Virus record (IMG/VR): IMGVR_UViG_3300044614_001923
DNA: 64,000 nt
Strand: one strand, 5' to 3'
Origin: a virus
Lineage: Duplodnaviria; Caudoviricetes
In this document: in pieces, positions 1-64,000 of the stretch
How positions within the stretch are numbered: position 1 is the stretch's first letter
Layout of the letters: the number at the start of each line of letters is the position of its first letter
Made by a program: the position numbers and the translations under genes
The notes under the pieces: model-generated
The model's database searches: none
The model's input: only the letters and a program-made list of their open reading frames with translations
What the model was told of the DNA's origin: nothing

Positions 1-101
1 TGAACCCAGAGTAATGAACGATTGTTGATGATACCAAACTGCCAAGTGTGGTCGGCAATACCATCGTCCCAAACTTTCTTATCGTATTGGAAGAGTTTCA
101 T
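1..101 (-). CDS. hypothetical protein, 3' end runs off the window (MKLFQYDKKVWDDG...)
   Basis: ATG at 101 overlaps the stop of the upstream ORF; frame open to the window edge; N-terminus resembles ORF 5921..6196. Confidence 0.55.
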   Translation of the reverse strand, partial: MKLFQYDKKVWDDGIADHTWQFGIINNRSLLWV

Positions 102-340
102 TCTTCACCTTCCCAGTCAATCTCAACGGTTTCAAATTGTTCTACATTAGTATAAGGCATAGGATTTGCTGGTCCTCCCATCTCATAATGGATTTTATCA
201 AACAATTCTTGAAGCACTAAACTCTCAAATCCTTCTTGGTCTGGATAATCCTCCCAGTCCTCAAACATTTCAGTTGTGGGAGCAACTGTGAGAGTTCGGG
301 TGTAAGTTACTGTGACAGCTTTGAGTGGGATTTTAGTCAT
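98..340 (-). CDS. hypothetical acidic phage protein
   Basis: ORF track; 4-nt overlaps with both neighbours. Confidence 0.7.
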   Translation of the reverse strand: MTKIPLKAVTVTYTRTLTVAPTTEMFEDWEDYPDQEGFESLVLQELFDKIHYEMGGPANPMPYTNVEQFETVEIDWEGEE

Positions 341-525
341 TTCAGTTCATCAAGTTTCTCATTCACAAAACCAGTCATATCAATTGTGCGAGGATCTACA
401 CCTTCATCAAGGCAATCAAGGTGAAACTCCATAACAGCACCCAGAATCAAACATGCTTTGCGTTTATCATCCAGTGGTTGAGCAATGTAATTGACAATGT
501 GCTCGTAGAGTTGGTCGTAGGTCAT
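337..525 (-). CDS. hypothetical protein (start moved to MTYDQ)
   Basis: ORF track 337..567, but a -10 box at 547-552 lies inside the extension. Confidence 0.65.
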   Translation of the reverse strand: MTYDQLYEHIVNYIAQPLDDKRKACLILGAVMEFHLDCLDEGVDPRTIDMTGFVNEKLDELK

Positions 526-546
526 CGGTTTGATGTGTATGAAGTC

Positions 547-604
547 ATTATAAGGCAAAAAGGGCACCTGTTGAGATGCCCTGTGCCAGTTCTTCAGGTG
601 TCCT
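547..604 (-). promoter_or_regulatory. early-type promoter element: palindrome GTGCCAG-N8-GTGTCCT, 30 nt, TATAAT; internal hairpin+U tract
   Basis: copy of a motif seen 8 times with conserved spacing; hairpin AGGGCA/TGCCCT followed by TTTT on the minus strand. Confidence 0.75.
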
Positions 605-896
605 TGTATTTCTCTTCTACTTCTTTCACACGCTCTATGAAACTATCATCACCATGATCACCACTATACAGATAATCAATGTGACGCATAATCTCTGACA
701 TCTTACGCATTTTGGGCAGTTGTTCTTTCAGATACTCAATTACATCAGGATCATGGTTAGGATACCATTTCTCACCATAGTATCCACTATCATCTTTTAC
801 TTTACCGTTGTTGAGGATTTCTTCTTCCAACTCATCAGCAAACTGTGATACCTTGTAGTAATCGTAACCACAATCTCCAAAGTGGCCTCCGCTCAT
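594..896 (-). CDS. hypothetical phage protein (MSGGHF...)
   Basis: ORF track; 4-nt overlap with upstream gene. Confidence 0.75.
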   Translation of the reverse strand: MSGGHFGDCGYDYYKVSQFADELEEEILNNGKVKDDSGYYGEKWYPNHDPDVIEYLKEQLPKMRKMSEIMRHIDYLYSGDHGDDSFIERVKEVEEKYKDT

Positions 897-1180
897 GGTT
901 GCTCCTCCGTCGTCACAGGCGGTGCAGGGGGTGCCACAGGTGGCAGTGTGGTAGTTTGAGGTTCTGGGGTCAGCACAGACGCTTCTGGGGCGGTCTCAGG
1001 CAGCGTCACGGGTGCTGGTTTGGAAAGGTCTTCGAGTTTCTGATCCAGTTGGATCAGTTTCTGATCTAATTCAGTTGATGATTGTTGTGAGCTTGCTTCA
1101 GTAAGTTTCCATCCAGCAGCAGCAGCAGCAAAAATACTCGCAAGGGCAGCAACAGTTGAAATGGTCTTTGTGAAACTCAT
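893..1180 (-). CDS. small protein with N-terminal hydrophobic helix, coiled coil and Pro-rich tail
   Basis: ISTVAALASIFAAAAAGW; PAPVTLP...PPVAPPAPP. Confidence 0.7.
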   Translation of the reverse strand: MSFTKTISTVAALASIFAAAAAGWKLTEASSQQSSTELDQKLIQLDQKLEDLSKPAPVTLPETAPEASVLTPEPQTTTLPPVAPPAPPVTTEEQP

Positions 1181-1359
1181 TCTTCCTCCAATTCTTCTTC
1201 TACAGGGAACATAGCATCATACTCTTCGTCAGTTAGAGTAAGATACTGGACATTAGCATCTCGGTGTTCTTCGGCATAAACCAATCGGTAATGATCAAAG
1301 TCATCAAGATCGGTGCTGCCATATTCTACAACACCATCAACCAAACACAAGTAGTTCAT
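1177..1359 (-). CDS. hypothetical protein
   Basis: ORF track; tight packing. Confidence 0.65.
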   Translation of the reverse strand: MNYLCLVDGVVEYGSTDLDDFDHYRLVYAEEHRDANVQYLTLTDEEYDAMFPVEEELEEE

Positions 1360-1360
1360 T

Positions 1361-1495
1361 TTAAGAAACTGTCTCAGGATTCCAATAATAGTAATATTCT
1401 TCTTCAGTCATAGCAAATACTTTTGCCATTTCTTCAAGATCTTCATCAGAGATGTCGAAGATTTCACCAGGCATGTCTTGGATCTCTTCAAGCAT
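1361..1495 (-). CDS. hypothetical acidic protein (start moved to MLEEIQ)
   Basis: ORF track 1361..1573, but promoter element 1523-1580 occupies the extension. Confidence 0.55.
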   Translation of the reverse strand: MLEEIQDMPGEIFDISDEDLEEMAKVFAMTEEEYYYYWNPETVS

Positions 1496-1522
1496 TTGAG
1501 GCGTTCCCTTGACTACCTTTAT

Positions 1523-1580
1523 AGTATAGAGCAAAACACACCCTCCACAATAGAAGGTGTGCCAGTTTTTCAAGTGTCAC
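1523..1580 (-). promoter_or_regulatory. early-type promoter element: GTGCCAG-N8-GTGTCAC, 30 nt, TATACT
   Basis: repeated motif with conserved spacing. Confidence 0.75.
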
Positions 1581-1597
1581 TTGATCATGTTCTTTAG

Positions 1598-1819
1598 TTA
1601 TTCAACATTACAATCAGAATGCCATTTTGCTTGAGATTTGCAGAACTTTTCTTTTGCAGAATAACCAATTTCAGAACTTGGTGAACTCTTAAGATTTTCC
1701 ATTGCTTGTTGTTTATAATATGATTTGTAAAGATTGTCATCACGCTGGATTAAAAATACATTCCAACCAATAATAGATAAGAATCCAATCAATCCAGCGA
1801 TAACATACTTACGATTCAT
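1598..1819 (-). CDS. small membrane protein
   Basis: N-terminal hydrophobic segment YVIAGLIGFLSIIGW. Confidence 0.65.
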   Translation of the reverse strand: MNRKYVIAGLIGFLSIIGWNVFLIQRDDNLYKSYYKQQAMENLKSSPSSEIGYSAKEKFCKSQAKWHSDCNVE

Positions 1820-2223
1820 TTGTTCATTTGGAGAGTAGGGACGGGCATTCCACCTTCTGTGGGAACATAGATGGTCACGTTACCATTCTTACTGCCATCT
1901 TCCAAACCAGTGATATACAGATACTGAAGATACTCACGGTTATCTTTCAGCGAATCACCGATGATTTGGTTTGCTTTAGCAACACCAGTAGCACGGATAA
2001 TTTCAGCATCAGCAAGTTGTTGTGCTGAATCTTTCTTTGCCTGAGCTTCAAGAACTGCTACCTGGCGAGTATATTCTGCCTTCTGCAGTTCTGCTTTACC
2101 AGCAAGAGATTGTTGCCACACATTATAGAGTGGTCCACCAAAGAATAACAGAGCAACAACAACTACAACTCCACCACCAAGAGCAATAGCAACAGGAGTG
2201 TTGGGATCATTATAACGAGTCAT
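1816..2223 (-). CDS. membrane-anchored coiled-coil protein (SPFH/band-7-like stalk)
   Basis: TM segment, AxAE/AQA heptads, C-terminal IYVPTEGGMP. Confidence 0.6.
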   Translation of the reverse strand: MTRYNDPNTPVAIALGGGVVVVVALLFFGGPLYNVWQQSLAGKAELQKAEYTRQVAVLEAQAKKDSAQQLADAEIIRATGVAKANQIIGDSLKDNREYLQYLYITGLEDGSKNGNVTIYVPTEGGMPVPTLQMNK

Positions 2224-2226
2224 AAT

Positions 2227-2460
2227 TCAAATCTTAACGTAATTCAGATGTTCTTGTTTTGTGAAAAGTTTATTATAAAGGGAACTTACAGATCCATATT
2301 GATTTGTAAGGGTATTTTCATTTCTTTTATCAAGACTATTCAGTGCAGATAGAAGAATTTGTAGTTCATTCTCATTTAAAGAAATGAGAGTATGAACATT
2401 AACGGTAGTGTCAGTCATCAACTTTTTTCCTTCGGTTTTGTGGAAATTGGTTCTTCCCAA
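2227..2460 (-). CDS. hypothetical protein (likely start MTDTT)
   Basis: ORF track. Confidence 0.55.
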   Translation of the reverse strand: MGRTNFHKTEGKKLMTDTTVNVHTLISLNENELQILLSALNSLDKRNENTLTNQYGSVSSLYNKLFTKQEHLNYVKI

Positions 2461-2691
2461 TTGGGACTATTTGCATTGAGCACATAATTGATGAATATTC
2501 CACCAATCATAGATCCAGTGAAAGCAAAAAGGAAAGTAATCAAGATTCTTCTCCAAATTTCAAAAAGTTTTTAGCAGATTCAACACCAACATCAAAGTTT
2601 AATTTAAAAGTTTGCCAGTCTTCATCTTTTTCATCTGGTTCTTTTTGAAAGTATTGAACATATATTTCATATGCTGGGTGCTTTTTGTCTA

Positions 2692-2868
2692 TCATACATC
2701 ATATCCTTCTGATTTTAGAATTGCTCGTCGGGCATCGTATGCTTGAAATTCAGAAGCAAACTCAGCAATCTTTTGGAAAGGATTGCGCCTATACAATCCC
2801 CAACGTGATGTGCCAATCATACCACGAATAACATACGGATTGTCAACACCAAGAGGATAGGGTTTCAT
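2692..2868 (-). CDS. small hypothetical protein (MKPYPLGVDNPY..., 58 aa)
   Basis: read manually; ATG overlaps the stop of 2865..3056; below the ORF-track cutoff. Confidence 0.55.
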   Translation of the reverse strand: MKPYPLGVDNPYVIRGMIGTSRWGLYRRNPFQKIAEFASEFQAYDARRAILKSEGYDV

Positions 2869-3056
2869 TTGATTTCACCTTCAGCGATAAGATTCAAAAT
2901 TTCACGGCATGTTACTTGCAGTACATAAGGATCATTAAGTTTATGATCTTCATAAAGATCAAACATGTCAGTATTGCAGTAAGTATCAATAATCAGTTTA
3001 CATGCATCGTAGAGAGCAGCAACGTGATGTGCCCGAGAAGGAAATGAAACAGTCAT
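2865..3056 (-). CDS. hypothetical protein
   Basis: ORF track; directly downstream of promoter element 3079-3137. Confidence 0.7.
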   Translation of the reverse strand: MTVSFPSRAHHVAALYDACKLIIDTYCNTDMFDLYEDHKLNDPYVLQVTCREILNLIAEGEIK

Positions 3057-3078
3057 TGGTTTTCTTGACTACCCCTAT

Positions 3079-3137
3079 ATTATAAACTCACTGAGACCCA
3101 TCCAGGAGCGCCTGTGTGCCACTTTTAAAAGCGTCTA
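3079..3137 (-). promoter_or_regulatory. early-type promoter element: GTGCCAC-N8-GCGTCTA, 31 nt, TATAAT
   Basis: repeated motif with conserved spacing. Confidence 0.7.
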
Positions 3138-3139
3138 CT

Positions 3140-3571
3140 TTACTCTATATGATCAGTCATTAATATACCATCAAGATGCTCTATTTCATGTTGAACGATC
3201 CTTGCACTTAATCCACTATAAGTCTCAAAATGAGGTTTTCCTTTTGTATCTCTATACTTTACTACAACCTCTTTGTGTCTTTTAAGATCAATGTATGTTT
3301 CTGGAATTGATAAACAACCTTCATTTCCATATTCAAATTCTTCAGAAATTTTAACAATTTCTGGATTTATCATTACAATTGGAACATCTTCGTGAAGAAT
3401 AATGATTATACGTTTTAAAATTCCTACTTGATTTCCTGCAAGACCTATTCCTCCAGAGGAAAGCATTACTTCAACCATTGATGAACAAATTGTTCTTATA
3501 CTATCATCAACCTTTGAAATTCTTTTAGATTTTTGCCTTAGGACTCTCTGATTGCCCGTTAGTATTTCCAT
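3140..3571 (-). CDS. def: peptide deformylase
   Basis: all three PDF motifs: GIGLAGNQVG, EGCLSIP, QHEIEHLDGIL; likely start MEILTG at 3571 (track 3628). Confidence 0.95.
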   Translation of the reverse strand: MEILTGNQRVLRQKSKRISKVDDSIRTICSSMVEVMLSSGGIGLAGNQVGILKRIIIILHEDVPIVMINPEIVKISEEFEYGNEGCLSIPETYIDLKRHKEVVVKYRDTKGKPHFETYSGLSARIVQHEIEHLDGILMTDHIE

Positions 3572-3664
3572 ATGTCTGATGCAAATTTTTAAGAGCCTCC
3601 AAAACTTCTGGAGTCTCTTCCCATTCATATGTATCCCCAGATTTAGTTACATAAGTTCTTGTTG

Positions 3665-4693
3665 TCATAATTCAATCCACCTATCGTTTTTAAGAGTCCA
3701 GTTTACAACTTCTGAAATGCGTTCTTTAACTGATTTTTTAGGAACCCACCCCATAACTTTCATTTTATCACCATCAAGTGCATAACGCAAATCATGACCA
3801 GGACGTGAAGAATGAAAATCTACAAATTGATACTTAAGTTCTTTATCTTGAACTTCAGCAATAATACGCGCAAGTTCAAGATTATTAAGTTCCTCAGATC
3901 CAACAATATTAAACTTGGGGCACTTTGCACCTCCCCAAACATTTTGTGTAATTTCAGTTTTGTTTATTAGAAACATAATAGCAGACGCAACATCCTCTGC
4001 ATGAATATAATGCCTTGATCCAGGTACTGTTTTTGTAGAGTCGCTATGAATAGTGACAACTTCACCATCACGCACCTTACGAATACACATTGGAATATAT
4101 TTTTCAGGATGTTGTCTCTGCCCAAATACATTCATTGTATGGGTAATATAGACGGGTAGATTATATGTGTTGTGATACGCTACTGCTAATTCTTCTCCAC
4201 CTGCTTTTGTTGCACTATAAGGATTTGTTGAATTGTACCTATCATTTTCTTCAAACTTAATACCATCTGGTGCTGGTCCAAATACTTCATCAGTACTGAA
4301 ATATACAAATCTCTCAAGATTGTCTTGAGTTCTTGCATATTCAAGAATATTGCAGGTTCCCACAACATTATCAAGAACAAACTCCATAGGATAAAGAATG
4401 CTGCGATCAACATGAGATCCTGCGGCAAGATGAAGAATGTAATTAACTTCTCCAATATTTGCTTTTACCAGTGGATTGATTTCTGCTTTCAGATCATGAA
4501 AGACAATCTTTACCCGTTTACGTGTTTCTTCATCATGATTCGTCATAAGCAAATCATGAAGCCTGTTTAGATTTCCACTATAATCCAAACGATCAAGACT
4601 AACAACTTCCCAATCAGTAAGTTTTAGAATCTGACCAATAAGATGATGGGCAATAAAACCAGCACCGCCAGTTACCAATACACGTTTACTCAT
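3665..4693 (-). CDS. rmlB: dTDP-glucose 4,6-dehydratase-like NAD-dependent epimerase/dehydratase
   Basis: GGAGFIA Rossmann motif, HLAAGSHVDRSI, STDEVFG, YSATK, RPGHDLRYALD. Confidence 0.85.
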   Translation of the reverse strand: MSKRVLVTGGAGFIAHHLIGQILKLTDWEVVSLDRLDYSGNLNRLHDLLMTNHDEETRKRVKIVFHDLKAEINPLVKANIGEVNYILHLAAGSHVDRSILYPMEFVLDNVVGTCNILEYARTQDNLERFVYFSTDEVFGPAPDGIKFEENDRYNSTNPYSATKAGGEELAVAYHNTYNLPVYITHTMNVFGQRQHPEKYIPMCIRKVRDGEVVTIHSDSTKTVPGSRHYIHAEDVASAIMFLINKTEITQNVWGGAKCPKFNIVGSEELNNLELARIIAEVQDKELKYQFVDFHSSRPGHDLRYALDGDKMKVMGWVPKKSVKERISEVVNWTLKNDRWIEL

Positions 4694-4965
4694 AGTTTTC
4701 CTCCAACTTTCCCCTCATAAGTTTTGGATTCAGAGAAACCTTCCTGCCGCCCTTTAAGGTAAAAACGGGTTGCTGAAATACATTGCTCTTTAGTGAGAGA
4801 TGTGATAAGTCCCTTCCCATCAGTGTCAACCGAGTACCAAAGTCCATACTTTTTTTGTTCAATATAAAAGCAATTGTCAATCAGTTCTCCTTTTTGTTTT
4901 AAATCTTCGGATCCCAATTGCTCCAGTTCCTTTGAGTTTTCTTGCGTAGTTGTCTCGGTAGTCAT
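4690..4965 (-). CDS. hypothetical phage protein
   Basis: ORF track; overlaps next start; cyanophage-like FYIEQKKYGLW...GKL. Confidence 0.65.
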   Translation of the reverse strand: MTTETTTQENSKELEQLGSEDLKQKGELIDNCFYIEQKKYGLWYSVDTDGKGLITSLTKEQCISATRFYLKGRQEGFSESKTYEGKVGGKL

Positions 4966-5119
4966 CGTATGGAAAATATGCGTTGTGTTGTAGTTTTTTC
5001 TTTCCGTCCTTTATAAACCATTCTAAGGCATATGGGAAAGTTTCATGAAAAGGTTTTACTTCAAGATTTTGATCACTGACCCTTTTGTTAATCATTTTTG
5101 CCTTCCGTGAATTGAACAC
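4877..5119 (-). CDS. hypothetical basic protein
   Basis: ORF track; long overlap with 4690..4965 makes boundaries uncertain. Confidence 0.45.
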   Translation of the reverse strand: MFNSRKAKMINKRVSDQNLEVKPFHETFPYALEWFIKDGKKKLQHNAYFPYDDYRDNYARKLKGTGAIGIRRFKTKRRTD

Positions 5120-5943
5120 TCGACGTCAATCCATTTTTTATCATCGGGCATTTCTTCATTATCAAGAATAGGGCAGATACATCCTGCTTCTCTTGCCTCA
5201 ATAGATCCAGGAATAAGACCATTCCATGCTTTAGCGGGTTCATTAGTAGTGACTTTCATCATACCCTGATCCCACATATCTTTGTTGGAGATGTCCTCTT
5301 CCCAGTAATCATAACCACGCTTTACTTTTTCAGTGATGGGTTCCTGATCAGGAGTGGTCATATAATATTCTGCTTCACGCAGATTATACTCATGACACTT
5401 TTGCTTTTCTTCGTCAGATGCCGCTTTGTCGCACATTGCATCCATTTCAGCGTCAGTATATTTCAGTGCTTCTATATCACTATGTCCTAATGAAGGCATG
5501 GTATCATTTGCCCTTTTTTCATTTTCAAGAGATACCAGTTTATGATAAACTGCCCAATATCTTTCTTCCCAATGTGGATTATTTTTTTCAATCCATTCAT
5601 TATCCAACTTTTTACGATCTTCAATGATGTCAGGAAGTTGTTCTGACATAATCAGTTCATATTCTTCAGCAACTTCACGCATGGTTTTCTCATCATTCAT
5701 TTCATTGAATGCGAGATTACAGGCACCCTGCATAATGTTCTTTTCACTGAAACCAACAGACATCAAGAACTTTCTGAACAGTCCAAAATACTGATGATAA
5801 TTCATCTCAATGTTAGGTGTCTGAATGACAATACTCTCATCATCAAGAAGTTCTGGAAATGAATTTTTGCTATAGTAAGGAGGAACACCCTTACTAAAGT
5901 ATTCAAATTTGATGTAACCTTCAGTTGCCATTGCGAAGTTCAT
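5092..5943 (-). CDS. hypothetical protein with C-terminal Cys/His motif (GCICP...VECSIHG)
   Basis: 283-aa ORF; likely start MATEG. Confidence 0.75.
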   Translation of the reverse strand: MNFAMATEGYIKFEYFSKGVPPYYSKNSFPELLDDESIVIQTPNIEMNYHQYFGLFRKFLMSVGFSEKNIMQGACNLAFNEMNDEKTMREVAEEYELIMSEQLPDIIEDRKKLDNEWIEKNNPHWEERYWAVYHKLVSLENEKRANDTMPSLGHSDIEALKYTDAEMDAMCDKAASDEEKQKCHEYNLREAEYYMTTPDQEPITEKVKRGYDYWEEDISNKDMWDQGMMKVTTNEPAKAWNGLIPGSIEAREAGCICPILDNEEMPDDKKWIDVECSIHGRQK

Positions 5944-6196
5944 CCAAAGTTATGTTAGTATCATAGCACCAGTTCCAGTGCCGCGCAAGCAGGTCAAGAC
6001 AGAATCCAAACCGCCACAGGGTCATAAGAAAACTAAAGATTCTACCATTCCCTGACGTAATTTGTACATATGGCCAACCACCATATTCATTATAATCAAA
6101 GGACACTTGAAGGAGAGAGTACTCTCCAAGTGTCAGAAATGAAAAATAAATCTCATGTCCAAAATCATATCTTTTATTAAATTGAAATAGTTTCAT
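5921..6196 (-). CDS. hypothetical aromatic-rich protein
   Basis: ORF track; 4-nt overlap with upstream gene. Confidence 0.7.
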   Translation of the reverse strand: MKLFQFNKRYDFGHEIYFSFLTLGEYSLLQVSFDYNEYGGWPYVQITSGNGRIFSFLMTLWRFGFCLDLLARHWNWCYDTNITLDELRNGN

Positions 6197-6588
6197 CGTC
6201 CTGTCACATCTTCATAATCTTTTAGCACACCATTTCTAAAATGTAGATTTAAACGTGGCCAATCTTCCCATTTACCCTTCCAATTTTCGGGATATACCTC
6301 AACATATTTGGTAATATGATGTGGTACATATTTACCATGCTCACCTGTTGGAATCCATTCAAAGTTTAAAAACTTTCTATCATGATTATAACGAGGATCA
6401 TTTTCCCTAATGATCTCAAAAGTATTTGTGCCAGTATAATTTGGATACCACAATTGGCCACTGGGATCTAACCAGTAGTGAGTCATTGTTCCTCCAATAC
6501 AATCTTCAATATCTTTGGTTTGACACACTACATTTGTAAACTGTTCTCCAAGATTGTATGAAGATCTAAAATAGTCGAACATTCCCAT
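6193..6588 (-). CDS. conserved hypothetical phage protein (MGMFDY...QTKD)
   Basis: ORF track; coupled start/stop. Confidence 0.75.
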   Translation of the reverse strand: MGMFDYFRSSYNLGEQFTNVVCQTKDIEDCIGGTMTHYWLDPSGQLWYPNYTGTNTFEIIRENDPRYNHDRKFLNFEWIPTGEHGKYVPHHITKYVEVYPENWKGKWEDWPRLNLHFRNGVLKDYEDVTGR

Positions 6589-6992
6589 CAGTCTTCGCCC
6601 TCCAATCCCAAGTAATCATCTAATGATAATTCTACATCATCAGTGAGATCTTGCAAACGTTTCATGAAGTCTTCATCAATTGGAATTAATTTTTCTTTAC
6701 CAGTTTCAACATCATATGCTAACTGCATCAGATATTCAAGAAACTCTTTAGGGTAACATTCATCCTCTCCAAGAGATACCCAGAACCACTCATAACATTC
6801 TTCGAATGGATCATCAGTATGTATCAAAGAATAATCGGAATAATTATCCGTCATCAGATCGCACCAAATACGGAAAGATCCTCGAATATTTTGCCATCCA
6901 GTCATCCAACAATGACCAATCCAATATTCCCACCAGTTTAACTTGGTAGATAATTTTTTATCTGTAGACAAAACTGCTTTAGAGTGAATCAT
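6588..6992 (-). CDS. hypothetical Trp-rich protein
   Basis: ORF track; coupled start/stop. Confidence 0.7.
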   Translation of the reverse strand: MIHSKAVLSTDKKLSTKLNWWEYWIGHCWMTGWQNIRGSFRIWCDLMTDNYSDYSLIHTDDPFEECYEWFWVSLGEDECYPKEFLEYLMQLAYDVETGKEKLIPIDEDFMKRLQDLTDDVELSLDDYLGLEGED

Positions 6993-6995
6993 GAT

Positions 6996-7217
6996 TTAGG
7001 TACTTTTTATTTCTTCCTTTATGTATATTTTGGACGGTTCATCATTCCAATGTCTTACTGCGTTAGCAACAATAGCAACATTAGTAATAAGATAAGTGAA
7101 GAATATAAAAGTTCGTACAATAGCAATTATATCTGCTTCTCTATCACATTTAGACCCCTTTTCCCCAAGTGCCTTTGCCCAAATTCTCCATATTGTTTTA
7201 TTTTTTTTCTTTTTCAT
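6996..7217 (-). CDS. small membrane protein
   Basis: basic N-terminus, one TM segment (IIAIVRTFIFFTYLITNVAIVA). Confidence 0.7.
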   Translation of the reverse strand: MKKKKNKTIWRIWAKALGEKGSKCDREADIIAIVRTFIFFTYLITNVAIVANAVRHWNDEPSKIYIKEEIKST

Positions 7218-7410
7218 CTCTTTGCTTCGGTTTAGAACACTCCAAACAAACTGTAGAATATCCAGATTTGAATGATTTTACTGTTTGAAAATTATCAGAG
7301 TCTAAAGGTTTTTCTTCCTTGCAAAACTGACAAGTATATTTACTTGGGACAGATAATAATATCTTTTGCCCCATTATTTTTAATGTAAGATTCCCAAAAA
7401 ATTGCATCAT
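7198..7410 (-). CDS. small Zn-finger-like protein (CxxC...CxxC)
   Basis: CQFC and CLEC pairs. Confidence 0.55.
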   Translation of the reverse strand: MMQFFGNLTLKIMGQKILLSVPSKYTCQFCKEEKPLDSDNFQTVKSFKSGYSTVCLECSKPKQRDEKEKK

Positions 7411-7482
7411 CTAATTTCAGAAACGTTGCTACTTGTTTAGAAAAACCTTTTTTCTTAGGTTGAAGGTAACGGACTTCAAAGA

Positions 7483-7707
7483 TCATTTTTCACTATCCTT
7501 AAGAACTTGAATTTTAGAATAATCAGAAGGGTACACTATAACAAGTGGAGGTTGTCTTCCCTGTGCAGGAGTAAGAGAAATTACAACATATGAGGAGCAA
7601 ATAAATTTAATTGTCCCATATAATCCTTTATAGGAAACTTCTGATTTTTCAGCAAACATTTTTAAAGTAAGGAATAAACAACCATTCTTCAGGTTCTTCA
7701 GAATCAA
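7483..7707 (-). CDS. hypothetical protein (likely start MFAEK)
   Basis: ORF track. Confidence 0.55.
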   Translation of the reverse strand: MILKNLKNGCLFLTLKMFAEKSEVSYKGLYGTIKFICSSYVVISLTPAQGRQPPLVIVYPSDYSKIQVLKDSEK

Positions 7708-7897
7708 TTACAAACTCTTCAAAAAGAGAGTGTGCATCGTCAAAAAGTTCTTCTTCAACAAGAACTTCTAAACGATGACAATAATTTTCTTCAATCAGAT
7801 AGATTGTATAATCTTTATCTGTACTAAGATGCATAAAGAAGAGTCTCCAGAGGATTTTGATTGAGAGGCATTGCAGTATATGCCCTCGTGTTTTCAA
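7649..7897 (-). CDS. hypothetical acidic protein (likely start MHLST)
   Basis: ORF track. Confidence 0.55.
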   Translation of the reverse strand: MKTRGHILQCLSIKILWRLFFMHLSTDKDYTIYLIEENYCHRLEVLVEEELFDDAHSLFEEFVIDSEEPEEWLFIPYFKNVC

Positions 7898-8120
7898 TGT
7901 TTACTTTGCTACCAACCTTTGATGAATTAATTGGTGCGTAGTATTCTTTTTTCTTTGGACTATAAAATCCCCAGATTGTTTTTGTCAGTTTCCCATTATT
8001 ATAATCAAATTTTCTATGACACATTAACCAGATTGAAATCAATCTTGTATTGTATTGCTCATAGATGTATGAGTATCCTTCTGGAGGATTGTGGGGAAAA
8101 TCAATCATCAGAAACTGCAC
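7824..8120 (-). CDS. conserved hypothetical cyanophage protein (FPHNPPEGYSY...TRAYTAM)
   Basis: ORF track; recognisable cyanophage-type sequence. Confidence 0.7.
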   Translation of the reverse strand: MQFLMIDFPHNPPEGYSYIYEQYNTRLISIWLMCHRKFDYNNGKLTKTIWGFYSPKKKEYYAPINSSKVGSKVNIENTRAYTAMPLNQNPLETLLYAS

Positions 8121-8262
8121 GAATACGATCAGGACTGCAACCTTGACCCAAAAAACTTTCCAATTTTTGTACAGTTTCAGATTTAGTTAGTTTACAAGCG
8201 TCATGCTCAATAAGTTCCCAACCAGTTGTTCCCAACTCTTCAATGCGATACAGTTTTTCCAT
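8101..8262 (-). CDS. small hypothetical protein (MEKLYRIEELGTTGWEL..., 53 aa)
   Basis: read manually; fills the gap between two genes. Confidence 0.6.
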   Translation of the reverse strand: MEKLYRIEELGTTGWELIEHDACKLTKSETVQKLESFLGQGCSPDRIRAVSDD

Positions 8263-8267
8263 AGTTA

Positions 8268-8516
8268 TCAAGTTGTAAATGCATCAACAATACCACATTC
8301 CTCATCATTATTCGCAAGTTCAAACCGTTGAGCAGTTGCAACCTTAGGGGCAATTAGATGCTTATATTTTTCCGCATCAATCTCCCCAAACTCGGAAGAT
8401 GCTTGAGAAAGGATGTCAAAACACTCATCGTCATCATGGGCAACTACAGAAATAGTCCCACCATACTCAGATGCAGGAAAAGGAACCCAGTAGTCAATAA
8501 GATAAAGAAATTTCAT
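8268..8516 (-). CDS. conserved hypothetical cyanophage protein (YLIDYWVPFPASEYGG)
   Basis: ORF track; downstream of a sigma70-like promoter. Confidence 0.75.
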   Translation of the reverse strand: MKFLYLIDYWVPFPASEYGGTISVVAHDDDECFDILSQASSEFGEIDAEKYKHLIAPKVATAQRFELANNDEECGIVDAFTT

Positions 8517-8556
8517 TGTAGTAAGTGATACCTCCGTAATTGGTAGTTATGTAGTT

Positions 8557-8585
8557 AGTATAGTATGTTCAGGACTTTTTGTAAA
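8557..8585 (-). promoter_or_regulatory. sigma70-like promoter TTTACA-N17-TATACT
   Basis: near-consensus hexamers with 17-nt spacer upstream of 8516. Confidence 0.65.
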
Positions 8586-8720
8586 GAGAAAGTTGCCTCT
8601 CGATCTCATATTTAATGGGAATGAGATGAGAAACAAAATACTTTTCCCATTCATTGCCTGCCATCAAACTGACAATATTATCCACTTGCATATTCGCAAG
8701 GATCAGTTTTGTTTGATCAT

Positions 8721-9134
8721 TCATACGGCAAGGGCAGCAGAGGGAATTTCAACGATTTCGGGGAGTTTGGCATCGTCAAACTGATTCATATTGTAGCAAA
8801 CCCATTCGCCATTACGGAACACATAAGCATACTCTTCACTGTTATCAGGAAGAAGATACTCACACAGGTCAGCATCAAGACGGGGAGGGCAATTATCACC
8901 ACGCTGAGAGTAGTATTCGGGACCATACTCTTCATTAAGTTTAGTATCCCAACGAGAAGTAGTCCAAGGAGAACTCATATCTCCACCATCAATCAGTTCA
9001 GCAACTTTCTCTTTGGTGTTGTAATGGGTACGAAGAATGCGACCCATCCATTCAGGATAACCATCCCAGTGAGAATATGCAGACAGAATGGAACCATCAG
9101 AAAGTTCAATACCGATGCGGGAGCGGGTTGCCAT
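8721..9134 (-). CDS. conserved hypothetical phage protein (MATRSRIG...YSHWDGYPE)
   Basis: ORF track; directly downstream of promoter element 9160-9217. Confidence 0.8.
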   Translation of the reverse strand: MATRSRIGIELSDGSILSAYSHWDGYPEWMGRILRTHYNTKEKVAELIDGGDMSSPWTTSRWDTKLNEEYGPEYYSQRGDNCPPRLDADLCEYLLPDNSEEYAYVFRNGEWVCYNMNQFDDAKLPEIVEIPSAALAV

Positions 9135-9159
9135 GAAGCGTTTTGTTGATTACCTTTAT

Positions 9160-9217
9160 ATTATAAGGGGTCCCCTAGAGAACCAGGAGACCCAGTGGAC
9201 AGTTTTTAGAGTGTCTG
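9160..9217 (-). promoter_or_regulatory. early-type promoter element: TGGACAG-N8-GTGTCTG, 30 nt, TATAAT
   Basis: repeated motif with conserved spacing. Confidence 0.75.
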
Positions 9218-9385
9218 CTAAGCATTCATTACTTTTTCATACAAGGAATCTAAAATATCTGTATCATGCTCAATAAACAAACCTTTTTCATCAATATCAA
9301 TCATAATTTGCTGAAGAAGAACAATTTCTTCGTAAGACAAGTTAGTAATCATGAGATTTGCTTTCATTTTTTTCCAATAAAATCT

Positions 9386-9688
9386 TTACATCATACCATA
9401 AATTGCCAATGCGACTAGAAGAGCAATTATGGGAAGTGCAATATACCAGTATTGAACAATTAGACCTATTCCAAAAAGAATCAAAAGAATCCAAACAAAA
9501 GGTCCAAGATCAAAAGAACTCCCACCAGAAGATCCAGATCCCCTAACTTCTCTCAAGTTTATAATTTGTTCAGCACCATATATGCGTTGCAGTTGTTGCT
9601 TTGCTCCACCAATAGTTGCAGCATCAACTTCACATTCTTGGTATCCAGCTTGGGATCCCAACCAACATTTTGCAACCCAACGTGCCAT
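9386..9688 (-). CDS. membrane protein with C-terminal TM segments (start moved to MARWVAK)
   Basis: ORF track 9386..9739; -10 box at 9711-9716 lies inside the extension. Confidence 0.7.
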   Translation of the reverse strand: MARWVAKCWLGSQAGYQECEVDAATIGGAKQQLQRIYGAEQIINLREVRGSGSSGGSSFDLGPFVWILLILFGIGLIVQYWYIALPIIALLVALAIYGMM

Positions 9689-9710
9689 GACTGTTTTGAA
9701 ACTTTTTAAT

Positions 9711-9767
9711 ATTATACACAAAAAAAAGAAGGTTGTCACCCTAATGTGACAGTTCTAAAACTGTCAC
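9711..9767 (-). promoter_or_regulatory. early-type promoter element with perfect palindrome GTGACAG-N8-CTGTCAC, 29 nt, TATAAT; internal hairpin+U tract
   Basis: perfect inverted repeat 9746-9767; AGGGT-GACA-ACCTT then a T run on the minus strand. Confidence 0.8.
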
Positions 9768-10021
9768 TGTCCTTTTTCTTTAAGACTTCTAACAAAATAT
9801 TCAGTAAATTGCTCCATTTTATCTGGAGACACTGATTGTGGAAGTTCATTAATTGCTTGCCTCAGTGCATTCATTTCCGACCATTCTGAATCAGAAAGTC
9901 TATTCAGTTTTCTTTCAGAGTAAGTCATAGTGATGCTCCTGTATATGTGAGCGTATCCTAACAGTATTTACCACGAAAACTAGATTGCTTAATATTGTTT
10001 TTAGACTGTTGTAACATTTCT

Positions 10022-10246
10022 TTACTTATCAAAGAATGATCCAAATGATCCACTATCGCCAAACTTCCTATTCTCCAATTTATCAAGAAGAGAATCAGTA
10101 GTCTGTAAGGATTCAATACGACTGATAAGATCAGCAATGACGCTACAGACCATAGGGCGTTCTTGTCTTGCAGCATACGCAAGTGCATTGCGAAGACTTG
10201 CTTCTGCTTCTTTTAACGATTCTTCAACTTGCGATCCCAGAGCCAT
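10022..10246 (-). CDS. conserved hypothetical cyanophage protein (MALGSQVEESLKEA...ARQERP)
   Basis: ORF track. Confidence 0.75.
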   Translation of the reverse strand: MALGSQVEESLKEAEASLRNALAYAARQERPMVCSVIADLISRIESLQTTDSLLDKLENRKFGDSGSFGSFFDK

Positions 10247-10412
10247 CTAATTCATCCTCAATTAACATACAATTTACGCATGATTGTAATTCTAACATAT
10301 CTTCTTTAGAAAGTCCATCAATAGTTGTTGTATGAAAGTTATTATATGAAATTGTTATGCTATAAAATTCACCATCAAAACTTCCGCACGTTTGTATTTT
10401 GGTCTTTTTCAT
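10224..10412 (-). CDS. hypothetical protein
   Basis: ORF track. Confidence 0.6.
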   Translation of the reverse strand: MKKTKIQTCGSFDGEFYSITISYNNFHTTTIDGLSKEDMLELQSCVNCMLIEDELDGSGIAS

Positions 10413-10764
10413 TAGATATCCAGTCTTCTGGGTTTGCTTCTATATTATTAGATTTTACATATTCTTCAGTATAATCTCCATCATACGGATAAGAAAGACT
10501 ATCATTTGGCAAGTTCAACTTTGAAATTAAAATATCTATTCTCGAATCTAAAGAATTTTCAAGCCTATAAAGTTCATTGCACAATGAAATATTTTCATCT
10601 TCTAATTTTAGAACTCTAAGTTTAAGATCGCAAATTTGATCATAAAGGGAAGACATTTCAAGTTCATACTCATGATCATATCTAACATAATCATTCAGTA
10701 GTGAATTAAACCATCGCTTGATTTTTTTCATTATGTACGCTTTTATAATATTTTTGATATGCAA
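10375..10764 (-). CDS. hypothetical coiled-coil protein (likely start MKKIK)
   Basis: ORF track; heptad pattern. Confidence 0.65.
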   Translation of the reverse strand: MHIKNIIKAYIMKKIKRWFNSLLNDYVRYDHEYELEMSSLYDQICDLKLRVLKLEDENISLCNELYRLENSLDSRIDILISKLNLPNDSLSYPYDGDYTEEYVKSNNIEANPEDWISNEKDQNTNVRKF

Positions 10765-10861
10765 AGAACCTAGTTAAAGATACTGGAATTTCTAGGCTTT
10801 CACAACACCTAATGTAAGAAATAAATTCAAACCATGGTGAGGTTGGATCAGTATCAGACAT

Positions 10862-11089
10862 TTATTTTCTCATGTCTTTTTCAAGTTCTCTTAACATTTT
10901 AGCATGTTCAATCTTTCTAATCAAGTTAGTAATTGGATTTCTTGGATGAAATTTAACTAACCAATAAAATCTATTAATATTTAAAATCAATATCTTTCTT
11001 TGCAAATCAATATATTCCGCAACATTAGGGTCTACAATTATCATGTAGCATATAACTGCGAATACAGTTAAGAGAATATAATAGTACAT
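10862..11089 (-). CDS. small membrane protein
   Basis: N-terminal TM; IIVDPNVAEYI...HPRNPI. Confidence 0.7.
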   Translation of the reverse strand: MYYYILLTVFAVICYMIIVDPNVAEYIDLQRKILILNINRFYWLVKFHPRNPITNLIRKIEHAKMLRELEKDMRK

Positions 11090-11228
11090 AAATTATTTTT
11101 CATCTCTCTTTTCTATAAGATGATTTATAATATAATTTTTAATATCTTCTAATTCACTTTCGCATTCCATTTCCTTTGCAAGGAAGCGAATATCTGTATG
11201 TTTTTTATGAAGATCCTCAATCATTAGA

Positions 11229-11426
11229 TCAAGAGCCTGAATTTCTTTTTGATTCATTATTAGAATCCTTTATCGTTATTGGACAAGATGGAACTACCTT
11301 TTTCAACTCATTGATAATTTCATACTTTTGTTGCAGAGAGAGTCCATTAAATTGACTAAACAATTTATGTCCAATTTCTTTAAATTGAGTGCATGATATA
11401 ATGGTTGCTAAAAACAATGATCCCAT
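11229..11426 (-). CDS. small hypothetical protein
   Basis: ORF track; preceded by TATAAATA. Confidence 0.6.
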   Translation of the reverse strand: MGSLFLATIISCTQFKEIGHKLFSQFNGLSLQQKYEIINELKKVVPSCPITIKDSNNESKRNSGS

Positions 11427-11449
11427 GTCTTCATGGCTTTGTTTGGTCT

Positions 11450-11457
11450 TATTTATA
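11450..11457 (-). promoter_or_regulatory. T4-type late promoter TATAAATA
   Basis: exact consensus in intergenic DNA. Confidence 0.55.
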
Positions 11458-11467
11458 TCTCAAATGA

Positions 11468-11650
11468 TTATTTCTTTCTATCTTCTACTGTAATATACTT
11501 TAAATATTTTTCTTTATCGCAGTTATCAAACCAATAATCCTGAACATCTTCCCAATGTTCAAATTTCATGGATTTTTTATTAAAAAAATGAACCTTATAA
11601 TAGTGTCTAATGTAAGGTTCTGCGGAAGTGCAATTAAATCTTTGCGTCAT
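11468..11650 (-). CDS. hypothetical protein
   Basis: ORF track. Confidence 0.6.
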   Translation of the reverse strand: MTQRFNCTSAEPYIRHYYKVHFFNKKSMKFEHWEDVQDYWFDNCDKEKYLKYITVEDRKK

Positions 11651-11909
11651 TGATTAAACCTTTTAATTCAACACTACTATTAACCTTATCCAGATGAGTT
11701 TCTATTTTTTCATTTAAAATATCCTCAATGTCAATATAGACACTCTTTGCGGATAATCCAGCGTCAAAGTAACTTTCAATTGCCTCAGCAAGATACCTCC
11801 TGCGAGTCCACTCTGCCGAATATGGTTTGTAGTGAGCCATGATGTGATGTTTATGTTGTTTGAGTATAGGGTATCTATTCCTGTTTGTCAAGAGATTCCA
11901 AATAGTCAA
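11634..11909 (-). CDS. hypothetical protein (likely start MAHYKPYS)
   Basis: ORF track; cyanophage-like YKPYSAEW motif. Confidence 0.6.
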   Translation of the reverse strand: MTIWNLLTNRNRYPILKQHKHHIMAHYKPYSAEWTRRRYLAEAIESYFDAGLSAKSVYIDIEDILNEKIETHLDKVNSSVELKGLINDAKI

Positions 11910-12012
11910 CCCACCACTGAGGATCTTTATTCATTTTCCAGTTTGGAACTTCCAATCCTTTTTCGAAATAATATTTCCAGAGAGTTTCATCTATAATCTG
12001 AGCGACTTCCAT
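11875..12012 (-). CDS. small hypothetical protein (start moved to MEVAQII)
   Basis: track 11875..12093 overlaps 11987..12217 extensively; the internal Met leaves only a short overlap. Confidence 0.5.
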   Translation of the reverse strand: MEVAQIIDETLWKYYFEKGLEVPNWKMNKDPQWWVDYLESLDKQE

Positions 12013-12217
12013 ACTCTTCATCCTCTTCATCAAGATCCTCATATGGGTTTTCCAAGTATGGTCCATGTGGTCGTTTGGAATCTTTTCTGACATAATCGAT
12101 TTCTGTTAGACTAGAAGACAACCATACCGATACTTTCATAATAACATAAATTATGGCCAGAGGTAAGAAGCATAATGATAGTATTAAAGCGTGTTTCATT
12201 CTCCAATTTCCCAGCAC
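11987..12217 (-). CDS. small membrane protein with acidic tail (likely start MKHALI)
   Basis: TM segment and HGPYLENPY motif. Confidence 0.65.
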   Translation of the reverse strand: MLGNWRMKHALILSLCFLPLAIIYVIMKVSVWLSSSLTEIDYVRKDSKRPHGPYLENPYEDLDEEDEEYGSRSDYR

Positions 12218-12414
12218 TTTTCAAGTTTATATCTCGACTCATTAGTTTTCATCTCTTCCCAATAAGTTAAAAGATGTTGCCCTAATTCTTTTTCTTCGTC
12301 AGTAAAATCAAGATCATACTTATTTTTAATTGAGACAAGTTTACAAAGATCATCAACAACCGATGTAGGAAGATCAAGAAACTCTTCGTATGTCATCAGT
12401 CTCTTTGCCTCCAA
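12196..12414 (-). CDS. hypothetical protein
   Basis: ORF track. Confidence 0.6.
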   Translation of the reverse strand: MEAKRLMTYEEFLDLPTSVVDDLCKLVSIKNKYDLDFTDEEKELGQHLLTYWEEMKTNESRYKLEKCWEIGE

Positions 12415-12722
12415 TCATCAGGTTTATCTCTTCCGTCACTGAAAAAATCTACAATATCATCAACACTATTAAATCCCCTTAGACCAAATCTTTCATTACC
12501 AAGACCACCAATGTCAAGTTGATTTAAAAAGTCATCCATATCACCATCTTGCATATCTGGATTTTCAGATTTACGTCTCGCTTGACGTAGCATAGTTCCA
12601 GCTGATCTATTTGCTTTAGCAAGTTTCTCTGCCCAAATCATATCCTCTAACCCTACGGATTCATGTAGGACGATCTTTCTACAGATTTCCTCCAATCGCA
12701 GGCGATATTGAGTTGATAGCAT
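12396..12722 (-). CDS. conserved hypothetical cyanophage protein (MLSTQYRLRLEEIC)
   Basis: ORF track. Confidence 0.75.
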   Translation of the reverse strand: MLSTQYRLRLEEICRKIVLHESVGLEDMIWAEKLAKANRSAGTMLRQARRKSENPDMQDGDMDDFLNQLDIGGLGNERFGLRGFNSVDDIVDFFSDGRDKPDDWRQRD

Positions 12723-12769
12723 AATGACCCAAATATTTTCTATATTTAGGTCATTATAGCACTTATATT

Positions 12770-12964
12770 CTATTTTTCAATCTTCCAATGCTCATTTCCA
12801 GACTTTTGAATCCAGAAGCAGTATTGTCTGTTTAGAGAGACCAAAAAGAGTTTATCATTCGTTTCCTGTTCAACTTCACATGAATGAAAGTTATTCATGA
12901 TGTTAACAAAACGATTCTTTGCTTTTGAACTCAACGGAGTAACATTTACAAATTTGCGTTTCAT
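12770..12964 (-). CDS. conserved hypothetical cyanophage protein (start moved to MKRKFVNVTPLSSKAKNRF)
   Basis: -10 box at 12995-13000 lies within the track extension to 13009. Confidence 0.7.
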   Translation of the reverse strand: MKRKFVNVTPLSSKAKNRFVNIMNNFHSCEVEQETNDKLFLVSLNRQYCFWIQKSGNEHWKIEK

Positions 12965-12994
12965 TTTTGTCACGGTTTTTGTTGGACTGGATTT

Positions 12995-13052
12995 AGTGTA
13001 GGATGCCATTGATACTATTTAACAAATACTGTGCCAGTTTGGGGAGTGGTTC
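12995..13052 (-). promoter_or_regulatory. early-type promoter element: GTGCCAG-N8-GTGGTTC, 30 nt, TACACT
   Basis: degenerate copy with exact spacing; overlaps the 3' end of 13015..13206. Confidence 0.55.
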
Positions 13053-13206
13053 GGTGCTTTTTAATAAAATTGCGGGCGGAACTGACGGTGCGGCACAGTT
13101 GCAACTGCTCCCCATTGAAAATCACGATTAATTGGTTTCCATAAGGAACCGCCGCATATCCATCATCTGTGATAAAACCTTCGATGAACTTAGACTGTTT
13201 TGCCAT
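13015..13206 (-). CDS. conserved hypothetical cyanophage protein (DGYAAVPYG)
   Basis: ORF track. Confidence 0.7.
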   Translation of the reverse strand: MAKQSKFIEGFITDDGYAAVPYGNQLIVIFNGEQLQLCRTVSSARNFIKKHRTTPQTGTVFVK

Positions 13207-13242
13207 AATTTATCTGCATTTATAGGGGAAAATGGACGATAA

Positions 13243-14484
13243 TCAACGCTTGATCACGGAAACTGCCGCCTCACCGCGCTCAAAAATGGTATCCACCACT
13301 GCCTGAACCTTCTTAGCGGTGCTGATCCCGACCTTGTTGAAAACGGGGACGCACACCAGACCAAAGGATTTGGAATACTGATCCAGGTTGCCAGGTTGGA
13401 TTGAACCATCACGAAGACCCTTTGCGTCATCATGATGCAACCTGATCACACGCCCAATAGTCTGACTGATGCCAATGTAATCCATAGAGCGCATGAAGAC
13501 CACCGCCTCAAGACCAGACACGTTGATACCTTCACTGAGGATACTGTGGTGAAGAACAACAAACTTCTTGTCGTTATCCTTACCCCAAGCACTTAGAGTG
13601 TCAAAGAAGACTTCACGGTTGACCTTTTGACCATCAATCACACCACCAGTCTTAGCACTGATATACATGTAGGAATACCCACGATCAGCAAGTTGCTGAC
13701 AGAAATCAGACTCAGAGACAAGACTGACAATTTGCTTGACTGCCTTAGCACAGATCAGGATCTTACCAACACCATGCTCATCAATGGTTTCCAGCAGATT
13801 CTCAGAATCAACCTCAGCAACTTGCATACCCTTAGGAACAAGGGGAAGTTGCTTGACTGCAACCTTAGGAGGAACAATGAAACCACCCTGCACAAGTTCA
13901 GGAGCAGGAACTTTACAGATCACTTGACCATAGACAGCAGCATCATTCATGCCAGGTTTGAAAACAGTGGCAGAATGCTTAGGAGTAGCAGTGAAGAAAT
14001 AGCAGCGGTCAGCAGCAGAAGAGAAATGCTCGGTGGCAGGGAAGAAATGACGTTGAACAGAGTTATGTGCCTCATCAAAGTAAATGGTATCAACATGAAT
14101 GTCTGCTGCCTGCAGACGGTTCAGAGAATGATAGGTCGTAAAGATCAGTTTGTGAGCAGAAGAATTGCTCTCAACCCACTGACGGATCACATAAGGGCGA
14201 GTAGAAGACTCGTGATGAGTCTCGCCACTGTGAACGTGGAAAACATGAGCATTGGTAACATGCTCAAGAAACTCACTAGACAGTTGCTCAGCGAGCAGAA
14301 TGCGCGGAGCAACAACTACAATAGTTTTAGGAGTCTCGGACTCAAGCAGGCGTAGCGTATCAACAATCATCTTGAGAGTCTTGCCACCGCCAGTGGGCAC
14401 GATGATCTGACCCTTACGGTGCTGCAGCATAGCAGCGGTGCCACGTTCTTGATGGGGGCGGAGGAGAGGAATCACAGCGGTCAT
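13243..14484 (-). CDS. superfamily 2 DExH helicase (ResIII-like)
   Basis: LRPHQ Q-motif, VPTGGGKT Walker A, DEAH, TAT motif III, LSEGINV, QTIGRVIR; likely start MTAVIP. Confidence 0.9.
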   Translation of the reverse strand: MTAVIPLLRPHQERGTAAMLQHRKGQIIVPTGGGKTLKMIVDTLRLLESETPKTIVVVAPRILLAEQLSSEFLEHVTNAHVFHVHSGETHHESSTRPYVIRQWVESNSSAHKLIFTTYHSLNRLQAADIHVDTIYFDEAHNSVQRHFFPATEHFSSAADRCYFFTATPKHSATVFKPGMNDAAVYGQVICKVPAPELVQGGFIVPPKVAVKQLPLVPKGMQVAEVDSENLLETIDEHGVGKILICAKAVKQIVSLVSESDFCQQLADRGYSYMYISAKTGGVIDGQKVNREVFFDTLSAWGKDNDKKFVVLHHSILSEGINVSGLEAVVFMRSMDYIGISQTIGRVIRLHHDDAKGLRDGSIQPGNLDQYSKSFGLVCVPVFNKVGISTAKKVQAVVDTIFERGEAAVSVIKR

Positions 14485-14499
14485 CAATTCAATAAAGTT

Positions 14500-14557
14500 A
14501 TTATACGGCAAAAAGACCCCCCATAGAGGGTCTATGTGACACTAGAAGAACTGGTCC
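14500..14557 (-). promoter_or_regulatory. early-type promoter element: GTGACAC-N8-CTGGTCC, 30 nt, TATAAT
   Basis: repeated motif with conserved spacing upstream of the helicase. Confidence 0.75.
14510..14533 (-). terminator. intrinsic terminator AGACCC-loop-GGGTCT-TTTT inside the promoter spacer
   Basis: GC hairpin plus U tract just past the stop of the small methyltransferase. Confidence 0.65.
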
Positions 14558-14955
14558 AGTGTCACCTCAGCAGGTGTTCCGTCAAAGCGGTAATGATAAG
14601 TTAGAGCATCTGCTTTTACATAGTGAGGATGAGTTATTGAAACTCCCAGACGCTCACATAGTTCTTTATGATTATCTTCTTGAAATTCTATCACATAAAG
14701 CATGTTATCCAAAACATGCTGTTCATCATGATATTGACATAAAAGTTCTTTGAGTCTGATAGAAAAATTGCCAGATCCAGCACAAAGATCCAAAAATTTA
14801 GCATTAGGATCTTTTAGTTTATCCAATGGAATCTGATCAAGCATATCATTGACAAGATCTGGAGGAGTAAAAACCTCTCCAGTATTGTCAATTCTATCTT
14901 TTGTTCTTTCAATATCAGACCCAATGTTTTTTACCTTAGTTTGCTTTGTTGACAT
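14542..14955 (-). CDS. truncated DNA amino-methyltransferase, SAM-binding half only (motifs X-I-II-III)
   Basis: GEVFTPPDLVNDML, KFLDLCAGSGNF, VIEFQEDN, VKADAL; ends without an NPPY/DPPY motif; likely start MSTKQ. Confidence 0.8.
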   Translation of the reverse strand: MSTKQTKVKNIGSDIERTKDRIDNTGEVFTPPDLVNDMLDQIPLDKLKDPNAKFLDLCAGSGNFSIRLKELLCQYHDEQHVLDNMLYVIEFQEDNHKELCERLGVSITHPHYVKADALTYHYRFDGTPAEVTLDQFF

Positions 14956-17900
14956 AGTAAGGATTGGGGATGACATTTAACATAGAGCAAACAGTTCGGA
15001 AACCACCACTCAACTGACATGCCTCGCGGTAGGTGTTTGCCTCCTCAGAGTTGAGAAACTCCATAATAGCATGACCCTCCTCCTCACTGTCAACTAGTAT
15101 GTACATACTATTATCTGTCACACCATACTTACCATCATCATAGTAGGGGTAAAAGTTACCACCTTCCTTAAAGATGACTTTCTTTTGCTGATAGTATGGT
15201 TGAGGTTTCTTATCATAAACAAACTCAGGTTCTCCGTTAGGAGTAGTTTTGTTTACATTTACATAGCAACCTTCAAAGTAAACAGTAGGATCAAACTTAT
15301 TGGGATTTTTCTTATCTTTGAAACGTGGAGCGCGTCCAACAGCAGCATTCAGACGGGGAATAGATGCATCAGTATTCAGATACTTTTGAAGTAGATCTAG
15401 ACTGTGATTTGGTACAAAAGGATAATCACGGAAGTCTACATCAACCCACTCTTCAGATGCTTGAAAGCGGACTTTAGTAGGACCAGTGCGCTCCTCTTTG
15501 CAGTATGAATACCAATCATAAGAAGTGTTAGCATTGAAAACTTTAACACCTTCCTTAGAAGAATGAATAGAAAGTTTTTCTACCTGAACATCACGCATCA
15601 GATAGTGACGCTTATTGGTAGGTTTCCGTAGACCAGGAGGATGCACCATGATACCATAACCACCCTCTTTCAGCAGATTGTAACCAAGTTCCGCAAAATC
15701 TCCATAAGCAGACTTACCTGTTTTGTGGGAATTGATTGAATACGGAGGATTTGAAATTACGCCATCAAATTGGATTTTACCCATCAGACCCTCCAGGTCA
15801 GAGACCACGTTGATTGCACTATCCACACATTCTACCCTAAACAGGTGAGTTTGGCAAGACTCCCAGACCCAGATATTCTGGGCAGGGACGCCACACTTCT
15901 CAATCAGATAGGCAACTTGCGACCCAGAAGGATCACAAATCACAAGAATTTTGTGGTGAGGTTGAACATAATCTCCGATCATTTCAGAGAACATGTCATA
16001 AGGAATGCTGCGATGTTCTTTTGATGAGACTGAAAGTGTATCCAGAGTATCTGCGAAGGAATTCTTCATAGCAAGGGCAATATCTGTCGATACCTGAGAG
16101 ATACGATGCATTAGACGATTGTAGTTCAGAAGACCGTCATCAAGGCAACGTTCAATAATATTCTGATTATCACCAGTAGAACTGATGTAATAATCAGACT
16201 TCAGAACGTTATCAACAGAATTTACATTTTTACCATTACGCATTTCATAAAGAATTGTCAGAGGAATTGCTTCCAAAATAGACTTAATGGATTCTTTTTT
16301 GCGACTGAGTTCTTTATTATGAGCAGCAGGAGATTTACCTTCTACTTTTGTATTTGTCTTACCATTTGCACCATTATCATTCACTTCAGCACTTTTTGCG
16401 AGGTCTGAAGTAGAAGATTTGAGATCCAAGTTCATCTCAAATTCATTCAGTTTCTCCATATCAATATGATACACCGCACTTGCGATCAAAGAACGTGTAT
16501 CAGCAATATCACATGCAGTGATCTGATTGATTTGATCTTGAGTCATATGAACAAACTTATCTGCCCACTCTGAAATTGCAACAAATTCAATTGACTGATA
16601 GTTCAAAAGTTCTGGATTACTATCGCAAGCAATAGAATAAGATAAACGAATAGATTCTAGACACTTTTGGGGGGAAAATTCAATCACATTGTAATCATGA
16701 TCACCCGACCCACCACGCGATGCACCTTGAATCCAAAACTCAGTAGATTTGCCATCAGAGCAATTAATAACCGTATCAATATCTTTGACAGTTACCCCAA
16801 GAACATTTGCCCAACGAGTAATAATCATAGTCTTAGTATTCTCAGCAACATGCTTGCGAATCATGTCCGCATCAACACCAGACTCACCGATTGCAACAAG
16901 AGGAGAATAGTCCTTAATATAGTCTGCAATCAGTACACATGCTTCTGCACTAGGCATCAGCAAATATGCATGTTGAGTATCATTTAGAAGGCGATCTTTT
17001 GGATTACGAATGTGACGCTGAGTAGAAAGATAGTTATGCACAAAGTCAATTACCAGACTCTCATGTTCAAACTTACCATCTTTAATAGAAAAGATGTTGT
17101 TCATTGCATCAGGCAAGTCACCAAAGATTTTACGATACTCTTGAGACTCATACTTTGCGAGGATTACATGCATTTTGCCACGATGAAAAACACCGCGCTG
17201 AACGTCAAGTTGCTCATCAAAGTATGTGTAAATGAAAGTGTTCTCTTGAGAGAAATCAGATGCTAGTTTGAAAGCAGTTCCAGACACATACATGCAAGGA
17301 ACGTTCTTTAACTTAGAACGAATCTCTTTCCACTGCTTAGCACCATATCCGATATGGCATTCATCATAACAAAGAAAATCTACTTGATGAATGTCTTGGA
17401 TTTTATTCACAAGACCCTGAATTGTAGACCAAAGAATAACTTGAATACCTTCAACTTGCGACCAGTATTCTAATTGTTCTTTCCAATTTTTATCAGCAAG
17501 ACAGATATATCTAAAGTGATCAAAGTCTATAAAGTTCTCAGAATCTTCTTTCCAAGATTGTTCTGGAGACTTGCTACGAGAAACAATCAAAGAAATCTTA
17601 AACTTGCGATCTAGAATGTGGGAAAGAACCATCACTGATTTACCTGCGCGACACTTTGCCCACAAAAGAAACTCACAATATTCCTTATTTGCTTTCTTAA
17701 TAAACTCCACTTGATAAGGACGAGGAGTAAACTTTACTTTCTCATCAAGAATTTTCCCATCAAGAGAAAACTGCTTACAGCACATATCTACAATAATTTC
17801 TTCAGTGTATGAGTGATCTCCACGAAAAGCAAAAATTTCTTTATGCTTTTTTGAATATGGAAGAGTCTTCAAAAAAGCATGGATATCGTGATCACGACCA

Positions 17901-18094
17901 TCAAAGTCTTTAAAGAAAGCAATAACTCTATAATCCCCATTACCATCAGGTGAAATTGCTTCAAGCATTGCCCTTGCTTTGGAGTGATCCCCCATAGAAA
18001 GACGACCATTCACAAGATCTTGTTCAGTCTCACCGCATCCGATAATCAGATGAGGCATTTCAAAGTTGGGAGTGATAAAGTAAATGTTTTTCAT
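14936..18094 (-). CDS. restriction-modification-like fusion: putative GIY-YIG/T5orf172-like nuclease + SF2 helicase + N6-adenine methyltransferase/TRD
   Basis: N-terminal IYFITP..MPHLIIG..ET..RL...DHDIH..L...EIF; PRPYQ, AKCRAGKS, DECH; C-terminal FDGVISNPPY. Confidence 0.8.
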   Translation of the reverse strand: MKNIYFITPNFEMPHLIIGCGETEQDLVNGRLSMGDHSKARAMLEAISPDGNGDYRVIAFFKDFDGRDHDIHAFLKTLPYSKKHKEIFAFRGDHSYTEEIIVDMCCKQFSLDGKILDEKVKFTPRPYQVEFIKKANKEYCEFLLWAKCRAGKSVMVLSHILDRKFKISLIVSRSKSPEQSWKEDSENFIDFDHFRYICLADKNWKEQLEYWSQVEGIQVILWSTIQGLVNKIQDIHQVDFLCYDECHIGYGAKQWKEIRSKLKNVPCMYVSGTAFKLASDFSQENTFIYTYFDEQLDVQRGVFHRGKMHVILAKYESQEYRKIFGDLPDAMNNIFSIKDGKFEHESLVIDFVHNYLSTQRHIRNPKDRLLNDTQHAYLLMPSAEACVLIADYIKDYSPLVAIGESGVDADMIRKHVAENTKTMIITRWANVLGVTVKDIDTVINCSDGKSTEFWIQGASRGGSGDHDYNVIEFSPQKCLESIRLSYSIACDSNPELLNYQSIEFVAISEWADKFVHMTQDQINQITACDIADTRSLIASAVYHIDMEKLNEFEMNLDLKSSTSDLAKSAEVNDNGANGKTNTKVEGKSPAAHNKELSRKKESIKSILEAIPLTILYEMRNGKNVNSVDNVLKSDYYISSTGDNQNIIERCLDDGLLNYNRLMHRISQVSTDIALAMKNSFADTLDTLSVSSKEHRSIPYDMFSEMIGDYVQPHHKILVICDPSGSQVAYLIEKCGVPAQNIWVWESCQTHLFRVECVDSAINVVSDLEGLMGKIQFDGVISNPPYSINSHKTGKSAYGDFAELGYNLLKEGGYGIMVHPPGLRKPTNKRHYLMRDVQVEKLSIHSSKEGVKVFNANTSYDWYSYCKEERTGPTKVRFQASEEWVDVDFRDYPFVPNHSLDLLQKYLNTDASIPRLNAAVGRAPRFKDKKNPNKFDPTVYFEGCYVNVNKTTPNGEPEFVYDKKPQPYYQQKKVIFKEGGNFYPYYDDGKYGVTDNSMYILVDSEEEGHAIMEFLNSEEANTYREACQLSGGFRTVCSMLNVIPNPYYVNKAN

Positions 18095-18131
18095 TAGTCT
18101 TAAAGAATGGTCATCAACCTTGACAAGGCAG

Positions 18132-18161
18132 ATTATAAGGGAAATCTTAGGGGTGTGTCAA
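18132..18161 (-). promoter_or_regulatory. sigma70-like promoter TTGACA-N18-TATAAT for the RM-like gene
   Basis: consensus hexamers 38 nt upstream of ATG 18094. Confidence 0.75.
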
Positions 18162-18602
18162 GCGGTTTGGAAAAGAATACACAAAGTCATTTAAACCAAG
18201 ATATTCGATATACAAAAGTTCTTCCATTTGTCTTGCTTCAATTTCCCATGGTTGATTTTCATACTCAGTTTCAGTATAATCTATACCTCTCCAAAGACGT
18301 TTACCATGTTTGTCTTTAAGATTGCCCATAACATGCTGATAGACATGCCATAGTTCATGAAACAAAGTTTTGAGATAGTGATCTGAATTCATACGATTAT
18401 GAATCTCAATTTCAAACTCTCTAGGACGGTAATTGCAATCCATAACCGTACACCATCCATAAACTCCTTCACGCATCAATCCGCGATGATTGATTTCTAT
18501 CTCAAGTTTATGTCTTGGTAGATACTTTGCAATAAACCACTCTGTAGCGTTAATACAACGTTTCTTGCTATAGTTGCGTCCAGAGATATACAATGTAAGC
18601 AT
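18147..18602 (-). CDS. zinc metallopeptidase-like protein (HExxH, SprT-like)
   Basis: TLFHELWHVYQ and QPWEIEA. Confidence 0.75.
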   Translation of the reverse strand: MLTLYISGRNYSKKRCINATEWFIAKYLPRHKLEIEINHRGLMREGVYGWCTVMDCNYRPREFEIEIHNRMNSDHYLKTLFHELWHVYQHVMGNLKDKHGKRLWRGIDYTETEYENQPWEIEARQMEELLYIEYLGLNDFVYSFPNRLTHP

Positions 18603-18706
18603 TAGACCAGACCATCAAGAATAATATAAGTTAAACGGACTCCCCAATTCATTAGTAGCATAAGAGATCCTACAAAAATCAAACGTTCTAAGTTTGAAAA
18701 TTTCAT
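18602..18706 (-). CDS. small membrane protein (MKFSNLERLIFVGSLMLLMNWGVR..., 34 aa)
   Basis: read manually; between the promoter element and the metallopeptidase, stop overlaps its ATG. Confidence 0.55.
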   Translation of the reverse strand: MKFSNLERLIFVGSLMLLMNWGVRLTYIILDGLV

Positions 18707-18727
18707 GAGAAAGATGAAACTCCACAT

Positions 18728-18785
18728 ACAATAACCCCACCCAGAGATATCTGAGCGGGGTGTGTGACACTTTCTAAACTGTCAT
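18728..18785 (-). promoter_or_regulatory. early-type promoter element: GTGACAC-N8-CTGTCAT, 30 nt, TATTGT
   Basis: repeated motif at the border between the late glycan island and the early region. Confidence 0.7.
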
Positions 18786-19141
18786 TGATATATTTTTATT
18801 TCACGAAATTCTGAATTATATGAATTATTAATTTCTTTTTTAATCTTTGATCTTTCATCGTTTAATTTATAGACCGAACGTGCAAGTTCAATGAACCTAG
18901 CACAAAAATTTTGAGAAGATTCAAATCTTCTTACTTCATTCTCAACCTCCCAAAGATTTTTGTTTACATTCTTTAGTTTATAAATTAAACTTATCTCATA
19001 AACATTATTTGCTATTGCAATGTTTATGAGTTCATTTAATTCTTTTTCTACATATTCACTTGAGGTTTTTTGAAACTTTATTTGAAGTATGCTTATTTTG
19101 TCTAGAAGTTCGCCAACCGAAATTGGAATAGTTATTTTCAT
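18782..19141 (-). CDS. DUF6165-like protein
   Basis: MKITIPISVGELLDKISILQIK...LW..E..R......F..LARSVYKLNDERSKIK. Confidence 0.8.
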   Translation of the reverse strand: MKITIPISVGELLDKISILQIKFQKTSSEYVEKELNELINIAIANNVYEISLIYKLKNVNKNLWEVENEVRRFESSQNFCARFIELARSVYKLNDERSKIKKEINNSYNSEFREIKIYQ

Positions 19142-20694
19142 AATGGAGCATCAAGATTAATATTAGTTTTAATGAACTCAATTAATTTTTCATTCTTAGA
19201 AACTATTCCCAATCCAAATGTATGAGTAAAATTGACTTTTGGTAAGTCTAATTCCTCAAAGAATCTTTTTACCCCATATTCATTACCGTTAATATTTTCA
19301 ACCATAGTATCATGAAATAGAATAATACCATCATCGTCTAAGAATTTACTCCATGTCTCATAATCATTCTTTACTGATTCATATGCATGATCCCCGTCTA
19401 TATGGAGCAGATTAATCTTTTTATCCCAAGTCTTAGCAACATCATCAAAAGTACCTTTAATGAAGGTTACAGAGTCATCTAGACCAGTCTCACGCGCTTT
19501 CTGAGTGACAAATTCAAACAGTTGGTTAGAATCTCTTGCGCCCGCATATTGATCACCTTCGAAGGTATCAACTCCATATACTTTTTGTCCAACCTTAGGT
19601 GTTCCAAATACAAATGTAGAATATCCATGATCAACACCAAGATCGACCACAACCTCAGGTTTAATTGTAGATACCAACCACTTTGCAAAATTCTTGTGTC
19701 CTTTCCAGCAACTATGAATATCCTCATAGTTTTTTCTGCTCAACTCTTTGATTGCCTCACTTCTTGCTGAAGATTCTCTTAATTCTGGAATAAAAGCAGT
19801 TGAGAATACAGTAAGATCCAGATTTCCAATTTCTTTACTGAAACCAAAAAGATTTTGGAAAGATTCGATTGCAAACGGTTCCCCAAGCATCAAAGACTCA
19901 CTCATTGAATGAATAAGATAATTTGCAGATCTTTGAATATCTCCATTCTGGAAAAATATTTTACTACATTCAACAAACACTTTTACTCTAAAACTATTAA
20001 AATATGCTTGAGTGCAAGTTAAGAATTGCTGTCCATAATCTAAAGCTAGTTCATAATTTTTTACAGTTAGATGATGATTGAAAACAAACCAAATGTAATA
20101 CCAATTTGTAGGATTAGTCTTAAGTTCTCTCTCACAAATTGAAAGGTAAAAAAGTTCTTTATCTACACTTTTATTAATTAACTTTGTAATTTTCGTAGTG
20201 ACATCTACTACATTTTCTTTTGGAAAGTTTTCCGTTGCTACAAAAATTGGAGTTTCATGAACAGCATTAACCCACTTATAATTTTCTTTTCTATGAAAAC
20301 GAATGTGAACTTCATTTGATGGATAAATTTGTCCGTCTTTATCATCAAATCTAAGATGCTTAAATGCGCTGAATTGATCTTCAATCTGATCTAAACCATC
20401 TGCAAAGTAATCGTCAATATCTTCATTGAAATCTAAACTCAAGCACCAATCATTTGTTGCATATGAAAGTGCCTGATTTCTTGCTACTGAAAAATCAAAC
20501 TCATCTCTAGATTGTGGATGCTCATAAACAGTAATTCCAGCATCCCTCAGCAACTGAACTGTATTGTCAATACTACCAGTATCAACTACAACAACCTCAT
20601 CAAATTTTTCCGCATTCTTTAGAAACTTTTCAATATTCTTTTCTTCATTTTTTGCGATAGAATATAAACTTACTTTCATAGGTACTTCTCCCAA
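19138..20694 (-). CDS. GT2 glycosyltransferase + helical/TPR-like region + class I SAM methyltransferase
   Basis: IAKNEEKN, VVDTGSIDNT, FDFSVARN; C-terminal VDLGVDHGYS, LHIDGDHAYE, GIILFHD. Confidence 0.85.
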   Translation of the reverse strand: MGEVPMKVSLYSIAKNEEKNIEKFLKNAEKFDEVVVVDTGSIDNTVQLLRDAGITVYEHPQSRDEFDFSVARNQALSYATNDWCLSLDFNEDIDDYFADGLDQIEDQFSAFKHLRFDDKDGQIYPSNEVHIRFHRKENYKWVNAVHETPIFVATENFPKENVVDVTTKITKLINKSVDKELFYLSICERELKTNPTNWYYIWFVFNHHLTVKNYELALDYGQQFLTCTQAYFNSFRVKVFVECSKIFFQNGDIQRSANYLIHSMSESLMLGEPFAIESFQNLFGFSKEIGNLDLTVFSTAFIPELRESSARSEAIKELSRKNYEDIHSCWKGHKNFAKWLVSTIKPEVVVDLGVDHGYSTFVFGTPKVGQKVYGVDTFEGDQYAGARDSNQLFEFVTQKARETGLDDSVTFIKGTFDDVAKTWDKKINLLHIDGDHAYESVKNDYETWSKFLDDDGIILFHDTMVENINGNEYGVKRFFEELDLPKVNFTHTFGLGIVSKNEKLIEFIKTNINLDAPL

Positions 20695-21392
20695 TCAATA
20701 CAAGGTGATAGAAATTCTGAGTGACAATGTGTGGAATATCCAGGTATAGATGATGCCAAATATTTTCCTTTTTGACTTAATTCAAGAAATTTAATATGAT
20801 CATTGGATGGTTCAACATCCGTTGAGTATTTAACATGGATATCTAAGTCATCTTTTAAATTACCAAAGGTAGTAGCGAAGGTATTTGTAGTTGAAGGAAC
20901 AGGTCTCCAATGAGAATTTTCTGTGATTAAAACTCTGGACATTAGACTTGAATACATTCCACTGTATTTGTCCCCATGATCATACAATGTAATGTATTTC
21001 ACCGTGTCCTTTTCATTCACTTTAATATCAAATCCTTCAATTAAAACTTGAGTCCAATTATCTCTATGAACATAATCATCTTCTAGAAAGTAAATGATTG
21101 TATTATCATCAAAGTTTTGACTATCAACATATTCTAAGGTTTTTAGGAAACTTTTTGCTTCTCCACCTTCGTTAATTTTTACTAAACCTTCTTCATCTTT
21201 TAAAAATGTATCTTCAATTTTTCCATAATGTTCATCATATATGATGGTATAATTGATCAGTTCTGGATCAAGAGTTCTTTTAAAATTTTCAAATACTTTT
21301 TCTTTATCCCACCAAGATGGTCTAGATCTTGATGGTTGCTCTTGCAACTTAGAGTAAAAGCAATGACGTAAAAATACTTCAACCTTTTTCAT
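20676..21392 (-). CDS. putative GT-A fold glycosyltransferase
   Basis: IIYFLEDDYVH (ExDD/DxD-like); YITLYDHGDKY. Confidence 0.65.
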   Translation of the reverse strand: MKKVEVFLRHCFYSKLQEQPSRSRPSWWDKEKVFENFKRTLDPELINYTIIYDEHYGKIEDTFLKDEEGLVKINEGGEAKSFLKTLEYVDSQNFDDNTIIYFLEDDYVHRDNWTQVLIEGFDIKVNEKDTVKYITLYDHGDKYSGMYSSLMSRVLITENSHWRPVPSTTNTFATTFGNLKDDLDIHVKYSTDVEPSNDHIKFLELSQKGKYLASSIPGYSTHCHSEFLSPCIDWEKYL

Positions 21393-22075
21393 TTTGCCAT
21401 GTTCCCAAAAAATTCTTTTGCTGTTTGAATAGTTTTTTCTTCTTTAGATACTTTCATCACATACTTGTCTTTGAAACTTTCTTTTTCAAAGACTATCATT
21501 GAGTTGTAAAAAGATAATCCTGATAGGTTTTCTATTACTGGATTAAATGGTTCTTCCATGTATTCAATATTCATGTTATGAACAAAGTTACTAAAAACAG
21601 AAATTGAATTTGTATTAGATCTCAATCCTCCTTGAAATATATTAAAATAAGCGGTGTGAGTATCTTCTACAATATAACATCCACCATTATTCAGAGTTGG
21701 ATACAAAAAGAAAAAAGAATTTAGAACATCGGATTGAATGTGACTTCCATCATCAATGATAATATCAAAAGGACCATGCTCTTCGCATATTCTTTTTAGA
21801 AAAATCTCATCTGATTGGTCTCCAATCTCTACAGTAATTTGATCCTCAGCAAATTTAAATTCTTCATGAATATCAATTCCTAAAATTTCAGAGTCGGGTC
21901 CAAAATACTGTTTCCACATTTGCAGGGAACCACCACCTTGAACGCCAATTTCAAGTAATTTTATAGGTTTATTTCTATACTTAGATAAGTGCCTCTCATA
22001 TAAGTCGAAATAATGTAACCATTTATGAATTGGTCTATCATTATTTTGCTTAAAGATTTCAATTAATGATTTCAT
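21389..22075 (-). CDS. class I SAM-dependent (sugar O-)methyltransferase
   Basis: HKWLHYFDLYE, LLEIGVQGGGS, GIDI, DIIIDDGSH, YIVEDT. Confidence 0.85.
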   Translation of the reverse strand: MKSLIEIFKQNNDRPIHKWLHYFDLYERHLSKYRNKPIKLLEIGVQGGGSLQMWKQYFGPDSEILGIDIHEEFKFAEDQITVEIGDQSDEIFLKRICEEHGPFDIIIDDGSHIQSDVLNSFFFLYPTLNNGGCYIVEDTHTAYFNIFQGGLRSNTNSISVFSNFVHNMNIEYMEEPFNPVIENLSGLSFYNSMIVFEKESFKDKYVMKVSKEEKTIQTAKEFFGNMAK

Positions 22076-22863
22076 AGATTAATATTAAATTTGTCAAAGA
22101 GATCTGTATTTTCTTTTCCTATAACTTCTTCTGGTGGAAGATTAGTTCTACCAAGTTTGGAGCGGATTTTATGAAGATTTTCTAATCCCCAAGCAGCATC
22201 TTTTTCTTCTGCACATGTATTTAGAATGTTATTAAAGTCGTGGTCAAAGGATTCTATCTGCAAAAAATTATAAATCTTTTCTAATTCTTTCTGTGGATCG
22301 TTAGTTAGGTTATTATAATCAACCAAATGAATATTGCTACGAAAGTTACTCAGTCCAAATACTGTACTTTCATATGGGTCAGAAATATAATTTCTCCATA
22401 GACATTCAACTCTATTGTCTAGTGTAATTTCTTTTCCAATTGATCTTAGATAATTGTCAACAAAATTATCTTGTTGATTATTTTTTTTAATTAATGTAAT
22501 GTATGAAGCAATTACTTCACTAATTCTTCTGTTTGTGCAGATAATTTTTGGATCTTTTCCTAAGAATTTTTTAACTGAATTTACATTTCTAGGCCATGCT
22601 CTATGTTTATCAATCACATATTCTTTAGGTATATGGGAATAAAAATTATTAAGTATAGATGAATATGTATTATGAGTAATATTTATTTTATCATAAGTAT
22701 ATTGAATATCTAATCTAGAAAAGTTTTCATCAACTAAACAAAGTAAGTCTGATAATGGACTTGTTGGAGTTACATGAATATCTGGGTGCTGATTTAAAAT
22801 CGACCCAAGAAGTGTAGATCCTGATCTTGGAAGACCAGATAGAAATAACAAAGAATTTTTCAT
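22072..22863 (-). CDS. sulfotransferase
   Basis: 5'-PSB loop FLSGLPRSGSTLL; IDKHR; downstream R...S 3'-PB-like segment. Confidence 0.85.
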   Translation of the reverse strand: MKNSLLFLSGLPRSGSTLLGSILNQHPDIHVTPTSPLSDLLCLVDENFSRLDIQYTYDKINITHNTYSSILNNFYSHIPKEYVIDKHRAWPRNVNSVKKFLGKDPKIICTNRRISEVIASYITLIKKNNQQDNFVDNYLRSIGKEITLDNRVECLWRNYISDPYESTVFGLSNFRSNIHLVDYNNLTNDPQKELEKIYNFLQIESFDHDFNNILNTCAEEKDAAWGLENLHKIRSKLGRTNLPPEEVIGKENTDLFDKFNINL

Positions 22864-22866
22864 AAT

Positions 22867-24099
22867 TTATGGGTATAATACTGTTCCGTCATATTTGTTT
22901 GCTAGAGTCCATTGTGACATTGGACCAACTGATATCTTTCTCCAATCAGTATTTGTTGTCACTTGTGTTGGGAATGAAACTCTTTGAATTAAAGTATTGC
23001 CAATACCAACTTGACCGTTACTATTTAATCCCCATGCCCATAATGTGCCATCTGATTTCAAAGCAACGGTATGATATTGTCCACATGAAACATCTTTCCA
23101 ATTACCTGATCCATAATTATTATTAAAATCAGCTCCATATAATTGGAATGGTGATGTATAAATTGAGTTATTTGTTACGCCAACGCCTAACTGACCATCA
23201 CTGTTTATTCCCCATACCCATAAAGAACCATTATCTTTAATTGCAGCACTGTGAGATCTTCCCGCTGATGCTGTTCTCCAAACAAATCCTGGTTCAACTT
23301 CAGTTGGAATAGTTACAAAAAGGATTGATGGATTTTTTCCACATTGAGCTCCATCATTTACTCCCCATGCATATAATTTTCCATCATTTTTAATTGCTAA
23401 TGCGTGTCCGTAACCACAATCAACTGACTTCCAATCATTTCCACCAGCAAATGTGGTTACTGGAGTTGATCTAATAAGATCTGGTCCAGGAAATGTATAT
23501 GTTCCTATTCCAAGTCTTGCTCCATAATTATTTCCCCAAACCCACAAACTTCCGTCAGTTTTAACAGCTGCTGCAAAATGTCTTCCACAAGAAACTTGCT
23601 TCCAGTTATTTCCCCCAGCAAATGTTGTAACTGGAGTTGAACGTGTAACAGTGATTCCTATTCCTAATTGTCCAAACTGATTTTGTCCCCAAGTCCATAG
23701 GGAACCATCAGTTTTAATTGCAGCAACAAATGTTTCTGCTCCAGTAGAAAGACTTCTCCAAGTTTTATCTCCACTAATTACAGTTGGAGTTGTTGCTTGA
23801 ACAGGAACCCCATTTGTCCCTAATTGTCCATAACTATTGTTTCCCCAAACGAACATTTGTCCGTCAGCCGCTATTCCATATCCACTAAAACGACCATTGC
23901 ATATATCATTCCAATATTGTGCTCCAGATAACATAATAACTGGACTACTTCTGGTTATTAAATCATTAGTTCCCAATTGCGCGTTTACATTGAGTCCCCA
24001 GTTCCAAGCAGTTCCCTGCTGAAACAATCTTGCTGATACAAAGACATCATCAAATGCTACTTCTTGTCCGTTTTGTGTGAAATTAAATTTACCTGACAT
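22867..24099 (-). CDS. RCC1/BLIP-II-like repeat beta-propeller protein (paralogue 4)
   Basis: about seven repeats of H..AIK.DG.LW.WG.N..GQLG. Confidence 0.9.
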   Translation of the reverse strand: MSGKFNFTQNGQEVAFDDVFVSARLFQQGTAWNWGLNVNAQLGTNDLITRSSPVIMLSGAQYWNDICNGRFSGYGIAADGQMFVWGNNSYGQLGTNGVPVQATTPTVISGDKTWRSLSTGAETFVAAIKTDGSLWTWGQNQFGQLGIGITVTRSTPVTTFAGGNNWKQVSCGRHFAAAVKTDGSLWVWGNNYGARLGIGTYTFPGPDLIRSTPVTTFAGGNDWKSVDCGYGHALAIKNDGKLYAWGVNDGAQCGKNPSILFVTIPTEVEPGFVWRTASAGRSHSAAIKDNGSLWVWGINSDGQLGVGVTNNSIYTSPFQLYGADFNNNYGSGNWKDVSCGQYHTVALKSDGTLWAWGLNSNGQVGIGNTLIQRVSFPTQVTTNTDWRKISVGPMSQWTLANKYDGTVLYP

Positions 24100-24100
24100 T

Positions 24101-24472
24101 TTAGAGCTCTATCCAGTTATTTTCTTTCAAGTAAATGACTGGAGTATTCATTAAAGAACTCCAGATTTTAAACCAATCTAATGTATTAGTATTTATTTCC
24201 TGATTCTCTATAGGTAAAATTTTTAAGTATTGTTTTTCTTCTTTGTTTTCAACTGAAACTAAAAACTTACATCTATCAGGTCTCATTTCAATAGGTAACA
24301 CTTCTTGAGCCCAAGCACAAAAGTAATTCATGCAAACATTTGGTCTTGCTTTATGGACACTGCATCCAGACCCGCATAAAAACTTGCAGGATTTTCCATT
24401 GCCAAAATCATAACCATAAGCATTACCAATTAACCAAGTGCAACATGCTGTGCAATCTCCACATTCTCTCAT
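24101..24472 (-). CDS. YkgJ-like cysteine-cluster (Zn/Fe-S) protein
   Basis: CGDCTACC...C..L...C..H..RP..C..Y.C.W. Confidence 0.75.
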   Translation of the reverse strand: MRECGDCTACCTWLIGNAYGYDFGNGKSCKFLCGSGCSVHKARPNVCMNYFCAWAQEVLPIEMRPDRCKFLVSVENKEEKQYLKILPIENQEINTNTLDWFKIWSSLMNTPVIYLKENNWIEL

Positions 24473-25140
24473 AGCATGTATTCTTTCTCTGAAAAATAAT
24501 AAGTATCTAGATCATTTTCTATACAATAATTATCTTTCCACTTGTTCAATGATTTTGCCTTATGGTTTTTATTTGAACCTATCCAAAATTCACGATCAAG
24601 ACGATAACCACTTTCCAAATACTTATTATCTAGTGTATTAATATAAGATGCATTTGCCCACCAAAAGTTTCCTGGATAAAATCCTACGCCTTCATTTGAA
24701 GTTCTAGATCCATCAGACCATACAGTATCTCCCAATGGTTCCCATGTTTGTCCAGCACAATCATATCCTTCTTCTAGTGCTGTGACACATTCTTTCCAAC
24801 GGTCAATGACAAAATATTCCATCATAAGTCTCCACGAATCGTGATGGAGAGTTTGTTTACTTCCTCCCTTTAAATGAAAATAAAGAACTTTATAATCTCC
24901 ATTTTCCTTACAAAAATCTCTTAAAGAGCACAGAGTATCTGTCTCTTCTTTTTGATTCTCATTATAAACAACTCTCGCATTATCTGGAATATTGAATAAT
25001 TCATTTGAACCATTAACTCCAATATGAATTAGGTCTGCTGCTTTAACAAGACCAGATGCACATAAACGATGGATTTGTTGTTGGTAAATAAATGCACTTA
25101 TTCCATTCTGAAATACGTGATAGAAGATTGCAATTTTCAT
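24469..25140 (-). CDS. putative glycosyltransferase-like protein
   Basis: IAIFYH, KVLYFHLKG, FYPGNFWWA, EFWIG; context of GT genes. Confidence 0.55.
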   Translation of the reverse strand: MKIAIFYHVFQNGISAFIYQQQIHRLCASGLVKAADLIHIGVNGSNELFNIPDNARVVYNENQKEETDTLCSLRDFCKENGDYKVLYFHLKGGSKQTLHHDSWRLMMEYFVIDRWKECVTALEEGYDCAGQTWEPLGDTVWSDGSRTSNEGVGFYPGNFWWANASYINTLDNKYLESGYRLDREFWIGSNKNHKAKSLNKWKDNYCIENDLDTYYFSEKEYML

Positions 25141-25946
25141 AGTGAATATGAATCTCCATCCATTCCTTTAAGAACATCTAGACCCAAAGTTGGAATGTTT
25201 AAAATTTTATTCCTATCTAAGAAATGATAAAGAGAATGTTCTATATCAATTCCTGCAGTATATTGAATTGCTCTTTCCATATAACCAAAACTTTTTTCTA
25301 AAGCATCAACAACATCACCAAAAAGGAACCGATCAAATGACCATAATCCAGTTACAACCATTCCTTTTGCTGCGTAAAGATCTAAGTATATATTTTCAGT
25401 ATCTTCAAATCTCTTACTATCATAAGAATAAAGTTTGGCGACATAATAATTTTGAAGGAAACTGGTCTTATAATCTTCAATGTTGAAATAATTATTCAGA
25501 GTGTAACGTCCGCTGATTTTAAAGACACGAGTTACATCTGAGAAAATATTATGAGTCTTCATGTATTCAAACACGTTTAAGAGTGCTCTACACTCAAGCA
25601 TTGACTTGCCATAAACAAAGCGGTCTGGTTGCTTGTTTAGATTATCATAAAGAAGTTGGATTCCTGGCTCTCCATAAAATTCTAAAAATAGATCAGACTC
25701 TTCAATAAATCTTTCTCTATACTTTTCACTAATCTTTATTGGAGATACTTCATAAACACAAATGTAAGCATCTGGAACTTTTTCTTTTACTGATCTGATT
25801 GTTTCTAAAGTTTGTTCAAAACGTTGCTCAGCAGTAAAATAACTAAAATCATTTGATTTAAAATGCTCAACGGCAGAACCAACTAAAAATAAAAATTTAT
25901 AGTCCATAGAATGATGAAAGATAATTTGGTGATGTTGAATGATCAT
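25137..25946 (-). CDS. hypothetical protein of the glycan-modification island (likely start MDYKFL)
   Basis: EQRFEQTLETI, RVFKISGRY motifs; coupled to neighbours. Confidence 0.65.
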   Translation of the reverse strand: MIIQHHQIIFHHSMDYKFLFLVGSAVEHFKSNDFSYFTAEQRFEQTLETIRSVKEKVPDAYICVYEVSPIKISEKYRERFIEESDLFLEFYGEPGIQLLYDNLNKQPDRFVYGKSMLECRALLNVFEYMKTHNIFSDVTRVFKISGRYTLNNYFNIEDYKTSFLQNYYVAKLYSYDSKRFEDTENIYLDLYAAKGMVVTGLWSFDRFLFGDVVDALEKSFGYMERAIQYTAGIDIEHSLYHFLDRNKILNIPTLGLDVLKGMDGDSYSL

Positions 25947-26583
25947 TTAGAAAATCTTCAACTCTGTTTGACCAGAGTTCTGGGATTTCTTCTTTAAACT
26001 TACTAATTCTAAAATAATGCCATGCTCCTGGATACCAAGTCCCAGTTCCATACATTCCGTATCCTGATAGTTTATAACCTTCTCCCTCATCCCATCCGTA
26101 AGGATACATGAGTTGATAGTTCATTCCTATTTGATTTGCTCTCAAAGTTAGTATTTGTGCGGTATCAATTTGATTTTCATTCTGAATAAACCAAGAAAGA
26201 CTTGGCGATCCTAGTGATTGCCACGCAGTTTTATTCACAAATAAACATGAAGCCGCAGCATAAATGTGATTTCTCATATTAGTGTGAGAAATATTTTGAG
26301 CATGACCAACAAAAGATTTATTGATTTTTGCCCAGTTATATGCTTTTTCTAAGACTTCCTTTTTATATGGAAGGCAATCAATATCTAAAAAACAGGCAGT
26401 ATCTTTTTCTTCTTCTAAAATAGAAGTCATGAAGTTGCCATGTGCAGTATAAACTGCATTGTAATCATCATAAAACTTTTCTTTGTGATAGACTACTTCT
26501 AAGTCAAGTTTATCACAACATTTTTTATGATCTTCTAAGATTTGATTTGGAATATTTTCTGTACAAAATGTATGAAATCTCAA
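25897..26583 (-). CDS. putative glycosyltransferase/nucleotide-diphospho-sugar transferase-like protein
   Basis: ACFLDIDCLP DxD motif. Confidence 0.55.
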   Translation of the reverse strand: MRFHTFCTENIPNQILEDHKKCCDKLDLEVVYHKEKFYDDYNAVYTAHGNFMTSILEEEKDTACFLDIDCLPYKKEVLEKAYNWAKINKSFVGHAQNISHTNMRNHIYAAASCLFVNKTAWQSLGSPSLSWFIQNENQIDTAQILTLRANQIGMNYQLMYPYGWDEGEGYKLSGYGMYGTGTWYPGAWHYFRISKFKEEIPELWSNRVEDFLNDHSTSPNYLSSFYGL

Positions 26584-27932
26584 GTTAACCCTCTATTCAT
26601 TAAAAATTCACTCAACTTATTTATTGGACCTTTCCAATCTCTAGGTTTTACTTGCTTAAATATATGAACATTGTCTCCATACCAAGCAGACTTTCCTGAT
26701 TCATGTATCCAAACATAATATTCCATAATAGGAACAAATACACAAACTTCTTTTCCTAAAGATGCTGCAACATGAGCAGTAAAACTACATGATGTGATTA
26801 TAAGATCTAGGTTATTGATGATTGAGAAAGTATCCGCATATTCTCTATCGGGAATAGATAAAGATTGTTTTATTTCTGGATATTTGTCTGCGTCTTTATT
26901 GTCAGCATGTGTTTGTAATGAATAGAGTGAAATGTTTTTGTTCTTAAGAACACTCATATAATCATCAAGACTTACGCTTCTAAACTGATTCTGTTCATAT
27001 CCAGAACTTGATGCCCAAAATAATCCTACTTTAAAACCTTCGTCTTTATGCATCCATTTCCACTTCTCATCAATTTCTGCAATTGGTTTCAGATAAGGAT
27101 GCTTTCCAAGTTCTTCAACATTCAAGTCTAGATGATAAGGCAGTGCTAGACCATAAACCCAACAAGAATCTTTAGGAAATTGTGGTTTATCCCAACAACA
27201 GACTGCATCATATCCATTGTAATTGAATAATTCTACAAGTTCCCTTCGGGTAGAATTCCAAATTGGTTTCATTCCCAATTCTTTAAGATGTTTCATGAAG
27301 CGAATATGAATCACTTCATCACCAGCTCCGCATTGGTTATCAATAATAATAGTTCTTCCTGGAGTAACAGTTCCGTCCCACTTTTCATATTCGGGTAGTT
27401 TTTGATTCTTATATGCTTCAATTTCACCAGCTCTTAAAAAATGCTTTAATGCAGTTTTTATATCATTCTTTCTAAAGTAATGTCCAGATAGATTGTGATA
27501 TGCTTTTCTTTCAATCTCTTCTGGCAGTTTCTTTTGAAGAAGATTGAATAATAGTTTTTCAGATTTATCTTTCTGTCCTAATGCCGAGTATGCAAAAGTT
27601 TCTTCCAATAATAATTCTGAATCCTGTGGATTTATTTTCTTACAAAACTCTATTTGAGTAAGTGCTTTTTCTGGATAATTTGACTGATTATACGCATTAA
27701 TTAAATTTTTTGAAAGGATATATCTTTCTTGTTTTGTCTTTGCTTGTTGAAGTGCCTTTTCCCCATATTCAATTGCTTTGGGAAAGTTTTTGACTTCAAA
27801 AAATATCTTTGCAACATCATCATATTGTTGGACTGTTTGCGCTCTTTTCCCAAAGGCATCCAACAATTGATAAGTTAGTTCTTTTTCACTAAACGAATGT
27901 AATGTTTTTGCTACCAACTCAAGTGGATTCAT
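26580..27932 (-). CDS. TPR-repeat + GT9-like (GT-B) glycosyltransferase
   Basis: N-terminal TPR-like helices; WDG, QCGAGDEVIHIRF, KVGLFWA, YSLQ, DLIITSCS..AHVAASLGK. Confidence 0.85.
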   Translation of the reverse strand: MNPLELVAKTLHSFSEKELTYQLLDAFGKRAQTVQQYDDVAKIFFEVKNFPKAIEYGEKALQQAKTKQERYILSKNLINAYNQSNYPEKALTQIEFCKKINPQDSELLLEETFAYSALGQKDKSEKLLFNLLQKKLPEEIERKAYHNLSGHYFRKNDIKTALKHFLRAGEIEAYKNQKLPEYEKWDGTVTPGRTIIIDNQCGAGDEVIHIRFMKHLKELGMKPIWNSTRRELVELFNYNGYDAVCCWDKPQFPKDSCWVYGLALPYHLDLNVEELGKHPYLKPIAEIDEKWKWMHKDEGFKVGLFWASSSGYEQNQFRSVSLDDYMSVLKNKNISLYSLQTHADNKDADKYPEIKQSLSIPDREYADTFSIINNLDLIITSCSFTAHVAASLGKEVCVFVPIMEYYVWIHESGKSAWYGDNVHIFKQVKPRDWKGPINKLSEFLMNRGLT

Positions 27933-27952
27933 AGATATAAATCAGTTTTATC

Positions 27953-27960
27953 TATTTATT
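27953..27960 (-). promoter_or_regulatory. late promoter AATAAATA
   Basis: NATAAATA 21 nt upstream of the GT9 start, at the head of a gap-free run to 18782. Confidence 0.65.
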
Positions 27961-27981
27961 TAATCCTCGTAGGATCTGATT
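27960..27981 (+). repeat. 22-bp direct repeat (1 mismatch), copy 1; copy 2 at 29169-29190
   Basis: ttaatcctcgtaggatc(t/c)gatt at the 3' ends of two unrelated genes, both ending SYED*. Confidence 0.9.
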
Positions 27982-29165
27982 GCAAAAACAGTTGCATTGT
28001 CATTAAAACTCACAGATTTCCAATTATTTCCACCTATGAATGTTGTGACTGGCGTTAATCTTAAAGTTGTATTATTAATTCCAAGTTGTCCAAAATTATT
28101 AAATCCCCAAATCCATAACGTCCCATCTGTTTTAATCGCTGCAGTGCTATTCCCTCCGCAAGAAATCTGTTTCCAATTGTTTCCTCCAGCAAATGTTGTG
28201 ACTGGAGTTAATGCGTTAGATACAGTATTAGTACCAAGTTGACCACTACCATTCAATCCCCAACCCCATAAAGTTCCATCAGTTTTAATTGCTGTGGTAT
28301 GGTAATACCCACAGCTAACCTGTCTCCAATTATTTCCCCCACCAAATGTTGTTATTGGAGTTGAACGGTTGGGTTGAGGGGAAGGTTGTCCAAGTTGTCC
28401 AATAGCATTACTACCCCATAACCATAAAGTTCCATCAGTTTTAACCGCTGCAGTATGAAGAGATCCGCAAGAAACTTGTTTCCAATCATTACCTCCAGCA
28501 AATGTAGTTACTGGTGTAGATCTATTTGCTGCAGTATTATTTGCTAATTGTCCATTAGTATTTTGACCCCATAACCATAAAGATCCATCAGTTTTTACTG
28601 CTGCAGTATGATTAAATCCACAACTCACTTGTTTCCAATTATTACCCCCCGCAAATGTAGTAACTGGTGTAGAAACAACAATATTGGAATTTATTCCAAG
28701 TTTTCCATAAGAGTTGTTTCCCCATGACCATAGAGATCCATCCGTTTTAATTGCTGCATTATGAAAAGGACCGCAACTTATTTGTTTCCAATTTGTTCCT
28801 CCAGAAAATGTAGTGATTGGAGTTCTAGAATTGCCTATATTATTTGTTCCAAGACTAAGATAAAGAGAATTATTTCCACCCCAAATCCATAAAGTACCAT
28901 CATTTTTTATTGCAGTTGTATGGTGTCTTCCGCAAGCAACTTGTTTCCAGTTGGCACCACCTGCAAATGTTGTGATTGGAGTAGATTTGGATTCTATATC
29001 ATTTGTCCCTAATTGCCCATCAACACCAAATCCCCATCCCCATAACTCTGGGGTAATATATCGATTCGCAATGTTTAAATAAACACTATTAAAGTATTCT
29101 TTCTCTAGGAGTTTAGATCCTACATCAACTCCATCTGATCCTATGAAATTAGTTGTTGAGATCAT
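27960..29165 (-). CDS. RCC1/BLIP-II-like repeat beta-propeller protein (paralogue 3)
   Basis: seven ~52-aa repeats TPVTTFAGGNNWKQVSCG..HTAAIKTDGTLW.WG.N..GQLG. Confidence 0.92.
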   Translation of the reverse strand: MISTTNFIGSDGVDVGSKLLEKEYFNSVYLNIANRYITPELWGWGFGVDGQLGTNDIESKSTPITTFAGGANWKQVACGRHHTTAIKNDGTLWIWGGNNSLYLSLGTNNIGNSRTPITTFSGGTNWKQISCGPFHNAAIKTDGSLWSWGNNSYGKLGINSNIVVSTPVTTFAGGNNWKQVSCGFNHTAAVKTDGSLWLWGQNTNGQLANNTAANRSTPVTTFAGGNDWKQVSCGSLHTAAVKTDGTLWLWGSNAIGQLGQPSPQPNRSTPITTFGGGNNWRQVSCGYYHTTAIKTDGTLWGWGLNGSGQLGTNTVSNALTPVTTFAGGNNWKQISCGGNSTAAIKTDGTLWIWGFNNFGQLGINNTTLRLTPVTTFIGGNNWKSVSFNDNATVFAIRSYED

Positions 29166-29168
29166 TTC

Positions 29169-29822
29169 TTAATCCTCGTAGGATCCGATTACTACTGGAG
29201 GTCTAATGACAACTTCATAAACCTCATCTATTGTTTGACATGCATCAATCTCTTGGTTTTTTGCAAGTTCCCAATCAAATGCTTCTTGTACTTTTAGATC
29301 AATTTGCTGTAAAATATATTCAATATCAGTTTTTGTAATCTCCACCCAAGTCTGATTATCAAATTTAAAATTGTAAGGACCAACACCACTCATTGCTTTT
29401 GATGCTAATGAGAGACGATTATCTCTGCTGGTTGATATCTTTACTTCCGTTCCGTTTATAGTTAGATTAATCTCAGTATTTTCTTTCTCTTTTCTGACTG
29501 GAGCAATTTCTACTTTTCTTTCCGCTTTTACTTGATCAATAGACTTATCTCTTGTACCATAAAGAAATACCACTTCATTTTGGAAAATTCCTACTGATGG
29601 TCCCGTATGCTCATGATATTTGGCATTATAAAACGGAGAGTACTCATTTTTTGCTGGAACAATTCTTACAGTGTCCGTAATATTAAAAGGAACTCTTGCC
29701 TCGTCAATTGAAGATACACGCTGATCCAATTCTAGATCATCTTCTAAAACAGAATTAATCATTCTGTAATTAAATGGAATTGGTCCTAACAAGACCATTG
29801 AACCGTCTACTAGAGCGTACAT
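29169..29822 (-). CDS. DUF4376-like tail-associated protein
   Basis: C-terminal R..KE...I..NG....T....R......NFKF...WV.......I....QEAFDWE...EI. Confidence 0.7.
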   Translation of the reverse strand: MYALVDGSMVLLGPIPFNYRMINSVLEDDLELDQRVSSIDEARVPFNITDTVRIVPAKNEYSPFYNAKYHEHTGPSVGIFQNEVVFLYGTRDKSIDQVKAERKVEIAPVRKEKENTEINLTINGTEVKISTSRDNRLSLASKAMSGVGPYNFKFDNQTWVEITKTDIEYILQQIDLKVQEAFDWELAKNQEIDACQTIDEVYEVVIRPPVVIGSYED

Positions 29823-29839
29823 ATACTTTTTTTAATTAT

Positions 29840-31036
29840 TTAGTATTCTGGTCCTGATGTTACTACCATAGTATGTCCTTGTCCAGTAGATACTTGTTTC
29901 CAATTATTTCCGCCAGCAAATGTTGTAACTGGAGTTGAACGGTTTACAGTATTACCATTTCCCAATTGTCCAGTATTATTTTGACCCCATAACCATAATG
30001 TTCCGTCAGTTTTGATTGCTGCAGAAAAATTAGTTCCACAACTTACTTGTTTCCAGTTATTTCCTCCAGAAAATGTTGTTACAGGGGTTAAAATACCTCC
30101 AGGATTATTGTCATTAATGCCCAGCATTCCACTAAAATTACTTCCCCAAGCCCATAAAGTTCCATCTGTTTTTATTGCTGCCATATGCAAAATGCCACAT
30201 GAAACTTGTTTCCAGTTGGTATTTCCAGCAAAAGTTGTTACTGGCGTAGATCTATTATTAAATTGATTATTTCCAAGTATTCCAGCAGTTCCATTTCCCC
30301 ATGCCCATAAAGTGCCGTCTGTTTTAATTGCTGCTGTAAATTCAGATCCACATGCAACTTGTTTCCAATTAGTTCCTGCAGCTGATGTTTCTACTGGAGA
30401 AAATCTATCCGTTGTATCATTGACTCCTAGTTGAGCATAAGAATTACGTCCCCACCCCCATAAAGTTCCATCAGTTTTAACTGCTGCAGTATGATTAAAT
30501 CCTCCACTAATTTGTTTCCAATTATTACCTCCAGTAAATGTTGTAACTGGAGTTGAACGATCTACAGAATTGTTAGTTCCCAACTGACCAAATTGATTTC
30601 TCCCCCAAGTCCATAGGGTCCCATCAGTTTTGATTGCTGTAGTAAAAAGTCTTCCACAAGAAACTTGTTTCCAGTTAGTTCCTCCAGCAAATGTTGTGAC
30701 TGGCGTGGATCTATTGGCAGTTCCTGCACCTGTTCCTAAATTATTTCCCAATTGTCCATAAGAATTTAATCCCCAAGTCCATAAAGTTCCATCAGTTTTG
30801 ATTGCTGCACTGTGACTTTCTCCACAAGAAATCTGTTTCCAATTATTTCCACCAGGAAGCGTTGTGATTGGTGTTGATCTGCTGGATGAAATTAAATTTT
30901 GCCCAAGCTGTCCAGAAGTATTGTCTCCCCAAACCCAAAGTTGATCACCAATCCATTGGTCTACTAACCAGGATTCGGTAATGTAAGTTTGGTTTTCTAA
31001 GTCTCCTTCTGGAGTTCTAAAGTTGTTTATTGGCAT
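29840..31036 (-). CDS. RCC1/BLIP-II-like repeat beta-propeller protein (paralogue 2)
   Basis: seven repeats; N-terminus nearly identical to paralogue 1. Confidence 0.92.
   Translation of the reverse strand: MPINNFRTPEGDLENQTYITESWLVDQWIGDQLWVWGDNTSGQLGQNLISSSRSTPITTLPGGNNWKQISCGESHSAAIKTDGTLWTWGLNSYGQLGNNLGTGAGTANRSTPVTTFAGGTNWKQVSCGRLFTTAIKTDGTLWTWGRNQFGQLGTNNSVDRSTPVTTFTGGNNWKQISGGFNHTAAVKTDGTLWGWGRNSYAQLGVNDTTDRFSPVETSAAGTNWKQVACGSEFTAAIKTDGTLWAWGNGTAGILGNNQFNNRSTPVTTFAGNTNWKQVSCGILHMAAIKTDGTLWAWGSNFSGMLGINDNNPGGILTPVTTFSGGNNWKQVSCGTNFSAAIKTDGTLWLWGQNNTGQLGNGNTVNRSTPVTTFAGGNNWKQVSTGQGHTMVVTSGPEY
30935..31027 (+). repeat. 93-bp identical direct repeat, copy 1; copy 2 at 32160-32252
   Basis: base-by-base comparison of the 5' ends of RCC1 paralogues 1 and 2. 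Confidence 0.92.
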
Positions 31037-31037
31037 T

Positions 31038-32261
31038 TTAGTAATCTGGTCCTGATGTTACTGCCATAGCAAATTCATATCCACATGCAACTTGTCTCCA
31101 ATTATTTCCTCCAGCAAATGTAGTGACTGGAGTGGGTCTATATGAAGTTGGATTGATAGTGCCTAATTGTGAATAATAATCTCCACCCCAAGACCACAAA
31201 GTTCCATCGGTTTTTATTGCAGACTTAAAAGAATATCCACATGCAACTTGCTTCCAATTATTTCCTCCAGCAAATGTTGTGACTGGAGTAGATCTACCTA
31301 TTATTGTATTGTCACCTATAGATCCAGCTCGATTTACAGTATTATCTCCCCAAGTCCATAGGGTTCCATTAGTTTTAATTGCTGCAGTTTGGTCTCTACT
31401 TACAGCAACTTGTTTCCAATCATTAGTATTTCCAAATACTTGTACTGGTATAGATCTATAAAGATTGTCATTTGTTCCCAATTCTCCTGAAATATTTGTT
31501 CCCCAAGTCCATAAAGTTCCATCAGTTTTGATTGCTGCTACATGATATGCTCCAGTATTTCCAGCAACTTGTTTCCAATTAGTTCCTCCAGCAAATGTAG
31601 TTATTGGAGTAAGTCTTTGAGTTACTGTATTGTCTCCAAGTTGCCCAAAATCTCCAGAACCCCAAGTCCATAAAGTTCCATCAGTTTTGATTGCTGCTGT
31701 ATGATCTGAAGAACATACAACTTGTTTCCAATTATTTCCTCCAGCAAATGTTGTTACTGGAGTAGAACGAGCTGAATTTGGAGCCGCTGGAAATAAATTA
31801 ATTCCCAGTTGTCCAACACTATTACTTCCCCACATCCATAATGTTCCGTCAGTTTTGATTGCTGCAGTATGATAATTGCCACAAGAAACTTGTTTCCAGT
31901 TGGTTCCTCCAGCAAATGTTGTTACTGGAGTAGAACGTGCTGCATTTGGGTTTACTCCACTTAAGTTAATTCCAAGTTGCCCATTACTATTATCTCCCCA
32001 CAACCATAAAGTTCCATCAGTTTTAATTGCAGCAGAATGCCCCAATCCACCATCAACTTGTTTCCAATTAGTTCCTCCAGCGAGAGTAGTAACTGGAGTT
32101 GATTTTGTTACGACAATATTATTAATTCCAAGTTGTCCATATAAATTATATCCCCAAGTCCAAAGTTGATCACCAATCCATTGGTCTACTAACCAGGATT
32201 CGGTAATGTAAGTTTGGTTTTCTAAGTCTCCTTCTGGAGTTCTAAAGTTGTTCGTGGGCAT
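31038..32261 (-). CDS. RCC1/BLIP-II-like repeat beta-propeller protein (paralogue 1)
   Basis: seven repeats; start overlaps the tail-fibre stop by 20 nt. Confidence 0.92.
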   Translation of the reverse strand: MPTNNFRTPEGDLENQTYITESWLVDQWIGDQLWTWGYNLYGQLGINNIVVTKSTPVTTLAGGTNWKQVDGGLGHSAAIKTDGTLWLWGDNSNGQLGINLSGVNPNAARSTPVTTFAGGTNWKQVSCGNYHTAAIKTDGTLWMWGSNSVGQLGINLFPAAPNSARSTPVTTFAGGNNWKQVVCSSDHTAAIKTDGTLWTWGSGDFGQLGDNTVTQRLTPITTFAGGTNWKQVAGNTGAYHVAAIKTDGTLWTWGTNISGELGTNDNLYRSIPVQVFGNTNDWKQVAVSRDQTAAIKTNGTLWTWGDNTVNRAGSIGDNTIIGRSTPVTTFAGGNNWKQVACGYSFKSAIKTDGTLWSWGGDYYSQLGTINPTSYRPTPVTTFAGGNNWRQVACGYEFAMAVTSGPDY

Positions 32262-34257
32262 CTAGACGCGCCTCCAGATCATCAATTCTCTTCTGCTGAT
32301 CTTTAATCGCCTCTATCAGAACACCAATCAGCATATCATAGCAAACTGATTTCATTCCTTCTGGGTCTGTCTTAACTGCTTCTGGTAGAACCTTTTCTAC
32401 ATCTTGTGCAATTACACCAACCGAAGGATCTCCACCATCTTTCCAATTAAATCTTACACCTTTAACTTCATTTAAGATCACAAATGGATCATCAATTCTT
32501 TCAATATTCGCTTTGAGTCTTTCATCGGAGGTTGAAGTAAATGTATTTGCATACATTATACCTGAAGTATCAAGTCTTGCTGTAATAGGTTGCTCAGTTC
32601 CTAATGTTCCAATACCAGTTCTGAATAAAAGTTCTCCTGGATAAGTTGATGACGCTCCACCAACAAAATCAATTTGACCACCTCTTTGTGAAGAGGAAGT
32701 CATTCCTCCAGCAAAGATTGATAATCTTCCTCCATTACTTCCCGAAAAAATTGTCGTTGGTATATCAGTATTATTAGAAGTTACTAAAAGATGCCCAACA
32801 CCACCAGAATTACTTACTCCTCCAATAAAATTAACTCTTGCAACGTTCGCTAAAGTAATTCCCAATCCAACATTAACATATCCACCAAAGTAAGCGTTAC
32901 TATTTCCAAAATCTACTTGTGTAGAACCATTAATAATGGTGGTATTAAATCCTACATTTCCATTAAAGTAAGAATTCCCTTGAACATGAAACTTTTCAAC
33001 TGGATTTGTGGTTCCTATACCCAGATTGCCAGAAACATAAGCACCACCACCAACTTGAAGATATTGATTTGCAGTTCCAGTTCCCTGTGTAGTTCCAATA
33101 CCAACAAATACTGTTGTAGCATTTGTTAAGTTTCTGGTTTGAAGATAAATTGGTCTGGACTGTCCTGTTTTTGCAACATTAATATAACCAGCATCAATAT
33201 TATCATCATATCCCATCCACATAGTTCTTCCAGTATTTCCAGAAGAAAGCGCAAATGCGTGTGCTCCAGATTCACCAGCAGTAGAAGGATTTGTTCCTGA
33301 TTGTGTTACAAAAAGTCTAGATGTTGGATTTGTGGTTCCTATACCAAGATTATTACTTACATAAGCACCACCAGTAACTTGAAGTGTTTGTGATGCGGTT
33401 CCAGTTGAAGTTCCAGAACCAATCAAAATTGGTCCATTTGTAAATGTTGAAATTCCTGCAGATCTTAATAGAGTAACATCTACAGTTCCGTTTACTGCAG
33501 TTGAAACTCCAGATGTAGTTGAATATGTTGTTTGTGTAGCAAATCCAGCAGTTACTGCGTAAGTTGCTGATGTTGCTGATGTTGCTGATGTAGAAAGACC
33601 TGCAACAGTCGCATAACTGGATGTTGTAGAGAATCCAGTTGATGCTGCATAAGAAACACTACCAACTAATGTTGTTGCTGTTAAAATACCAGTAACAATT
33701 GCACCACCAGCAGTTGTTTGAAATTTCTTTACATTATCATGATAAAGTTCTACTGAACCATTTCCATTAAAAATTGCTGAGTTTTCTCCGCTAGGTGTTA
33801 TAATATTAACGCTAGTATTACTGATTAAATATAAATTTGCAGCAGCATTTGTAATATAACTATTATTATTTGCTCCGTTATGGAAAATTTGAAGATCATT
33901 TCCATCACCAAAGTATAAAGTATCATTATCACCAAAATAAGCGTGATTTTGGAAGGTTGAAACGCCAACTACCCTTAAATTTTGTGCAGTGGCAATACCA
34001 GTGACATTTACATTAACTGATGTGATTATTCCAGTAGCATTTAAATTCCGTAATGTATTAGTATTTGAAGAAACAATAGATTGTGCTGTTAAAATACCAG
34101 TAACATTAACATTACCAACAACTTCAACTTTTGCATTTGGAATAGTAGTTCCAATACCAATATTTTGTCCCTCTTGACTTTTAATATTGATATGTTTACT
34201 GGTATCTAATACCTCAATAAGATTTGCTATTTGCGATAACTCTCTATTATTAGTCAT
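32242..34257 (-). CDS. tail fibre with C-terminal peptidase S74-type intramolecular chaperone
   Basis: GIGTT fibre motifs; TSDERLKANI...GVRFNWK...GVIAQDVEKVLPEAV...SVCYD.L...LIEAIK coiled coil. Confidence 0.9.
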   Translation of the reverse strand: MTNNRELSQIANLIEVLDTSKHINIKSQEGQNIGIGTTIPNAKVEVVGNVNVTGILTAQSIVSSNTNTLRNLNATGIITSVNVNVTGIATAQNLRVVGVSTFQNHAYFGDNDTLYFGDGNDLQIFHNGANNNSYITNAAANLYLISNTSVNIITPSGENSAIFNGNGSVELYHDNVKKFQTTAGGAIVTGILTATTLVGSVSYAASTGFSTTSSYATVAGLSTSATSATSATYAVTAGFATQTTYSTTSGVSTAVNGTVDVTLLRSAGISTFTNGPILIGSGTSTGTASQTLQVTGGAYVSNNLGIGTTNPTSRLFVTQSGTNPSTAGESGAHAFALSSGNTGRTMWMGYDDNIDAGYINVAKTGQSRPIYLQTRNLTNATTVFVGIGTTQGTGTANQYLQVGGGAYVSGNLGIGTTNPVEKFHVQGNSYFNGNVGFNTTIINGSTQVDFGNSNAYFGGYVNVGLGITLANVARVNFIGGVSNSGGVGHLLVTSNNTDIPTTIFSGSNGGRLSIFAGGMTSSSQRGGQIDFVGGASSTYPGELLFRTGIGTLGTEQPITARLDTSGIMYANTFTSTSDERLKANIERIDDPFVILNEVKGVRFNWKDGGDPSVGVIAQDVEKVLPEAVKTDPEGMKSVCYDMLIGVLIEAIKDQQKRIDDLEARLDAHEQL

Positions 34258-34281
34258 TCTGCTGAGGGTTTCTTATAGATT

Positions 34282-34289
34282 TATTTATT
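34282..34289 (-). promoter_or_regulatory. late promoter AATAAATA
   Basis: intergenic NATAAATA upstream of 34257. Confidence 0.65.
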
Positions 34290-34299
34290 AGATGGTAAA

Positions 34300-35355
34300 T
34301 TAACTTAAACGTGCAGTGACAAATGAGGTTACTTGATCTGTCAACTTATTTGTTGTTGCTCCTAAAGATAAAGCATTTGCATCTGGATTGATTGCGATAG
34401 GTGGATCATTTACATCACCAAGATAGAAATTTAAATCTTCATGAGCATATATTTCTGCAGTTGCAACATCAGTACTATTCAAATATAGAGCAAATGTAGA
34501 ATTAGATTTAATTTCAGATGGAAGTGCATCGTAAAATGTTCTTGCGCGTTCAAATCTATCTGTTGCTCCTCTAGTGACAACCAAAAAAGGACAAAATGCC
34601 GAAGAAGCACTTCTAAAGGGAGATGCTGCTTGATAAAAAATCAAACAATTTTGTCTTCCTGTTGTTGAATTTGGATAATCTGTAGTATATGTTGTTCCTC
34701 CAATTGGTATTGGTGGAATTGCAAAAGCGTTTGCATATACAATTTGAGATTTAATATTAGATCCACCTACATCAGTGTTAGTATCCCGAATAATTGTTTC
34801 AATATCATATCCATCAGTATCTAAAGAAATGCATCCTTTAATAGCAGATCTCAAAGCATTTCTCTGTGCAGTTGTAGTATATGCACTATTAATATAAGTT
34901 GTATTTGTGCATAATAGTGAAACTAAATGTGCTCCAGCACTATGCCCAGCAGCAACAATTTTGTTTGGATTTCCTCCAAAACGATTAACATTTTCAAAAG
35001 TCCACCTCAAAGCAGTAACCACATCATTTATATGATTTGGATGACGTACTCTATTTGTCGCCCAAGTTCCAATATTTGTAGATGGTATTGGGCTTAATCT
35101 ATAATTTACCGTTACAAAAATATAACCCAAAGAATTGAAAAATCTCGCTTTAGAATATGTTGATGATCCTTTATCACCAACTGTCCATGCTCCACCATGA
35201 ACCCAGAAAATGACAGGTCTATTTCCATAAATTCCTTCATTTAGATGATATACATCTAGATTTAATAAATTTTGAGTAACTCCAGAAATAGTATTATGAG
35301 ATATATTTAATATCGGAGAATTATCCTCAGATAAAAACAATCCTTGAATTGACAT
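34300..35355 (-). CDS. alpha/beta-hydrolase, HSL-family esterase/lipase
   Basis: LDVY, PVIFWVHGGAW, VNYRL, GHSAG nucleophile elbow, late His (YAHED). Confidence 0.88.
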   Translation of the reverse strand: MSIQGLFLSEDNSPILNISHNTISGVTQNLLNLDVYHLNEGIYGNRPVIFWVHGGAWTVGDKGSSTYSKARFFNSLGYIFVTVNYRLSPIPSTNIGTWATNRVRHPNHINDVVTALRWTFENVNRFGGNPNKIVAAGHSAGAHLVSLLCTNTTYINSAYTTTAQRNALRSAIKGCISLDTDGYDIETIIRDTNTDVGGSNIKSQIVYANAFAIPPIPIGGTTYTTDYPNSTTGRQNCLIFYQAASPFRSASSAFCPFLVVTRGATDRFERARTFYDALPSEIKSNSTFALYLNSTDVATAEIYAHEDLNFYLGDVNDPPIAINPDANALSLGATTNKLTDQVTSFVTARLS

Positions 35356-37859
35356 TAGGTAACTCCCGCACCAGTAAGAGCAAAACTATTCGTCCCAACG
35401 CATAAAATAGTTGCCAGAGCATATGAATTTAATCCTCTTGGTCCTGTATCGCCAATAGCAGCTCTTCTTAAGGTTACGCCAGCAGATGGAGTTAGCATTT
35501 GAACAGAAGCACTATTGTTGTATATGGTTACAATATCTCCTGTTGCAAATATGCCCTGAGGAATTGTGACTCCTCCAGTGCTAATTGCAACATGTTTTCC
35601 AACATCTGATTTTACAAGAACATAAGCAGATGCACGAGCATTCTGAGGTAATGTTCTAAGATCTCCCTTAGAATCTGCAAGAGTTGCTGCAGTCACAATT
35701 CCTGAGAATTGTGCATCTCCACTGTTATAAATGACAGTTTGTGGAGATGCAACAGTTGGACCAACTTCAATCTTTCCAGTATTGAATTGATTTGACTGAT
35801 AATCAACATACCATCTGTTTGTTCCACTTGTTCTTAGGTAGATACCTCCAGAAACTCCAGTGTTGTTTGAAACAATCTGACCATTTGATGGATCAATTAA
35901 TGTGCCAGCAGTTGATCCCAGTCCAAGACCAACTTCTCCAACTCTAACCACATCATAAAAAGTTGAAATTCCTATAATACTTAGGGATCCGCCAACAGAT
36001 AATCTTGCTGCTGGAGTTGTTGTTCCTACTCCAACAAATCCATTATTAGTTGTTCTTATAATAGTCCCTGCTGCTCCAACATTTAAAGTTGTCGCAGTTG
36101 CAATTCCTGCGGAAAGATTTGTTGTAGATGTGTGAGTTGCAGTTAAAGAAGTAGTAGTTGAGAAAGAACTTGTAAAATCAGTGCTAGTGAAACTAGTAAT
36201 GATACCAGAAGACGCTGTTAATGAAGTAACTATTCCAGTCGCAATATTTAATGTTGTAATAGTTCCTACACCAGAAACTGATAAGTTAGTAAATTCACCT
36301 CTTCCACTTACAGTAAGTTCTGATGTTGCATTTGTAGTACCAATTCCAACCTTAGAAGTTGTATTAATTCCTGTTGCTGTTGGATTCCAATATAAAGGTT
36401 CTGATAGTAGCGCATTAACTATAACTTGACCGTATGAGGTGCTGATAGAAACATTAGTACCTGCTACGAGTGTTGTTACGATACCAGTGATACTTGATCC
36501 TTCACCTCTAAATGAAGTTGCTGTCAAAGCGCCACTAACATAAGCATTTCCACTTACTGTAAGTGTAGCTACTGGAATATTTGTACCGACACTTACAGAT
36601 GATGTAGTATGAATGCCAGTTGATGTTGGATACCACTTAGATGGATATGCCCATGAAAGATTTCCATCTCCATCCGATGTTAAAGCATCATATTGAGATC
36701 CATTATTAGTTGGTAAACGTAAAGTATAGTTATCAGATCCATCTGGAGCAAGTAGAGAAATTACATGTGGATCTTCACCAGCATAGTATGAGTAAAAATT
36801 AATCTTGGTACTTTCATTTGATTGATTCAAATGCAAATTAATACTAGTGGTATTAATTCCAATATAAGTATATCCAAGTCCTACGCTAATTCTTCCCGAA
36901 GTTGTAACTCCAATAACTTTAAGACCACCATCTACATGCAACTTTTCTTCAGCTGCATTTGTACCTATGCCGACATAAAAAGAATTGTTTCCATACAACC
37001 AAGCAGTGTTTCCAGCACCAATCACAAGTTGATGTGATCCTTCTAAAATAGGAGGAGTTTTAAGAACAGAATCTGGATTAACGTCAAATACATCACCATC
37101 TGCTCCAGTTGGTCCGATCATAACATTATATGATCCAGTTAATCCAGGATTAGATGGATTATATCCTACTCCATTTCCAATGAATATATTATTATTAGAG
37201 TCTGCATATGAGTTACCAGCATATGCTCCTACAAAAACATTATCACTGGAACCTAGATTTGTAAAACTTGATCCAGTCTCTTCTCCTATGAATACGTTTC
37301 TTCTTGCAGTACTGTCTAAAGAAAATCCAGATCTCTTACCAAAAATTATATTTCCCTTATTGCCTCTATATCCTAATGTTAAACCAGTATTAATATTTTC
37401 TCCACCTATTGTAATATAACCACGATAATCATAATCACTATCAGCCGCAGTGGTGAATGTCACCATTCCTGTATTGTTTATACCTCCATTAACATAAAGA
37501 GCAGTGCCACCATATCCAATTGTGCCAACTTCTAATTTAAATCTTGGATTGGTTGTTCCTATACCAACATCAGATAATCTATAGATTCCAGATTCAACTT
37601 CAGTCCAAATTGCATTTACATCTACGGTAACTCTATTTGAGGTATATGCAACTCCTAGATAATTTCCAAAATTTATTGATGTTATTCCAGTTCCAACAAC
37701 AGTGCCATTATCTTCTACTGTTAGTGGCACTGTATTTTGTACCAAAATTACAGAAGAACTAAAACCAACCCACTGAACTCCATTCCAGATAAAAGAAGAA
37801 CCATCTGGGGTAGTATAAACTTCATCTAGTGCTGGAGAATTTGGAAAATTTAGTGCCAC
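35355..37859 (-). CDS. tail fibre protein
   Basis: MALNFPNSP...FIWNG N-terminus, repeated VGIGTT motifs, S/T/G-rich. Confidence 0.85.
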   Translation of the reverse strand: MALNFPNSPALDEVYTTPDGSSFIWNGVQWVGFSSSVILVQNTVPLTVEDNGTVVGTGITSINFGNYLGVAYTSNRVTVDVNAIWTEVESGIYRLSDVGIGTTNPRFKLEVGTIGYGGTALYVNGGINNTGMVTFTTAADSDYDYRGYITIGGENINTGLTLGYRGNKGNIIFGKRSGFSLDSTARRNVFIGEETGSSFTNLGSSDNVFVGAYAGNSYADSNNNIFIGNGVGYNPSNPGLTGSYNVMIGPTGADGDVFDVNPDSVLKTPPILEGSHQLVIGAGNTAWLYGNNSFYVGIGTNAAEEKLHVDGGLKVIGVTTSGRISVGLGYTYIGINTTSINLHLNQSNESTKINFYSYYAGEDPHVISLLAPDGSDNYTLRLPTNNGSQYDALTSDGDGNLSWAYPSKWYPTSTGIHTTSSVSVGTNIPVATLTVSGNAYVSGALTATSFRGEGSSITGIVTTLVAGTNVSISTSYGQVIVNALLSEPLYWNPTATGINTTSKVGIGTTNATSELTVSGRGEFTNLSVSGVGTITTLNIATGIVTSLTASSGIITSFTSTDFTSSFSTTTSLTATHTSTTNLSAGIATATTLNVGAAGTIIRTTNNGFVGVGTTTPAARLSVGGSLSIIGISTFYDVVRVGEVGLGLGSTAGTLIDPSNGQIVSNNTGVSGGIYLRTSGTNRWYVDYQSNQFNTGKIEVGPTVASPQTVIYNSGDAQFSGIVTAATLADSKGDLRTLPQNARASAYVLVKSDVGKHVAISTGGVTIPQGIFATGDIVTIYNNSASVQMLTPSAGVTLRRAAIGDTGPRGLNSYALATILCVGTNSFALTGAGVT

Positions 37860-37879
37860 TTTATTCGCCCTTTATTAGT

Positions 37880-37887
37880 TATTTATT
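37880..37887 (-). promoter_or_regulatory. late promoter AATAAATA
   Basis: intergenic NATAAATA. Confidence 0.65.
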
Positions 37888-37893
37888 GAAAGA

Positions 37894-40677
37894 TTAGACC
37901 GCAACAGTACTTAAATTACCAGAGTCATTGACAATGAGACGATATTGAGTTCCTCCTGGAGAAGTGAGAATTATTCCAGTTGAGGTATTAACACCAACTT
38001 TAACGTCACCAATAACAGTAAGAGCACTTGTCGCATTTGTGGTTCCAATACCAACATTTGCTGTTGTGCCAATTCCAGTTGCTGAAGGTTCCCAGTAATT
38101 CGTAATACTAATAGTAGCAATTCCTGAAGTTACAAGAACATCGGCATTACCCTCAAAGTTAATTGTTGTCGCTGTTCCTACTGGAAATTTACTTTGCTGA
38201 AGACTTACTCCTCCAGTAACTCCAGTTAAACCAGAACCATCTCCATAGAATGTGGATGCTTTTACATTACCAACAACATCAAGAGTTACTGTTGGCTGAG
38301 TAGAACCAATACCAATAGATCCATTAACTGTGGATGTAAGTATTGTCCCTCCTGTTCCAACATTAATAACATTGTTAAATGTAGAAATTCCTGAAACTCT
38401 TAACTGAGTTACTGAGGATATTCCTCCAACAACTGAGGTTGCTATTCCAGAAGTTGCAGCATAAGTTGCTTGTGTTGCGATTCCAGCAGTTCCTGCATAA
38501 GTAGCAATTCCAGCGGTTCCTGCATAAGTAGCAATACCAGCAGTTGTTGAATAGGTAGCAATACCAGCAGTTCCTGCATAAGTAGCAATTCCAGCAGTTG
38601 TTGAATAGGTAGCAATACCAGCGGTTACTGAATAAGTTGCTTGAGTTGCTATTCCTGCAGTTGTTGCGTAAGTTGCAATGCCTGCTATACTAGTGTATAT
38701 AACATTAATATCAGTATTAATTCCAATTGTAGCAATACCTGCAATAGAAGTACTAATACTTACATTTCCAGTGAAATTAATATTTGAAATTGCTTGAGTA
38801 AGTGGAACACCATTGTTTGAAACAGTAACAGTGTTTGATTGAACTCCACCATTTGGAGAAAAATCTACCCACTGTGAACTATCATCATCAACATAATATA
38901 TAAATCCTCTTCCTAGCATTGAAGAGTACCAAAGATCTCCGCTAAATGGTGAAGATGGTGCAGTATCTGAAATTGATACGTTGGAACCTCCACCACCGCC
39001 ACCTCCTCCAGATGCATTAATAACAACTCTTCCAGTTGATCCACTAATAGTAATATTAGTTCCAGCAATAATAGAGGTTACAATACCAGAAAGCGCATTT
39101 CCACTTCCAGTATAGACTGGAGAATAGATACTATTTGCTGCTGTTATTATACCAGCAGAAACTGTTGTTGCAGTAACTACACCAGTGATTGCCGCATTTG
39201 GAACAGATAGTAATCCATAAGAAAGTCTTTGTTCACCATTAATTTGATATGATCTATTAGACGAAAGACCAATATTTACATTAGATGTCCAAGCATTATT
39301 AGTATAATCCCATAAGAATTGTTTATTTGTATCACCATAGAGAATTATTCCTCCACCATCTGCTCCAATATCATTTGGAGTTGAAGTAGTTCCGAGACCT
39401 ACGATTTTATCGGTAACTTGTAGGTTTACAGAACTAGTTTCTGTTCTGGTTCCATCTACATATAAATTACCAAGAATTCTTACTGCAGTTCCACCGACTG
39501 AAATAAGCCCTGGAGCATTGATTAAAGAACTGTCAATAACAATATTACCAGCACCAATTCCTCCAGATGCTGTTAAACTTCCACCAATACTTATATTTGA
39601 AGTTGCTTCAATTCCACCACGAACATATAATTGAGTTGTAGTATCTCCAAATGATCCAACTTCGAGTTGATACTGTGGATTTGTAGTTCCTATTCCAACA
39701 TTTGCAGTTGTTCCAATTCCTACTGATGGAGTATTAATCCACCCAGTATCAAGTGCCGCTGCTGTGATATTCGTTAATCCAGAACCATCGCCAATAAATT
39801 GATTAGCAGTTACTACTCCAGTTGCACTAATTCCCCCATTAACATATAGAGAAATTTGTGTAGATGAAGTTCCAACTGTTGCAATACCAAGCGTAGTGAA
39901 TCCAGAAATTGATGCGTTTCCAACTACTGTTAATCTATTGGGAGAATTAGTAGTTCCTATTCCAATATTAGAAGTTGTGTGGATTCCAGTTGCGGTTTGT
40001 TGCCAATAAGATTCTCCACCTCCTCCACCAGCACTATAGACAGTTACTCCATATCCAGTAGTTGTAACTCCTACCGTTGGTCCGACAAAATTAATAGAGG
40101 TTACAAGTCCAGCAATACCTTTTAAAGTATTATTTTCATATACTGTAATTCCACCAATAGTTGCTCCACCAGTTGAAGTTCCTACTGTATCGGAAGTATA
40201 TCCAATAATTTCAACAATGTCATCTACAAATGCAGGATCGTTTAATCTTACCTTTACTCCAGGAATATATGTGTAACTATTCTCCGTTAATTTTACACCA
40301 TTAACGTATACATCAATGAAAGCAGCAACTGATGTGTAATCAAAATCAATTTGATCTTCAGTTGCTGTATAAACAACAGAGGTTCTTAGGTCTGGAAGAG
40401 ATGCCCACTCTATTCCACCAGTACCAGTTGCTCTTAAATATTGATATGCTTGACCAGAAGTGTTGGCAATACTAACAGATCCTGTAAGAACAAGAGAATT
40501 GATAGTTGTGACGCCACTTACACTTATGTGTGTTGCTGCAATGCCACCATTGACATGCAACAAATGAGTTGGAAGACTTGTGCCAATTCCAACTCTATTA
40601 GTATCTGCGTTTGCAAGAATGAGACTTGTATCTACCTCAAGACCATTCTTTACGACGAAATTCTTATTTACGCCCAT
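37894..40677 (-). CDS. tail fibre protein with internal 9-aa tandem repeats
   Basis: NFVVKNGLEV N-terminus, GIGT motifs, C-terminal LTSPGGTQYRLIVND. Confidence 0.85.
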   Translation of the reverse strand: MGVNKNFVVKNGLEVDTSLILANADTNRVGIGTSLPTHLLHVNGGIAATHISVSGVTTINSLVLTGSVSIANTSGQAYQYLRATGTGGIEWASLPDLRTSVVYTATEDQIDFDYTSVAAFIDVYVNGVKLTENSYTYIPGVKVRLNDPAFVDDIVEIIGYTSDTVGTSTGGATIGGITVYENNTLKGIAGLVTSINFVGPTVGVTTTGYGVTVYSAGGGGGESYWQQTATGIHTTSNIGIGTTNSPNRLTVVGNASISGFTTLGIATVGTSSTQISLYVNGGISATGVVTANQFIGDGSGLTNITAAALDTGWINTPSVGIGTTANVGIGTTNPQYQLEVGSFGDTTTQLYVRGGIEATSNISIGGSLTASGGIGAGNIVIDSSLINAPGLISVGGTAVRILGNLYVDGTRTETSSVNLQVTDKIVGLGTTSTPNDIGADGGGIILYGDTNKQFLWDYTNNAWTSNVNIGLSSNRSYQINGEQRLSYGLLSVPNAAITGVVTATTVSAGIITAANSIYSPVYTGSGNALSGIVTSIIAGTNITISGSTGRVVINASGGGGGGGGSNVSISDTAPSSPFSGDLWYSSMLGRGFIYYVDDDSSQWVDFSPNGGVQSNTVTVSNNGVPLTQAISNINFTGNVSISTSIAGIATIGINTDINVIYTSIAGIATYATTAGIATQATYSVTAGIATYSTTAGIATYAGTAGIATYSTTAGIATYAGTAGIATYAGTAGIATQATYAATSGIATSVVGGISSVTQLRVSGISTFNNVINVGTGGTILTSTVNGSIGIGSTQPTVTLDVVGNVKASTFYGDGSGLTGVTGGVSLQQSKFPVGTATTINFEGNADVLVTSGIATISITNYWEPSATGIGTTANVGIGTTNATSALTVIGDVKVGVNTSTGIILTSPGGTQYRLIVNDSGNLSTVAV
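38474..38635 (+). repeat. six tandem 27-bp units encoding GIATY(S/A)(T/G/V)TA
   Basis: units such as gtagcaataccagcagttcctgcataa read directly. Confidence 0.9.
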
Positions 40678-40720
40678 TGATACTCCTGAGGTTCACTGTC
40701 CCCTCGTAACTTCTTATTAT

Positions 40721-41095
40721 TTATGCAGTTGGAGGTTCTGGAAAAACTACTTCTTCAGGTGAAGAAAAAGTAGTTGTAATATCTCTCAATTCTTGACGAT
40801 ATGTTTTCCATGATGTTGGAATGTTAGTTCCACATTCTTTTGCTTTTAATACAACCCAGTCGCAATTTGTAAGAAGTTGATCTCTCTCTTTTCTAACTTC
40901 TGCCCATGCAAGATCTAAATCTTCAACTGGAGCAACAAATTCGCCATTAATATATGACCACCCCATTCCAACACCCGCAACTGTTGATGTTTCAACATCG
41001 ACCCAGTTTGGATAATTCTTTGCATGTGATGGTTCAGCAGCTGTCATATTGACAACTACTTCGTTTTCTACAATTGCATAAATTTTGATTGCCAT
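40721..41095 (-). CDS. tail fibre assembly chaperone-like protein
   Basis: W.EVRKERDQLL...DW......W..YRQELRDIT...FPEPP. Confidence 0.8.
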   Translation of the reverse strand: MAIKIYAIVENEVVVNMTAAEPSHAKNYPNWVDVETSTVAGVGMGWSYINGEFVAPVEDLDLAWAEVRKERDQLLTNCDWVVLKAKECGTNIPTSWKTYRQELRDITTTFSSPEEVVFPEPPTA

Positions 41096-41131
41096 TTTTT
41101 TAATGCTCCTTTTTAGATTTATATAAAATTA

Positions 41132-42925
41132 TTACCATGCCCAAACACGGACAACACCATTTCCACCAGCGCCAGAAGGAGATCCTGGAACAGTATTTCC
41201 CCCTCCTCCACCACCAGGAAATCCTCCGTTAGTTGGAAGAGTGGAACTATTTCCACCATTTCCGCCCGCACCCATAGATGAAGCATAAAGACCACCTAAA
41301 GGTCCACCTCTTCTTAGAGAAGTTCCTCCAATTCCTGCGTTTGCTGCTCCTCCCGCTCCAGGTCCAATTACGGAACTTCCTCCACGAGAAGATACTGATG
41401 CGGTGCCTCCACCAGCTCCAGCTGCTGAAGAATAACCATGACAACCTGTGTTTACTGCTGCTGAAGGTGCTGTGATATAAAAATCTCCAGCATATTGAAG
41501 ATTTCCATCGCCACCATAACCACCTCCAAAATTAGTATTTCTAGCTCCGCCACCACCACCAGCTCTTACAAAGTTATCTGCTGCAACTTCAAAAGAACTT
41601 GGTCCACCATCTTGACCAGTAGTTGTTGTAGAATTTGTTCCTCCTAGTCCTACAATTACAGAGGAAACATCTGGCAAATCTTTTGCTCTGAATAATCGTT
41701 CAACTACACCTCCAGCTCCTCCTCCAGAACAGGTAGATCTTGAATTTCCCGCTCCTCCTCCACCAACACACTGAACATATATCCAATTTGCTCTAAATGG
41801 AAGCGATGCTTGATTGAATGTACCAGAAGAAGTAAATTCTTGCAGATAAGTTTGAACGGTGCTAGCAACACCAACTAGACCAGAACCGTTTCCATAAAAT
41901 GTTGTTGCTGTAATAACACCTGTAATATTTGCACTTGCGCCAATTCTAATATGTTGACTTGTTTCTAAGTCTCCATTTACATATTCTGTTGTTCCTTTAA
42001 GACCTGGATATCCAACTTCTAATACATAATTTGGAATAGTTGTTGAACCAATTCCAACCTTACCATCTGCAGTTGCAGTGATAACTGTTCCTCCAGATCC
42101 AACCGTAATTTTTGGAACTTGAACGTCAGTGTAAGCATTAAGAATACCTACGTTTAACTGATCAGTATCTGGGGAATAATTTAAATTAGTATCTGTTCTT
42201 AATTCTTCTGCTCCAGTTGCTCCATTTACAAAAGTAATGTAGTGTGCTCCAGAGTCAGTACTTGCACCAACAATAGTTGCAGTTGTTGCGTTACTCGCTG
42301 TTCCAGTTAAACTGCCAACAAATCCGCCAGTGGCAGTAACTACGCCACTAATATTCGCATTTCCTTGTACTGTTAATTTCCATGGAGAATTGGTTGTTCC
42401 AATTCCAACATTAGCAGTCGTATGAACACCTGTTGCTGTTTGTTGGAAGTAATTTTGCTCATCAAATGCACTAATAGTTACAATTCCAGATCCTGCTGAT
42501 GTTCCAGATGAAACAATGGTGATATTTGTTCCAGCAACAATTTGAGTTACAATTCCAGTAAGAGATCTACCATCTCCTCTATAAGAGAGAGCAGTGACAA
42601 TACCAGTTGCTCTTAATCCTTGAGCATTAACTGTAACTCCAGATCCAACCTGAAGCTGAGAATCGATGGTTGTGACTCCAACAATTCTCAGATTATTTGG
42701 GATATATGTTACAGCAACACCAGCATTTTGTAAATATCGACCATCTCCATAATAAGTAACAATTCCAGATAAAGAATCAGATGTTGCTGTTATAAAACCA
42801 GCAGTTACTTTTACCGTACCTAAAGTTGTTACTCCAGTTACCCCAGAAACTACGAGACCTTGATCAAAGGTTGGAGATGAACTTCCAGATTTACTTCTGA
42901 TTGTATTAACCTGAATTATAGACAT
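41132..42925 (-). CDS. tail fibre protein with C-terminal glycine-rich domain
   Basis: GIGTT motifs; EFTSSGTF...CVGGGGAG...GGNGVVRVWAW. Confidence 0.8.
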   Translation of the reverse strand: MSIIQVNTIRSKSGSSSPTFDQGLVVSGVTGVTTLGTVKVTAGFITATSDSLSGIVTYYGDGRYLQNAGVAVTYIPNNLRIVGVTTIDSQLQVGSGVTVNAQGLRATGIVTALSYRGDGRSLTGIVTQIVAGTNITIVSSGTSAGSGIVTISAFDEQNYFQQTATGVHTTANVGIGTTNSPWKLTVQGNANISGVVTATGGFVGSLTGTASNATTATIVGASTDSGAHYITFVNGATGAEELRTDTNLNYSPDTDQLNVGILNAYTDVQVPKITVGSGGTVITATADGKVGIGSTTIPNYVLEVGYPGLKGTTEYVNGDLETSQHIRIGASANITGVITATTFYGNGSGLVGVASTVQTYLQEFTSSGTFNQASLPFRANWIYVQCVGGGGAGNSRSTCSGGGAGGVVERLFRAKDLPDVSSVIVGLGGTNSTTTTGQDGGPSSFEVAADNFVRAGGGGGARNTNFGGGYGGDGNLQYAGDFYITAPSAAVNTGCHGYSSAAGAGGGTASVSSRGGSSVIGPGAGGAANAGIGGTSLRRGGPLGGLYASSMGAGGNGGNSSTLPTNGGFPGGGGGGNTVPGSPSGAGGNGVVRVWAW

Positions 42926-42963
42926 AGTATTGTGTAGTAATCTGTTTTTTTACTCTTATGGTT

Positions 42964-42971
42964 TATTTATA
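42964..42971 (-). promoter_or_regulatory. late promoter TATAAATA
   Basis: exact T4 late consensus upstream of 42925. Confidence 0.75.
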
Positions 42972-42988
42972 GTAGAATAACAAAAGAA

Positions 42989-45900
42989 TTATGCTTGTGT
43001 TTCAATCCAAGTAATACGACCAGATACCAAGAATGGAGATGAACCTCTAATCAATGCGGTATCGATAGGTTTAACTGCAAGAGTTAATACATCTGGACCA
43101 TCTGGATAAAGTCCATCACCACCAAGTACAGAGTTTCCAAGTGTTGCAACTCCATCAAGACCTACAGTTGTTCCGTTCAGTCCTCTCTTGAGAGTAACTC
43201 CTTCAAGTGAAGCTCCACCTTGAGCTCTGAATGAATAGACAACCTGACCACTAGAATAAGTGTCTCCAACTTCATGTTGACAATATTGACTTAAACTTGG
43301 GGAACCAACTTCTTCCCATTCATCACTAGAAAGTTTAGCATTAACGATGAGAGAAACTTCGCAATCGTGAGTTGTAAGAACATTTGCTTCTTTAAGTAGA
43401 ATTTGCATTCTATTAATAATTTCTCTAAAACCAACCTTTCCTGTTGTTGAATTGTCCGCAGAAGGAGCAAGTCTGATTGAAACCAGAGGAATAAATTCCT
43501 TGAGAGTTTCAGCAGTTCCAGAGAATGCATAGAAAGCAAAGTTAGTAGTTCTAGTTACTAACGCTTCCTTATCCATAAAGATTCTATAATCGTCTCTTTG
43601 GCGGTTGGTAATAGTAGCTTGCTCAATTTCAATTGCTGTAATACGAGTTCCTGCTTCAAAGATACCTGTAGTTGAACCTGTGATTTCTTCACCAACAACT
43701 AGAGTTTGTCCCTCTGTTCTATTAATAAATGTAACTACAGTTGAACCTACGCTTGTCTGACCAGTTGGAACTACACCATTGTAGTTTGCAATACCACCAT
43801 TAGTGAATGGAAGAACCTTAGAGTCTGCACTGAAGTGATAAACTCTATCTTGGTCAAACTTGCCATCCATGATGACAGATACGCCCCAGTGATATAGTGA
43901 TGGTGAGAAGAATGGGTCATCTAAGGTTTCAACTTCATATCTGACAGGTAAGTTACCAGATCTAAAGTATGCTTCAGTGAATTGGTTATTATGTATAAAC
44001 TCATGACAATACTTAATTTCACCCTCTTGAGTCTTCATACCAAATCTGATAGTTCCAGCGCCATACCAGGAATAATCCATGTAAAGCATTTGAATTCTAT
44101 TTGTATCAATCTGATATCCACTGATACCAGTTCCATCCATTCTATCAATATTCCATTCACTTTGAGGTACAATAGTATCAATAACTTTACTTGCGGTTAC
44201 TCCACTGAGAGTCTTAGATCTATATGCTGGTTGTACATACATTAGATCGTCATCTAAGATCTTAATAACCTTATATGTTTGACCTCTAAGAATAATTCTA
44301 TCAAACTCTCTAAGTTGGGTAGTAAGTCTTGCACGACTTCCTCTAATCAGATACTCTCCTTTTTCGCAAGTAAAGGAACCAGCAAGTTGTTGAGTATTTG
44401 ATCTTCTTACAACAGATAGAATGTCTCCATCAAACTGGAAGAAGAATCCATTTTGATCATCAAACATACCAGCTTTAAGGTATGCGTCTCTCCAATTTAC
44501 TACGTTAAATACAGGGAATCCTTCAAACTTAGGATCTTTTAATGGTGTAGGAGTTCCTATTCTAATATTAAAATCATCAATAACTTCTTCAATTGCATAC
44601 TCACCATTCAATTCTACTGGATAAGTTGCATTTAGAATTTGGAACTTCTGATCATCGTCAAATGGCGCTTCAGTTGAAATACCATGTGGCCATTTTGTTG
44701 TGACAATCAAGTTAGTTGAAACTCCAACTTCTCCTTGAATTTGAACTTTTTCAATATCATATGTTGGGTTGAAGTTCAATGCCATTGAGCACTGAATACC
44801 CTTTCCTGCTTGATAGCGGAAATACTTTCTTGTTTGCCTAATCAATTGAGAATTAGGAACAAGACCTGCAACAAGTTGTACAGCACCGTCAAATGGTCTA
44901 TGAATTACTTTACTGTCACTGACTGCATACAATCTACTAGGAATGAAGTAATTTGCACTTTCATTGGAGAATGATGGTTCATCCTCAAGTTTAATAACAG
45001 TATTACTCTTTACTTGAACAATCTTAGATTCAAAATAAGTTCCTGGTCCAACGTTTGTACCAACTCCAGATCTATTCTTATAGATTCTGAAAGTATCGCC
45101 AGCAGAGAAATCAGTATAGAAATTGGTATTCTTTCCAGTTACTGTTTCCGACTCAGTATTAATTCCAATTGTACCAGGACCTTGAATAAATCCTTTAATA
45201 CTTCTAGAAATGAATGAATGAGTAAGTGTTGAACCCAAAGAAGTATATACAATCAGATCACTATTATCAACATCATTAAATCTATTGATCGCAAGTTCTT
45301 GGTTTGTTGATAAACCAATATGATTTGAATCAAGAGTTCTTACAAAATAATCAGCATTGTCAGTTAGACCACCAATAACAGCGGATCCATTTGAAGTGTA
45401 TCTGATTTTAGTTCCATCTGCAAGTTTATGATCAATAATTCTAAGCCAATTGGAATTAATTCCAACTCTGGTAGTATCTCCACCAGACATTGTATTGATG
45501 ACTTCTGGAACTTCTACGGTACTATAAAGTGTAAATGCATTTTCAGCATATCCTGTTGAAGTAGTTTCAACATCTTTTACTACATACGTATCGTCAGCAG
45601 CTCCATCGGTATCAATAGTGATAGAATGTGTTCCAATTCCACCTTGACTTGTAAATGATGTAATTCCACAAATCTTAACTGAAGCGGATGTTACACGCTT
45701 GTTAAAGACATTAAGACGATTCTTAGTTGTTGGTACAGCAACTGTAATATAAGTTAATGGATTTCTTCTACGTACTTTATATCTTCTCCAGTAGTACCAC
45801 CAATACCTTCTTCTCCATCTTCTTCTCCATCTTCTACTATAGTAGTAATAATAAAAATATGCAGTAGAAATTCCTACAATCTGGTGAATACCTTGAATGA

Positions 45901-48187
45901 GAACGTTTTCAGCAGCAGTTCCTTCATATCCACTGACTTGAGCATACCCATAACGGAATAGACCTGCTGTGTGAGCAGCGCCAGTAATACAAGTAATTGT
46001 TGCAGTTGCTCTTAATCCTCCCGAATAATTCCAGGAATAAATGTCAAGACTTTCTTGTTCACGAGCAACTCTGAATCGATCATTTGAGATTAGACCATCA
46101 TCAGTTTTTGCATAGAAATAATTATCAGCTGTTAATCCTCCTATAGGAGTTCCAGTGGTTGTATTATATCTAAGTCTTTGATTGTTTGTTAGTTCAGCTC
46201 TAGGTGGATTAGTAATTCGAATTGTAAATGCATTTGGTCCAATTAAAGAAGATGTAAATCTATGATAACCATTAAGAGTTCTAAATGAATCATTTGGATT
46301 CTGAATATTCAGAACTAATTTGTTTCTTAGTCTTGCATCTCTATAATTATAGAGTTCATACCAATTATCTCCAATATCACTCTTAACATTTCTAATCAAA
46401 TAATCTGTGTTATTTGCTAATCCAGATGGAGTTCCACGAGTTCCTGTATTAGTTGTATAGCGAACAGTTTGAGCAGTTCTATAACCTTCTGTGCTAAATC
46501 CTACATCCTGAGGAAGATAGATTGAATGCTGCAGTGGGTGATCAACAACCCGAGATGCCGCAACAAGTCTATCGTCATTCATGTAATAGGTAAGGTAGTA
46601 TCCATAATACCAGTAGTAATACCAATACCAACCCCACCACCAGTACCTATAATATCTTGCTCCAGGTACTCTAATCTGATACTCATTTAAGATGCCAGTA
46701 ACTTTATATGTTCTGTATAGATCAGTCGACCAATTTCCTCTTGTAGTAGTAACACCAATATTTCCAGTATTCCACTTACTAAAGAAGCAAATATTATCAC
46801 CGTATTGCAATCCGTGTGGTTTTGCAAACGTAATGGTTCCTCTTCTATCTACACGGGTGATTCTACCACCATTTGCTTTAATTAAACGGTGAGTTCCAAA
46901 ATCATTAGTTCCTCTAGTTGTTGGAGTTATTGCTGGATCATTAAAATCTCCAGCAACTCTAAACGAAACGAAAGTATATCCAGAACCAACTTGTACATCA
47001 CTGACTTTTAGTGGATGATAACTGGAAATTCCTGGTCCAGGAAAACTGTTTCCTCTGGGCGTATAGAACATAACGACGTCATCATTTTCAACAAGAATAT
47101 TCTTGCCGTTTCCATACTGCTCATCCTTATAGATATAAATTCTTCCAGCATTTGCTTCACCATTAATCTTCCAGTTTGCTCTTGGAACATTCCATTCTTG
47201 ACTTCCAATCCAGTTATCCTCAATATAAGGAAGATTTGCAAGATAAACTGAAGAAATTGGAGTAATTGCAACTCCAGGACCTGGAGATGGAATTGTTGAT
47301 TGGTAATATGTTTCGTTTTGGGTTTCAACGTTTGTAGGACTTTGGAAATTATATTTTTTTGTTGCTCTACTTTTCTTGAGGAAGAGTTTTGTTCCCTCTA
47401 CAATACCAGGAATATTATCTGTTGTAACTCTAAACGTTGACGCAGCGCCAGTGCTTGTCTGAATATCTAGAACTTCAATTGTTGATCCAGTATAGAAAGA
47501 TCCTGGGAAAATAAGAGTAAACTCTGTGTCTAACTGAAGAGTTTTATTGGATCTAAATGGAATCTTAACAGCAAATGTTGTGTCATCAGGAACATCTCTA
47601 ATAATAAAGATACCTTCATACTTTGGATCTTTAAGACCTTGAATGTCTACTACAGAACCAATTTTTAAATTATGAGGTTCTGGGGTCTGTACTACGATAT
47701 AATCGTTACCATCATCTACTTTTACAGTAAGAGCTTCAATATTTTCTTCTGGAATACCTGAAGTATATGAAGTTGGGATATTATTAACTAACTTAACAGT
47801 TTCCCATTTAGTAGTTTGAGTTCCATATTCAAAATCAGTATCAATTAGGGATTGTGGCTCAGATACTCTTAATTTTCCAACAGGATCAAGTAAATGCTTA
47901 GTTGGGATTATTTCAATATCTTCTTTTTCATAATAAATTTGGAATGAATCCGTAGATGCCATTCCAACAGTATTATATGATAAATCAAACGTTGTTTGAT
48001 TTAGTGGAGCATTGTAATTTACTCTGACTGTAGTATCAGGATCTGCAAAGCTGTATACCGCAACGTTTCTGGTTGAGTTTACAATGGATAATAATTTTGG
48101 AAGAGGCACATATCCTTTTGCTGTAATAATACCAACAGAAGGAGTAAAACCAATTATTTGATTACCATAAATTAATTGTCTTGCCAT
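42989..48187 (-). CDS. large virion structural protein (1732 aa) with two Tyr/Trp/Arg-rich inserts
   Basis: cyanomyophage structural-protein-like blocks (SLIDTDFEYG, RQTRKYFRYQAGKG, HPFDG-like HRPFDGAV); late-gene context. Confidence 0.8.
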   Translation of the reverse strand: MARQLIYGNQIIGFTPSVGIITAKGYVPLPKLLSIVNSTRNVAVYSFADPDTTVRVNYNAPLNQTTFDLSYNTVGMASTDSFQIYYEKEDIEIIPTKHLLDPVGKLRVSEPQSLIDTDFEYGTQTTKWETVKLVNNIPTSYTSGIPEENIEALTVKVDDGNDYIVVQTPEPHNLKIGSVVDIQGLKDPKYEGIFIIRDVPDDTTFAVKIPFRSNKTLQLDTEFTLIFPGSFYTGSTIEVLDIQTSTGAASTFRVTTDNIPGIVEGTKLFLKKSRATKKYNFQSPTNVETQNETYYQSTIPSPGPGVAITPISSVYLANLPYIEDNWIGSQEWNVPRANWKINGEANAGRIYIYKDEQYGNGKNILVENDDVVMFYTPRGNSFPGPGISSYHPLKVSDVQVGSGYTFVSFRVAGDFNDPAITPTTRGTNDFGTHRLIKANGGRITRVDRRGTITFAKPHGLQYGDNICFFSKWNTGNIGVTTTRGNWSTDLYRTYKVTGILNEYQIRVPGARYYRYWWWGWYWYYYWYYGYYLTYYMNDDRLVAASRVVDHPLQHSIYLPQDVGFSTEGYRTAQTVRYTTNTGTRGTPSGLANNTDYLIRNVKSDIGDNWYELYNYRDARLRNKLVLNIQNPNDSFRTLNGYHRFTSSLIGPNAFTIRITNPPRAELTNNQRLRYNTTTGTPIGGLTADNYFYAKTDDGLISNDRFRVAREQESLDIYSWNYSGGLRATATITCITGAAHTAGLFRYGYAQVSGYEGTAAENVLIQGIHQIVGISTAYFYYYYYSRRWRRRWRRRYWWYYWRRYKVRRRNPLTYITVAVPTTKNRLNVFNKRVTSASVKICGITSFTSQGGIGTHSITIDTDGAADDTYVVKDVETTSTGYAENAFTLYSTVEVPEVINTMSGGDTTRVGINSNWLRIIDHKLADGTKIRYTSNGSAVIGGLTDNADYFVRTLDSNHIGLSTNQELAINRFNDVDNSDLIVYTSLGSTLTHSFISRSIKGFIQGPGTIGINTESETVTGKNTNFYTDFSAGDTFRIYKNRSGVGTNVGPGTYFESKIVQVKSNTVIKLEDEPSFSNESANYFIPSRLYAVSDSKVIHRPFDGAVQLVAGLVPNSQLIRQTRKYFRYQAGKGIQCSMALNFNPTYDIEKVQIQGEVGVSTNLIVTTKWPHGISTEAPFDDDQKFQILNATYPVELNGEYAIEEVIDDFNIRIGTPTPLKDPKFEGFPVFNVVNWRDAYLKAGMFDDQNGFFFQFDGDILSVVRRSNTQQLAGSFTCEKGEYLIRGSRARLTTQLREFDRIILRGQTYKVIKILDDDLMYVQPAYRSKTLSGVTASKVIDTIVPQSEWNIDRMDGTGISGYQIDTNRIQMLYMDYSWYGAGTIRFGMKTQEGEIKYCHEFIHNNQFTEAYFRSGNLPVRYEVETLDDPFFSPSLYHWGVSVIMDGKFDQDRVYHFSADSKVLPFTNGGIANYNGVVPTGQTSVGSTVVTFINRTEGQTLVVGEEITGSTTGIFEAGTRITAIEIEQATITNRQRDDYRIFMDKEALVTRTTNFAFYAFSGTAETLKEFIPLVSIRLAPSADNSTTGKVGFREIINRMQILLKEANVLTTHDCEVSLIVNAKLSSDEWEEVGSPSLSQYCQHEVGDTYSSGQVVYSFRAQGGASLEGVTLKRGLNGTTVGLDGVATLGNSVLGGDGLYPDGPDVLTLAVKPIDTALIRGSSPFLVSGRITWIETQA

Positions 48188-48234
48188 CGAATCCCCTTAT
48201 GCTTCTCTTTAATTAATCTGTATTATTTAGTAAA

Positions 48235-51200
48235 TCAAATACCAAAGATAATTGAAATTCCGTTGACAAAATTTCTAATACTTTGATTTCTAATATAAAG
48301 ATTTGTTTGCATGGTTGCAATACCAGTCACAGCAAGATGCTCTGTAGTTAAAACACCATCAACATCTATATTTTTTAAGAATCTAATGTCTTCAGCGAAA
48401 GTTGAGTATCCAACAATTCTATCAACATAGATATCCGAGAAAGTTGCAACACCAACTACAGAAAAGTCTCCGCCAATATTAACTGATTTTTCAATTCCAA
48501 CACCACCTTTGATAACAATAGATCCTGAAGAAATTCCACTGGATTCTGTTGTATTTGCAAATGTTGTTATTCCATTTATTAAAGTTCTTCCTTGAACATA
48601 TAAAGCAGTGCCACTAATTGCTACAGTTGTACCAATACCAACACTAGATGTTGTAACAAGACCTACTCCACTAATGTCTCTCTTCCAAACGTCGGATACG
48701 TTGAATAGTCCCGATCCATCTCCAGTGAAAGTACCAGACCAAATACCAACAAAAGTATTTCCAACCTTAATAGCACCAAATTGTTCCCACTCGTTATCTG
48801 TAGTGTAAACCCATCCTAAATGACCTCCACTTTGGGGATTTGAATTAAATACAACATCGCCAGGAGAACCAATGTCACTAGGAGCAGAAACTCCAACTGT
48901 ATATTTCTTAGATGTTAGTTGATTTCCCTGTAAGTATAGTGATACCGCTTCAATTCCCTTATCTGATGTTGAAGTTAGTCTGTTAGAGAATACTACTGGT
49001 CCATCAAATCTTGATATAATGTTTCCGTCTGGTCCACCTTCAACTTTGACTGATCTACTAATTGTAACTTCTAATGGAGATAATACATCAAAACCAATAT
49101 TAATTCCTTGAATATCTAAATCTTCACCAGTTACAGTAGGAACAGGTGCATTAAACACTTCTTCCTGACCAGTTGCTGAGTTAATCTTTTTATTTCCGAT
49201 GAAGAAAGAACCTTCTCCATTCATTGCTGTATAAACAGCAACGCCACCATCCATTTTTAAAGAAGTTGCAGCAATCTCTTCTGGTCCAGATAGTTTTCTA
49301 TCTTGACGATCTGGAAGAGAAGTTGAATAGTTTCCTGGTCCAAATCCCAGATATTCAAATGTATGCCCAGATGCCCTGATGATTGAATTCCTACGTAGTT
49401 CAATTGGAACTGGATTTATTTTGAATACTTTTGATCCGATTAAATGTCCACTCTTAAATGTTCCAAGAACACCTCTAAACACTGGAATTTCATTCTGAGT
49501 AACATTCTCTCTAATTCTAACAATTTCATCATCAATTGCTAGATAATCTCCAATTTTTAGACCCAGATTAACTGCGTTAAAAATTACAATGTTATCAATG
49601 TCTGGACCTGTAACTTCTCCATAAAGTGTTGTAGTAATTCCAGCATAATATGGAACCATTCTGCCAGAAATATTTTCATTTTTATTAGTTACTGATCCTG
49701 CATTTGAGGTTAATGCTTCTCTATATGCGTATATTGTTCCTGTTGGAATAGTAGTTGTTTGTACACCAACATTCAATTCAAATTGAGTTTTACTAATAAC
49801 TTTTTTAACAATAAAATCATCATTGTAAGATGATATAGAAGCACCACCTATTTTAACTTTATTATTGATAGCGAAACCATGCGAACCACTTGAAGTGAAT
49901 GTTGCAATTCCAGTATTAACATTATATCTGATCGATGTTATTCCTACAGATGGAGAACCTAGAAGTGCATATGCATTTAGTGTTGCAGTAACACCAATAC
50001 CTGTTCCAGGATTTGCAATTTCAACAAAATGAGCTGACTCTACATCAATTGAAGTACTTGCTCCAATTGATATATTTGTGATTCTATATACGGTATTATA
50101 TTGATCCAGTGTGTCAGGAATAATACCTTGAACACTTAAAACATCTCCAACATTATTGTAAATTGATGTTACACTGACGATACCGATAGTATGTCCAGTT
50201 GTTGTTGCAATTCCAACTACTGCAAGTGTATTTCCAACTCCATAAGCACTTCCTCCATCAATAATATTAACATCTAGAAGTCCTCCACTTACGCTATCGA
50301 TTCTTACAATTGCAGTAGCATCACTACCAACAACGGTTGTACCCAATCCAACAAGTCTAGCATTATAAAATACCTCACTTACTCCAATACCTGTACCATA
50401 ATTTAATCCAGAGTTTGCAATGGATACTTTTGTAATTGCATTTAATCCATGATCATGTTTTGTGGTGATTGTATGATTGTATCCTCCAACACTAGAAGCA
50501 ATATTCTGAATGTCAATTCCATTTTTAGAATCAATAAAATTCTTATTAATTGTTTCTTTAGTAACGCTTCTCTGAGGATCATTTAATACTACCTGACCAA
50601 TTGTAGATCGAGAAGCAAATGATCTAGATGGAAGAGGATCTGAATCAAAATTATCTCGGTTTATTTGTGGATAAAGATTTTCAATAGGTTGACCAAACTT
50701 ATATACATCAAAAGGAGATATATTTGGAGAATTTGATGCATTAGTTACTACAAGGTGATAAACACCATCCCTTTCTCCAGGTATATAACTTTGTATCTCT
50801 TGAACTCTATATACGACATAAGTCTCTTTATACTTTGTTCTTGTTAGATATGGAAGAGCAGTTGTTCTTGTTGATATATCATTCTGGAAGATTCCAGGAT
50901 TGGTTGTTAATGCAACTGTAAATCTTCTTCTAGTAGAAACACTCAGTACAGTAAATTCTCCATTAAATCCAAGATCATCTGTTGCGCTTAGATTTTCAAT
51001 ACTTGAAATATTTTTTAAGCGAACAGTGTTACCTGCTGTCAATTTATGAGGAAGTTCTGTAGTAATTGTTGCAACTCCAGAATTCCAGGTAGCGTTAGAA
51101 ATGAATCTAAAATTCCTTAATTCGTAAGTTGAATTTAATTCTTGATTATCAGTACTCAGATACTTAAGAATTTCTTCATCTGTTTCTGCTGTAGTGGTGC

Positions 51201-53619
51201 TGGATTCTTGAATAACATAACCATCAAGTGGTGGTCTTGCTAGTAAGAAACCTCTTGGAATTACATATCTTAAACGATAAATTGAATCAGAGAATGATCT
51301 AGTATCAGGTGTACGAGTAATATAAGTTCTTGCAGTAGCTTTATATGTAAGATCAGATATTGCATCTGTTATTGTATCAGTTGTTTGTGATATTTGAATG
51401 TACCATTGATTATTTGAAGAATCATATTGAATTGGATGTCCAATATCACCAGATTTTTTATCAGATACTCTACTGATTAACTTTAACTCAGATGTTTCGT
51501 TACTGTATATTTGCGTTTCTTGTCCAATAGTTGCTTCATTCAATGATTTAGCAAGTTTTATCTGTGTTGATCCAATTCCAGTTGCAACATCATTTGTAAT
51601 TACATAATACAAATTATTATTTGTCAGACCATCTGGAAGATGTCCAGTATCGGACATTATCCTGACGGTCTCTCCATTTTCAAAATCATGTGGTGCTTTA
51701 AATGTGATAATATTATTTGTTATTGAATTAGATACTCCATTGATTTTTTTAGAAACAATAGAAACTTTCTCTGAAGTATTTTCATTACTTCCGCCACTCA
51801 TTATAACTTTTGAGGAGTATAATTGAGATAAACCAGACTTAGTAATATTAATATTGATTAATTCATTTCTCTTTGCTCCAATTCTATATCCATCAGAAAT
51901 ATAATCTGGGATAATATCTTGGTTTAATTGATTATAAAGATATAATCTACCTGGAGTAGTTGCTGCATTAGTATTTTCTATATCAATTTGATAGAATTCA
52001 ACTGAGGTCTCTCTTTCCTCATTTTCTCTTGGTGGAATTACGTGAGTAATATATCCATAATCATCTCTTCTAAATGCAAGAGGTCTAAATCCTTTGGATA
52101 CAAGAGAAACAGCACCAAAGTTAGAGTTGGAGTTTGTGATTGAAAGATCACCACCAGATTCCGCAACAAAGTGATTTGCATATCCAATTGCAAATACTGA
52201 TACAATTTGGATAAAAGCATTATTTGATGCTTTGATATGGAAATTTTCTGATTCTGGTTTATATCTTGCTCTTGAATTAGAATACAAGTTAGAAACAGAA
52301 GTATTATCTAAATATGATCCTGTTTCATCATCATAAAGAACAAATGCATTATCATCTTTTTGCAGACCAATTCCAGTGAATTGGGCGACTACCATACTTT
52401 TGAATCCACTTGCCTTGCTTCCATCAGCATGTAATCCGCACATGCCAAATACTGAACGGAGTGAAATATTAAAGATGTATGGAGATGCTGAGGTCACAGT
52501 ATCACTAACAAGAACTAGAGATGCATTTGCAGTTGCATCTGCAGTTGGAGCAGCAATAAGTGGAGGATTCTGTACTTGATAACGAATTACCGATGAACTA
52601 ACAACTTCACTTATAACAAATTGTCCATTATAACCACCAGAATCAACATTTTGAATTTGAATAGGCGTATCTACATCTAGACCTGAAAGTGGTTCTTGTA
52701 ATTCTACAGTAATTGTTGTGCTAGAATCAATTGCATTTCCTGCATAAATTGAAGATATTAATGTCTCTTCTCCAGTTGATCCAACAATTCTAAATTCATC
52801 AACTTTAGTTTGAACATCAATACTTGTTGATGGATAATCTGGAAATATATTTCTTCCACTTGACTCGCCATATGCCAAACCAATTTTTTCATAATACATG
52901 TCAAGATCTGTTCTACCAGCATTAAAATTGCTGATAAAGTCATCATTGATTTTGACATTATTAACACCATCAGCGTACTCAAATACGGTTAATTTGTGGT
53001 GAGAAAAATTTGGAACAAATAGATTAGTTGTATAGTCTTTATAAATGTTTCCATTTGGAGCACCATCAAGAATAGTGAATTGCCAAATATAGGAAGAACC
53101 AGTTAATCTAAAAATTGCAGATCTCTCGATTTCATTATTTTGAGGATCTGGAACGTATTTTGGTCTAATTCTAGTTTTTCTGAGGTCTAATCCAACAATA
53201 GATGTTCCTCTTGGAATAATTACTCCACCATGAACACTATTAAACTTGTATAATTGATTATCTTCAGAGTTTAAATTAAAATCAGAAGTTCCACTAAATG
53301 GTGGGAAATTACTTGAGGTATCACTATTTCTAAGTAAGAAATTGTTTGTACCATTAGGTATCCATCCAGGTCTATTATCTACAATGTGATCACCTGGATA
53401 TAGGAGAATTGTTGTCTTACCAAACCTATCATTATCCAGACCTCTTTGATAAGAAAATCTAGCTGCTTCAATTAATGCCCTTTGAATTGTTTTGAAAGGA
53501 CGAGCAAGAGAATTGCCTTGATTTTCTACACTATCTGTAGAATCTAGACTTGATGGGTCAACATATAATATTTCCCCTTTGATGTTCTTGAGAAAATTAT
53601 CTAAGCGGCTTAGACCCAT
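48235..53619 (-). CDS. large virion structural protein (1794 aa)
   Basis: MGLSRLDNFLKN...ARPFKTIQRALIEAARFS; SIIRASGHTFEYLGFGPGNYS; late promoter upstream. Confidence 0.85.
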   Translation of the reverse strand: MGLSRLDNFLKNIKGEILYVDPSSLDSTDSVENQGNSLARPFKTIQRALIEAARFSYQRGLDNDRFGKTTILLYPGDHIVDNRPGWIPNGTNNFLLRNSDTSSNFPPFSGTSDFNLNSEDNQLYKFNSVHGGVIIPRGTSIVGLDLRKTRIRPKYVPDPQNNEIERSAIFRLTGSSYIWQFTILDGAPNGNIYKDYTTNLFVPNFSHHKLTVFEYADGVNNVKINDDFISNFNAGRTDLDMYYEKIGLAYGESSGRNIFPDYPSTSIDVQTKVDEFRIVGSTGEETLISSIYAGNAIDSSTTITVELQEPLSGLDVDTPIQIQNVDSGGYNGQFVISEVVSSSVIRYQVQNPPLIAAPTADATANASLVLVSDTVTSASPYIFNISLRSVFGMCGLHADGSKASGFKSMVVAQFTGIGLQKDDNAFVLYDDETGSYLDNTSVSNLYSNSRARYKPESENFHIKASNNAFIQIVSVFAIGYANHFVAESGGDLSITNSNSNFGAVSLVSKGFRPLAFRRDDYGYITHVIPPRENEERETSVEFYQIDIENTNAATTPGRLYLYNQLNQDIIPDYISDGYRIGAKRNELININITKSGLSQLYSSKVIMSGGSNENTSEKVSIVSKKINGVSNSITNNIITFKAPHDFENGETVRIMSDTGHLPDGLTNNNLYYVITNDVATGIGSTQIKLAKSLNEATIGQETQIYSNETSELKLISRVSDKKSGDIGHPIQYDSSNNQWYIQISQTTDTITDAISDLTYKATARTYITRTPDTRSFSDSIYRLRYVIPRGFLLARPPLDGYVIQESSTTTAETDEEILKYLSTDNQELNSTYELRNFRFISNATWNSGVATITTELPHKLTAGNTVRLKNISSIENLSATDDLGFNGEFTVLSVSTRRRFTVALTTNPGIFQNDISTRTTALPYLTRTKYKETYVVYRVQEIQSYIPGERDGVYHLVVTNASNSPNISPFDVYKFGQPIENLYPQINRDNFDSDPLPSRSFASRSTIGQVVLNDPQRSVTKETINKNFIDSKNGIDIQNIASSVGGYNHTITTKHDHGLNAITKVSIANSGLNYGTGIGVSEVFYNARLVGLGTTVVGSDATAIVRIDSVSGGLLDVNIIDGGSAYGVGNTLAVVGIATTTGHTIGIVSVTSIYNNVGDVLSVQGIIPDTLDQYNTVYRITNISIGASTSIDVESAHFVEIANPGTGIGVTATLNAYALLGSPSVGITSIRYNVNTGIATFTSSGSHGFAINNKVKIGGASISSYNDDFIVKKVISKTQFELNVGVQTTTIPTGTIYAYREALTSNAGSVTNKNENISGRMVPYYAGITTTLYGEVTGPDIDNIVIFNAVNLGLKIGDYLAIDDEIVRIRENVTQNEIPVFRGVLGTFKSGHLIGSKVFKINPVPIELRRNSIIRASGHTFEYLGFGPGNYSTSLPDRQDRKLSGPEEIAATSLKMDGGVAVYTAMNGEGSFFIGNKKINSATGQEEVFNAPVPTVTGEDLDIQGINIGFDVLSPLEVTISRSVKVEGGPDGNIISRFDGPVVFSNRLTSTSDKGIEAVSLYLQGNQLTSKKYTVGVSAPSDIGSPGDVVFNSNPQSGGHLGWVYTTDNEWEQFGAIKVGNTFVGIWSGTFTGDGSGLFNVSDVWKRDISGVGLVTTSSVGIGTTVAISGTALYVQGRTLINGITTFANTTESSGISSGSIVIKGGVGIEKSVNIGGDFSVVGVATFSDIYVDRIVGYSTFAEDIRFLKNIDVDGVLTTEHLAVTGIATMQTNLYIRNQSIRNFVNGISIIFGI

Positions 53620-53648
53620 TGTATTAACGCTATATGTTCTGTTATGTT

Positions 53649-53656
53649 TATTTATT
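53649..53656 (-). promoter_or_regulatory. late promoter AATAAATA
   Basis: 30 nt upstream of the structural-gene ATG. Confidence 0.65.
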
Positions 53657-53659
53657 CAC

Positions 53660-53686
53660 AACAAAACCCCCGATTACTCGGAGGTT
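53660..53686 (-). terminator. intrinsic terminator AACCTCCGA-GTAA-TCGGGGGTT-TTGT
   Basis: 9-bp stem (one G-U pair) with tetraloop, then a U-rich tract. Confidence 0.75.
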
Positions 53687-53728
53687 CATGAAGTCACACG
53701 GAAGGGTCTGGTTTTTTGTATCGCTACT
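53660..53728 (-). ncRNA. candidate ~65-70 nt small RNA
   Basis: no ORF between a perfect sigma70 promoter and an intrinsic terminator. Confidence 0.45.
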
Positions 53729-53733
53729 TATAT

Positions 53734-53762
53734 ATTATAAGATATTTAATTATTTTTGTCAA
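53734..53762 (-). promoter_or_regulatory. perfect sigma70 promoter TTGACA-N17-TATAAT
   Basis: exact consensus hexamers and spacer. Confidence 0.85.
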
Positions 53763-53925
53763 GTTTACTACTTAGAAGGTATTCGACAGTATTTGCAACG
53801 TCATTCATTGCGAGTCTTAAATCTGGTCTTTGACCAGATTCTTGTTTAACTATGGGTCTTGAGTCCTCAGTTAGAGTCCACCTCCACTGCCCCATGTCTT
53901 TACAATACCACAAATTAATTTTCAT
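53746..53925 (-). CDS. conserved small cyanophage protein (MKINLWYCKDMGQWRWTL..., 59 aa)
   Basis: read manually; below the ORF-track cutoff. Confidence 0.65.
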   Translation of the reverse strand: MKINLWYCKDMGQWRWTLTEDSRPIVKQESGQRPDLRLAMNDVANTVEYLLSSKLDKNN

Positions 53926-53945
53926 TTACTTCTAATGTTAATGTA

Positions 53946-54027
53946 TGTCGATGAAAGGACTTGAACCTTCAAGGATTGCTCCACTGGAACCTAAACCCAG
54001 CGCGTATACCAATTCCGCCACATCGAC
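53946..54027 (-). tRNA. trnL: tRNA-Leu(TAG)
   Basis: acceptor GTCGATG/CATCGAC, GGAATTGGT D-loop, CTGGG-TTTAGGT-TCCAG, long variable arm, GTTCAAGTC; no encoded CCA. Confidence 0.92.
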
Positions 54028-54031
54028 AGAG

Positions 54032-54103
54032 AGCCCCCGACTGGATTTGAACCAGCGACCAACGGTTTACAAAACCGTTGCTCTACCACTGAGCTACAAG
54101 GGC
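54032..54103 (-). tRNA. trnT: tRNA-Thr(TGT)
   Basis: GCCCTTG acceptor, AGCTCAGTGGTAGAGC, ACGGT-TTTGTAA-ACCGT, GTTCAAATC; no encoded CCA. Confidence 0.93.
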
Positions 54104-54104
54104 A

Positions 54105-54383
54105 CTAATCACAAGGAAGACATTCTGGATTTTCCAGATCCAATTCGAAAAAACATGGATGACATTCTTCCATAATAAGATAACCAGAAGATTTATATAA
54201 CCTTTCAGCATCATAAATTAAATTATGATTCGCCATAGATATGATCTCTGGATCATCTGTTGCAATTTCGGGAAGTTCATCAAAAGTAAAAGGTACTTCA
54301 TTAATAAAGTACATTTTTACAATCATTATGAGGTCTTCATCAAATTTGTACCAACAGTATCTATGAGTTATTTTATGCTTCAT
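54105..54383 (-). CDS. conserved hypothetical cyanophage protein (MYFINEVPFTFDEL)
   Basis: ORF track. Confidence 0.7.
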   Translation of the reverse strand: MKHKITHRYCWYKFDEDLIMIVKMYFINEVPFTFDELPEIATDDPEIISMANHNLIYDAERLYKSSGYLIMEECHPCFFELDLENPECLPCD

Positions 54384-54522
54384 AGTTACAATTCCTTCTA
54401 TTATATGTAGAAGGTTGGGATAGTGAGTTAAAACTCACACTTTAAAAAAGTAATAAGGGCAAAAATTTGAGGAATTTTTTTTCGCCCTAAAATGGAATTA
54501 AAAGTTGATTTTCTCTGAGAAA

Positions 54523-54705
54523 TTAAAAAGGATTTGAATAAACTAGATTATCTTCATGTACCTGATTACGAACAACCTCAAGAACATTCATAAACTGATC
54601 TACAGTTTGGCAGGTCACTTGCTTTTCTGAACCTTCACTGGAGTACAGATACACTGTACGCTTGATAGGGTCTACCACGCAACGTGAGAGGTACTCGTCT
54701 TGCAT
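54523..54705 (-). CDS. conserved hypothetical cyanophage protein (LSRCVVDPIKRTVYLYS)
   Basis: ORF track; sigma70 promoter upstream. Confidence 0.75.
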   Translation of the reverse strand: MQDEYLSRCVVDPIKRTVYLYSSEGSEKQVTCQTVDQFMNVLEVVRNQVHEDNLVYSNPF

Positions 54706-54730
54706 TTGGTCATCCGTTGATTACCTTAGT

Positions 54731-54759
54731 AATATAGCAGGTCCTATGGTCCGTGTCAA
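54731..54759 (-). promoter_or_regulatory. sigma70-like promoter TTGACA-N17-TATATT
   Basis: near-consensus; overlaps the stop of 54756..55688. Confidence 0.7.
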
Positions 54760-55688
54760 GCCCCGTATTCCAGAATTAATCTTCCTTCATCATCACTCAT
54801 TTCAGAATTAATAACATGCTCATCTTGTCTCTCTGCTACAACTATCCAAGAAATTAAATCTGTACAATTTTCATCTTCACATTCAATTTCTAAAATAGAT
54901 CCAGTAATTCTTCCTTTTAATCTAGACCAACCTTCAAGATTTTGTAAGAAAATATCTGGGTTTCTATTTAATTTTTCCCAAGTTCCTGGTGTCATTGTTT
55001 GACCACCTGGAGATACACAATCAACGTCTAGATTAACGGTTGCTTTACCAGTTGATAGTCTTACCTTATTTCTGTAAATGTTATCATATCTTGGACCCTC
55101 AATGAATGAGTGTCTTAATCTTTTAGTTTCTTCAAGTGGGTGATTGATGTCAAAAGTACCAGAACCTTTTGTAAGTGTTCCTTCAATACAACAATCTCCA
55201 AGAACAACTAAATTTTGTTCTATTAGAGTATTGCCGTTTACATAAAGTTTAGCATCCCCAGGTACTGGGCATAGTCCTCCAGGATCATCTGAATAAATTC
55301 CTGCAATAGAAACTCTATCGCTAAAGTATGATTTTCCATATACTTGCAAACGGTAATCTGTGAGACCTGGAATTACACTTTCTCCATCTCCTCCTCCACC
55401 AATAATCTCATATTGCAGAACATAAATTTTGTTTGCTACCTCATATCTTTTAACCCAAAGTTTATCTACAACTAACCTTTTAACATCCTTTGGACCTTCA
55501 AGGGTAGTATATCTTCTGATATATTCATACTCATTTTCTGTAGTTCCAATACCAACTGGTTCAGTAGAACCAAGACCTACTGGTTCTGGTTGTAAAATAT
55601 TAAGCGTTAATGGATATGGATCTGGTGGGAGTGGTTGTGGAGGTATTGATACAAATACGGTTCCGACTCCAGCGGGTGCTTCTGCCAT
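54756..55688 (-). CDS. short fibre/spike-like protein with C-terminal F-x-I-x-HP...H-x-x-x-EGP domain
   Basis: GTLTKGSGTFDINHPLEETKRLRHSFIEGP. Confidence 0.7.
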   Translation of the reverse strand: MAEAPAGVGTVFVSIPPQPLPPDPYPLTLNILQPEPVGLGSTEPVGIGTTENEYEYIRRYTTLEGPKDVKRLVVDKLWVKRYEVANKIYVLQYEIIGGGGDGESVIPGLTDYRLQVYGKSYFSDRVSIAGIYSDDPGGLCPVPGDAKLYVNGNTLIEQNLVVLGDCCIEGTLTKGSGTFDINHPLEETKRLRHSFIEGPRYDNIYRNKVRLSTGKATVNLDVDCVSPGGQTMTPGTWEKLNRNPDIFLQNLEGWSRLKGRITGSILEIECEDENCTDLISWIVVAERQDEHVINSEMSDDEGRLILEYGA

Positions 55689-55693
55689 GATAA

Positions 55694-56491
55694 TTATCTC
55701 CTGTCGTAGTGATATCCAGCAATCGATCTTTGAGAATTATCTCCAGGATAATCTTCAATTGTTCCTCGATACTCTGGTATTAATTTTTCAGTGTCTGCTC
55801 TTTCAGCAAAAATATGATAGAAACAATCAATAGGCATTCCACCATTTGATTGTAAAAATACTTTATTCTCCCCTATTCTTTTTATGATCACATTTTGATG
55901 TGACCCTATAGGAGTTAAAGATACTGTGATTGATGTTGGATCTACAAGATTTGTCCAATATTCTGGTAACTCAATTTCATTTTTATTTTTTACTCTTCCG
56001 CGAACATAAACTGCTGCTTCTGGACCTTCTACACAGGTATGAGTAAGTCTCCAACCTTCTTTTGTTGGATGAGGAATATCAAAGTTTTTCTTTTGATGTA
56101 ACTTATGACCTCCACAATGAGACCATACCTGTGCTGCTGATATGATATTGTCTCCTGCTTTTATTTGAGCACCGACTGTAAGTTGGCGGTCAACATCAAC
56201 TGCTCCAAGAAATGCAGATGGTCCCATAACACCTAAAGTATATGGACTGTTGTTTACGGATTCACAAGCTGAAATTGAGCCAGGAATAGATGGGGTTGGG
56301 GACTCTGGATTCGTCAATGGAGCGTGCATTACACACGCTCCAACCTGAGTCCAATAAGTAGCACTTCCAAAAATCATTGGACCCTGAATATAAGCAGATC
56401 CTCTAATTTCTTTAACTCCTATTCCTAGTGGTTTTGGTTTTCCCAAACCAACTTGAAGTCTTTTTCCTACAGATACATTTGGTAATAACAT
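55694..56491 (-). CDS. short fibre/spike-like protein with the same C-terminal HP...EGP domain
   Basis: KKNFDIPHPTKEGWRLTHTCVEGPEAAVY.RG. Confidence 0.7.
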   Translation of the reverse strand: MLLPNVSVGKRLQVGLGKPKPLGIGVKEIRGSAYIQGPMIFGSATYWTQVGACVMHAPLTNPESPTPSIPGSISACESVNNSPYTLGVMGPSAFLGAVDVDRQLTVGAQIKAGDNIISAAQVWSHCGGHKLHQKKNFDIPHPTKEGWRLTHTCVEGPEAAVYVRGRVKNKNEIELPEYWTNLVDPTSITVSLTPIGSHQNVIIKRIGENKVFLQSNGGMPIDCFYHIFAERADTEKLIPEYRGTIEDYPGDNSQRSIAGYHYDRR

Positions 56492-56497
56492 ATTAAT

Positions 56498-57103
56498 TTA
56501 AGCTTGAATAGTTCCAGAATTAAGTTGAGTATTTGTTTGAATATTTGTATCCCAAAGGGAGGGTTTACTGTTTCCTCCACTACAAGCGTTATCAACTGCT
56601 GCAAATAGACCTGCAGAAAAATTCATAGATGATTTTGCTACAAGTTCACATGCACCTGATGAAAAGAATTTTACCACAGAACTGCCATTAAGTTCAACAT
56701 TTTTAGATCTAAGCATAATTTTTTCATTTGCTTCCATGGTAAGAATGCCTTGATCGTTACCACTAGCATTTTCATTTGCAAGAATATCAATATTTCTTGC
56801 TTTCATTTTTATATCACCATTGAGAGCATTTAAAACAATGTCACCATTCAATGCTTCAATTAGGATTGCCGTTTGACCTTTTTTCTGATCATCTCCACAT
56901 TTAATTTGATAAACTTTTGGGCAACGATTTGTTGTTGTTCCAGCTCTTTTTCCTTCAGAATCAAATGTCATGTAGTGGCGATAATCATATCCACTTCTTG
57001 CCATAAAAGAAGATAGAGTTTGGTCATTGTGAACATGTCCAAATTTTATTTCACCATTTCTAGTGCCATACCTTACTGCATCTCTTGATTCTTTTTTTGC
57101 CAT
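56498..57103 (-). CDS. baseplate spike-associated beta-helix protein (gp5 C-terminal-like; start MAKKES)
   Basis: repeated short beta-strands NGDIVLNALNGDIKMKARNIDILA; follows gp5. Confidence 0.55.
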   Translation of the reverse strand: MAKKESRDAVRYGTRNGEIKFGHVHNDQTLSSFMARSGYDYRHYMTFDSEGKRAGTTTNRCPKVYQIKCGDDQKKGQTAILIEALNGDIVLNALNGDIKMKARNIDILANENASGNDQGILTMEANEKIMLRSKNVELNGSSVVKFFSSGACELVAKSSMNFSAGLFAAVDNACSGGNSKPSLWDTNIQTNTQLNSGTIQA

Positions 57104-57108
57104 GTTAA

Positions 57109-59484
57109 TTAGTTCTCTGGGATAAGTCTTCCAACACAATCTACGACTTGTATGATTGGAACTCCTGCTGGAACTTCCTTCACTTCGTCTACTCTATTTA
57201 CACAAAAATTTGGGAGGATTTTTGCATTGTAACCAGTGTCACTTTCAACATATATCGTTGGCCAAAAGTCAAATCCATTTCCAGGATTTATGACTCTAAT
57301 CTCCTCTAAGGTTCCATTTGGACCAAACACTGGTTCAAACTCCGCTCCATTACTGTCTGGATATATTTTTATTTTATCTGTTGGTTGATAGTTCCAACCT
57401 TTTCTTACAACTCTCGGATCACATATTGTTAAGAATACGCCATAAGTATCAGCATTTCCTTTAGGTGGAACTTCTTCTGGTTCCACTGGCAAAGGTGCAG
57501 TTATTTCCATAACATCAGTAGTCATATCTTTAGTAATAACAGTAGTAACTCCACCAAATAAAGGAATTGGAAAGTCTATTTTACTATTCTCAGGAAGAGT
57601 TATTTCATCTCCTGGTTTTAAAATAATTTTTTGTCCAGGAGAAAAAGGACGTTCCCAATCTTTATTTTCTCTTTTAACAATGGTTTGATTTGGTTTTGCC
57701 CACTCTCTCCCATCTCCTCCTTTACTTCCATCTGGCTTTGGCAGATATCCATCACCAGGAGTATCAATTAAAACATTAGTTAGAACAAACTGACCAGTAG
57801 GAACGCCTCCTCCAGCAGGAGCGCCACCTCCAGCAGGAGCGCCTCCTCCAGCAGGTGCAAACTCTGCGATTGCTGCTGCTCCAGAACCTTTTCTGCAAGT
57901 ATCTTGAATCATCACTTCAGGCGAATTATTAATTCCAAAGGTACTTCCTGCATTTACAAGATCAACTGCTAATAAATCACCAGCAGCACTGACTACAGCA
58001 TTTGCAGTGGCATTTTTAAGTTGTCCAAAAAAGTCAACTGTAGGTGGTCCGCATTTTTTAGAATCACCACTACATCCCTTAACACCAGAAACTATAGATG
58101 ATATTGCACTTCCAATATTTACCATTGTGGCAAAATTAGCAGATGCACTACTAACTGCACTCTGAACCTGACCAATCAAACCAGAAATTTGACTTGCGAA
58201 TCCAGCAGCGGCACCAAATATTGCAGTGAGATTAAACTGACTTTGCATTCCTGCTATCGTTCCAGGGCCATCCCACAAACTCCAAGTCAATAAACTCTTA
58301 CAATCTTCTTCTTTTTCACATAAGAAGAATCCAACCAGTGCTTGAATAAGACCTAAAATACCACTAATTCCTCCACCAATACCCAGAAGTGCTAAAAGAG
58401 GTTGTAGTAGGTTACTGATCAGAGCAATCAAAGGTCCCAAAATCTGACCAAGAATTGATCCAGCTACATTTTGAGCAATACATGAAGGAACGTTAACTAG
58501 TTTTTTAGATAGTGGACATACAATCCCTTTAACAATTTTTGGTATTGAATCGATAAATTTATTGAAAAGGCAACTTATCAATTCCCAGACTTTATCTTGA
58601 GTTTTCTTTAACTTAGGTCTATCTTCTTCCCAGACTTTACCATATTCCTTTTTAACTTTCTGCTGAATCAGATCTAAAGTATTTTTTCTAATTTCTTCAA
58701 CAGTATTTTTTAATTTACCAGAAATATAATCAGATGCTTTTTGACATAAAGCATCAGCTTGTCCATCAATTCCTCCAGAAATTCCACTAAGTTTTGCTGA
58801 TATAGAATTCAAAGGATCTTGTAGTCTTTCAACATCTTGAATTAAATCACGAAGAAAAATTTGAATACCTTGTGTTTCATCACCTCCACATTTTCTTTTT
58901 GACGGTAAAGTTGTTTCTTTTTTTCCATCATATTCTTGATCATCATCTATCTTAATTTTTTCTACAGTATCACTCCCAGAATTTGATTCTGTTTTTCCTC
59001 CACCACCTTTGATTCCAAATTCGGCAACTCCATCAGATGACCTATATGGATCTTTTCCATATCCAGTTTTATTATCAAATCCCTTATTATCGTTAGCAGA
59101 ACCTAGAGTTTGATTTTGAGAATCGTTTGGTAAAATACCTACAATAAGATATTCTGCACCATCAGCACCATCTTGAGCTTCAAGTTTAACCCAAGTACCT
59201 TCCTTAATATTTGCCGTCTGTGAAGCATTTGCATGTCCACTTCCAGCAGTAACTGGCATTAAGACGCTACATACTGGCAATTTCTCATCAGGTATTTCTT
59301 TTTGGTCATGTACTCCAACGATACGAACTCTATAACGTTGACCAAACCCAGTAATTACTCCAGGTTGTGTCCATTTTTTTCTTTCTTCATTGGTACACCA
59401 AGTTACTTCCTTCCCAATGATGCCTCTAATGACACCGCTGGTCGCAGTTCCTTGTTGTTGAGATGTTTCAACCTGAAAATACAT
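57109..59484 (-). CDS. gp5: baseplate hub/spike protein, gp5-like (N-terminal OB fold; no lysozyme motif seen)
   Basis: GQRYRVRIVGVH..EIPDEKLP...LMPVTAGSG...GTWV...DG.....LIVGIL. Confidence 0.8.
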   Translation of the reverse strand: MYFQVETSQQQGTATSGVIRGIIGKEVTWCTNEERKKWTQPGVITGFGQRYRVRIVGVHDQKEIPDEKLPVCSVLMPVTAGSGHANASQTANIKEGTWVKLEAQDGADGAEYLIVGILPNDSQNQTLGSANDNKGFDNKTGYGKDPYRSSDGVAEFGIKGGGGKTESNSGSDTVEKIKIDDDQEYDGKKETTLPSKRKCGGDETQGIQIFLRDLIQDVERLQDPLNSISAKLSGISGGIDGQADALCQKASDYISGKLKNTVEEIRKNTLDLIQQKVKKEYGKVWEEDRPKLKKTQDKVWELISCLFNKFIDSIPKIVKGIVCPLSKKLVNVPSCIAQNVAGSILGQILGPLIALISNLLQPLLALLGIGGGISGILGLIQALVGFFLCEKEEDCKSLLTWSLWDGPGTIAGMQSQFNLTAIFGAAAGFASQISGLIGQVQSAVSSASANFATMVNIGSAISSIVSGVKGCSGDSKKCGPPTVDFFGQLKNATANAVVSAAGDLLAVDLVNAGSTFGINNSPEVMIQDTCRKGSGAAAIAEFAPAGGGAPAGGGAPAGGGVPTGQFVLTNVLIDTPGDGYLPKPDGSKGGDGREWAKPNQTIVKRENKDWERPFSPGQKIILKPGDEITLPENSKIDFPIPLFGGVTTVITKDMTTDVMEITAPLPVEPEEVPPKGNADTYGVFLTICDPRVVRKGWNYQPTDKIKIYPDSNGAEFEPVFGPNGTLEEIRVINPGNGFDFWPTIYVESDTGYNAKILPNFCVNRVDEVKEVPAGVPIIQVVDCVGRLIPEN
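57804..57857 (+). repeat. three tandem 18-bp units encoding APAGGG
   Basis: gcgcc(t/a)cctccagcagga repeated. Confidence 0.85.
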
Positions 59485-59489
59485 TTAAA

Positions 59490-59720
59490 TCAATCCTCAT
59501 AAATTCTACACTCTAAAGCCTCTGGGTTTGAATCACAATATAATTCTAGAGGGGTTGGGTCATGTTCATCTCCAGGATGATTTTCTTTGTATGATTCTAA
59601 AGAAATCAATTCATCTTCAGTATGTCTACGTGATTGTGGAGATGTCTGTGGATCATCTAATATTTTTTTATCTTGCTCAATATGTTGAGACAGTGTTCTT
59701 TTGTTGTCCATATAAGACAA
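59490..59720 (-). CDS. cp12: CP12, Calvin-cycle inhibitor (phage type)
   Basis: RRH..DEL..LE.Y...HP...DPTPLELYCDSNPEALECRIYED C-terminal CP12 signature. Confidence 0.92.
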   Translation of the reverse strand: MSYMDNKRTLSQHIEQDKKILDDPQTSPQSRRHTEDELISLESYKENHPGDEHDPTPLELYCDSNPEALECRIYED

Positions 59721-59732
59721 TAGCGTTTGTCT

Positions 59733-59740
59733 TATTTATT
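59733..59740 (-). promoter_or_regulatory. late promoter AATAAATA upstream of cp12
   Basis: NATAAATA in the 32-nt gap between hub and cp12. Confidence 0.65.
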
Positions 59741-59752
59741 ATGGATTATAAT

Positions 59753-61087
59753 CTATTTTTTACCTTCAGTGTCTCTAATTAATGTTAATGCAGTTGTATT
59801 TGCAGTATTTGTCATTTTTGATAGTCCAATTTTATGTGCTAAAGATTCAATCATGTATCTGCCACTTTTTCGTTTAGTTAGTTTTAGTGGTGCCTTTCCT
59901 CCTTTGTTTTCAGGGAAAGTAACTTCGATAATATCACCAGCGTGAAGTTTCACATTTAATGGGATTACTATTTTTAAATTTGAAGTATTCAATTGATTAT
60001 AACGCGCTCTTGCTTGACGCATAATTTCATCAGGTAATAGGTTTTGCTCTTTAGATTTCTTTTTGTCTATAGGTTTTAATTGACCAGTATCTAAAGGTCT
60101 CATATTAATTTTAAATGTCCTATTAGCAAAGTCTAATGCCTCTGCAATAATAGGAATATCTTTTCCAGCATTATTCTTTTTTAGATTTTGAGTTATTGCA
60201 TCAAAAGGAGATGCTTCTTTGTATTTTGTTTTATATGGATCTACTGTTATAGATTCTGATTGAGAAAAAGTTCCACCTTTCATCATGTTCTCAATATCCA
60301 TACTCTTATTGAATTGATAATCCATAATTTTTGCATCATATCCAGGAGGAGCTGCTTCTTCAACTTTTTCATTATAAATGAATTTTGCTTTTGGAGACTC
60401 TGAAAATAATTTATCAATAGATTTAAACTTTATAGAATCTGAGGTTTGATACAATAAGTATCCAGCAAGTTTTCCCTTCGCTCCAGAGAAATCAGGAACG
60501 CAACGTGAAGCTAACCACAAACATTGATCGTATGGAGTTGCAGTCGCTTTATTTCCTTGAAATGTAAAATTTCCAAGTGAAGTATCAACATCAACTTTAA
60601 GAGATGTGCCTAAAGTATTTTTTAATATATCACTTACTGAATCTGATATTAATCCTTCATATTGCTTAATTACTCTTTTCTTAGTATCTTCATTTTCAAC
60701 CATGTCTGGCGACCACATATTCAAATCAACAAGAACTCCTTTAGTATCCTGTACATAATTATAATTTTTTAAAATTAAATCCAAATCTAATTTATTTTTA
60801 TAACCATCCTGCAAAGATATTTTTATTTTTTCTCCAGAGGTTAACTTTGCTTTATCAACTATATTAAGGTCTCCTCCAGTGGGCCCACTTACATCAACAA
60901 TTTTTGATGTTGCTCTTATTGTTGTATCGAAAATGCTTTCAAAATATTGCAATTCTGCAAATCCACCAAGATTCTGACTATTAGAAACCTTGATTACTTC
61001 TCCGCCACCATTCGGAGTGATCGTATATGTACTAATTACTGCTTGGCCAGTTTCAGCTGGCGTATTTGCGTACTTCTTTTCTGCCAT
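59753..61087 (-). CDS. baseplate hub protein (gp27-like)
   Basis: LQYFESIFD..IRA, YLLYQT...FKSIDKL, LHAGDII, SGRYMIESLAH; position before gp5. Confidence 0.65.
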   Translation of the reverse strand: MAEKKYANTPAETGQAVISTYTITPNGGGEVIKVSNSQNLGGFAELQYFESIFDTTIRATSKIVDVSGPTGGDLNIVDKAKLTSGEKIKISLQDGYKNKLDLDLILKNYNYVQDTKGVLVDLNMWSPDMVENEDTKKRVIKQYEGLISDSVSDILKNTLGTSLKVDVDTSLGNFTFQGNKATATPYDQCLWLASRCVPDFSGAKGKLAGYLLYQTSDSIKFKSIDKLFSESPKAKFIYNEKVEEAAPPGYDAKIMDYQFNKSMDIENMMKGGTFSQSESITVDPYKTKYKEASPFDAITQNLKKNNAGKDIPIIAEALDFANRTFKINMRPLDTGQLKPIDKKKSKEQNLLPDEIMRQARARYNQLNTSNLKIVIPLNVKLHAGDIIEVTFPENKGGKAPLKLTKRKSGRYMIESLAHKIGLSKMTNTANTTALTLIRDTEGKK

Positions 61088-61089
61088 TT

Positions 61090-64000
61090 TTAGGTCTTAA
61101 TATACACTGTTTTGACAGCTAACACTGAAGATCCTCCACCATAACTCTGGTATTTCTGGAGGCTATTATATTTATTAGGATCCCTTGATGGTGTATTAAT
61201 AACACCTCCACCCTGTTTACCTGTCGTTTCAACGTGCATGTGAGTTGGGTGTCCATGTCCTCCTGGACCCTCTTTAGGAGCCCCCGCCCCATACATTGCT
61301 CCCCAACTATCATGAATTAGCATATTAATGTTTTGTCCTTTTCTATTCTCATACAAAGAATTTAAGACAGAACGATATCTTGCTTTAGAATCTTCTAATG
61401 ATCCCCTAAAGTCAGTAACATCAAGTGCTCTTCCTTCATAGTGTCCCCTTCCTTTATGAACACTAGAAACTGATCCTTTTCCTGGAGTATATCCAACATG
61501 CTTTGTAAAATCTGGATGCTCTGCTACTTTGAATCCTTGTTTTAATAAAGATTTTCCAATTTCAACGATTGTTTTTCCACCTGCAGCAGTTTTTCCACCA
61601 CCAGCACCTCCTCCCATAACAACAATATCACCAAGTTGTGGAGCTTTTGCTGCACCTGGATTTTTAGCTCCATAAGCTTTAGCTGCAGGTCCTACAAACC
61701 ACCCAAAAAAGTTATTGGGTGTATTGGTTGTTCTCTGAACATCTTCAGCACCTTTTTTATTACCACCTCCCATAAAATCAGTTCTTCCCCCAACAAATTT
61801 TCTTGCCTCTTCTTGATATTTTGAATTTTTTAAAGCAGCTGCTGTTCTTTGCAAATCTCCCTTAGAAATTCCTGTTGCGGCAGAAGCAGTATCAAGATCT
61901 TTAATATTATGCCATTCTGGATTTGGAACTCCAGTTCTACCTCTTTTTGGATATTTCCAAGTTGGTTCATATTGACCTTGCCTTAGAACTATTTCTTTAA
62001 TGGTTTTGCCACCATATATTCCAGACGCAACTCTATTATAAATTGATTGGGCAACGTCAGCAGATCCCTGAGGATCTGCATCCTCCATTCTTGAGATTGC
62101 AACTAATGTCCAAAAATCTGCATTTCCACCAGTGACAGTTCCACCCTCTCCAGGAGCACCAACATCTAAAGATGCAGATTCATCTTCTTTTCCTTGAGGA
62201 TCTCCATCTTTTGGGGTTGGTTCTCCTATTTCCTTTAAACCAAGTTGTCTTCTAATAATATTTACTGCTTTTGTAACATCTCTTGATGTTGATTGTCTCA
62301 AGCTATTTTCAATAGCGTTTCTCATCTCCTCTGTAGTTACACCTTTATTCTGATCAATTCTTAAATATCTTCCTGCAGTAACACTTTTTACTTCCCCACC
62401 TTCTTCCATTCTAGTAATATCTCTAGAAACATCTGAATATAATCTATTAATAGTTTTTGATCCCTTTAAAACCCCATAAAGATTTATTAAGGAATCAGAA
62501 ACTTCTTTAAAGAATCCTGTTGTAATGCTTTGACCTAATGCTAGATCAATGGCAGCTCCCATTATTCTTCCAATAAAAGGAATTTTCTTTAGAGTATATG
62601 AAAGTGATAATAATGCATCGAATGGACTTTTCTTATTTTGGTCTGGACTCTTAGGAAAAAGTTCTTGAACCTTATTAATTCCTCCAACATCTTTACCAAC
62701 TTCAACTTTTTGGGGGGATTTAATATTTCTTCTTTTTTGTAATTTTGCAGTTTGCTCATCATCCTTCTTTAGAGTTCTTCCACCTTCTCCAATAATATTG
62801 CCACCATTTGCATGAGCAGCAATCAATCCACCATAAACTCTTCCCTGTGTCCCTGCATTATTTTTCTTATTGCCAAAGAAAATATCATAGAGTTTTCCAC
62901 CTGCCCAGTCTCCAGCAAATCCTCCTAGAACAGCTCCTATAGGACCACCAAAACCAGTACCAATAGCACCAAGTATAGCAGCACCAATTCCTTTAAATGC
63001 TGCTCTTCCTAAAGGTTCTCCCATTGCGACCGAGAGACCGAAATCAATCAGACCTCCAATCAGAGGTAATCTTTTAACAAAAGGTCTAACAATTTTTAGT
63101 GCTGCTTTTGTTCCCCCTTTACCAAGAAGTGAGACCGCTCCTTTTCTAGCAAAATTTGTCGCTGAAGATCTTCCATACTTTCCGCCAAGAGATCTTACGC
63201 CATCTTTTCCAAATTTCTTTATTGCAGCATCTCTACCATATCTTTCCGCATATTTTCTAGCAGCAGCTGGATCAACTGCTCTAGTTCTTCCTGCTCTTCT
63301 ACCTGTAATACCTACATCATCACCACCACCGCCGCCAGCACCACGACCTCCTCTTCCTCCACGACCTCCTCTTCCTCTACCGCCGCGGCCTCCAAAACCT
63401 TTTGATTTTGAGAGTAGTATCGCAAGGATAATTGCGCCATTAATAACCTTATTCAACATTCCAGAGAATTGATCAAATATTTTAAGAGATCCTTCGCCAC
63501 CAACTTTTTTGATAAATCCTCTTATTTGATCAAATTTTTCATAACTAAAATCGATAAAATTAACTAATCCTTCTACAGTTTTAACAAATACTGTTCCTAT
63601 AAACTTTCCAATAGAAATTATTGTTTGAAAAGCTTTATTTGCTTTATCTATATTTTCTTTTGTAAAGAATTTGAAAAATAAATTTCCAGCAATTGTCCAG
63701 AAAAAGAAGTTTAGAATTTTATCTAAGAAACTTGGTTTAGGTATAGAAATTCCACTTCCCTTTCCTTCTTGTTGTTCTTTTTTAGTTTGTTTTTCAAGAT
63801 CATCTTCTCTTGTTTTTCTTCTCTTAACTTTAGATTGTTTATCTTTTTCCGATAAGATTTTACTGTTTGTATCTATAATCTTTTTGAATGTTTTATCAAT
63901 AAACTTAACGCTCTTGTCAATCGCCTTTAAGTTTGGAATTAATTTATCAAAATTAAAAGACTCTTTTGATTTTTGATTACGTAGTTTTATTGTTTTTTGT
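61090..64000 (-). CDS. tape-measure/baseplate-hub-like protein with SleB-like hydrolase and M15-like peptidase domains (5' end outside the window)
   Basis: frame stays open from 63459 to the window edge (QKTIKLRNQKSKESF...); RLPLIGGLIDF/GAILGAIG tape-like segments; hydrolase motifs. Confidence 0.75.
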   Translation of the reverse strand, partial: QKTIKLRNQKSKESFNFDKLIPNLKAIDKSVKFIDKTFKKIIDTNSKILSEKDKQSKVKRRKTREDDLEKQTKKEQQEGKGSGISIPKPSFLDKILNFFFWTIAGNLFFKFFTKENIDKANKAFQTIISIGKFIGTVFVKTVEGLVNFIDFSYEKFDQIRGFIKKVGGEGSLKIFDQFSGMLNKVINGAIILAILLSKSKGFGGRGGRGRGGRGGRGGRGAGGGGGDDVGITGRRAGRTRAVDPAAARKYAERYGRDAAIKKFGKDGVRSLGGKYGRSSATNFARKGAVSLLGKGGTKAALKIVRPFVKRLPLIGGLIDFGLSVAMGEPLGRAAFKGIGAAILGAIGTGFGGPIGAVLGGFAGDWAGGKLYDIFFGNKKNNAGTQGRVYGGLIAAHANGGNIIGEGGRTLKKDDEQTAKLQKRRNIKSPQKVEVGKDVGGINKVQELFPKSPDQNKKSPFDALLSLSYTLKKIPFIGRIMGAAIDLALGQSITTGFFKEVSDSLINLYGVLKGSKTINRLYSDVSRDITRMEEGGEVKSVTAGRYLRIDQNKGVTTEEMRNAIENSLRQSTSRDVTKAVNIIRRQLGLKEIGEPTPKDGDPQGKEDESASLDVGAPGEGGTVTGGNADFWTLVAISRMEDADPQGSADVAQSIYNRVASGIYGGKTIKEIVLRQGQYEPTWKYPKRGRTGVPNPEWHNIKDLDTASAATGISKGDLQRTAAALKNSKYQEEARKFVGGRTDFMGGGNKKGAEDVQRTTNTPNNFFGWFVGPAAKAYGAKNPGAAKAPQLGDIVVMGGGAGGGKTAAGGKTIVEIGKSLLKQGFKVAEHPDFTKHVGYTPGKGSVSSVHKGRGHYEGRALDVTDFRGSLEDSKARYRSVLNSLYENRKGQNINMLIHDSWGAMYGAGAPKEGPGGHGHPTHMHVETTGKQGGGVINTPSRDPNKYNSLQKYQSYGGGSSVLAVKTVYIKT

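Follow-up and report, generated by a model that had tools for sequence, protein, structure and literature searches.

Two overlapping genes on the minus strand of the window, i.e., the entire 64,000-nucleotide stretch of viral DNA analyzed here, raise the question of whether a single DNA methyltransferase can be encoded as two chains. The large gene (18094..14936), delineated from its ORF and translation, encodes a helicase-methyltransferase of 1052 aa with an NPPY motif, and the small gene (14542..14976) encodes a protein of 144 aa with cofactor-binding motifs. The initial annotation had proposed that this stand-alone SAM-binding half replaces a decayed half in the large protein, and the features on which the proposal was built (the large ORF, NPPY and the overlapping small ORF) were all confirmed on the minus strand. 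We consider it probable that an N6-adenine DNA methyltransferase belonging to the TaqI/Eco57I (gamma) lineage is encoded here as two chains, the assembly and activity of which are predicted, with its cofactor half supplied in trans. The arrangement is common to hundreds of related phages, and the carrier of the window is a cyanophage.

The two proteins and their motifs

Along the large protein, an N-terminal part is followed by an SF2 helicase, a divergent Rossmann N-half, an NPPY catalytic half and a TaqI-like target-recognition domain. The Pfam domains matched were ResIII (residues 122-273), Eco57I (771-823; 26.1 bits against a cut-off of 25.3) and, weakly, TaqI_C (960-1027), and a match to phrog_22930 spans residues 3-706 (E 2e-201). 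The helicase region (residues ~104-461; 16712..17785, minus strand) was identified from ResIII and from the match of residues 104-461 to the DNA helicase family phrog_16 (E 1e-13). No nuclease domain was recognized at the N-terminus, where residues 1-125 had no meaningful Pfam match even at E 10; for GIY-YIG and Mrr nucleases, both considered for this region, there was likewise no usable Pfam match at E up to 10. The initial annotation had also suggested that the small subunit could switch the system between modification and restriction. We noticed that neighbors of 187-200 aa in Bellamy and ACG-2014f phages gave a weak hint of Mrr_cat (E 0.12). NCBIfam yielded no match for the small protein and no meaningful one for the large protein, and a megablast search of the locus against phage records matched only a helicase segment of S-SKS1.

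The catalytic half (residues 773-900; 15395..15778, minus strand), which was defined by sequence, by Pfam Eco57I and by BLASTP to the single-chain relative P0156, comprises beta4, motif IV and motifs V-VIII. The motif IV stretch FDGVISNPPY corresponds to residues 776-785, with NPPY at residues 782-785 (nt 15751..15740). Residues 901-1052 and the stop codon (14936..15394, minus strand) make up the target-recognition domain, for which the evidence is the alignment of an AlphaFold2 model with M.TaqI (2ih5_A) and the weak TaqI_C match. The model of the methyltransferase domain (pLDDT 80.4) aligned with 2ih5_A over 334 residues (model residues 6-362; Z 20.4, rmsd 4.5 Å), and Z scores were 18.4 to M.BseCI and 18.3 to CamA. 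Judged by NPPY and by the matches to Eco57I/N6_Mtase, the predicted activity is of the adenine-N6 type.

The small protein is 144 aa long, or 137 aa if counted from an in-frame ATG at 14955, which is the length of most of its homologues. On the minus strand, its sequence reads motif X (GEVFTP; residues 33-38; 14880..14863), motif I (FLDLCAGSGNF; 61-71; 14796..14764), motif II (VIEFQEDNH; 95-103; 14694..14668) and motif III (VKADAL; 120-125; 14619..14602), all in canonical form; motif IV is absent and the conserved C-terminal tail ends in LDQFF. The occurrence of canonical motifs X to III without motif IV, first pointed out in the initial annotation, is far beyond chance. The protein matches phrog_4376, a phage family of small stand-alone half-methyltransferases, over its full length: residues 11-144 cover positions 3-133 of the 134 in the profile (E 9.9e-53). 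PADLOC MTase profiles were matched as well (E 3e-8 to 5e-7), and the family of the small protein includes at least 576 sequence clusters of 131-144 aa. The family alignment has 31 invariant columns, among them cofactor-contact residues; E34, V35, F36, T37, F61, D63, A66, G67, G69 and E97 are invariant and D123 is nearly so, and dN/dS is, roughly, 0.085-0.15. The AlphaFold2 model of the small protein (pLDDT 80.6) superposes on the N-terminal SAM-binding half of known enzymes, with CamA as the best match (Z 11.8, rmsd 2.6 Å, 112 aligned residues), followed by BsaXI (Z 10.0) and MmeI (Z 8.4). The C-terminus of the small ORF falls where beta4 starts in full-length relatives.

It should be noted that annotation pipelines name the small protein hypothetical or "UbiE" and name catalytic halves devoid of a cofactor site "DNA methyltransferase." Both labels are incomplete.

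Two N-halves for one catalytic half

The large protein has an N-half of its own (the cis N-half; residues ~694-772; 15779..16015, minus strand), which was delineated from AlphaFold2 secondary structure, an alignment of 34 loci and dN/dS. It consists of a motif-X-like helix and three strands, beta1 (716-720), beta2 (741-744) and beta3 (762-764), after which come DPSGSQ, Glu745 and Asp766, respectively; block pLDDT is 67-92. Residues 694-706 (HRSIPYDMFSEMI), 715-726 (KILVICDPSGSQ) and 741-748 (IWVWESCQ) at nt ~16015..15851 had been called degenerate in the initial annotation. This description holds for motif I, which is without GxG, but not in the sense of random decay, as the stretch forms a distinct conserved motif: very divergent relatives in the 34-locus alignment share D-P/A-x-G, the acidic residue that follows beta2 and the Asp that follows beta3, and Asp721, Gly724, Glu745 and Asp766 are retained at the cofactor-contact positions. 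The dN/dS of 0.13-0.31, which is a rough figure because dS among the three closest genomes is 0.6-2.2 and near saturation, indicates purifying selection and is well below neutral. Modeled by AlphaFold2 without the small protein, the large protein places its cis N-half confidently in the canonical position of a complete M.TaqI-like fold, so the site at which the small protein is modeled to dock may already be occupied. Thus, the proposal that a decayed half has been replaced stands insofar as the cis N-half is divergent, but simple decay of the half is not supported.

The cis N-half also follows the helicase. It is 45-47% identical to that of helicase-fused relatives whose catalytic halves are only ~20% identical, and by these identities it appears to be inherited or co-evolving with the helicase and not with the catalytic cassette. 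A comparison of the cis N-half alignment with the small-protein alignment by hhalign gave a probability of only 2.8% (E 0.016), though in the correct register, and the small gene as a recent duplicate of the cis N-half is unsupported by this result and by the tracking of the helicase by the cis half. We infer that the cis N-half is a conserved divergent Rossmann half of the helicase module and not the main cofactor site.

The complete fold predicted for the large protein alone, the retained acidic residues after beta1 and beta2, loop glycine and Asp after beta3, and the purifying selection on the cis N-half would all be expected if the large protein were self-sufficient and the small protein were redundant, a regulator or an alternative cofactor module, e.g., one competing with the cis half to tune methylation vs. 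helicase-linked activity. We regard this explanation as unlikely. The cis N-half has the highest dN among all segments, and in 27 of 80 IMG/VR viral loci carrying the small gene, which were surveyed for synteny, the partner opens directly with motif IV (residues 8-12), is without any N-half and hence cannot bind SAM on its own. One such partner, P0125, is 77% identical to the catalytic half of the window, and its syntenic contig is without the whole helicase and N-half. Other partners of this kind are the 193-aa protein of P-SSM2, in which PSSM2_036 and PSSM2_037 form the pair, and the 279-aa protein of L012-type loci. On the tree, the state without an N-half accounts for no fewer than 7 changes, of which well-supported branches force 4; losses or absences of the cis half number at least 4-7, with the small gene retained in every case.

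The N-terminal part of the closest canonical single-chain relative resembles the small protein and not the cis N-half. The canonical single chain P0156, of 378 aa, aligns with the small protein over its residues 6-115 (45% identity, library E 1.4e-18) and with residues 775-1027 of the large protein over its residues 112-360 (BLASTP, 28% identity, E 1e-19); the latter alignment begins exactly at beta4 and stays out of the cis N-half. P0156 and P0201, which are both in canonical order, are sister to the clade of the window in the catalytic-core tree (support 98/91). The order is permuted in P0148, P0212 and ORF0215 of Aeromonas phage phiAS5, with NPPY at residues 8-11. In P0148, which has its NPPY at residue 8, residues 2-64 correspond to positions 75-156 of Pfam Eco57I and residues 271-373 to positions 20-118 of N6_Mtase. 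In ORF0215, NPPY lies at residue 11 and a small-like domain at 274-371, and the C-terminal FF tail is that of the small family. These five uncharacterized proteins have both halves homologous to the two pieces in the window, but each is one polypeptide without a helicase fusion, as opposed to two chains and a helicase in the window. The small protein and residues 765-827 of the large protein match consecutive pieces of the PADLOC single-chain profile mad2 (positions 269-351 and 346-405, respectively). Given that single-chain relatives exist in both normal and reordered layouts, the locus would be a natural example of an enzyme that is split and circularly permuted.

Modeling of the two chains as a complex, a check of the kind suggested in the initial annotation, predicted their association: beta1 of the small protein was paired with beta4 of the large protein at an ipSAE of 0.77, compared to 0.02 for the best of three controls. 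Although the modeled large protein included the cis half, the small protein was still placed at beta4, which speaks against self-sufficiency of the large protein. The best contacts are between residues 775-783 of the large protein and 59-65 of the small protein, and the predicted interface on the large protein comprises residues 772-787, 799-807 and 812-817; three runs shared at least 90% of contacts, with partner pLDDT of at least 83. When the tool was calibrated, 58 of 80 solved complexes attained this mark, as did 2 of 110 mismatched pairs; these counts apply here only roughly because our own alignments were used and SAM was included in the run. The model supports, rather than shows, binding, and because the chains together make up one known fold, its score may stem from single-chain methyltransferase folds that the model had learned.

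The cis and small N-halves may also compete for the one catalytic half, the cis half giving a closed form with poor cofactor binding until the small subunit, supplied by coupled translation, displaces it and turns methylation on. We offer this as a rather doubtful possibility. If it were true, a phage helicase-methyltransferase would have a built-in two-state control of DNA modification, and two N-halves for one C-half would represent a living intermediate of circular permutation.

Genes around the small gene

The preferred reading, a cofactor half in trans to an NPPY half, is consistent with the gene neighborhood. A catalytic partner was adjacent to or no more than two genes away from the small gene in 75 of the 80 contigs (a motif-IV ORF directly upstream in 69, within two genes in 5, and NFPF instead of NPPY in 1), and the other 5 were cut by contig ends, i.e., wherever the contig is long enough, the small gene adjoins or lies near a catalytic partner. 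Homologues of the small gene that lack an NPPY partner, which the initial annotation had named as evidence against its proposal, were looked for in this survey with a negative outcome. The reverse survey, with the catalytic domain of the window as the query, found the small gene in 5 of 5 viral contigs, a thin test because only these 5 were found. All phages matching the S-CAM7 methyltransferase recurred in the small-protein list. Carriers that are available in culture include S-CAM7, P-SSM2 and Bellamy.

The downstream gene, which encodes an SF2 helicase (13243..14484, minus strand; Pfam ResIII E 8.6e-20, DEAD and Helicase_C), is a near-constant neighbor, in that most of the 80 loci have a homologue of it directly 3' of the small gene, and loci of the Bellamy and ACG-2014f types encode a putative nuclease or a helicase, and not the methyltransferase, immediately before the small gene. 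Both observations would fit a small protein that acts alone or with another partner, as a SAM sensor, a sequestering protein or a subunit of the downstream helicase. This is, however, very unlikely: a half Rossmann fold with an exposed beta1 edge is unlikely to be stable alone, natural fusions join small-like domains to NPPY halves and not to helicases, and in some of the loci (L008 and L012) the catalytic half occurs together with the small gene in the absence of the helicase.

The end of the large gene and the start of the small gene overlap in different frames on the minus strand (14936..14976 in the sequence), by 41 nt from the first start or 20 nt from the second ATG (14955), an arrangement that probably reflects translational coupling. 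Programmed ribosomal frameshifting that joins both ORFs into one permuted polypeptide might also be imagined from a same-strand overlap of 20-41 nt and from the existence of permuted single-chain relatives, but is highly improbable; we rejected it because the overlaps among the 80 related loci, mostly 4-20 nt (4, 8, 11, 14, 17 and 20), vary in length and frame offset, even including one 2-nt gap, and the small ORFs open with their own ATG at the conserved N-terminus. A reading of the small ORF as a functionless relic of a methyltransferase gene that was truncated is scarcely credible, although the ORF ends right where beta4 begins in full-length relatives, given the number and fixed length of its clusters, the invariant columns, the low dN/dS and the conservation of both its position and its overlap with the partner gene.

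Between the stop codon of the small gene and the downstream helicase gene, a GC-rich hairpin (14533..14514) with a T run is followed by TATAAT (14505..14500); this element (14500..14533, minus strand), as read from the sequence, probably marks where the large-small operon ends and holds the promoter for the gene that follows. The probable start of the downstream helicase is ATG 14484; TTG 14511 falls inside the T run of the hairpin.

For the two-chain enzyme, adjacency, partners without an N-half, single-chain relatives and the complex model together argue well for a cofactor half working in trans with the NPPY half. The two genes would be co-transcribed and probably translationally coupled. 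The catalytic chain would be the C-terminal third of the helicase fusion (~773-1052), with beta4, the NPPY loop, motifs V-VIII and the TaqI-like recognition domain, and the cofactor chain would be the small protein of 137-144 aa, with motif X, the glycine loop, a ribose-binding Glu97 and an adenine-binding Asp123. Pairing of the small beta1 with the large beta4 would complete a seven-stranded Rossmann-like sheet, and the assembled enzyme would methylate adenines, presumably of phage DNA. The cis N-half may serve as a placeholder or regulator that is displaced by the small subunit.

Significance and comparison with known systems

Circular permutation is what defines classes alpha, beta and gamma among the DNA amino-methyltransferases, and its natural route has so far been argued mostly from models and engineered enzymes. 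The phage family described here displays all the stages among close relatives, i.e., a canonical single chain, an extra N-half plus the subunit, no N-half plus the subunit, and a fused permuted chain. We know of no earlier natural two-chain adenine-N6 DNA methyltransferase, and this locus would be the first; our literature search found natural split C5 enzymes and engineered permutants and no description of such a split adenine enzyme. The arrangement is abundant in marine and freshwater cyanophages, in which DNA methylation bears on the evasion of host restriction. The small protein is 54-62% identical between lineages with catalytic halves that are ~20% identical, and because one conserved cofactor subunit serves catalytic/recognition cassettes so different in sequence, a plug-in design that may allow rapid change of target specificity is suggested.

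M.TaqI and other members of the Eco57I/N6_Mtase family, such as CamA, M.BseCI and MmeI, share with the window NPPY as motif IV and the predicted catalytic fold with a C-terminal recognition domain, and it is on the N-terminal cofactor half of these gamma-class enzymes that the small protein superposes. M.TaqI-type enzymes have motifs X, I-III and IV-VIII in order on one chain, whereas in the window the canonical X and I-III reside in a second chain, the gene for which follows the catalytic part, and there is an additional, divergent N-half in the catalytic chain.

Natural two-polypeptide methyltransferases are represented by M.AquI and M.EcoHK31I, in which the motifs of one fold are distributed over adjacent or overlapping genes; these are cytosine-C5 enzymes in which the break falls close to motifs VIII-IX or within motif IX (PMC3404938 and references therein). 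The window shares with them the division of the motifs of one fold between two overlapping genes, but differs in its predicted adenine-N6 chemistry, in the split between cofactor and catalytic halves, in its permuted gene order and in the helicase fusion. The two-subunit methyltransferase of Stx phage, considered as a precedent, is a different thing, as it consists of a whole, undivided methyltransferase and a nucleic-acid-binding subunit (PMC10810198).

The Type ISP enzymes LlaGI and LlaBIII are similar to the large protein in that a single chain carries, in this order, an SF2 helicase/translocase, a gamma-type methyltransferase and a recognition domain. Consistent with this similarity, the methyltransferase-recognition model gave Z scores of 13.7 to both LlaGI (5ffj_B; rmsd 4.7 Å, 316 aligned) and LlaBIII (4xqk_A; 4.7 Å, 314 aligned). 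A cofactor-binding subunit on a chain of its own, as predicted for the window, is absent from Type ISP enzymes.

In beta-class amino-methyltransferases, motifs IV-VIII are followed by the recognition domain, motif X and motifs I-III (PMC7544214). The modules of the window are in the same order along the DNA, i.e., catalytic (773-900), recognition (901-1052) and cofactor (small gene), but over two chains and in another sequence family, with Eco57I/N6_Mtase matches and no match of either protein to Pfam N6_N4_Mtase (PF01555) at E up to 1. The order of catalytic, recognition and cofactor parts in the window would represent a circular permutation left as two chains.

Overlapping genes and the small protein

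The window covers the greater part of an IMG/VR virus record of 64,785 nt, a fragment with an estimated completeness of ~26%. Its minus strand carries three genes in head-to-tail order: a large ORF (18094..14936, 1052 aa), a small ORF in another frame (14976..14542, 144 aa) that overlaps it by 41 nt, and a helicase gene that ends at 13243. An alternative in-frame ATG at 14955 would shorten the small protein to 137 aa, the length of most of its homologues. Directly after the stop codon of the small gene, within 14500-14541, the minus strand carries a GC-rich hairpin (AGACCC, loop, GGGTCT; 14533..14514) with a T run and, 3' of both, the sequence TATAAT (14505..14500). For the downstream helicase, the TTG listed as its start (14511) is inside the T run, and an ATG at 14484 agrees better with its homologues. 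A 151-aa protein whose HExxH motif is zincin-like is encoded on the minus strand at 18147-18602, immediately upstream of the large gene.

The motifs quoted in the initial annotation were all found where it had placed them. FDGVISNPPY spans residues 776-785 of the large protein, and the small protein contains GEVFTP, FLDLCAGSGNF, VIEFQEDNH and VKADAL and is without motif IV. By a full-length match, the small protein belongs to phrog_4376 (E = 9.9e-53). Its AlphaFold2 model (pLDDT 80.6), with beta1, beta2, beta3 and their helices, aligns structurally with the cofactor half at the N-terminus of CamA (Z 11.8, rmsd 2.6 Å, 112 aligned) and also with those of BsaXI (Z 10.0) and MmeI (Z 8.4). A search limited to 79-252 aa found homologues in 576 clusters (at 90% identity), almost all of them 131-144 aa long. 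Twenty-six aligned members, 57-88% identical to the window's protein, share 31 invariant columns, among them E34-T37 of motif X, F61, D63, A66, G67 and G69 of motif I and Glu97 of motif II, while Asp123 of motif III is near-invariant. The small protein, with a dN/dS of 0.085-0.15 against the two closest relatives, is not a fragment in decay. On the PADLOC single-chain profile mad2, positions 269-351 are matched by the small protein and 346-405 by residues 765-827 of the large protein; given this adjoining coverage, the two pieces are consecutive parts of one methyltransferase.

The large protein and the predicted complex

In the large protein, profile searches identified an SF2 helicase region (Pfam ResIII; phrog_16 at residues 104-461), an Eco57I-type methyltransferase signature at residues 771-823 that is barely over the Pfam cut-off, and a weak TaqI_C match at its C-terminal end. 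The AlphaFold2 model of residues 690-1052 (pLDDT 80.4, pTM 0.76) superposes on M.TaqI over nearly the full length (2ih5_A: Z 20.4, rmsd 4.5 Å, 334 aligned), and M.BseCI, CamA and the methyltransferase parts of Type ISP enzymes are the next structural matches.

Modelled together, the large and small proteins scored an ipSAE of 0.77, vs. 0.02 for the best of three controls. When the tool was calibrated, 58 of 80 solved complexes and two of 110 mismatched pairs attained this score, counts that are only approximate here because our own alignments were supplied and SAM was included in the run. Three runs shared at least 90% of contacts, with a partner pLDDT of at least 83. The most confident contacts join residues 775-783 of the large protein (beta4, motif IV) to residues 59-65 of the small protein (beta1, motif I), and further modelled contacts join residues 799-807 of the former to the motif III region of the latter. 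A small chain that completes the Rossmann sheet would be expected to give this predicted geometry, and the model supports, rather than demonstrates, binding. The score may partly reflect recall of the fold, because each chain is one half of a fold for which many single-chain structures have been solved.

Catalytic partners and single-chain relatives

We examined 80 IMG/VR loci holding a member of the small-protein family. A motif-IV ORF was directly upstream of the small gene in 69 (overlap usually 4-20 nt), a methyltransferase was within two genes in five (the Bellamy-type and ACG-2014f-type orders), the partner had NFPF instead of NPPY as motif IV in one, and the remaining five were cut by contig ends. 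The initially proposed pairing held wherever the contig was complete enough: small homologues without a catalytic partner were looked for, and none was found there. In the reverse survey, a thinner test with the window's catalytic domain as query, the small gene was present in all five viral contigs found, and every cultured phage matching the S-CAM7 methyltransferase was also among the small-protein matches. The NFPF partner, a helicase-methyltransferase (L059, 2739-6017) beside which the small gene is still kept, may be an inactive or altered-chemistry variant.

The partners took several forms: helicase fusions of ~1050 aa like that of the window (~20 loci), separate methyltransferases of 331-474 aa with an N-terminal extension of some extent (~22), and 27 proteins in which motif IV is right at the start (NPPY at residues 8-12). 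The last (eight of ~280 aa and nineteen of ~190 aa, including PSSM2_036 of P-SSM2) are without any cofactor-binding half; the genes upstream are unrelated, and stop codons just upstream exclude a longer reading.

Single-chain relatives were also identified. ORF0215 of Aeromonas phage phiAS5 (417 aa) has NPPY at residue 11, a small-like domain at 274-371 and the C-terminal FF tail of the small family. Protein P0148 (399 aa), with NPPY at residue 8, is an explicit circular permutation: Pfam Eco57I positions 75-156 are matched by its N-terminus and N6_Mtase positions 20-118 by its C-terminus. P0156 (378 aa) has the canonical order: its residues 6-115 match the small protein (45% identity), and residues 112-360 align with the stretch of the large protein that runs from beta4 through its recognition domain (28% identity, E = 1e-19), without entering that protein's own N-half. 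A maximum-likelihood tree of catalytic cores places P0156 and P0201 as the sister group of the window's clade (support 98/91). By the fused relatives and the tree, the small protein is thus one half of an ancestral enzyme type, and the window's catalytic half is the other.

Other arrangements were also observed. A more distant group (P0162, P0185, P0186 and P0169; loci L099, L100 and L101) has a small-like half, EP(S/A)AGDGNF, with an insertion and a 200-350-aa tail without methyltransferase motifs, and its genes overlap or adjoin catalytic-type ORFs. In an uncultured jumbo phage (L102; LR756508.1, 275500-280500), a complete small methyltransferase (273 aa) is followed by an NPPY-start catalytic half (277 aa), an intervening 256-aa gene and a 191-aa small-like half with SAGIANF as motif I. 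In ACG-2014f (gp052; L004, 5479-6081) and Bellamy (gene 87; L005, 4448-5011), proteins of 187-200 aa are encoded next to the methyltransferase and the small gene or between them. They have a pattern like D...(Q/K)xK and, in Pfam, a weak hint of Mrr_cat (E = 0.12). They may be nucleases, and if so, some of these phage clusters would be restriction-modification-like. In P-SSM2-type loci, a 350-510-aa protein follows the small gene (PSSM2_038; L002, 6514-7902; homologues in ~15 IMG/VR loci), with a weak match to the DpnI C-terminal winged-helix domain (E = 0.014).

The second N-half, alternative readings and known systems

The initial annotation had regarded the large protein's own N-half (the cis N-half, residues ~694-772) as decayed. 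It indeed lacks two features of a canonical motif I, the GxG and the aromatic residue, but it has a conserved motif of its own: across 34 loci, an IP..L...M helix, D-P/A-x-G after a hydrophobic beta1, an acidic residue behind beta2 and usually an Asp behind beta3. AlphaFold2 predicts it with confidence as helix, beta1, helix, beta2, helix and beta3. Its match to the small family is weak (hhalign probability 2.8%). Its dN, 0.19-0.34, is the highest of all segments (0.07-0.10 in the catalytic half), and its dN/dS of 0.13-0.31, rough because dS is near saturation, is far below neutral and near the helicase's value.

Identity between the window and a helicase-fused clade (L021, L029, L033 and others) is 45-47% in the cis N-half, ~20% in the catalytic/recognition part and 54-59% in the small protein, vs. 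21, 64/62 and 73%, respectively, for locus L013. Judged from these identities, the cis N-half is inherited along with the helicase, the catalytic-plus-recognition part acts as a swappable cassette, and no component is more conserved than the small subunit. Within 14936-16015 of the large gene, the nearest relatives among L013, L021, L029 and L033 are not the same for the cassette as for the helicase with the cis N-half, with a module break near the beta3/beta4 boundary; the differing relatives suggest recombinational swapping of target specificity. Absence of the cis N-half is scattered over the catalytic-core tree (at least seven changes, four forced by well-supported branches). P0125, of the window's own clade, is 77% identical to the window's catalytic half, and its contig is syntenic (zincin-like gene, catalytic half, small gene) without the entire helicase and N-half. 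At L009 (794-1234), a homologue of the 151-aa HExxH protein (47% identical) is just upstream of a catalytic half without helicase and N-half, and this synteny with the window brackets the presence vs. absence of ~770 codons.

The most likely reading, and in our judgment a probable one, is that the locus encodes a putative two-chain adenine-N6 methyltransferase. The small subunit would supply the cofactor site and the C-terminal third of the large protein catalysis and target recognition; the overlapping genes would couple production of both chains, and the hairpin would end the unit. Of the completion in trans proposed initially, the pairing of small protein and catalytic half is supported by synteny, fusions and the model, but a simply decayed cis N-half is not. 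The main rival holds that in helicase-fused forms the cis half still binds the cofactor, the small protein being redundant or regulatory. The structure predictions conflict on this point: the cis N-half adjoins beta4, in its canonical place, in the monomer, and the small protein does so in the complex. We consider this rival doubtful, and an attractive synthesis in which the two N-halves compete with each other somewhat more doubtful still. A frameshift fusion of the two ORFs, a remnant small ORF or a small protein working with a different partner is unlikely.

Natural two-polypeptide DNA methyltransferases are known from the C5 class only, M.AquI and M.EcoHK31I, and their split points differ from that of the window (PMC3404938). 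The helicase-methyltransferase-recognition layout of Type ISP enzymes resembles that of the large protein, in which a nuclease was sought and none confirmed. By predicted fold and motifs, the catalytic chain is a TaqI/Eco57I-type gamma enzyme; the modules follow one another on the DNA as they do in beta-class enzymes, whose sequence family is a different one (no PF01555 match). Within the literature library searched, we found no paper on such a split adenine enzyme, an absence that does not prove that none exists. Permutation models for DNA amino-methyltransferases were reportedly proposed by Jeltsch (1999) and by Bujnicki (2002), and work on M.HaeIII by Peisajovich, Rockah and Tawfik (2006) reportedly showed that such rearrangements can go via functional intermediates. 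The phage series found here looks like the natural counterpart, and the putative split enzyme would bear on both methyltransferase evolution and phage DNA modification.

Follow-up and report, generated by a model that had tools for sequence, protein, structure and literature searches.

A cyanophage gene predicted to unite a nuclease head of the GIY-YIG type with a DNA motor and an adenine methylase in one chain, and its half-methylase partner

The window analysed in this work (the whole stretch of DNA, 64,000 nucleotides) belongs to a freshwater T4-like cyanophage, and one of its genes, P0001, is predicted from sequence and structural models to code for a single chain in which a nuclease head of the GIY-YIG type is joined to a DNA motor and to an adenine methylase with sequence specificity. 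On balance, we favour reading P0001, together with the small adjoining gene P0122, as a phage-borne ATP-dependent restriction-modification-like enzyme that would be expressed early in infection. P0001 is a compact, phage-borne version of a widespread and never-characterised relative of the single-chain Type ISP enzymes; literature searches retrieved no biochemical or genetic data for P0001 or for any single-chain T5orf172 relative.

P0001 is a single intact ORF with an ATG start and no internal stop codons, coding for 1052 amino acids (Table 1), and the homologue search retrieved 396 homologues. The preliminary description had placed the feature at positions 14936–18161; the ORF is real, but position 18161 lies in the -35 hexamer of the promoter, outside the coding sequence (14936–18094). 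The proposed order of the parts, that is, a T5orf172/MUG113-like head, an SF2 helicase, a linker, a methylase and a target-recognition domain (TRD), is borne out, the last of these by a weak TaqI_C match and a low-confidence model. Furthermore, the motifs listed in that description are all present, at residues 124–128 (PRPYQ), 146–153 (AGKS, within AKCRAGKS) and 244–247 (DECH), and NPPY was located at 782–785.

Table 1. Positions in the window of P0001, its predicted domains and the neighbouring elements.
Feature	Position	Strand	Basis
P0001 coding sequence, including stop codon	14936..18094	-	ORF call, homologue search
N-terminal T5orf172/GIY-YIG-type domain (predicted), residues 1-118	17741..18094	-	fold and profile-profile comparison
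SF2 DExH ATPase/translocase (predicted), two RecA-like lobes, residues 119-560	16415..17740	-	Pfam ResIII, motifs, VIA-align
Loop, residues 562-591 (low confidence), then helical coupler, residues 594-706	15977..16414	-	AF2
Gamma-class N6-adenine methyltransferase domain (predicted), residues 707-880	15455..15976	-	Pfam Eco57I, alignment, model
Putative target-recognition domain, residues 881-1052	14939..15454	-	weak TaqI_C, divergence
Partner gene P0122 (PHROG 4376)	14542..14955	-	front-half gamma methylase
Sigma-70 consensus promoter	18132..18161	-	12/12 match
G+C-rich hairpin, then T-run	14518..14530	-	directly 3' of P0122 stop

The N-terminal domain of P0001 is predicted to be T5orf172/GIY-YIG-like, with a GIY-YIG-type alpha/beta fold. 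None of the Pfam profiles T5orf172 (PF10544), MUG113 (PF13455) and GIY-YIG matched it above the curated cut-off, and GIY-YIG (PF01541) was matched weakly by only three of the 42 N-domains of the family (best E 0.013). The AF2 model of the domain (pLDDT 86.9) retrieved T5orf172/MUG113 clusters from the ESM Atlas, with TM values of 0.58–0.62. The VIA-align comparison with PDB gave the GIY-YIG nuclease At-HIGLE as the best match (Z 5.2), together with Slx1 (Z 3.9 and 3.8) and PD-T4-3 (Z 3.3); with Z values of 3.3–5.2, the resemblance to GIY-YIG nucleases of known structure is weak, and Foldseek of the same model against PDB yielded no match. Moreover, hhalign of the N-domains of the family (alignment A2) against those of distant relatives (A5) gave a probability of 96.1% (E 3e-9, 87 columns), and 12 of the 16 A5 N-domains match PF10544 (best E 4.6e-13). 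The Atlas clusters, the At-HIGLE match and the 96% hhalign probability are in agreement with the T5orf172/MUG113-like nuclease fold previously suggested for the N-terminus.

The multialignment of the N-domains revealed that G21, R31, D36, K39, H72, E86 and F88 are invariant in the family; R31 and E86 are kept in 42 sequences, as well as across N-domains just 17–35% identical, and their counterparts in the T5orf172-positive relatives are the Arg and the EWF-motif Glu. The catalytic Arg/Glu pair is also kept in ICP1 Gp88/Odn, a T5orf172 nuclease whose activity was shown by experiment (PMC8263062). The invariance of R31 and E86, as equivalents of the T5orf172 Arg and the EWF Glu, thus argues for the restriction-modification-like reading, which is weakened, in turn, by the fact that T5orf172 domains can be turned into non-cutting DNA binders, as exemplified by CapR, a domesticated endonuclease according to the ICP1/PLE literature (PMC8096241).

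The region following the head has the features of an SF2 motor. Pfam ResIII matches residues 122–273, and motifs Q (PRPYQ), I (AKCRAGKS), II (DECH), III (SGTA), V (ANVLGVT) and VI (QGASRGGSG) are present; motifs I, II, III, V and VI are invariant among 47 sequences, the invariant columns being K152, S153, D244, E245, G272, T273, A274, Q456, R460 and G461. In VIA-align, the motor reaches Z 16–17 with LlaBIII and with Snf2-type motors, and T4 UvsW and RadD are among its structural matches. The loop and the coupler were delimited from AF2 secondary structure and pLDDT, and PHROG 22930 spans residues 3–706, coupler included.

The methylase is predicted to be of the gamma-class N6-adenine type (Eco57I/TaqI), with its motifs in the expected order and followed by the C-terminal TRD. 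The Pfam Eco57I profile matches residues 771–823 (26.1 bits versus a cut-off of 25.3), and the motifs are X (IPYDMF), I (CDPSGSQ), II (VWES) and IV (NPPY). Motif I (DPSGSQ) is off-consensus yet conserved in the alignment of fused homologues; NPPY, DPSG and VWE are kept across methylase domains just 20–28% identical. The AF2 model of this domain is a seven-stranded Rossmann fold (pLDDT 84–94), and the CamA methylase matches P0001 with a VIA-align Z of 16.2. As for the putative TRD, Pfam TaqI_C matches residues 960–1027 weakly (E 0.0086), and the AF2 model of the region is poor. It is the fastest-diverging part of P0001, with 15–24% identity where the helicase keeps 50%. A specificity end that evolves fastest and is shuffled represents a pattern typical of restriction-modification conflict systems, and it speaks for this reading. 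The conservation of the motifs shows that purifying selection acts on all three enzymatic modules, which is a further argument for it.

The small gene at 14542–14955, P0122, had been overlooked in the preliminary description. Its start overlaps the final 20 nt (the stop codon end) of the P0001 ORF, and it codes for 137 amino acids from the ATG at 14955, or 144 if the start is at 14976. The protein harbors methylase motifs X (EVFTPP), I (LDLCAGSGNF), II and III and lacks NPPY; motif I is perfect, and Cys/His residues are invariant. It has 576 homologues (identity 57–90%) and neighbours every P0001 homologue examined. The unit thus consists of two genes, P0001 and P0122. P0122, a predicted SAM-binding half-methylase devoid of the catalytic loop, most likely serves as a subunit binding the cofactor for the methylase module or regulating it.

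The consensus sigma-70 promoter previously reported above P0001 is present (TTGACA, an 18-nt spacer and TATAAT, on the minus strand), about 38 nt upstream of the ATG. It is the sole 12/12 match within 12–21 kb, and the whole window holds two exact consensus matches versus 0.07 expected. L003 and L004, the two closest relatives, keep the promoter at this position. This promoter is what points to an early expression of P0001, and its location directly upstream of the gene, retained in close relatives, argues for the restriction-modification-like reading. The hairpin and T-run on the other side probably mark the end of the two-gene unit, the TATAAT of the next gene coming after them.

The P0001 family is an accessory, mosaic cassette of cyanomyoviruses. 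A homologue was found in only 10 phage records, whereas the helicase next to it occurs in 425; close family members are restricted to cyanomyoviruses, and a pattern scan of 185,579 prokaryote genomes did not retrieve them. Both fused and split forms are known, the Eco57I-type methylase always being fused or adjacent. Two ACG-2014f isolates whose flanks are 96% identical harbor different helicase and Eco57I-methylase cassettes at the same site, and in another homologue (P0009) the N-domain allele is swapped, with 33% identity versus 86–89% over the rest of the protein. An accessory gene within an exchangeable cassette is in favour of the restriction-modification-like reading. Other methylases, e.g., dam, occur at neighbouring cyanophage loci.

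Membership in a large family including bacterial plasmid genes had also escaped the preliminary description. Using HMMER, distant full-length relatives were retrieved with E values from 1e-48 to 1e-25 and with almost all of the profile covered, from gut phages and 85 bacterial plasmids; in the profile search, P0284, P0294, P0298, P0299 and P0325 are collinear with it (positions ~5–1000, E 1e-48 to 1e-32). These relatives carry Pfam T5orf172, ResIII and Eco57I, and those on plasmids, small ones among them, adjoin integrases and toxin-antitoxin genes. The plasmid relatives match the REBASE-derived PADLOC profile REase_MTase_IIG (PDLC03626) at 1e-117 and are hence named Type IIG, whereas P0001 itself does not match it; the PADLOC profiles that P0001 does retrieve are mad2 and MTase_I alone, each around NPPY. 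The existence of full-length plasmid relatives with the same domains and a Type IIG profile match supports the restriction-modification-like reading of P0001.

According to this reading, the following scenario can be depicted. The two-gene unit would be transcribed early by the host RNA polymerase from the consensus sigma-70 promoter. The C-terminal methylase-TRD would read a short, probably asymmetric site and N6-methylate an adenine with SAM, so that the phage DNA is marked as self. At an unmodified site, the SF2 motor would hydrolyse ATP and draw in double-stranded DNA, and the N-terminal T5orf172 domain would nick it, double-strand breaks probably arising where enzymes stall or run into each other. 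Inside the infected cell, the DNA attacked would be that without the methylation, i.e., the host chromosome and/or co-infecting rival phages.

Some data weaken this scenario: P0001 itself matches neither Pfam T5orf172/GIY-YIG nor the PADLOC IIG profile, its methylase motif I is off-consensus, the fold Z values of the N-domain are weak, the close family was not found in the prokaryote pattern scan, and no sequence similarity to LlaGI/LlaBIII was detected against PDB sequences by phmmer (E up to 1) or profile hmmsearch (0.1). Moreover, a lytic phage with such an enzyme needs its own replicating DNA to be kept modified in order to survive, which counts against the reading.

A more speculative extension, which we put forward as a tentative possibility, concerns the partner: the P0122 family might represent the essential third component defining an uncharacterised class of ATP-dependent restriction-modification systems common to bacterial plasmids and lytic phages. 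P0122 would then be a SAM-dependent switch, or a trans-acting cofactor module, for a methylase with an off-consensus motif I; the partner would be fixed in the cyanophage backbone and the motor/methylase cassettes swapped beside it, so that the phage would have a replaceable weapon to turn on the DNA of the host and on rival phages.

It is unlikely, in our opinion, that P0001 serves modification or anti-restriction, as a motor-assisted adenine methylase shielding the phage DNA from host restriction with a T5orf172 head that binds or regulates without cutting. The GIY-YIG catalytic Arg/Glu equivalents are invariant across strongly divergent N-domains, as are all the ATPase motifs, dispensable for a methylase that only protects; a single narrow specificity guards against one cognate restriction system only, and the plasmid relatives are found in defence-like, mobile contexts. 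What such a function has on its side is that phage-borne methylases are common (dam lies at neighbouring cyanophage loci), that the methylase motifs of P0001 are conserved, that non-cutting T5orf172 proteins of the CapR kind exist, and that DnmA of B. subtilis methylates without detectable restriction (PMC9973331).

Even less probable is a selfish homing-like cassette, which would cut co-infecting relatives devoid of the cassette or of its methylation and be copied into them by recombinational repair, to its own benefit rather than that of the phage. T5orf172 homing endonuclease genes mark exchange boundaries in other phages (PMC10448857), and the clean replacement between the ACG-2014f flanks, the N-domain allele swapping and the patchy distribution of P0001 would fit this idea; however, its molecular mechanism is the same as that of the main explanation, the beneficiary alone being different, and classical homing endonucleases have neither motor nor methylase.

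Lastly, a replication, recombination or repair factor (a helicase-nuclease processing forks or junctions, the methylase-like part being a DNA clamp only) would agree with the UvsW and RadD matches of the motor, with the Holliday-junction resolvase nature of At-HIGLE and with the recombination role proposed for T5orf172 proteins (PMC7824862), but it is very improbable for a gene that is accessory and exchangeable, not core, that conserves the NPPY catalytic loop and the SAM motifs next to a hypervariable TRD, whose methylase is always fused or adjacent and whose relatives reside on small plasmids.

Lytic T4-like cyanophages, from lakes as well as oceans, harbor a compact T5orf172/GIY-YIG variant of the single-chain motor-driven design. 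If active, it would represent a rare case of a virulent phage with its own ATP-dependent restriction-modification weapon, possibly used to destroy the host genome or to exclude other phages in picocyanobacteria of global importance. The short proteins of the cyanophages would be, in addition, a handy material for biochemical work on a defence family that is very widespread yet unstudied, and on the role of the half-methylase subunit.

To our knowledge, detailed knowledge of motor-driven single-chain restriction enzymes comes from just two proteins of lactococcal plasmids, which carry an Mrr nuclease. Type ISP enzymes carry out an ATP-dependent one-way translocation from an asymmetric site, and their cleavage depends on collision. 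The best PDB match of the full-length P0001 model is LlaBIII (Foldseek E 1.5e-16 over 1038 columns; VIA-align Z 17.3, model residues 118–889), followed by LlaGI, which argues for the restriction-modification-like reading; hence, the preliminary description of a Type ISP-like layout with a different nuclease is a fair one, the similarity being seen at the fold level only. LlaGI and LlaBIII (PDB 5ffj, 4xqk) share with P0001 a single chain with nuclease, SF2 ATPase, helical coupler, gamma-class N6-adenine methylase and TRD. Their nuclease is of the Mrr/PD-(D/E)xK type, whereas the head of P0001 is, as anticipated, not Mrr and is T5orf172/GIY-YIG-like by fold and profile comparison. Moreover, P0001 is shorter by about 500 residues, comes with an obligate partner gene for a half-methylase, and is encoded by a lytic phage instead of a bacterial plasmid.

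The same three activities, as separate subunits, are found in DnmA(YeeA)/YeeB/YeeC, proposed by Morgan et al. 2009 (PMC2731913) to be a restriction system, with a restriction-like mechanism of the kind suggested here for P0001. The system affects phage sensitivity in Vibrio crassostreae, whereas the Bacillus subtilis cluster gave neither restriction nor phage protection (PMC9973331); the proposal and the Vibrio effect support the restriction-modification-like reading of P0001, and the B. subtilis result weakens it. By description, the cluster combines, like P0001, a TRD-containing N6A methylase for an asymmetric site with a helicase of the SF2/DEAD kind and a T5orf172/GIY-YIG protein, but as three separate genes in another order, whereas the P0001 family has one ORF (two if split) in the order nuclease, helicase, methylase. 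DnmA is MmeI-like and much larger than the P0001 methylase, and no half-methylase partner is described for the cluster. ICP1 Gp88/Odn and other T5orf172 homing-type nucleases (PMC8263062, PMC10448857) share the phage-encoded T5orf172 domain, the conserved Arg/Glu and domain shuffling; unlike P0001, Odn is small, relies on a RepA-like DNA-binding domain to locate its target and has no motor or methylase.

Also related are the T5orf172-helicase-Eco57I proteins of plasmids and gut phages, e.g., an ORF of 1417 aa in Pediococcus pentosaceus pRS5 and the split pair of Variovorax sp. WDL1, which have the same Pfam domain set, collinear full-length HMM matches, and fused and split versions. The bacterial relatives also have an adjoining small methylase-like gene without NPPY, and the P0122 family aligned in hhalign with that of Variovorax at a probability of 96% (E 1e-9). 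The two groups differ in sequence (identity only ~20–30%), in protein length (~1040–1055 residues in cyanophages versus 1100–1520 in the relatives) and in the size of the partner (137 residues in the cyanophage versus 274–306 in bacteria).

The nuclease-motor-methylase protein P0001 is encoded by an uninterrupted ORF. With the ORF intact and the motifs, promoter and domain order in place, the observation made in the preliminary description is real and its interpretation essentially right. All the motifs reported there (PRPYQ, AGKS, within AKCRAGKS, and DECH) were found in the protein, as were NPPY and the consensus sigma70 promoter upstream of the gene, a perfect TTGACA-18 nt-TATAAT. This promoter is the only 12/12 match to the consensus in the surrounding 9 kb and has an identical position in the two closest relatives of P0001; in the 64-kb window, two exact matches were observed versus 0.07 expected. 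Judging from the promoter alone, P0001 would be expressed early, from a host-type promoter. The -35 hexamer overlaps the final codons of the upstream 151-aa ORF.

The viral contig is 64.8 kb long, and the window, 64 kb of it, has the gene content of a T4-like cyanophage, with the genes all on one strand. Lake and freshwater metagenomes dated 2016 to 2025 contain near-identical DNA. Megablast with the locus as query did not retrieve any match among isolated phages, and the search for RNA sequencing runs with the locus listed none, the matches being only lake and freshwater DNA metagenomes.

Table. Features of the P0001/P0122 locus and of the compared loci (window positions unless otherwise stated)
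Feature	Position	Strand	Description
P0001	14936..18094	minus	1052 aa
PRPYQ	P0001 residues 124-128		SF2 motor
AKCRAGKS	P0001 residues 146-153		SF2 motor
DECH	P0001 residues 244-247		SF2 motor
NPPY	P0001 residues 782-785		Methylase motif IV
ResIII	P0001 residues 122-273		Pfam
Eco57I-type methylase	P0001 residues 771-823		Pfam
TaqI_C	P0001 residues 960-1027		Pfam, weak
P0122	ATG 14955 to end 14542	minus	137 aa; start overlaps last 20 nt of P0001
P0001 promoter	18161..18132	minus	~38 nt 5' of ATG
Other exact promoter (TTGACA-N17-TATAAT)	53734-53762	minus	Upstream of 1794-aa structural gene region
151-aa ORF, PHROG 10499	18147-18602		Weak match to SprT-like zinc peptidases
Strong hairpin	18734-18761		12-bp stem; just upstream of 151-aa ORF
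Near-core SF2 helicase gene	13243-14511		422 aa; 45-49% G+C vs about 30-37% around
ACG-2014f, cassette one	L002:3994-7079		T5orf172-helicase + methylase
ACG-2014f, cassette two	L012:5469-8939		200-aa unknown protein + 393-aa Eco57I-type methylase + 483-aa helicase
P-SSM2 locus	L011:1319-5382		PSSM2_035, PSSM2_036
Pediococcus small methylase-like gene	L020:2188-3108		306 aa; no NPPY; directly upstream
Variovorax small methylase-like gene	L021:3163-3987		274 aa; no NPPY; directly upstream

The proposed domain order, i.e., a T5orf172-like head, an SF2 helicase, a linker, and a methylase, was borne out by Pfam and by the AlphaFold model. Pfam left the N-terminal head of P0001 undetected; PHROG 22930, of unknown function, spans residues 3-706, and the NCBIfam search did not retrieve anything meaningful. 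The alignment of 47 homologues revealed that the SF2 motifs are all invariant, and the methylase domains of the fused homologues, which share only 20-28% identity, keep motifs X (IP..L..M), I (DPSG), II (VWE), and IV (NPPY). The chain in the full-length model (mean pLDDT 72) begins with an alpha/beta head, followed by two RecA-like lobes, a helical coupler, and a complete seven-stranded Rossmann methylase, and closes with an unresolved C-terminal region, five parts in all; the model is good at residues 1-560 and 594-870 and poor at 562-591 and 885-1052. The weak TaqI_C match is in favor of the putative TRD; the model is poor in that region.

Three independent lines (fold, kinship, and profile comparison) assign the P0001 head to the GIY-YIG superfamily, within its T5orf172 branch. 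The N-terminal nuclease fold, on whose presence the preliminary description had made its interpretation depend, is GIY-YIG-like according to the model, the Pfam content of the relatives, and hhalign. The head model (pLDDT 86.9) matched ESM Atlas clusters annotated as T5orf172/MUG113 at TM 0.58-0.62, T5orf172-ResIII fusions among them. Its top match in the exhaustive PDB comparison was the GIY-YIG resolvase At-HIGLE (Z 5.2, 92 residues, 3.4 A), with Slx1 (Z 3.9 and 3.8) and PD-T4-3 (Z 3.3) also retrieved, these Z values (3.3-5.2) being weak if taken alone. Foldseek with the head on the PDB returned nothing below E 1, and the head profiles built from the cyanophages and from 16 distant relatives did not match any PDB sequence. 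The N-termini of the distant full-length relatives match Pfam T5orf172/MUG113 in 12 out of 16 cases (best E 4.6e-13), and a weak PF01541 GIY-YIG match was found in only 3 of the 42 N-domain family members. Moreover, hhalign aligned the cyanophage head profile with the domains of the T5orf172-positive relatives (96.1% probability, E 3e-9, 87 columns), with IY, G.G.T (for KIG.T), R, H, and E.F (for EWF) in register.

The unit is composed of two genes, P0001 and P0122, the latter coding for a small half-methylase. P0122 harbors motifs X (EVFTPP), I (LDLCAGSGNF), II, and III and ends just short of the expected NPPY; its motif I is canonical, whereas that of P0001 is off-consensus. The P0122 family (576 members of nearly uniform length) is conserved at 57-90% identity, far above the large partner protein (about 40%), and shares several invariant His and Cys residues (H83, H103, C107, H116, and H118), which suggests a putative metal site. 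The profile scan of all the fetched loci revealed that a P0122-family gene adjoins each P0001 homologue. In nine independent loci, this gene comes immediately 3' of the methylase part, and in ACG-2014f it immediately precedes the large gene. P0122-type genes also lie next to other Eco57I-type methylases (Bellamy, S-SKS1, and another ACG-2014f isolate). Downstream of the P0122 stop codon are a G+C-rich hairpin and a T-run, and the next gene is preceded by a TATAAT of its own.

The idea that the SAM-binding half of P0001 had decayed and been replaced by P0122 was not supported as stated, since the P0001 methylase is modelled with high confidence as a Rossmann fold with all seven strands and keeps its motifs X, I (the off-consensus one), II, and IV over deep divergence. 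The search for paralogy between the two front halves with hhalign gave no alignment of the P0122 profile with the P0001 methylase domain and only 63% with the front half of P0378, a distant relative. The predicted complex between P0122 and P0001 residues 594-1052 had a score of 0.00, which is neither for nor against binding. The system would gain in interest if P0122 turned out to represent a regulatory or cofactor subunit of a new kind. The downstream 422-aa helicase was rejected as a third member of the unit: it is near-core among cyanomyoviruses, with 425 records, it occupies a different place in ACG-2014f, and an upstream element of its own precedes it. This gene probably starts at an ATG near 14484 and not at the TTG at 14511.

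The P0001 homologues exist in two forms, fused (~1040-1055 aa) and split (~700 aa), the latter always having an Eco57I-like gene of 245-351 aa immediately downstream; among isolated phages, the gene is present in only 10 records. The homologue P0009, 80% identical overall, shares 86-89% identity with P0001 everywhere but in the head (33%), of which it has an entirely different allele; this indicates recombination exactly at the head/helicase boundary. The TRD identity is 15-24% where the helicase retains about 50%. Furthermore, two ACG-2014f isolates harbor different cassettes between flanks that are 96% identical, their P0122-like gene being located in the shared flank; this site seems to be a hot spot where restriction-like modules are exchanged. 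The ~200-aa protein of the second cassette was also considered as a T5orf172 domain, which was ruled out by hhalign. In P-SSM2, a P0122-like gene follows two genes coding for proteins of 1147 and 193 aa, neither of which matched Pfam or the P0001 family profile; a cassette of a third type, not recognised so far, may occupy the equivalent position here.

A profile search on 1.84 billion proteins retrieved a second tier of collinear full-length relatives (1100-1520 aa). The close P0001 family was not found when 185,579 prokaryote genomes were scanned for patterns from the family alignment, a method tied to family-specific peptides. Distant relatives were found in uncultured human-gut phages and on 85 bacterial plasmids, including those of Enterococcus (n = 33) and Lactococcus (n = 9). 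In Pediococcus pRS5, a 1417-aa ORF adjoins an integrase and a toxin-antitoxin pair; Variovorax harbors a split system, formed by a methylase and a head-helicase protein annotated as 'GIY-YIG nuclease family'. The Pfam content of both systems is that of P0001's relatives, and the suggested comparison with REBASE gave a match of the REBASE-derived PADLOC profile REase_MTase_IIG to the Pediococcus ORF, a distant P0001 relative, at 1e-117. The P0122 profile matched the small gene of Variovorax with 96% probability and that of Pediococcus, labelled MTase_II by PADLOC, with only 59%.

All three modules keep their catalytic motifs, the chain is Type ISP-like, the specificity end evolves fast and is shuffled, cassettes are exchanged, and related plasmid genes lie in mobile, defence-like contexts. 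Together, these features point to a conflict system; therefore, the most likely function is that of an ATP-dependent restriction-modification-like enzyme, to which we assign slightly better than even chances. During lytic infection, it would plausibly act on co-infecting phages or on host DNA that lacks the modification. A motor-assisted methylase that serves for protection, its head not cutting, appears unlikely; R31 and E86 are invariant in the head family and correspond to the catalytic Arg and Glu, a pair kept by ICP1 Gp88/Odn, an experimentally active T5orf172 nuclease (PMC8263062). Still less probable is a selfish homing-like cassette, whose mechanism is common to the restriction-modification-like reading and whose beneficiary differs, and a recombination or repair helicase-nuclease is a very improbable reading of P0001.

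Concerning known systems, the Type ISP-like layout proposed for P0001 found its counterpart in the Foldseek comparison of the model with PDB chains, where LlaBIII ranked first (4xqk, E 1.5e-16, 1038 columns) and LlaGI third (5ffj). With VIA-align, LlaBIII (Z 17.3 over residues 118-889) was the sole match covering motor, coupler, and methylase, and CamA matched the methylase at Z 16.2; on the motor alone, Snf2-type and other SF2 motors equal LlaBIII. Large single polypeptides uniting endonuclease, helicase, methylase, and TRD were described by Morgan et al. 2009, who suggested in addition that the YeeA-YeeB-YeeC cluster, with its three genes, works by a restriction mechanism (PMC2731913), and Sisakova et al. 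pointed out relatives with GIY-YIG nucleases (PMC3553950). The B. subtilis cluster gave no restriction, and its Vibrio homologues are reported to affect phage sensitivity (PMC9973331). The literature search did not retrieve any characterisation of the single-chain T5orf172 form or of the cyanophage genes. P0001 has no sequence-level match to LlaGI or LlaBIII among PDB sequences, and the nuclease of the Type ISP enzymes differs from its T5orf172-type head; thus, P0001 resembles that family in layout and does not belong to it. The P0001/P0122 pair, most likely restriction-modification-like, belongs to a T5orf172 variant of the Type ISP design that is widespread and uncharacterised, and is a compact two-gene form of it carried by a phage.

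Follow-up and report, generated by a model that had tools for sequence, protein, structure and literature searches.

Organisation of the operon and its upstream block

The window, by which we mean the whole stretch of 64,000 nucleotides analysed here, comes from a freshwater, T4-like cyanophage and carries on its minus strand an operon of eleven overlapping or abutting open reading frames, g1 to g11, running from 27932 to 18782. Rechecking of the ORF coordinates showed the eleven-gene listing of a preliminary description of this DNA to be exact. The junctions are overlaps of 4 or 11 nt, otherwise gaps of 1 to 3 nt. A late-promoter-like motif read from the sequence, AATAAATA, lies on the same strand at 27960-27953, with the ATG of g1 starting 20 nt downstream. 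It is of the cyanomyovirus NATAAATA type, and late-promoter motifs of this type are known from cyanomyoviruses (PMC2984593). The motif at 27953 had been described as a single one and is indeed present, but ATAAATA also occurs within the operon at 26618, 24190 and 22680. ATAAATA occurs 12 times in the window, always on the coding (minus) strand and less often than the 27.7 times expected, and at least six of these matches sit 20-40 nt 5′ of the starts of structural genes. Of 18 distinct regions upstream of g1 in close relatives, 17 have [AC]TAAATA between positions -28 and -33. The operon ends with a terminator-like hairpin on the minus strand 3′ of g11 (18761-18734; 12-bp stem with seven G-C pairs, then TATTGT). 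Judged by the promoter motif, the operon is probably transcribed late.

Upstream of g1 and also on the minus strand, Pfam identified an RCC1 propeller (27960-29165), a DUF4376 protein (29169-29822) and two further RCC1 propellers (29840-31036 and 31038-32261), an order shared by the cultured phage S-SRM01, whose RCC1 proteins include gp335, gp337 and gp344, and by the related loci L003 and L005. Still further upstream lies a tail-fibre gene (32242-34257; PF13884 7.2e-15, and many PHROG tail-fibre families), preceded by a separate ATAAATA motif at 34282-34288; its product has an S74 intramolecular chaperone at the C-terminus. The operon had been taken to continue this tail-fibre/RCC1 block, and it is located at the end of the block, behind the late-promoter-like motif. 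Synteny of the cassette extends to S-SRM01 and to many uncultured relatives, and the viral loci surveyed comprised 34 close and 46 distant ones, the latter with g1 30-47% identical.

Predicted functions of the operon products

A function or fold was predicted for ten of the eleven products, the exception being g2, and all eleven genes discussed below are on the minus strand. In an AF2 model with a pLDDT of 89.5, g1 (26580-27932, 450 aa) combines a TPR domain (residues ~1-175), weakly matched in Pfam and PDB, with a C-terminal GT-B domain of GT9 fold (~187-450). VIA gave for the latter Z-scores of 15.8 to the GT9 structure 3tov, 15.3 to 1psw and 14.9 to the protein heptosyltransferase TibC, the GT9 enzymes covering a range of 14.5-15.8. 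The Pfam GT9 model did not match g1 and matched only 2 of 21 relatives, weakly, so the earlier label TPR-GT9 holds by fold and not by Pfam. The top AFDB Swiss-Prot match of the g1 model was FlmG of Caulobacter crescentus (P21296, 'FlbA'; E 2.8e-15), with a second-best TM of 0.43 or less, and g1 is on its modelled structure a candidate FlmG-like protein O-glycosyltransferase.

FlmG has 596 residues, and its TPR domain binds flagellin while its GT-B domain glycosylates it (PMC7591256). The same arrangement of N-terminal TPR and C-terminal GT-B is present in g1, which is 146 residues shorter; the whole-length predicted structures agree with a TM of 0.78 at a sequence identity of only 15%. FlmG is a soluble enzyme of the cytoplasm that serves a single family of structural proteins, as is proposed for g1. 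Since a flagellin gene was not identified in the window, the acceptor of g1, unlike that of FlmG, cannot be flagellin, and in contrast to the FlmG system the window showed no genes for nonulosonic-acid synthesis. A further difference from FlmG is the coupling of g1 with RCC1 propellers, a sulfotransferase and additional glycosyltransferases. The GT9-type GT-B fold is shared with TibC and Aah, which act on TibA and AIDA-I (TibC: Z 14.9, rmsd 3.1, 242 residues). These are dedicated enzymes, each encoded beside a repetitive adhesin, many repeat units of which it O-glycosylates before the adhesin leaves the cytoplasm. TibC is without a TPR domain and forms a dodecamer that contains iron, according to the title of PDB 4rap, and the acceptor of TibC/Aah is a beta-helix whereas the one proposed here is a beta-propeller. 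GmhA, a marker of the ADP-heptose pathway, was not found in S-SRM01 or four large relatives.

The other large enzyme, g10 (19138-20694, 518 aa; 513 aa from the likely ATG at 20679), consists of a GT2 domain (PF00535 3.5e-13), a helical linker and a Methyltransf_24 domain (PF13578 2.5e-23). It had been labelled GT2-TPR-MTase, of which GT2 and methyltransferase are clear, while Pfam finds no TPR in the middle or linker. The top solved matches of its N-terminal GT-A domain were GmaR (4.1e-11 over residues 8-163) and the SunS peptide S-glycosyltransferases (~1e-6 over 13-260); the NCBIfam SunS model matched at 7.1e-9, with 35 bits against a cut-off of 350. By sequence, the glycosyltransferase domain is closest to the GmaR/SunS type. 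GmaR is the flagellin O-GlcNAc transferase of Listeria (PMC9638930). In both families the GT-A domain is followed by helical or TPR repeats recognising a protein or peptide acceptor, but where g10 ends in Methyltransf_24, GmaR has an anti-repressor domain. With g1 resembling FlmG and sharing the GT9/TibC fold, and with the g10 glycosyltransferase domain nearest to GmaR and SunS, the protein-directed glycosylation suggested in the preliminary description is now better founded.

Three GT-like proteins had been listed after g1, and predicted GT-A-like folds bear this out for g3 and g4 but not for g2, for which there is a weak lead alone. The accessory gene g2 (25897-26583, 228 aa) was found in S-SRM01 and in 6 of the 34 close viral loci and has a conserved FLDIDC stretch in which D67 and D69 are invariant. 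It had no match in Pfam, NCBIfam, PHROG or PDB, and the language-model lead was a cluster with GT2 on 13% of its members. The core gene g3 (25137-25907, 256 aa; longest ORF from 25946) is present in 34/34 close viral loci, and its ESM Atlas model has a TM of 0.62-0.66 to GT8, DUF1647, GT2 and GT15 clusters. The product of the core gene g4 (24469-25140, 223 aa) is assigned to DUF8361 by Atlas features (0.98 to DUF8361 clusters), and its structure matches a 'glycosyltransferase' cluster, as well as proteins fused to GT17 and GT34, with a TM of 0.82; PF27674 is annotated on its L003 and L005 homologues. A further core gene, g9 (20676-21392, 238 aa), encodes a GT-A glycosyltransferase with an E104-D105-D106 motif that is invariant among its relatives (AF2 pLDDT 83; Z 14.5 to GnT-I 1fo9 in a wide VIA search, with dozens of GT-A chains above Z 10).

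The earlier labels of g5 to g9 and g11 as Cys-cluster protein, RCC1 propeller, sulfotransferase, sugar O-methyltransferase, GT-A protein and DUF6165 agree with the assignments made here. The CxxCxxCC (YkgJ/YcgN-type) cysteine-cluster protein g5 (24101-24472, 123 aa) has invariant C4, C7, C10, C11, C29, C37, C47 and C52 and matches phrog_9155; PF03692 was matched weakly by 16 of 17 relatives, and the YcgN models also weakly. It is a core gene in phages (34/34 close and 27/46 distant viral loci), yet was found in 1 of 80 cellular loci. Inside the operon, g6 (22867-24099, 410 aa) is a seven-bladed RCC1 beta-propeller (PF25390 5.5e-77, PF00415 1.7e-60), and an RCC1 gene occupies this position also in S-SRM01, L003 and L005. 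The accessory gene g8 (21389-22075, 228 aa) encodes a MycE/TylE-like sugar O-methyltransferase (PDB 3ssm 5.3e-32; demethylmacrocin O-methyltransferase 8ia9 8.9e-29; PF13578 28.2 bits) and was not found in S-SRM01, L003 or L005; its presence suggests that the glycan is tailored, with more than one sugar added. The small helical DUF6165/DUF4254 protein g11 (18782-19141, 119 aa; PF19662 1e-10) has a homologue of ~42% identity that adjoins a g1-like gene in two Kordiimonadales loci without RCC1.

The PAPS-dependent sulfotransferase g7 (22072-22863, 263 aa; PF13469 4.1e-18, PF00685 6.6e-15) has the 5′-PSB loop GLPRSGSTLL and invariant R13, G15, T17, K106, R112 and S120. From its sequence, g7 may put sulfate either on a glycan or on a protein. 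Direct sulfation of the protein, at Tyr or at Ser/Thr, would leave the propeller glycosylated and separately sulfated, with no sulfated glycan; it is a variant of one step of the explanation preferred below and does not replace it. We regard it as possible but doubtful. Among solved structures, protein-tyrosine sulfotransferases rank first for the g7 family profile (TPST1 1.1e-13 over positions 5-208, TPST2 ~4e-9; heparan sulfate 3-O-sulfotransferases ~0.08), but this ranking may mirror the available structures, since within this Pfam family few bacterial sulfotransferases acting on carbohydrates have been solved. Both Glu of the TPST1 'GEE' stretch, which we take to be the location of the TPST catalytic base, face Pro and Thr in the g7 profile. 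At least 13 cellular loci moreover encode a sulfotransferase and a GT9-like domain as a single ORF, with both domain orders represented, and such fusion suits sequential action on one sugar at least equally well.

Linkage of g1-like genes to RCC1

Genomic co-occurrence of the island with RCC1 arrays had been proposed as a check; g1-like genes were found linked to RCC1 genes in phages and, independently, in bacterial chromosomes, and RCC1 is the most constant neighbour of g1-like genes in all groups. RCC1 was present in 34/34 and the sulfotransferase in 33/34 of the close viral loci, and each in 31/46 of the distant ones, nine of which combine g1 with the sulfotransferase but lack RCC1 in the surrounding 10 kb. 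Genes for DUF4376 and S74-fibre proteins are further companions of the cassette in viral loci. In bacteria and archaea, RCC1 lies within 8 kb of the g1 relative in 42 of 80 loci, with a median gap of 368 bp and on the same strand in 38 of the 42, and a sulfotransferase is nearby in 18/80 (median gap 130 bp). An S74-like match was found near the g1 relative in only 2/80. Across five Bdellovibrionota genomes there are six g1-like genes, of which five abut RCC1, and two of these genomes (3.5-3.8 Mb) have no RCC1 locus besides the g1-adjacent one. Alphaproteobacterial g1 relatives among the 80 cellular loci are without RCC1 neighbours, which, like the nine viral loci lacking RCC1, counts against modification of the propellers. 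No published description of an RCC1/TPR-GT9/sulfotransferase module was found in the literature, and the S-SRM01 paper neither mentions the cassette genes nor reports a virion proteome.

Candidate acceptors and competing explanations

The enzymes might instead remodel the LPS, exopolysaccharide, S-layer or pilus glycans of infected Synechococcus, with the RCC1 genes as unrelated neighbours; this could serve superinfection exclusion, less re-adsorption of progeny to debris, or evasion of grazers. GT or 'LPS' clusters in large cyanomyoviruses are usually read as host-surface modifiers (PMC2984593, PMC12801897). Those of P-SSM2, S-SCSM1 and S-SCSM2R, annotated as 'LPS' or cell-wall clusters in genomes of more than 200 kb, likewise hold glycosyltransferases and nucleotide-sugar enzymes. 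Polysaccharide loci typically hold GT-A enzymes and sugar O-methyltransferases together with a nucleotide-sugar epimerase, the last of which is encoded in the window at 3665-4693. Both S-SKS1 and S-SCSM1 have an annotated sulfotransferase, but the S-SKS1 copy is outside any fibre module, whereas the g1-g11 cassette is fibre-embedded, late-type and RCC1-coupled. Host-surface remodelling is nevertheless unlikely. Exclusion would be expected early, which fits a late-type promoter and a position in the fibre module poorly; the two largest glycosyltransferases, g1 and g10, are nearest to protein glycosyltransferases; and unrelated phages and bacteria repeatedly show g1-like genes closely linked to RCC1. 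The operon is also without a membrane-embedded or lipid-carrier enzyme: no membrane helix was predicted in any of the eleven products (no 19-residue segment above 1.3 Kyte-Doolittle), and Pfam and hydrophobicity revealed no flippase, polymerase or initiating phosphoglycosyltransferase among them. The lack of membrane segments counts only weakly, since GT-A enzymes acting on lipid-linked sugars are also soluble.

As a neighbour of g1, RCC1 could be a partner or scaffold instead of the acceptor. The modified protein might then be a different virion component, for example the fibre with the S74 chaperone, one of the Ser/Thr-rich proteins of 834 and 927 aa, or the DUF4376 protein, with the propellers as lectin-like or scaffold partners or co-inherited fibre tips. 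This reading agrees with the co-occurrence of DUF4376 and S74-fibre genes with the cassette and with the action of TPR-GT enzymes such as FlmG on filament subunits. The fibre and neighbouring proteins also exceed the propellers in Ser/Thr content, one 30-residue stretch of the 834-aa protein having 20/30 Ser/Thr. The Ser/Thr richness noted earlier is real, but phage fibres have it in general and it does not help to tell the readings apart, and a per-blade Ser/Thr-Pro motif of the propellers is equally present in RCC1 genes without an adjacent glycosyltransferase. The coupling in bacteria of g1-like genes to RCC1 without phage fibre genes, and the constancy of RCC1 as a neighbour, make a different acceptor improbable. 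Hypermodification of phage DNA, in which the glycosyltransferases would decorate modified bases, is very improbable indeed. Phage glycosyltransferases able to hypermodify DNA with glycans are cited in PMC12619734, and this phage is T4-like; against this stand the late-type promoter motif, the position within the fibre module, the unsuited TPR acceptor domain, sulfotransferase and sugar O-methyltransferases, a review finding no evidence of cyanomyovirus DNA glycosylation (PMC2984593) and the RCC1 linkage in bacteria as well.

The operon is best explained, at a probability of roughly 0.6, as a late, soluble, cytoplasmic protein-modification pathway acting on the RCC1 propellers of the phage's own fibre module, g6 and those of the upstream block (27960-32261) being the candidate acceptors. 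Decoration of the propellers is the most likely reading because the closest characterised relatives of the enzymes modify proteins, and the linkage of g1-like genes to RCC1 and to a sulfotransferase, sometimes fused to a glycosyltransferase, in cellular loci favours it over host-surface remodelling. A glycan built by the phage on its own tail proteins had been proposed; the set of building and tailoring enzymes agrees with this, but the evidence points to the RCC1 propellers and not to fibres generally. Modification of own virion proteins by phage-encoded glycosyltransferases has a precedent in mycobacteriophages (Freeman et al. 2023, cited in PMC12619734 and PMC12801897), where, according to PMC12619734, the glycans are on capsid and tail-tube subunit C-termini. 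By comparison, the predicted enzyme set of this T4-like cyanophage is much larger, would include sulfation and methylation and is tied to RCC1 fibre propellers.

We infer the acceptor, the sugars and their chemistry, the order of steps, the timing and the biological purpose of such a pathway as follows. The TPR domain of g1 would bind the acceptor and its GT9-fold domain would add the first sugar to Ser/Thr, as FlmG does on flagellin and TibC on autotransporters, while the GmaR/SunS-type domain of g10 would start a second kind of glycan or extend the first. Extension by the small GT-A enzymes g3, g4 and g9, and O-methylation of sugars by g8 and the methyltransferase domain of g10, might then be accompanied by sulfate transfer from host PAPS by g7, with either the glycan or the protein itself as recipient. 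The propellers decorated in this way would then be assembled onto the fibres of the phage.

Layout of the operon and its late-type promoter

The window comprises nearly the whole of an IMG/VR contig of 64.8 kb that represents an estimated 26% of a viral genome, and its phage is by sequence a T4-like cyanomyovirus, with a baseplate hub protein about 28% identical to its Synechococcus and Prochlorococcus myovirus counterparts. Among isolates, S-SRM01 comes nearest, a freshwater phage of Synechococcus (Kyanoviridae, Serangoonvirus, 240.8 kb) that has Synechococcus sp. KCZYC6 as a host. A g9 protein identical in every residue to that of the operon was found on 7 contigs, of up to 208,539 bases (P0121), so a much longer assembly of this phage or of a near-identical phage exists.

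The proposed eleven-gene operon was borne out as minus-strand ORFs from 27932 to 18782 (g1 to g11 in transcription order, here called the cassette), with junctions that overlap by 4 or 11 nt or leave gaps of 1-3 nt, and membrane-helix prediction on all eleven products gave none with a helix. Megablast of the operon region against phage records returned no match, and a syntenic copy with 53-74% protein identity spans gp338 to gp348 of S-SRM01, the description of which leaves these genes unmentioned and reports no virion proteome. In S-SRM01 the RCC1 proteins are gp335, gp337 and gp344. The motif AATAAATA lies at 27960-27953, ending 20 nt before the g1 ATG, and NATAAATA is the late-promoter motif of cyanomyoviruses (PMC2984593). 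The window has 12 copies of ATAAATA where 27.7 would be expected, and every copy is on the coding strand. No fewer than 6 are positioned 20-40 nt 5′ of structural-gene starts, and fibre genes are preceded by the same motif at 34282, 37880, 42964 and 53649. Of 18 distinct regions upstream of g1 in close relatives, 17 have [AC]TAAATA between −28 and −33 relative to the start of the gene, a conservation that marks it as a phylogenetic footprint and agrees with the late promoter of the T4/cyanomyovirus kind first proposed a short distance 5′ of g1. The operon had also been credited with a single NATAAATA, which does not hold, as three further copies lie inside it at 26618, 24190 and 22680.

The last operon stop is followed by a terminator-like hairpin with a 12-bp stem (18761-18734, minus strand), and right after this terminator of the late operon an early-looking block starts at a perfect TTGACA-18-TATAAT sigma70-type promoter (18161-18132, minus), directly 5′ of the gene for a 1052-aa ResIII helicase/Eco57I-type methylase protein (14936-18094, minus). 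Between terminator and promoter lies the gene of a 151-aa SprT-like metallopeptidase (18147-18602, minus; HELWH motif, phrog_10499). On the other side of the cassette, a carboxylesterase or alpha/beta hydrolase gene (34300-35355, minus) stands between two fibre genes, and its product could be a virion-borne deacetylase.

Enzymes of the cassette

The g1 product (26580-27932; 450 aa) has an AF2 model (pLDDT 89.5) in which ten helices, spanning residues 3-173, make up a TPR domain, and a Rossmann domain of two lobes comes after it. Structurally the N-terminal domain aligns with MamA and with consensus TPR proteins at Z-scores of 12-13; by profile it matches the latter at an E-value of 0.003, and the Pfam TPR matches are below cut-off. 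The C-terminal domain has a predicted GT-B fold of the GT9 type, with Z-scores of 15.8 (3tov), 15.3 (1psw), 14.9 (4rap, TibC) and 14.5 (WaaC) over 232-247 aligned residues. No match of PF01075 (Glyco_transf_9) to g1 was found even at E 10, and 2 of 21 g1 relatives matched it at E 0.0017 or weaker; the TPR-GT9 architecture originally assigned to g1 therefore stands for the TPR part and, in the AF2 model, for the GT9-type fold, but not as a Pfam sequence match. In a comparison with structure predictions for reviewed proteins, Caulobacter 'FlbA' (P21296, 596 aa; TM 0.78 by query, E 2.8e-15) came first by a clear distance, the two predictions superposing over residues 8-450 and 132-596, respectively; the runners-up, SPINDLY/OGT and LPS heptosyltransferases, reached a TM of at most 0.45. 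FlbA is here taken as FlmG because both have 596 residues and flbA occurs in older literature cited by the FlmG paper. FlmG is a flagellin O-glycosyltransferase of which the TPR domain binds flagellin and the GT-B domain transfers the sugar (PMC7591256), and g1 may, by its modelled structure, be FlmG-like in its working mode. A role for g1 as a flagellin glycosyltransferase was rejected, since no flagellin, pseudaminic/legionaminic acid or other nonulosonic-acid synthesis family matched the scanned products of the window (about 26% of the genome).

A second large glycosyltransferase is encoded by g10 (19138-20694), where Pfam upholds the GT2 domain (PF00535, 3.5e-13) and the methyltransferase domain (Methyltransf_24) of the supposed GT2-TPR-MTase protein but detects no TPR. 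Among solved proteins its GT domain is nearest to GmaR (4.1e-11) and the SunS family (9e-7 to 2e-6), and the SunS model aligns to residues 13-260, past the GT core, at 35 bits against a cut-off of 350. GmaR is the Listeria flagellin O-GlcNAc transferase and the SunS family consists of peptide S-glycosyltransferases (PMC9638930). The three GT-like proteins expected after g1 were reduced to two, as g3 (25137-25907) and g4 (24469-25140; DUF8361) have GT-A-like predicted folds, but g2 (25897-26583) matched nothing in Pfam, NCBIfam, PHROG or PDB profiles and gave a probability of 0.4% against the g9 family by hhalign. PDB sequence profiles gave chance-level matches only for g9 (20676-21392) and g5 (24101-24472). 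By its AF2 fold g9 is a predicted GT-A glycosyltransferase with an acidic DxD-type motif, having a Z-score of 14.5 to GnT-I, 115 chains at Z of at least 8, nearly all listed ones GT-A, and E104, D105 and D106 invariant in 20 relatives.

The g8 product (21389-22075) resembles macrolide sugar O-methyltransferases, namely 3ssm, which we take to be MycE (5.3e-32, residues 15-198), and 8ia9, a demethylmacrocin O-methyltransferase (8.9e-29), and this MycE/TylE-type similarity across the catalytic domain agrees with the sugar O-MTase of the preliminary description. The same description was right on the RCC1 propeller inside the operon (g6, 22867-24099, seven-bladed), on the Cys-cluster protein (g5, with CxxCxxCC) and on DUF6165 as the last gene (g11, 18782-19141). 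Homologues of this DUF6165 protein, with about 42% identity to g11, adjoin the g1-like gene, with no RCC1 gene nearby, in two Kordiimonadales loci (L022:10270-10641 and L071:8889-9254; coordinates within locus), and the family may be an accessory factor of g1-like glycosyltransferases. The idea of g11 as a GlfM-like four-helix adaptor was dropped, its basis being limited to this adjacency in two loci.

For g7 (22072-22863) the sulfotransferase assignment was confirmed by a PF13469 score of 66.9 bits against a cut-off of 27 and by both PAPS-binding motifs, the 5′-PSB loop GLPRSGSTLL with invariant R13, G15 and T17 and a 3′-PB motif with invariant R112 and S120, which together identify it as a putative PAPS-dependent sulfotransferase. 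Among solved structures the g7 family is closest to protein-tyrosine sulfotransferases (TPST1, 1.1e-13). Two Glu of the TPST1 'GEE' stretch, which presumably holds the catalytic base of that enzyme, align with Pro and Thr in the g7 family profile.

The ADP-heptose marker SIS_2/GmhA gave no match over cut-off in S-SRM01 or in four large genomes of related viruses, and such a donor could come from the host. The sole nucleotide-sugar enzyme near the cassette is an SDR epimerase/dehydratase (3665-4693, minus), adjoined by a peptide deformylase (3140-3628, minus); it was discarded as a clue to the sugar, being a generic SDR. The epimerase lies directly 3′ of the cassette in S-SRM01, and about 14 kb of other genes lie between the two in the window.

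Coupling to RCC1 propellers in phages and cells

Close relatives of the g1 family number over 300 in metagenomes, and a relative is encoded on at least 471 IMG/VR stretches. Viral loci were gathered with the g1-family alignment, a search with g3 alone as query having returned zero viral loci, and were divided into close (n = 34, g1 identity at least 55%) and distant ones (n = 46, 30-47%). RCC1 was found in 34/34 close and 31/46 distant loci, so that the suggested genomic co-occurrence of the cassette with RCC1 was observed. Close loci also carry g3, g4 and g5 in all 34, g7 and g9 in 33, g10 in 29 and g11 in 28, with g2 in 6 and g8 in 2, and these last two are accessory to the cassette. In distant loci the set of regular partners narrows, with the sulfotransferase, besides RCC1, in 31/46, g5 in 27/46, DUF4376 in 23/46 and the S74 fibre in 19/46. 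Exceptions to the RCC1 coupling are nine viral contigs (L158-L163, L165, L166 and L176), which have a g1 relative (identity about 33-35%) and a sulfotransferase that shares 53-55% of its residues with g7, and no RCC1 within 10 kb.

In complete relatives of 258 kb and 208 kb the cassette occupies the same place, after a series of fibre, RCC1, DUF4376 and RCC1 genes. In the 258-kb relative its 3′ neighbours encode a glycine-rich protein of 484 aa with collagen repeats and a chaperone of the Phage_tail_APC family (L003:19019-20836), and fibre genes thus lie on both sides of the cassette. Relatives carry 2OG-Fe(II) oxygenase, other methyltransferase or GT2 genes in exchange; a small 2OG-Fe(II) oxygenase gene, absent from the window, directly follows g1 in three of them (L002:21614-22072, L003:11325-11783, L005:11325-11807).

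A prokaryote scan with one genome per species yielded 83 g1 relatives, mostly in Bdellovibrionota, the other holders being Saccharibacteria and other CPR, Methylococcales, Phycisphaerales, alphaproteobacteria and Woesearchaeota. An RCC1 gene was found within 8 kb of the g1 relative in 42 of 80 kept cellular loci (median gap 368 bp; same strand in 38/42) and a g7-like sulfotransferase nearby in 18 of 80 (median gap 130 bp). When five Bdellovibrionota genomes were searched whole, 5 of 6 g1-like genes abutted an RCC1 gene, and in two genomes (3.5 and 3.8 Mb) this was the only RCC1 locus, an arrangement with an arithmetically estimated chance of about one in a thousand per genome. At least 13 cellular loci (L011, L012, L015, L019, L027, L048, L060, L061, L063, L068, L073, L074 and L080) join the sulfotransferase and the TPR-GT9-like enzyme in one polypeptide, in either domain order, in ORFs of 560-800 aa. 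Phage DNA binned in error may account for some of the MAG contigs; a complete Bdellovibrio chromosome and contigs of 180-800 kb argue for a chromosomal coupling as well. No RCC1 neighbour accompanies the relatives from alphaproteobacteria (Azospirillum, Kordiimonas and others), which may be genuine flagellin enzymes.

The probable acceptor and what it would mean

On sequence and model evidence, the operon most likely encodes a cytoplasmic protein-modification pathway with the RCC1 propeller as acceptor. The two large glycosyltransferases are kin to protein glycosyltransferases with helical acceptor-binding domains, all products are predicted soluble and lipid-carrier machinery is lacking, the promoter is of late type and the genes lie inside the fibre module, and in phages and bacteria alike g1-like genes show linkage to RCC1 and either linkage or fusion to a sulfotransferase. 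A tailored oligosaccharide, and not a single sugar, is indicated by the presence of several predicted GT-A enzymes together with two O-methyltransferase domains of the sugar type. Remodelling of the host surface is the usual reading of such cyanophage genes (PMC2984593, PMC12801897), but agrees less closely with the kinship of the enzymes, the type of promoter and the linkage to RCC1. Glycosylation of DNA by the cassette glycosyltransferases is very unlikely, a review having found no evidence that cyanomyoviruses glycosylate DNA (PMC2984593).

The same linkage could also arise if RCC1 were a partner of the enzymes and not their acceptor. Complex prediction of g1 with the adjacent RCC1 propeller gave a score of 0.00, which, run without controls, speaks neither for nor against binding. 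In the RCC1 paralogues (27960-32261 and 22867-24099) every blade has a near-invariant RSTPVTTFAGG(T/N)NWKQVS, and each propeller in the window holds seven copies of this Ser/Thr-Pro-rich stretch. As an acceptor mark of glycosyltransferase-associated RCC1, [ST][ST]P[VIT] was rejected, occurring about once per blade with or without an adjacent glycosyltransferase. The Ser/Thr richness noted earlier is real in fibres and propellers (17-25% against 9-15% in the enzymes) but is generic to fibres and carries no weight as evidence.

Searches of the literature on RCC1, in combination with cyanophage or with sulfotransferase and phage, turned up no account of a module of RCC1, TPR-GT and sulfotransferase in either phages or bacteria. 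The window shows an expanded eleven-gene form of this module in a lineage with a cultured member, S-SRM01. It may be likened to the published dedicated protein O-glycosylation systems of FlmG and flagellin, TibC and autotransporters, GmaR and flagellin, and mycobacteriophage virions. More tentatively, and as a proposal we hold to be rather doubtful, the RCC1 propellers of phage fibres, predatory Bdellovibrionota and ultra-small (CPR/DPANN) cells might form one class of attachment proteins, each served by a portable kit of an FlmG-like TPR-GT9 enzyme and a sulfotransferase. This would be a cross-domain system of protein glycosylation and sulfation, enlarged in the present cyanophage lineage so as to build a methylated glycan of several sugars, with the sulfated glycan as part of prey or host-surface recognition or shielding.

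The RCC1-directed pathway is directly testable, as S-SRM01, whose syntenic cassette shows 50-74% protein identity, is in culture. If it is true, T4-like cyanophages would use enzymes of their own for the glycosylation, and perhaps the sulfation, of the apparatus that binds the receptor. Phage-encoded virion glycosylation, described so far in the consulted papers for mycobacteriophages, would then extend to abundant aquatic phages, with the addition of sulfation, of which those papers give no case on a phage protein. The 'LPS' and cell-wall genes of large cyanophages would have to be re-read, at least this set serving the virion and not the host surface, and the RCC1 propellers of bacteria and phages would gain a functional context.
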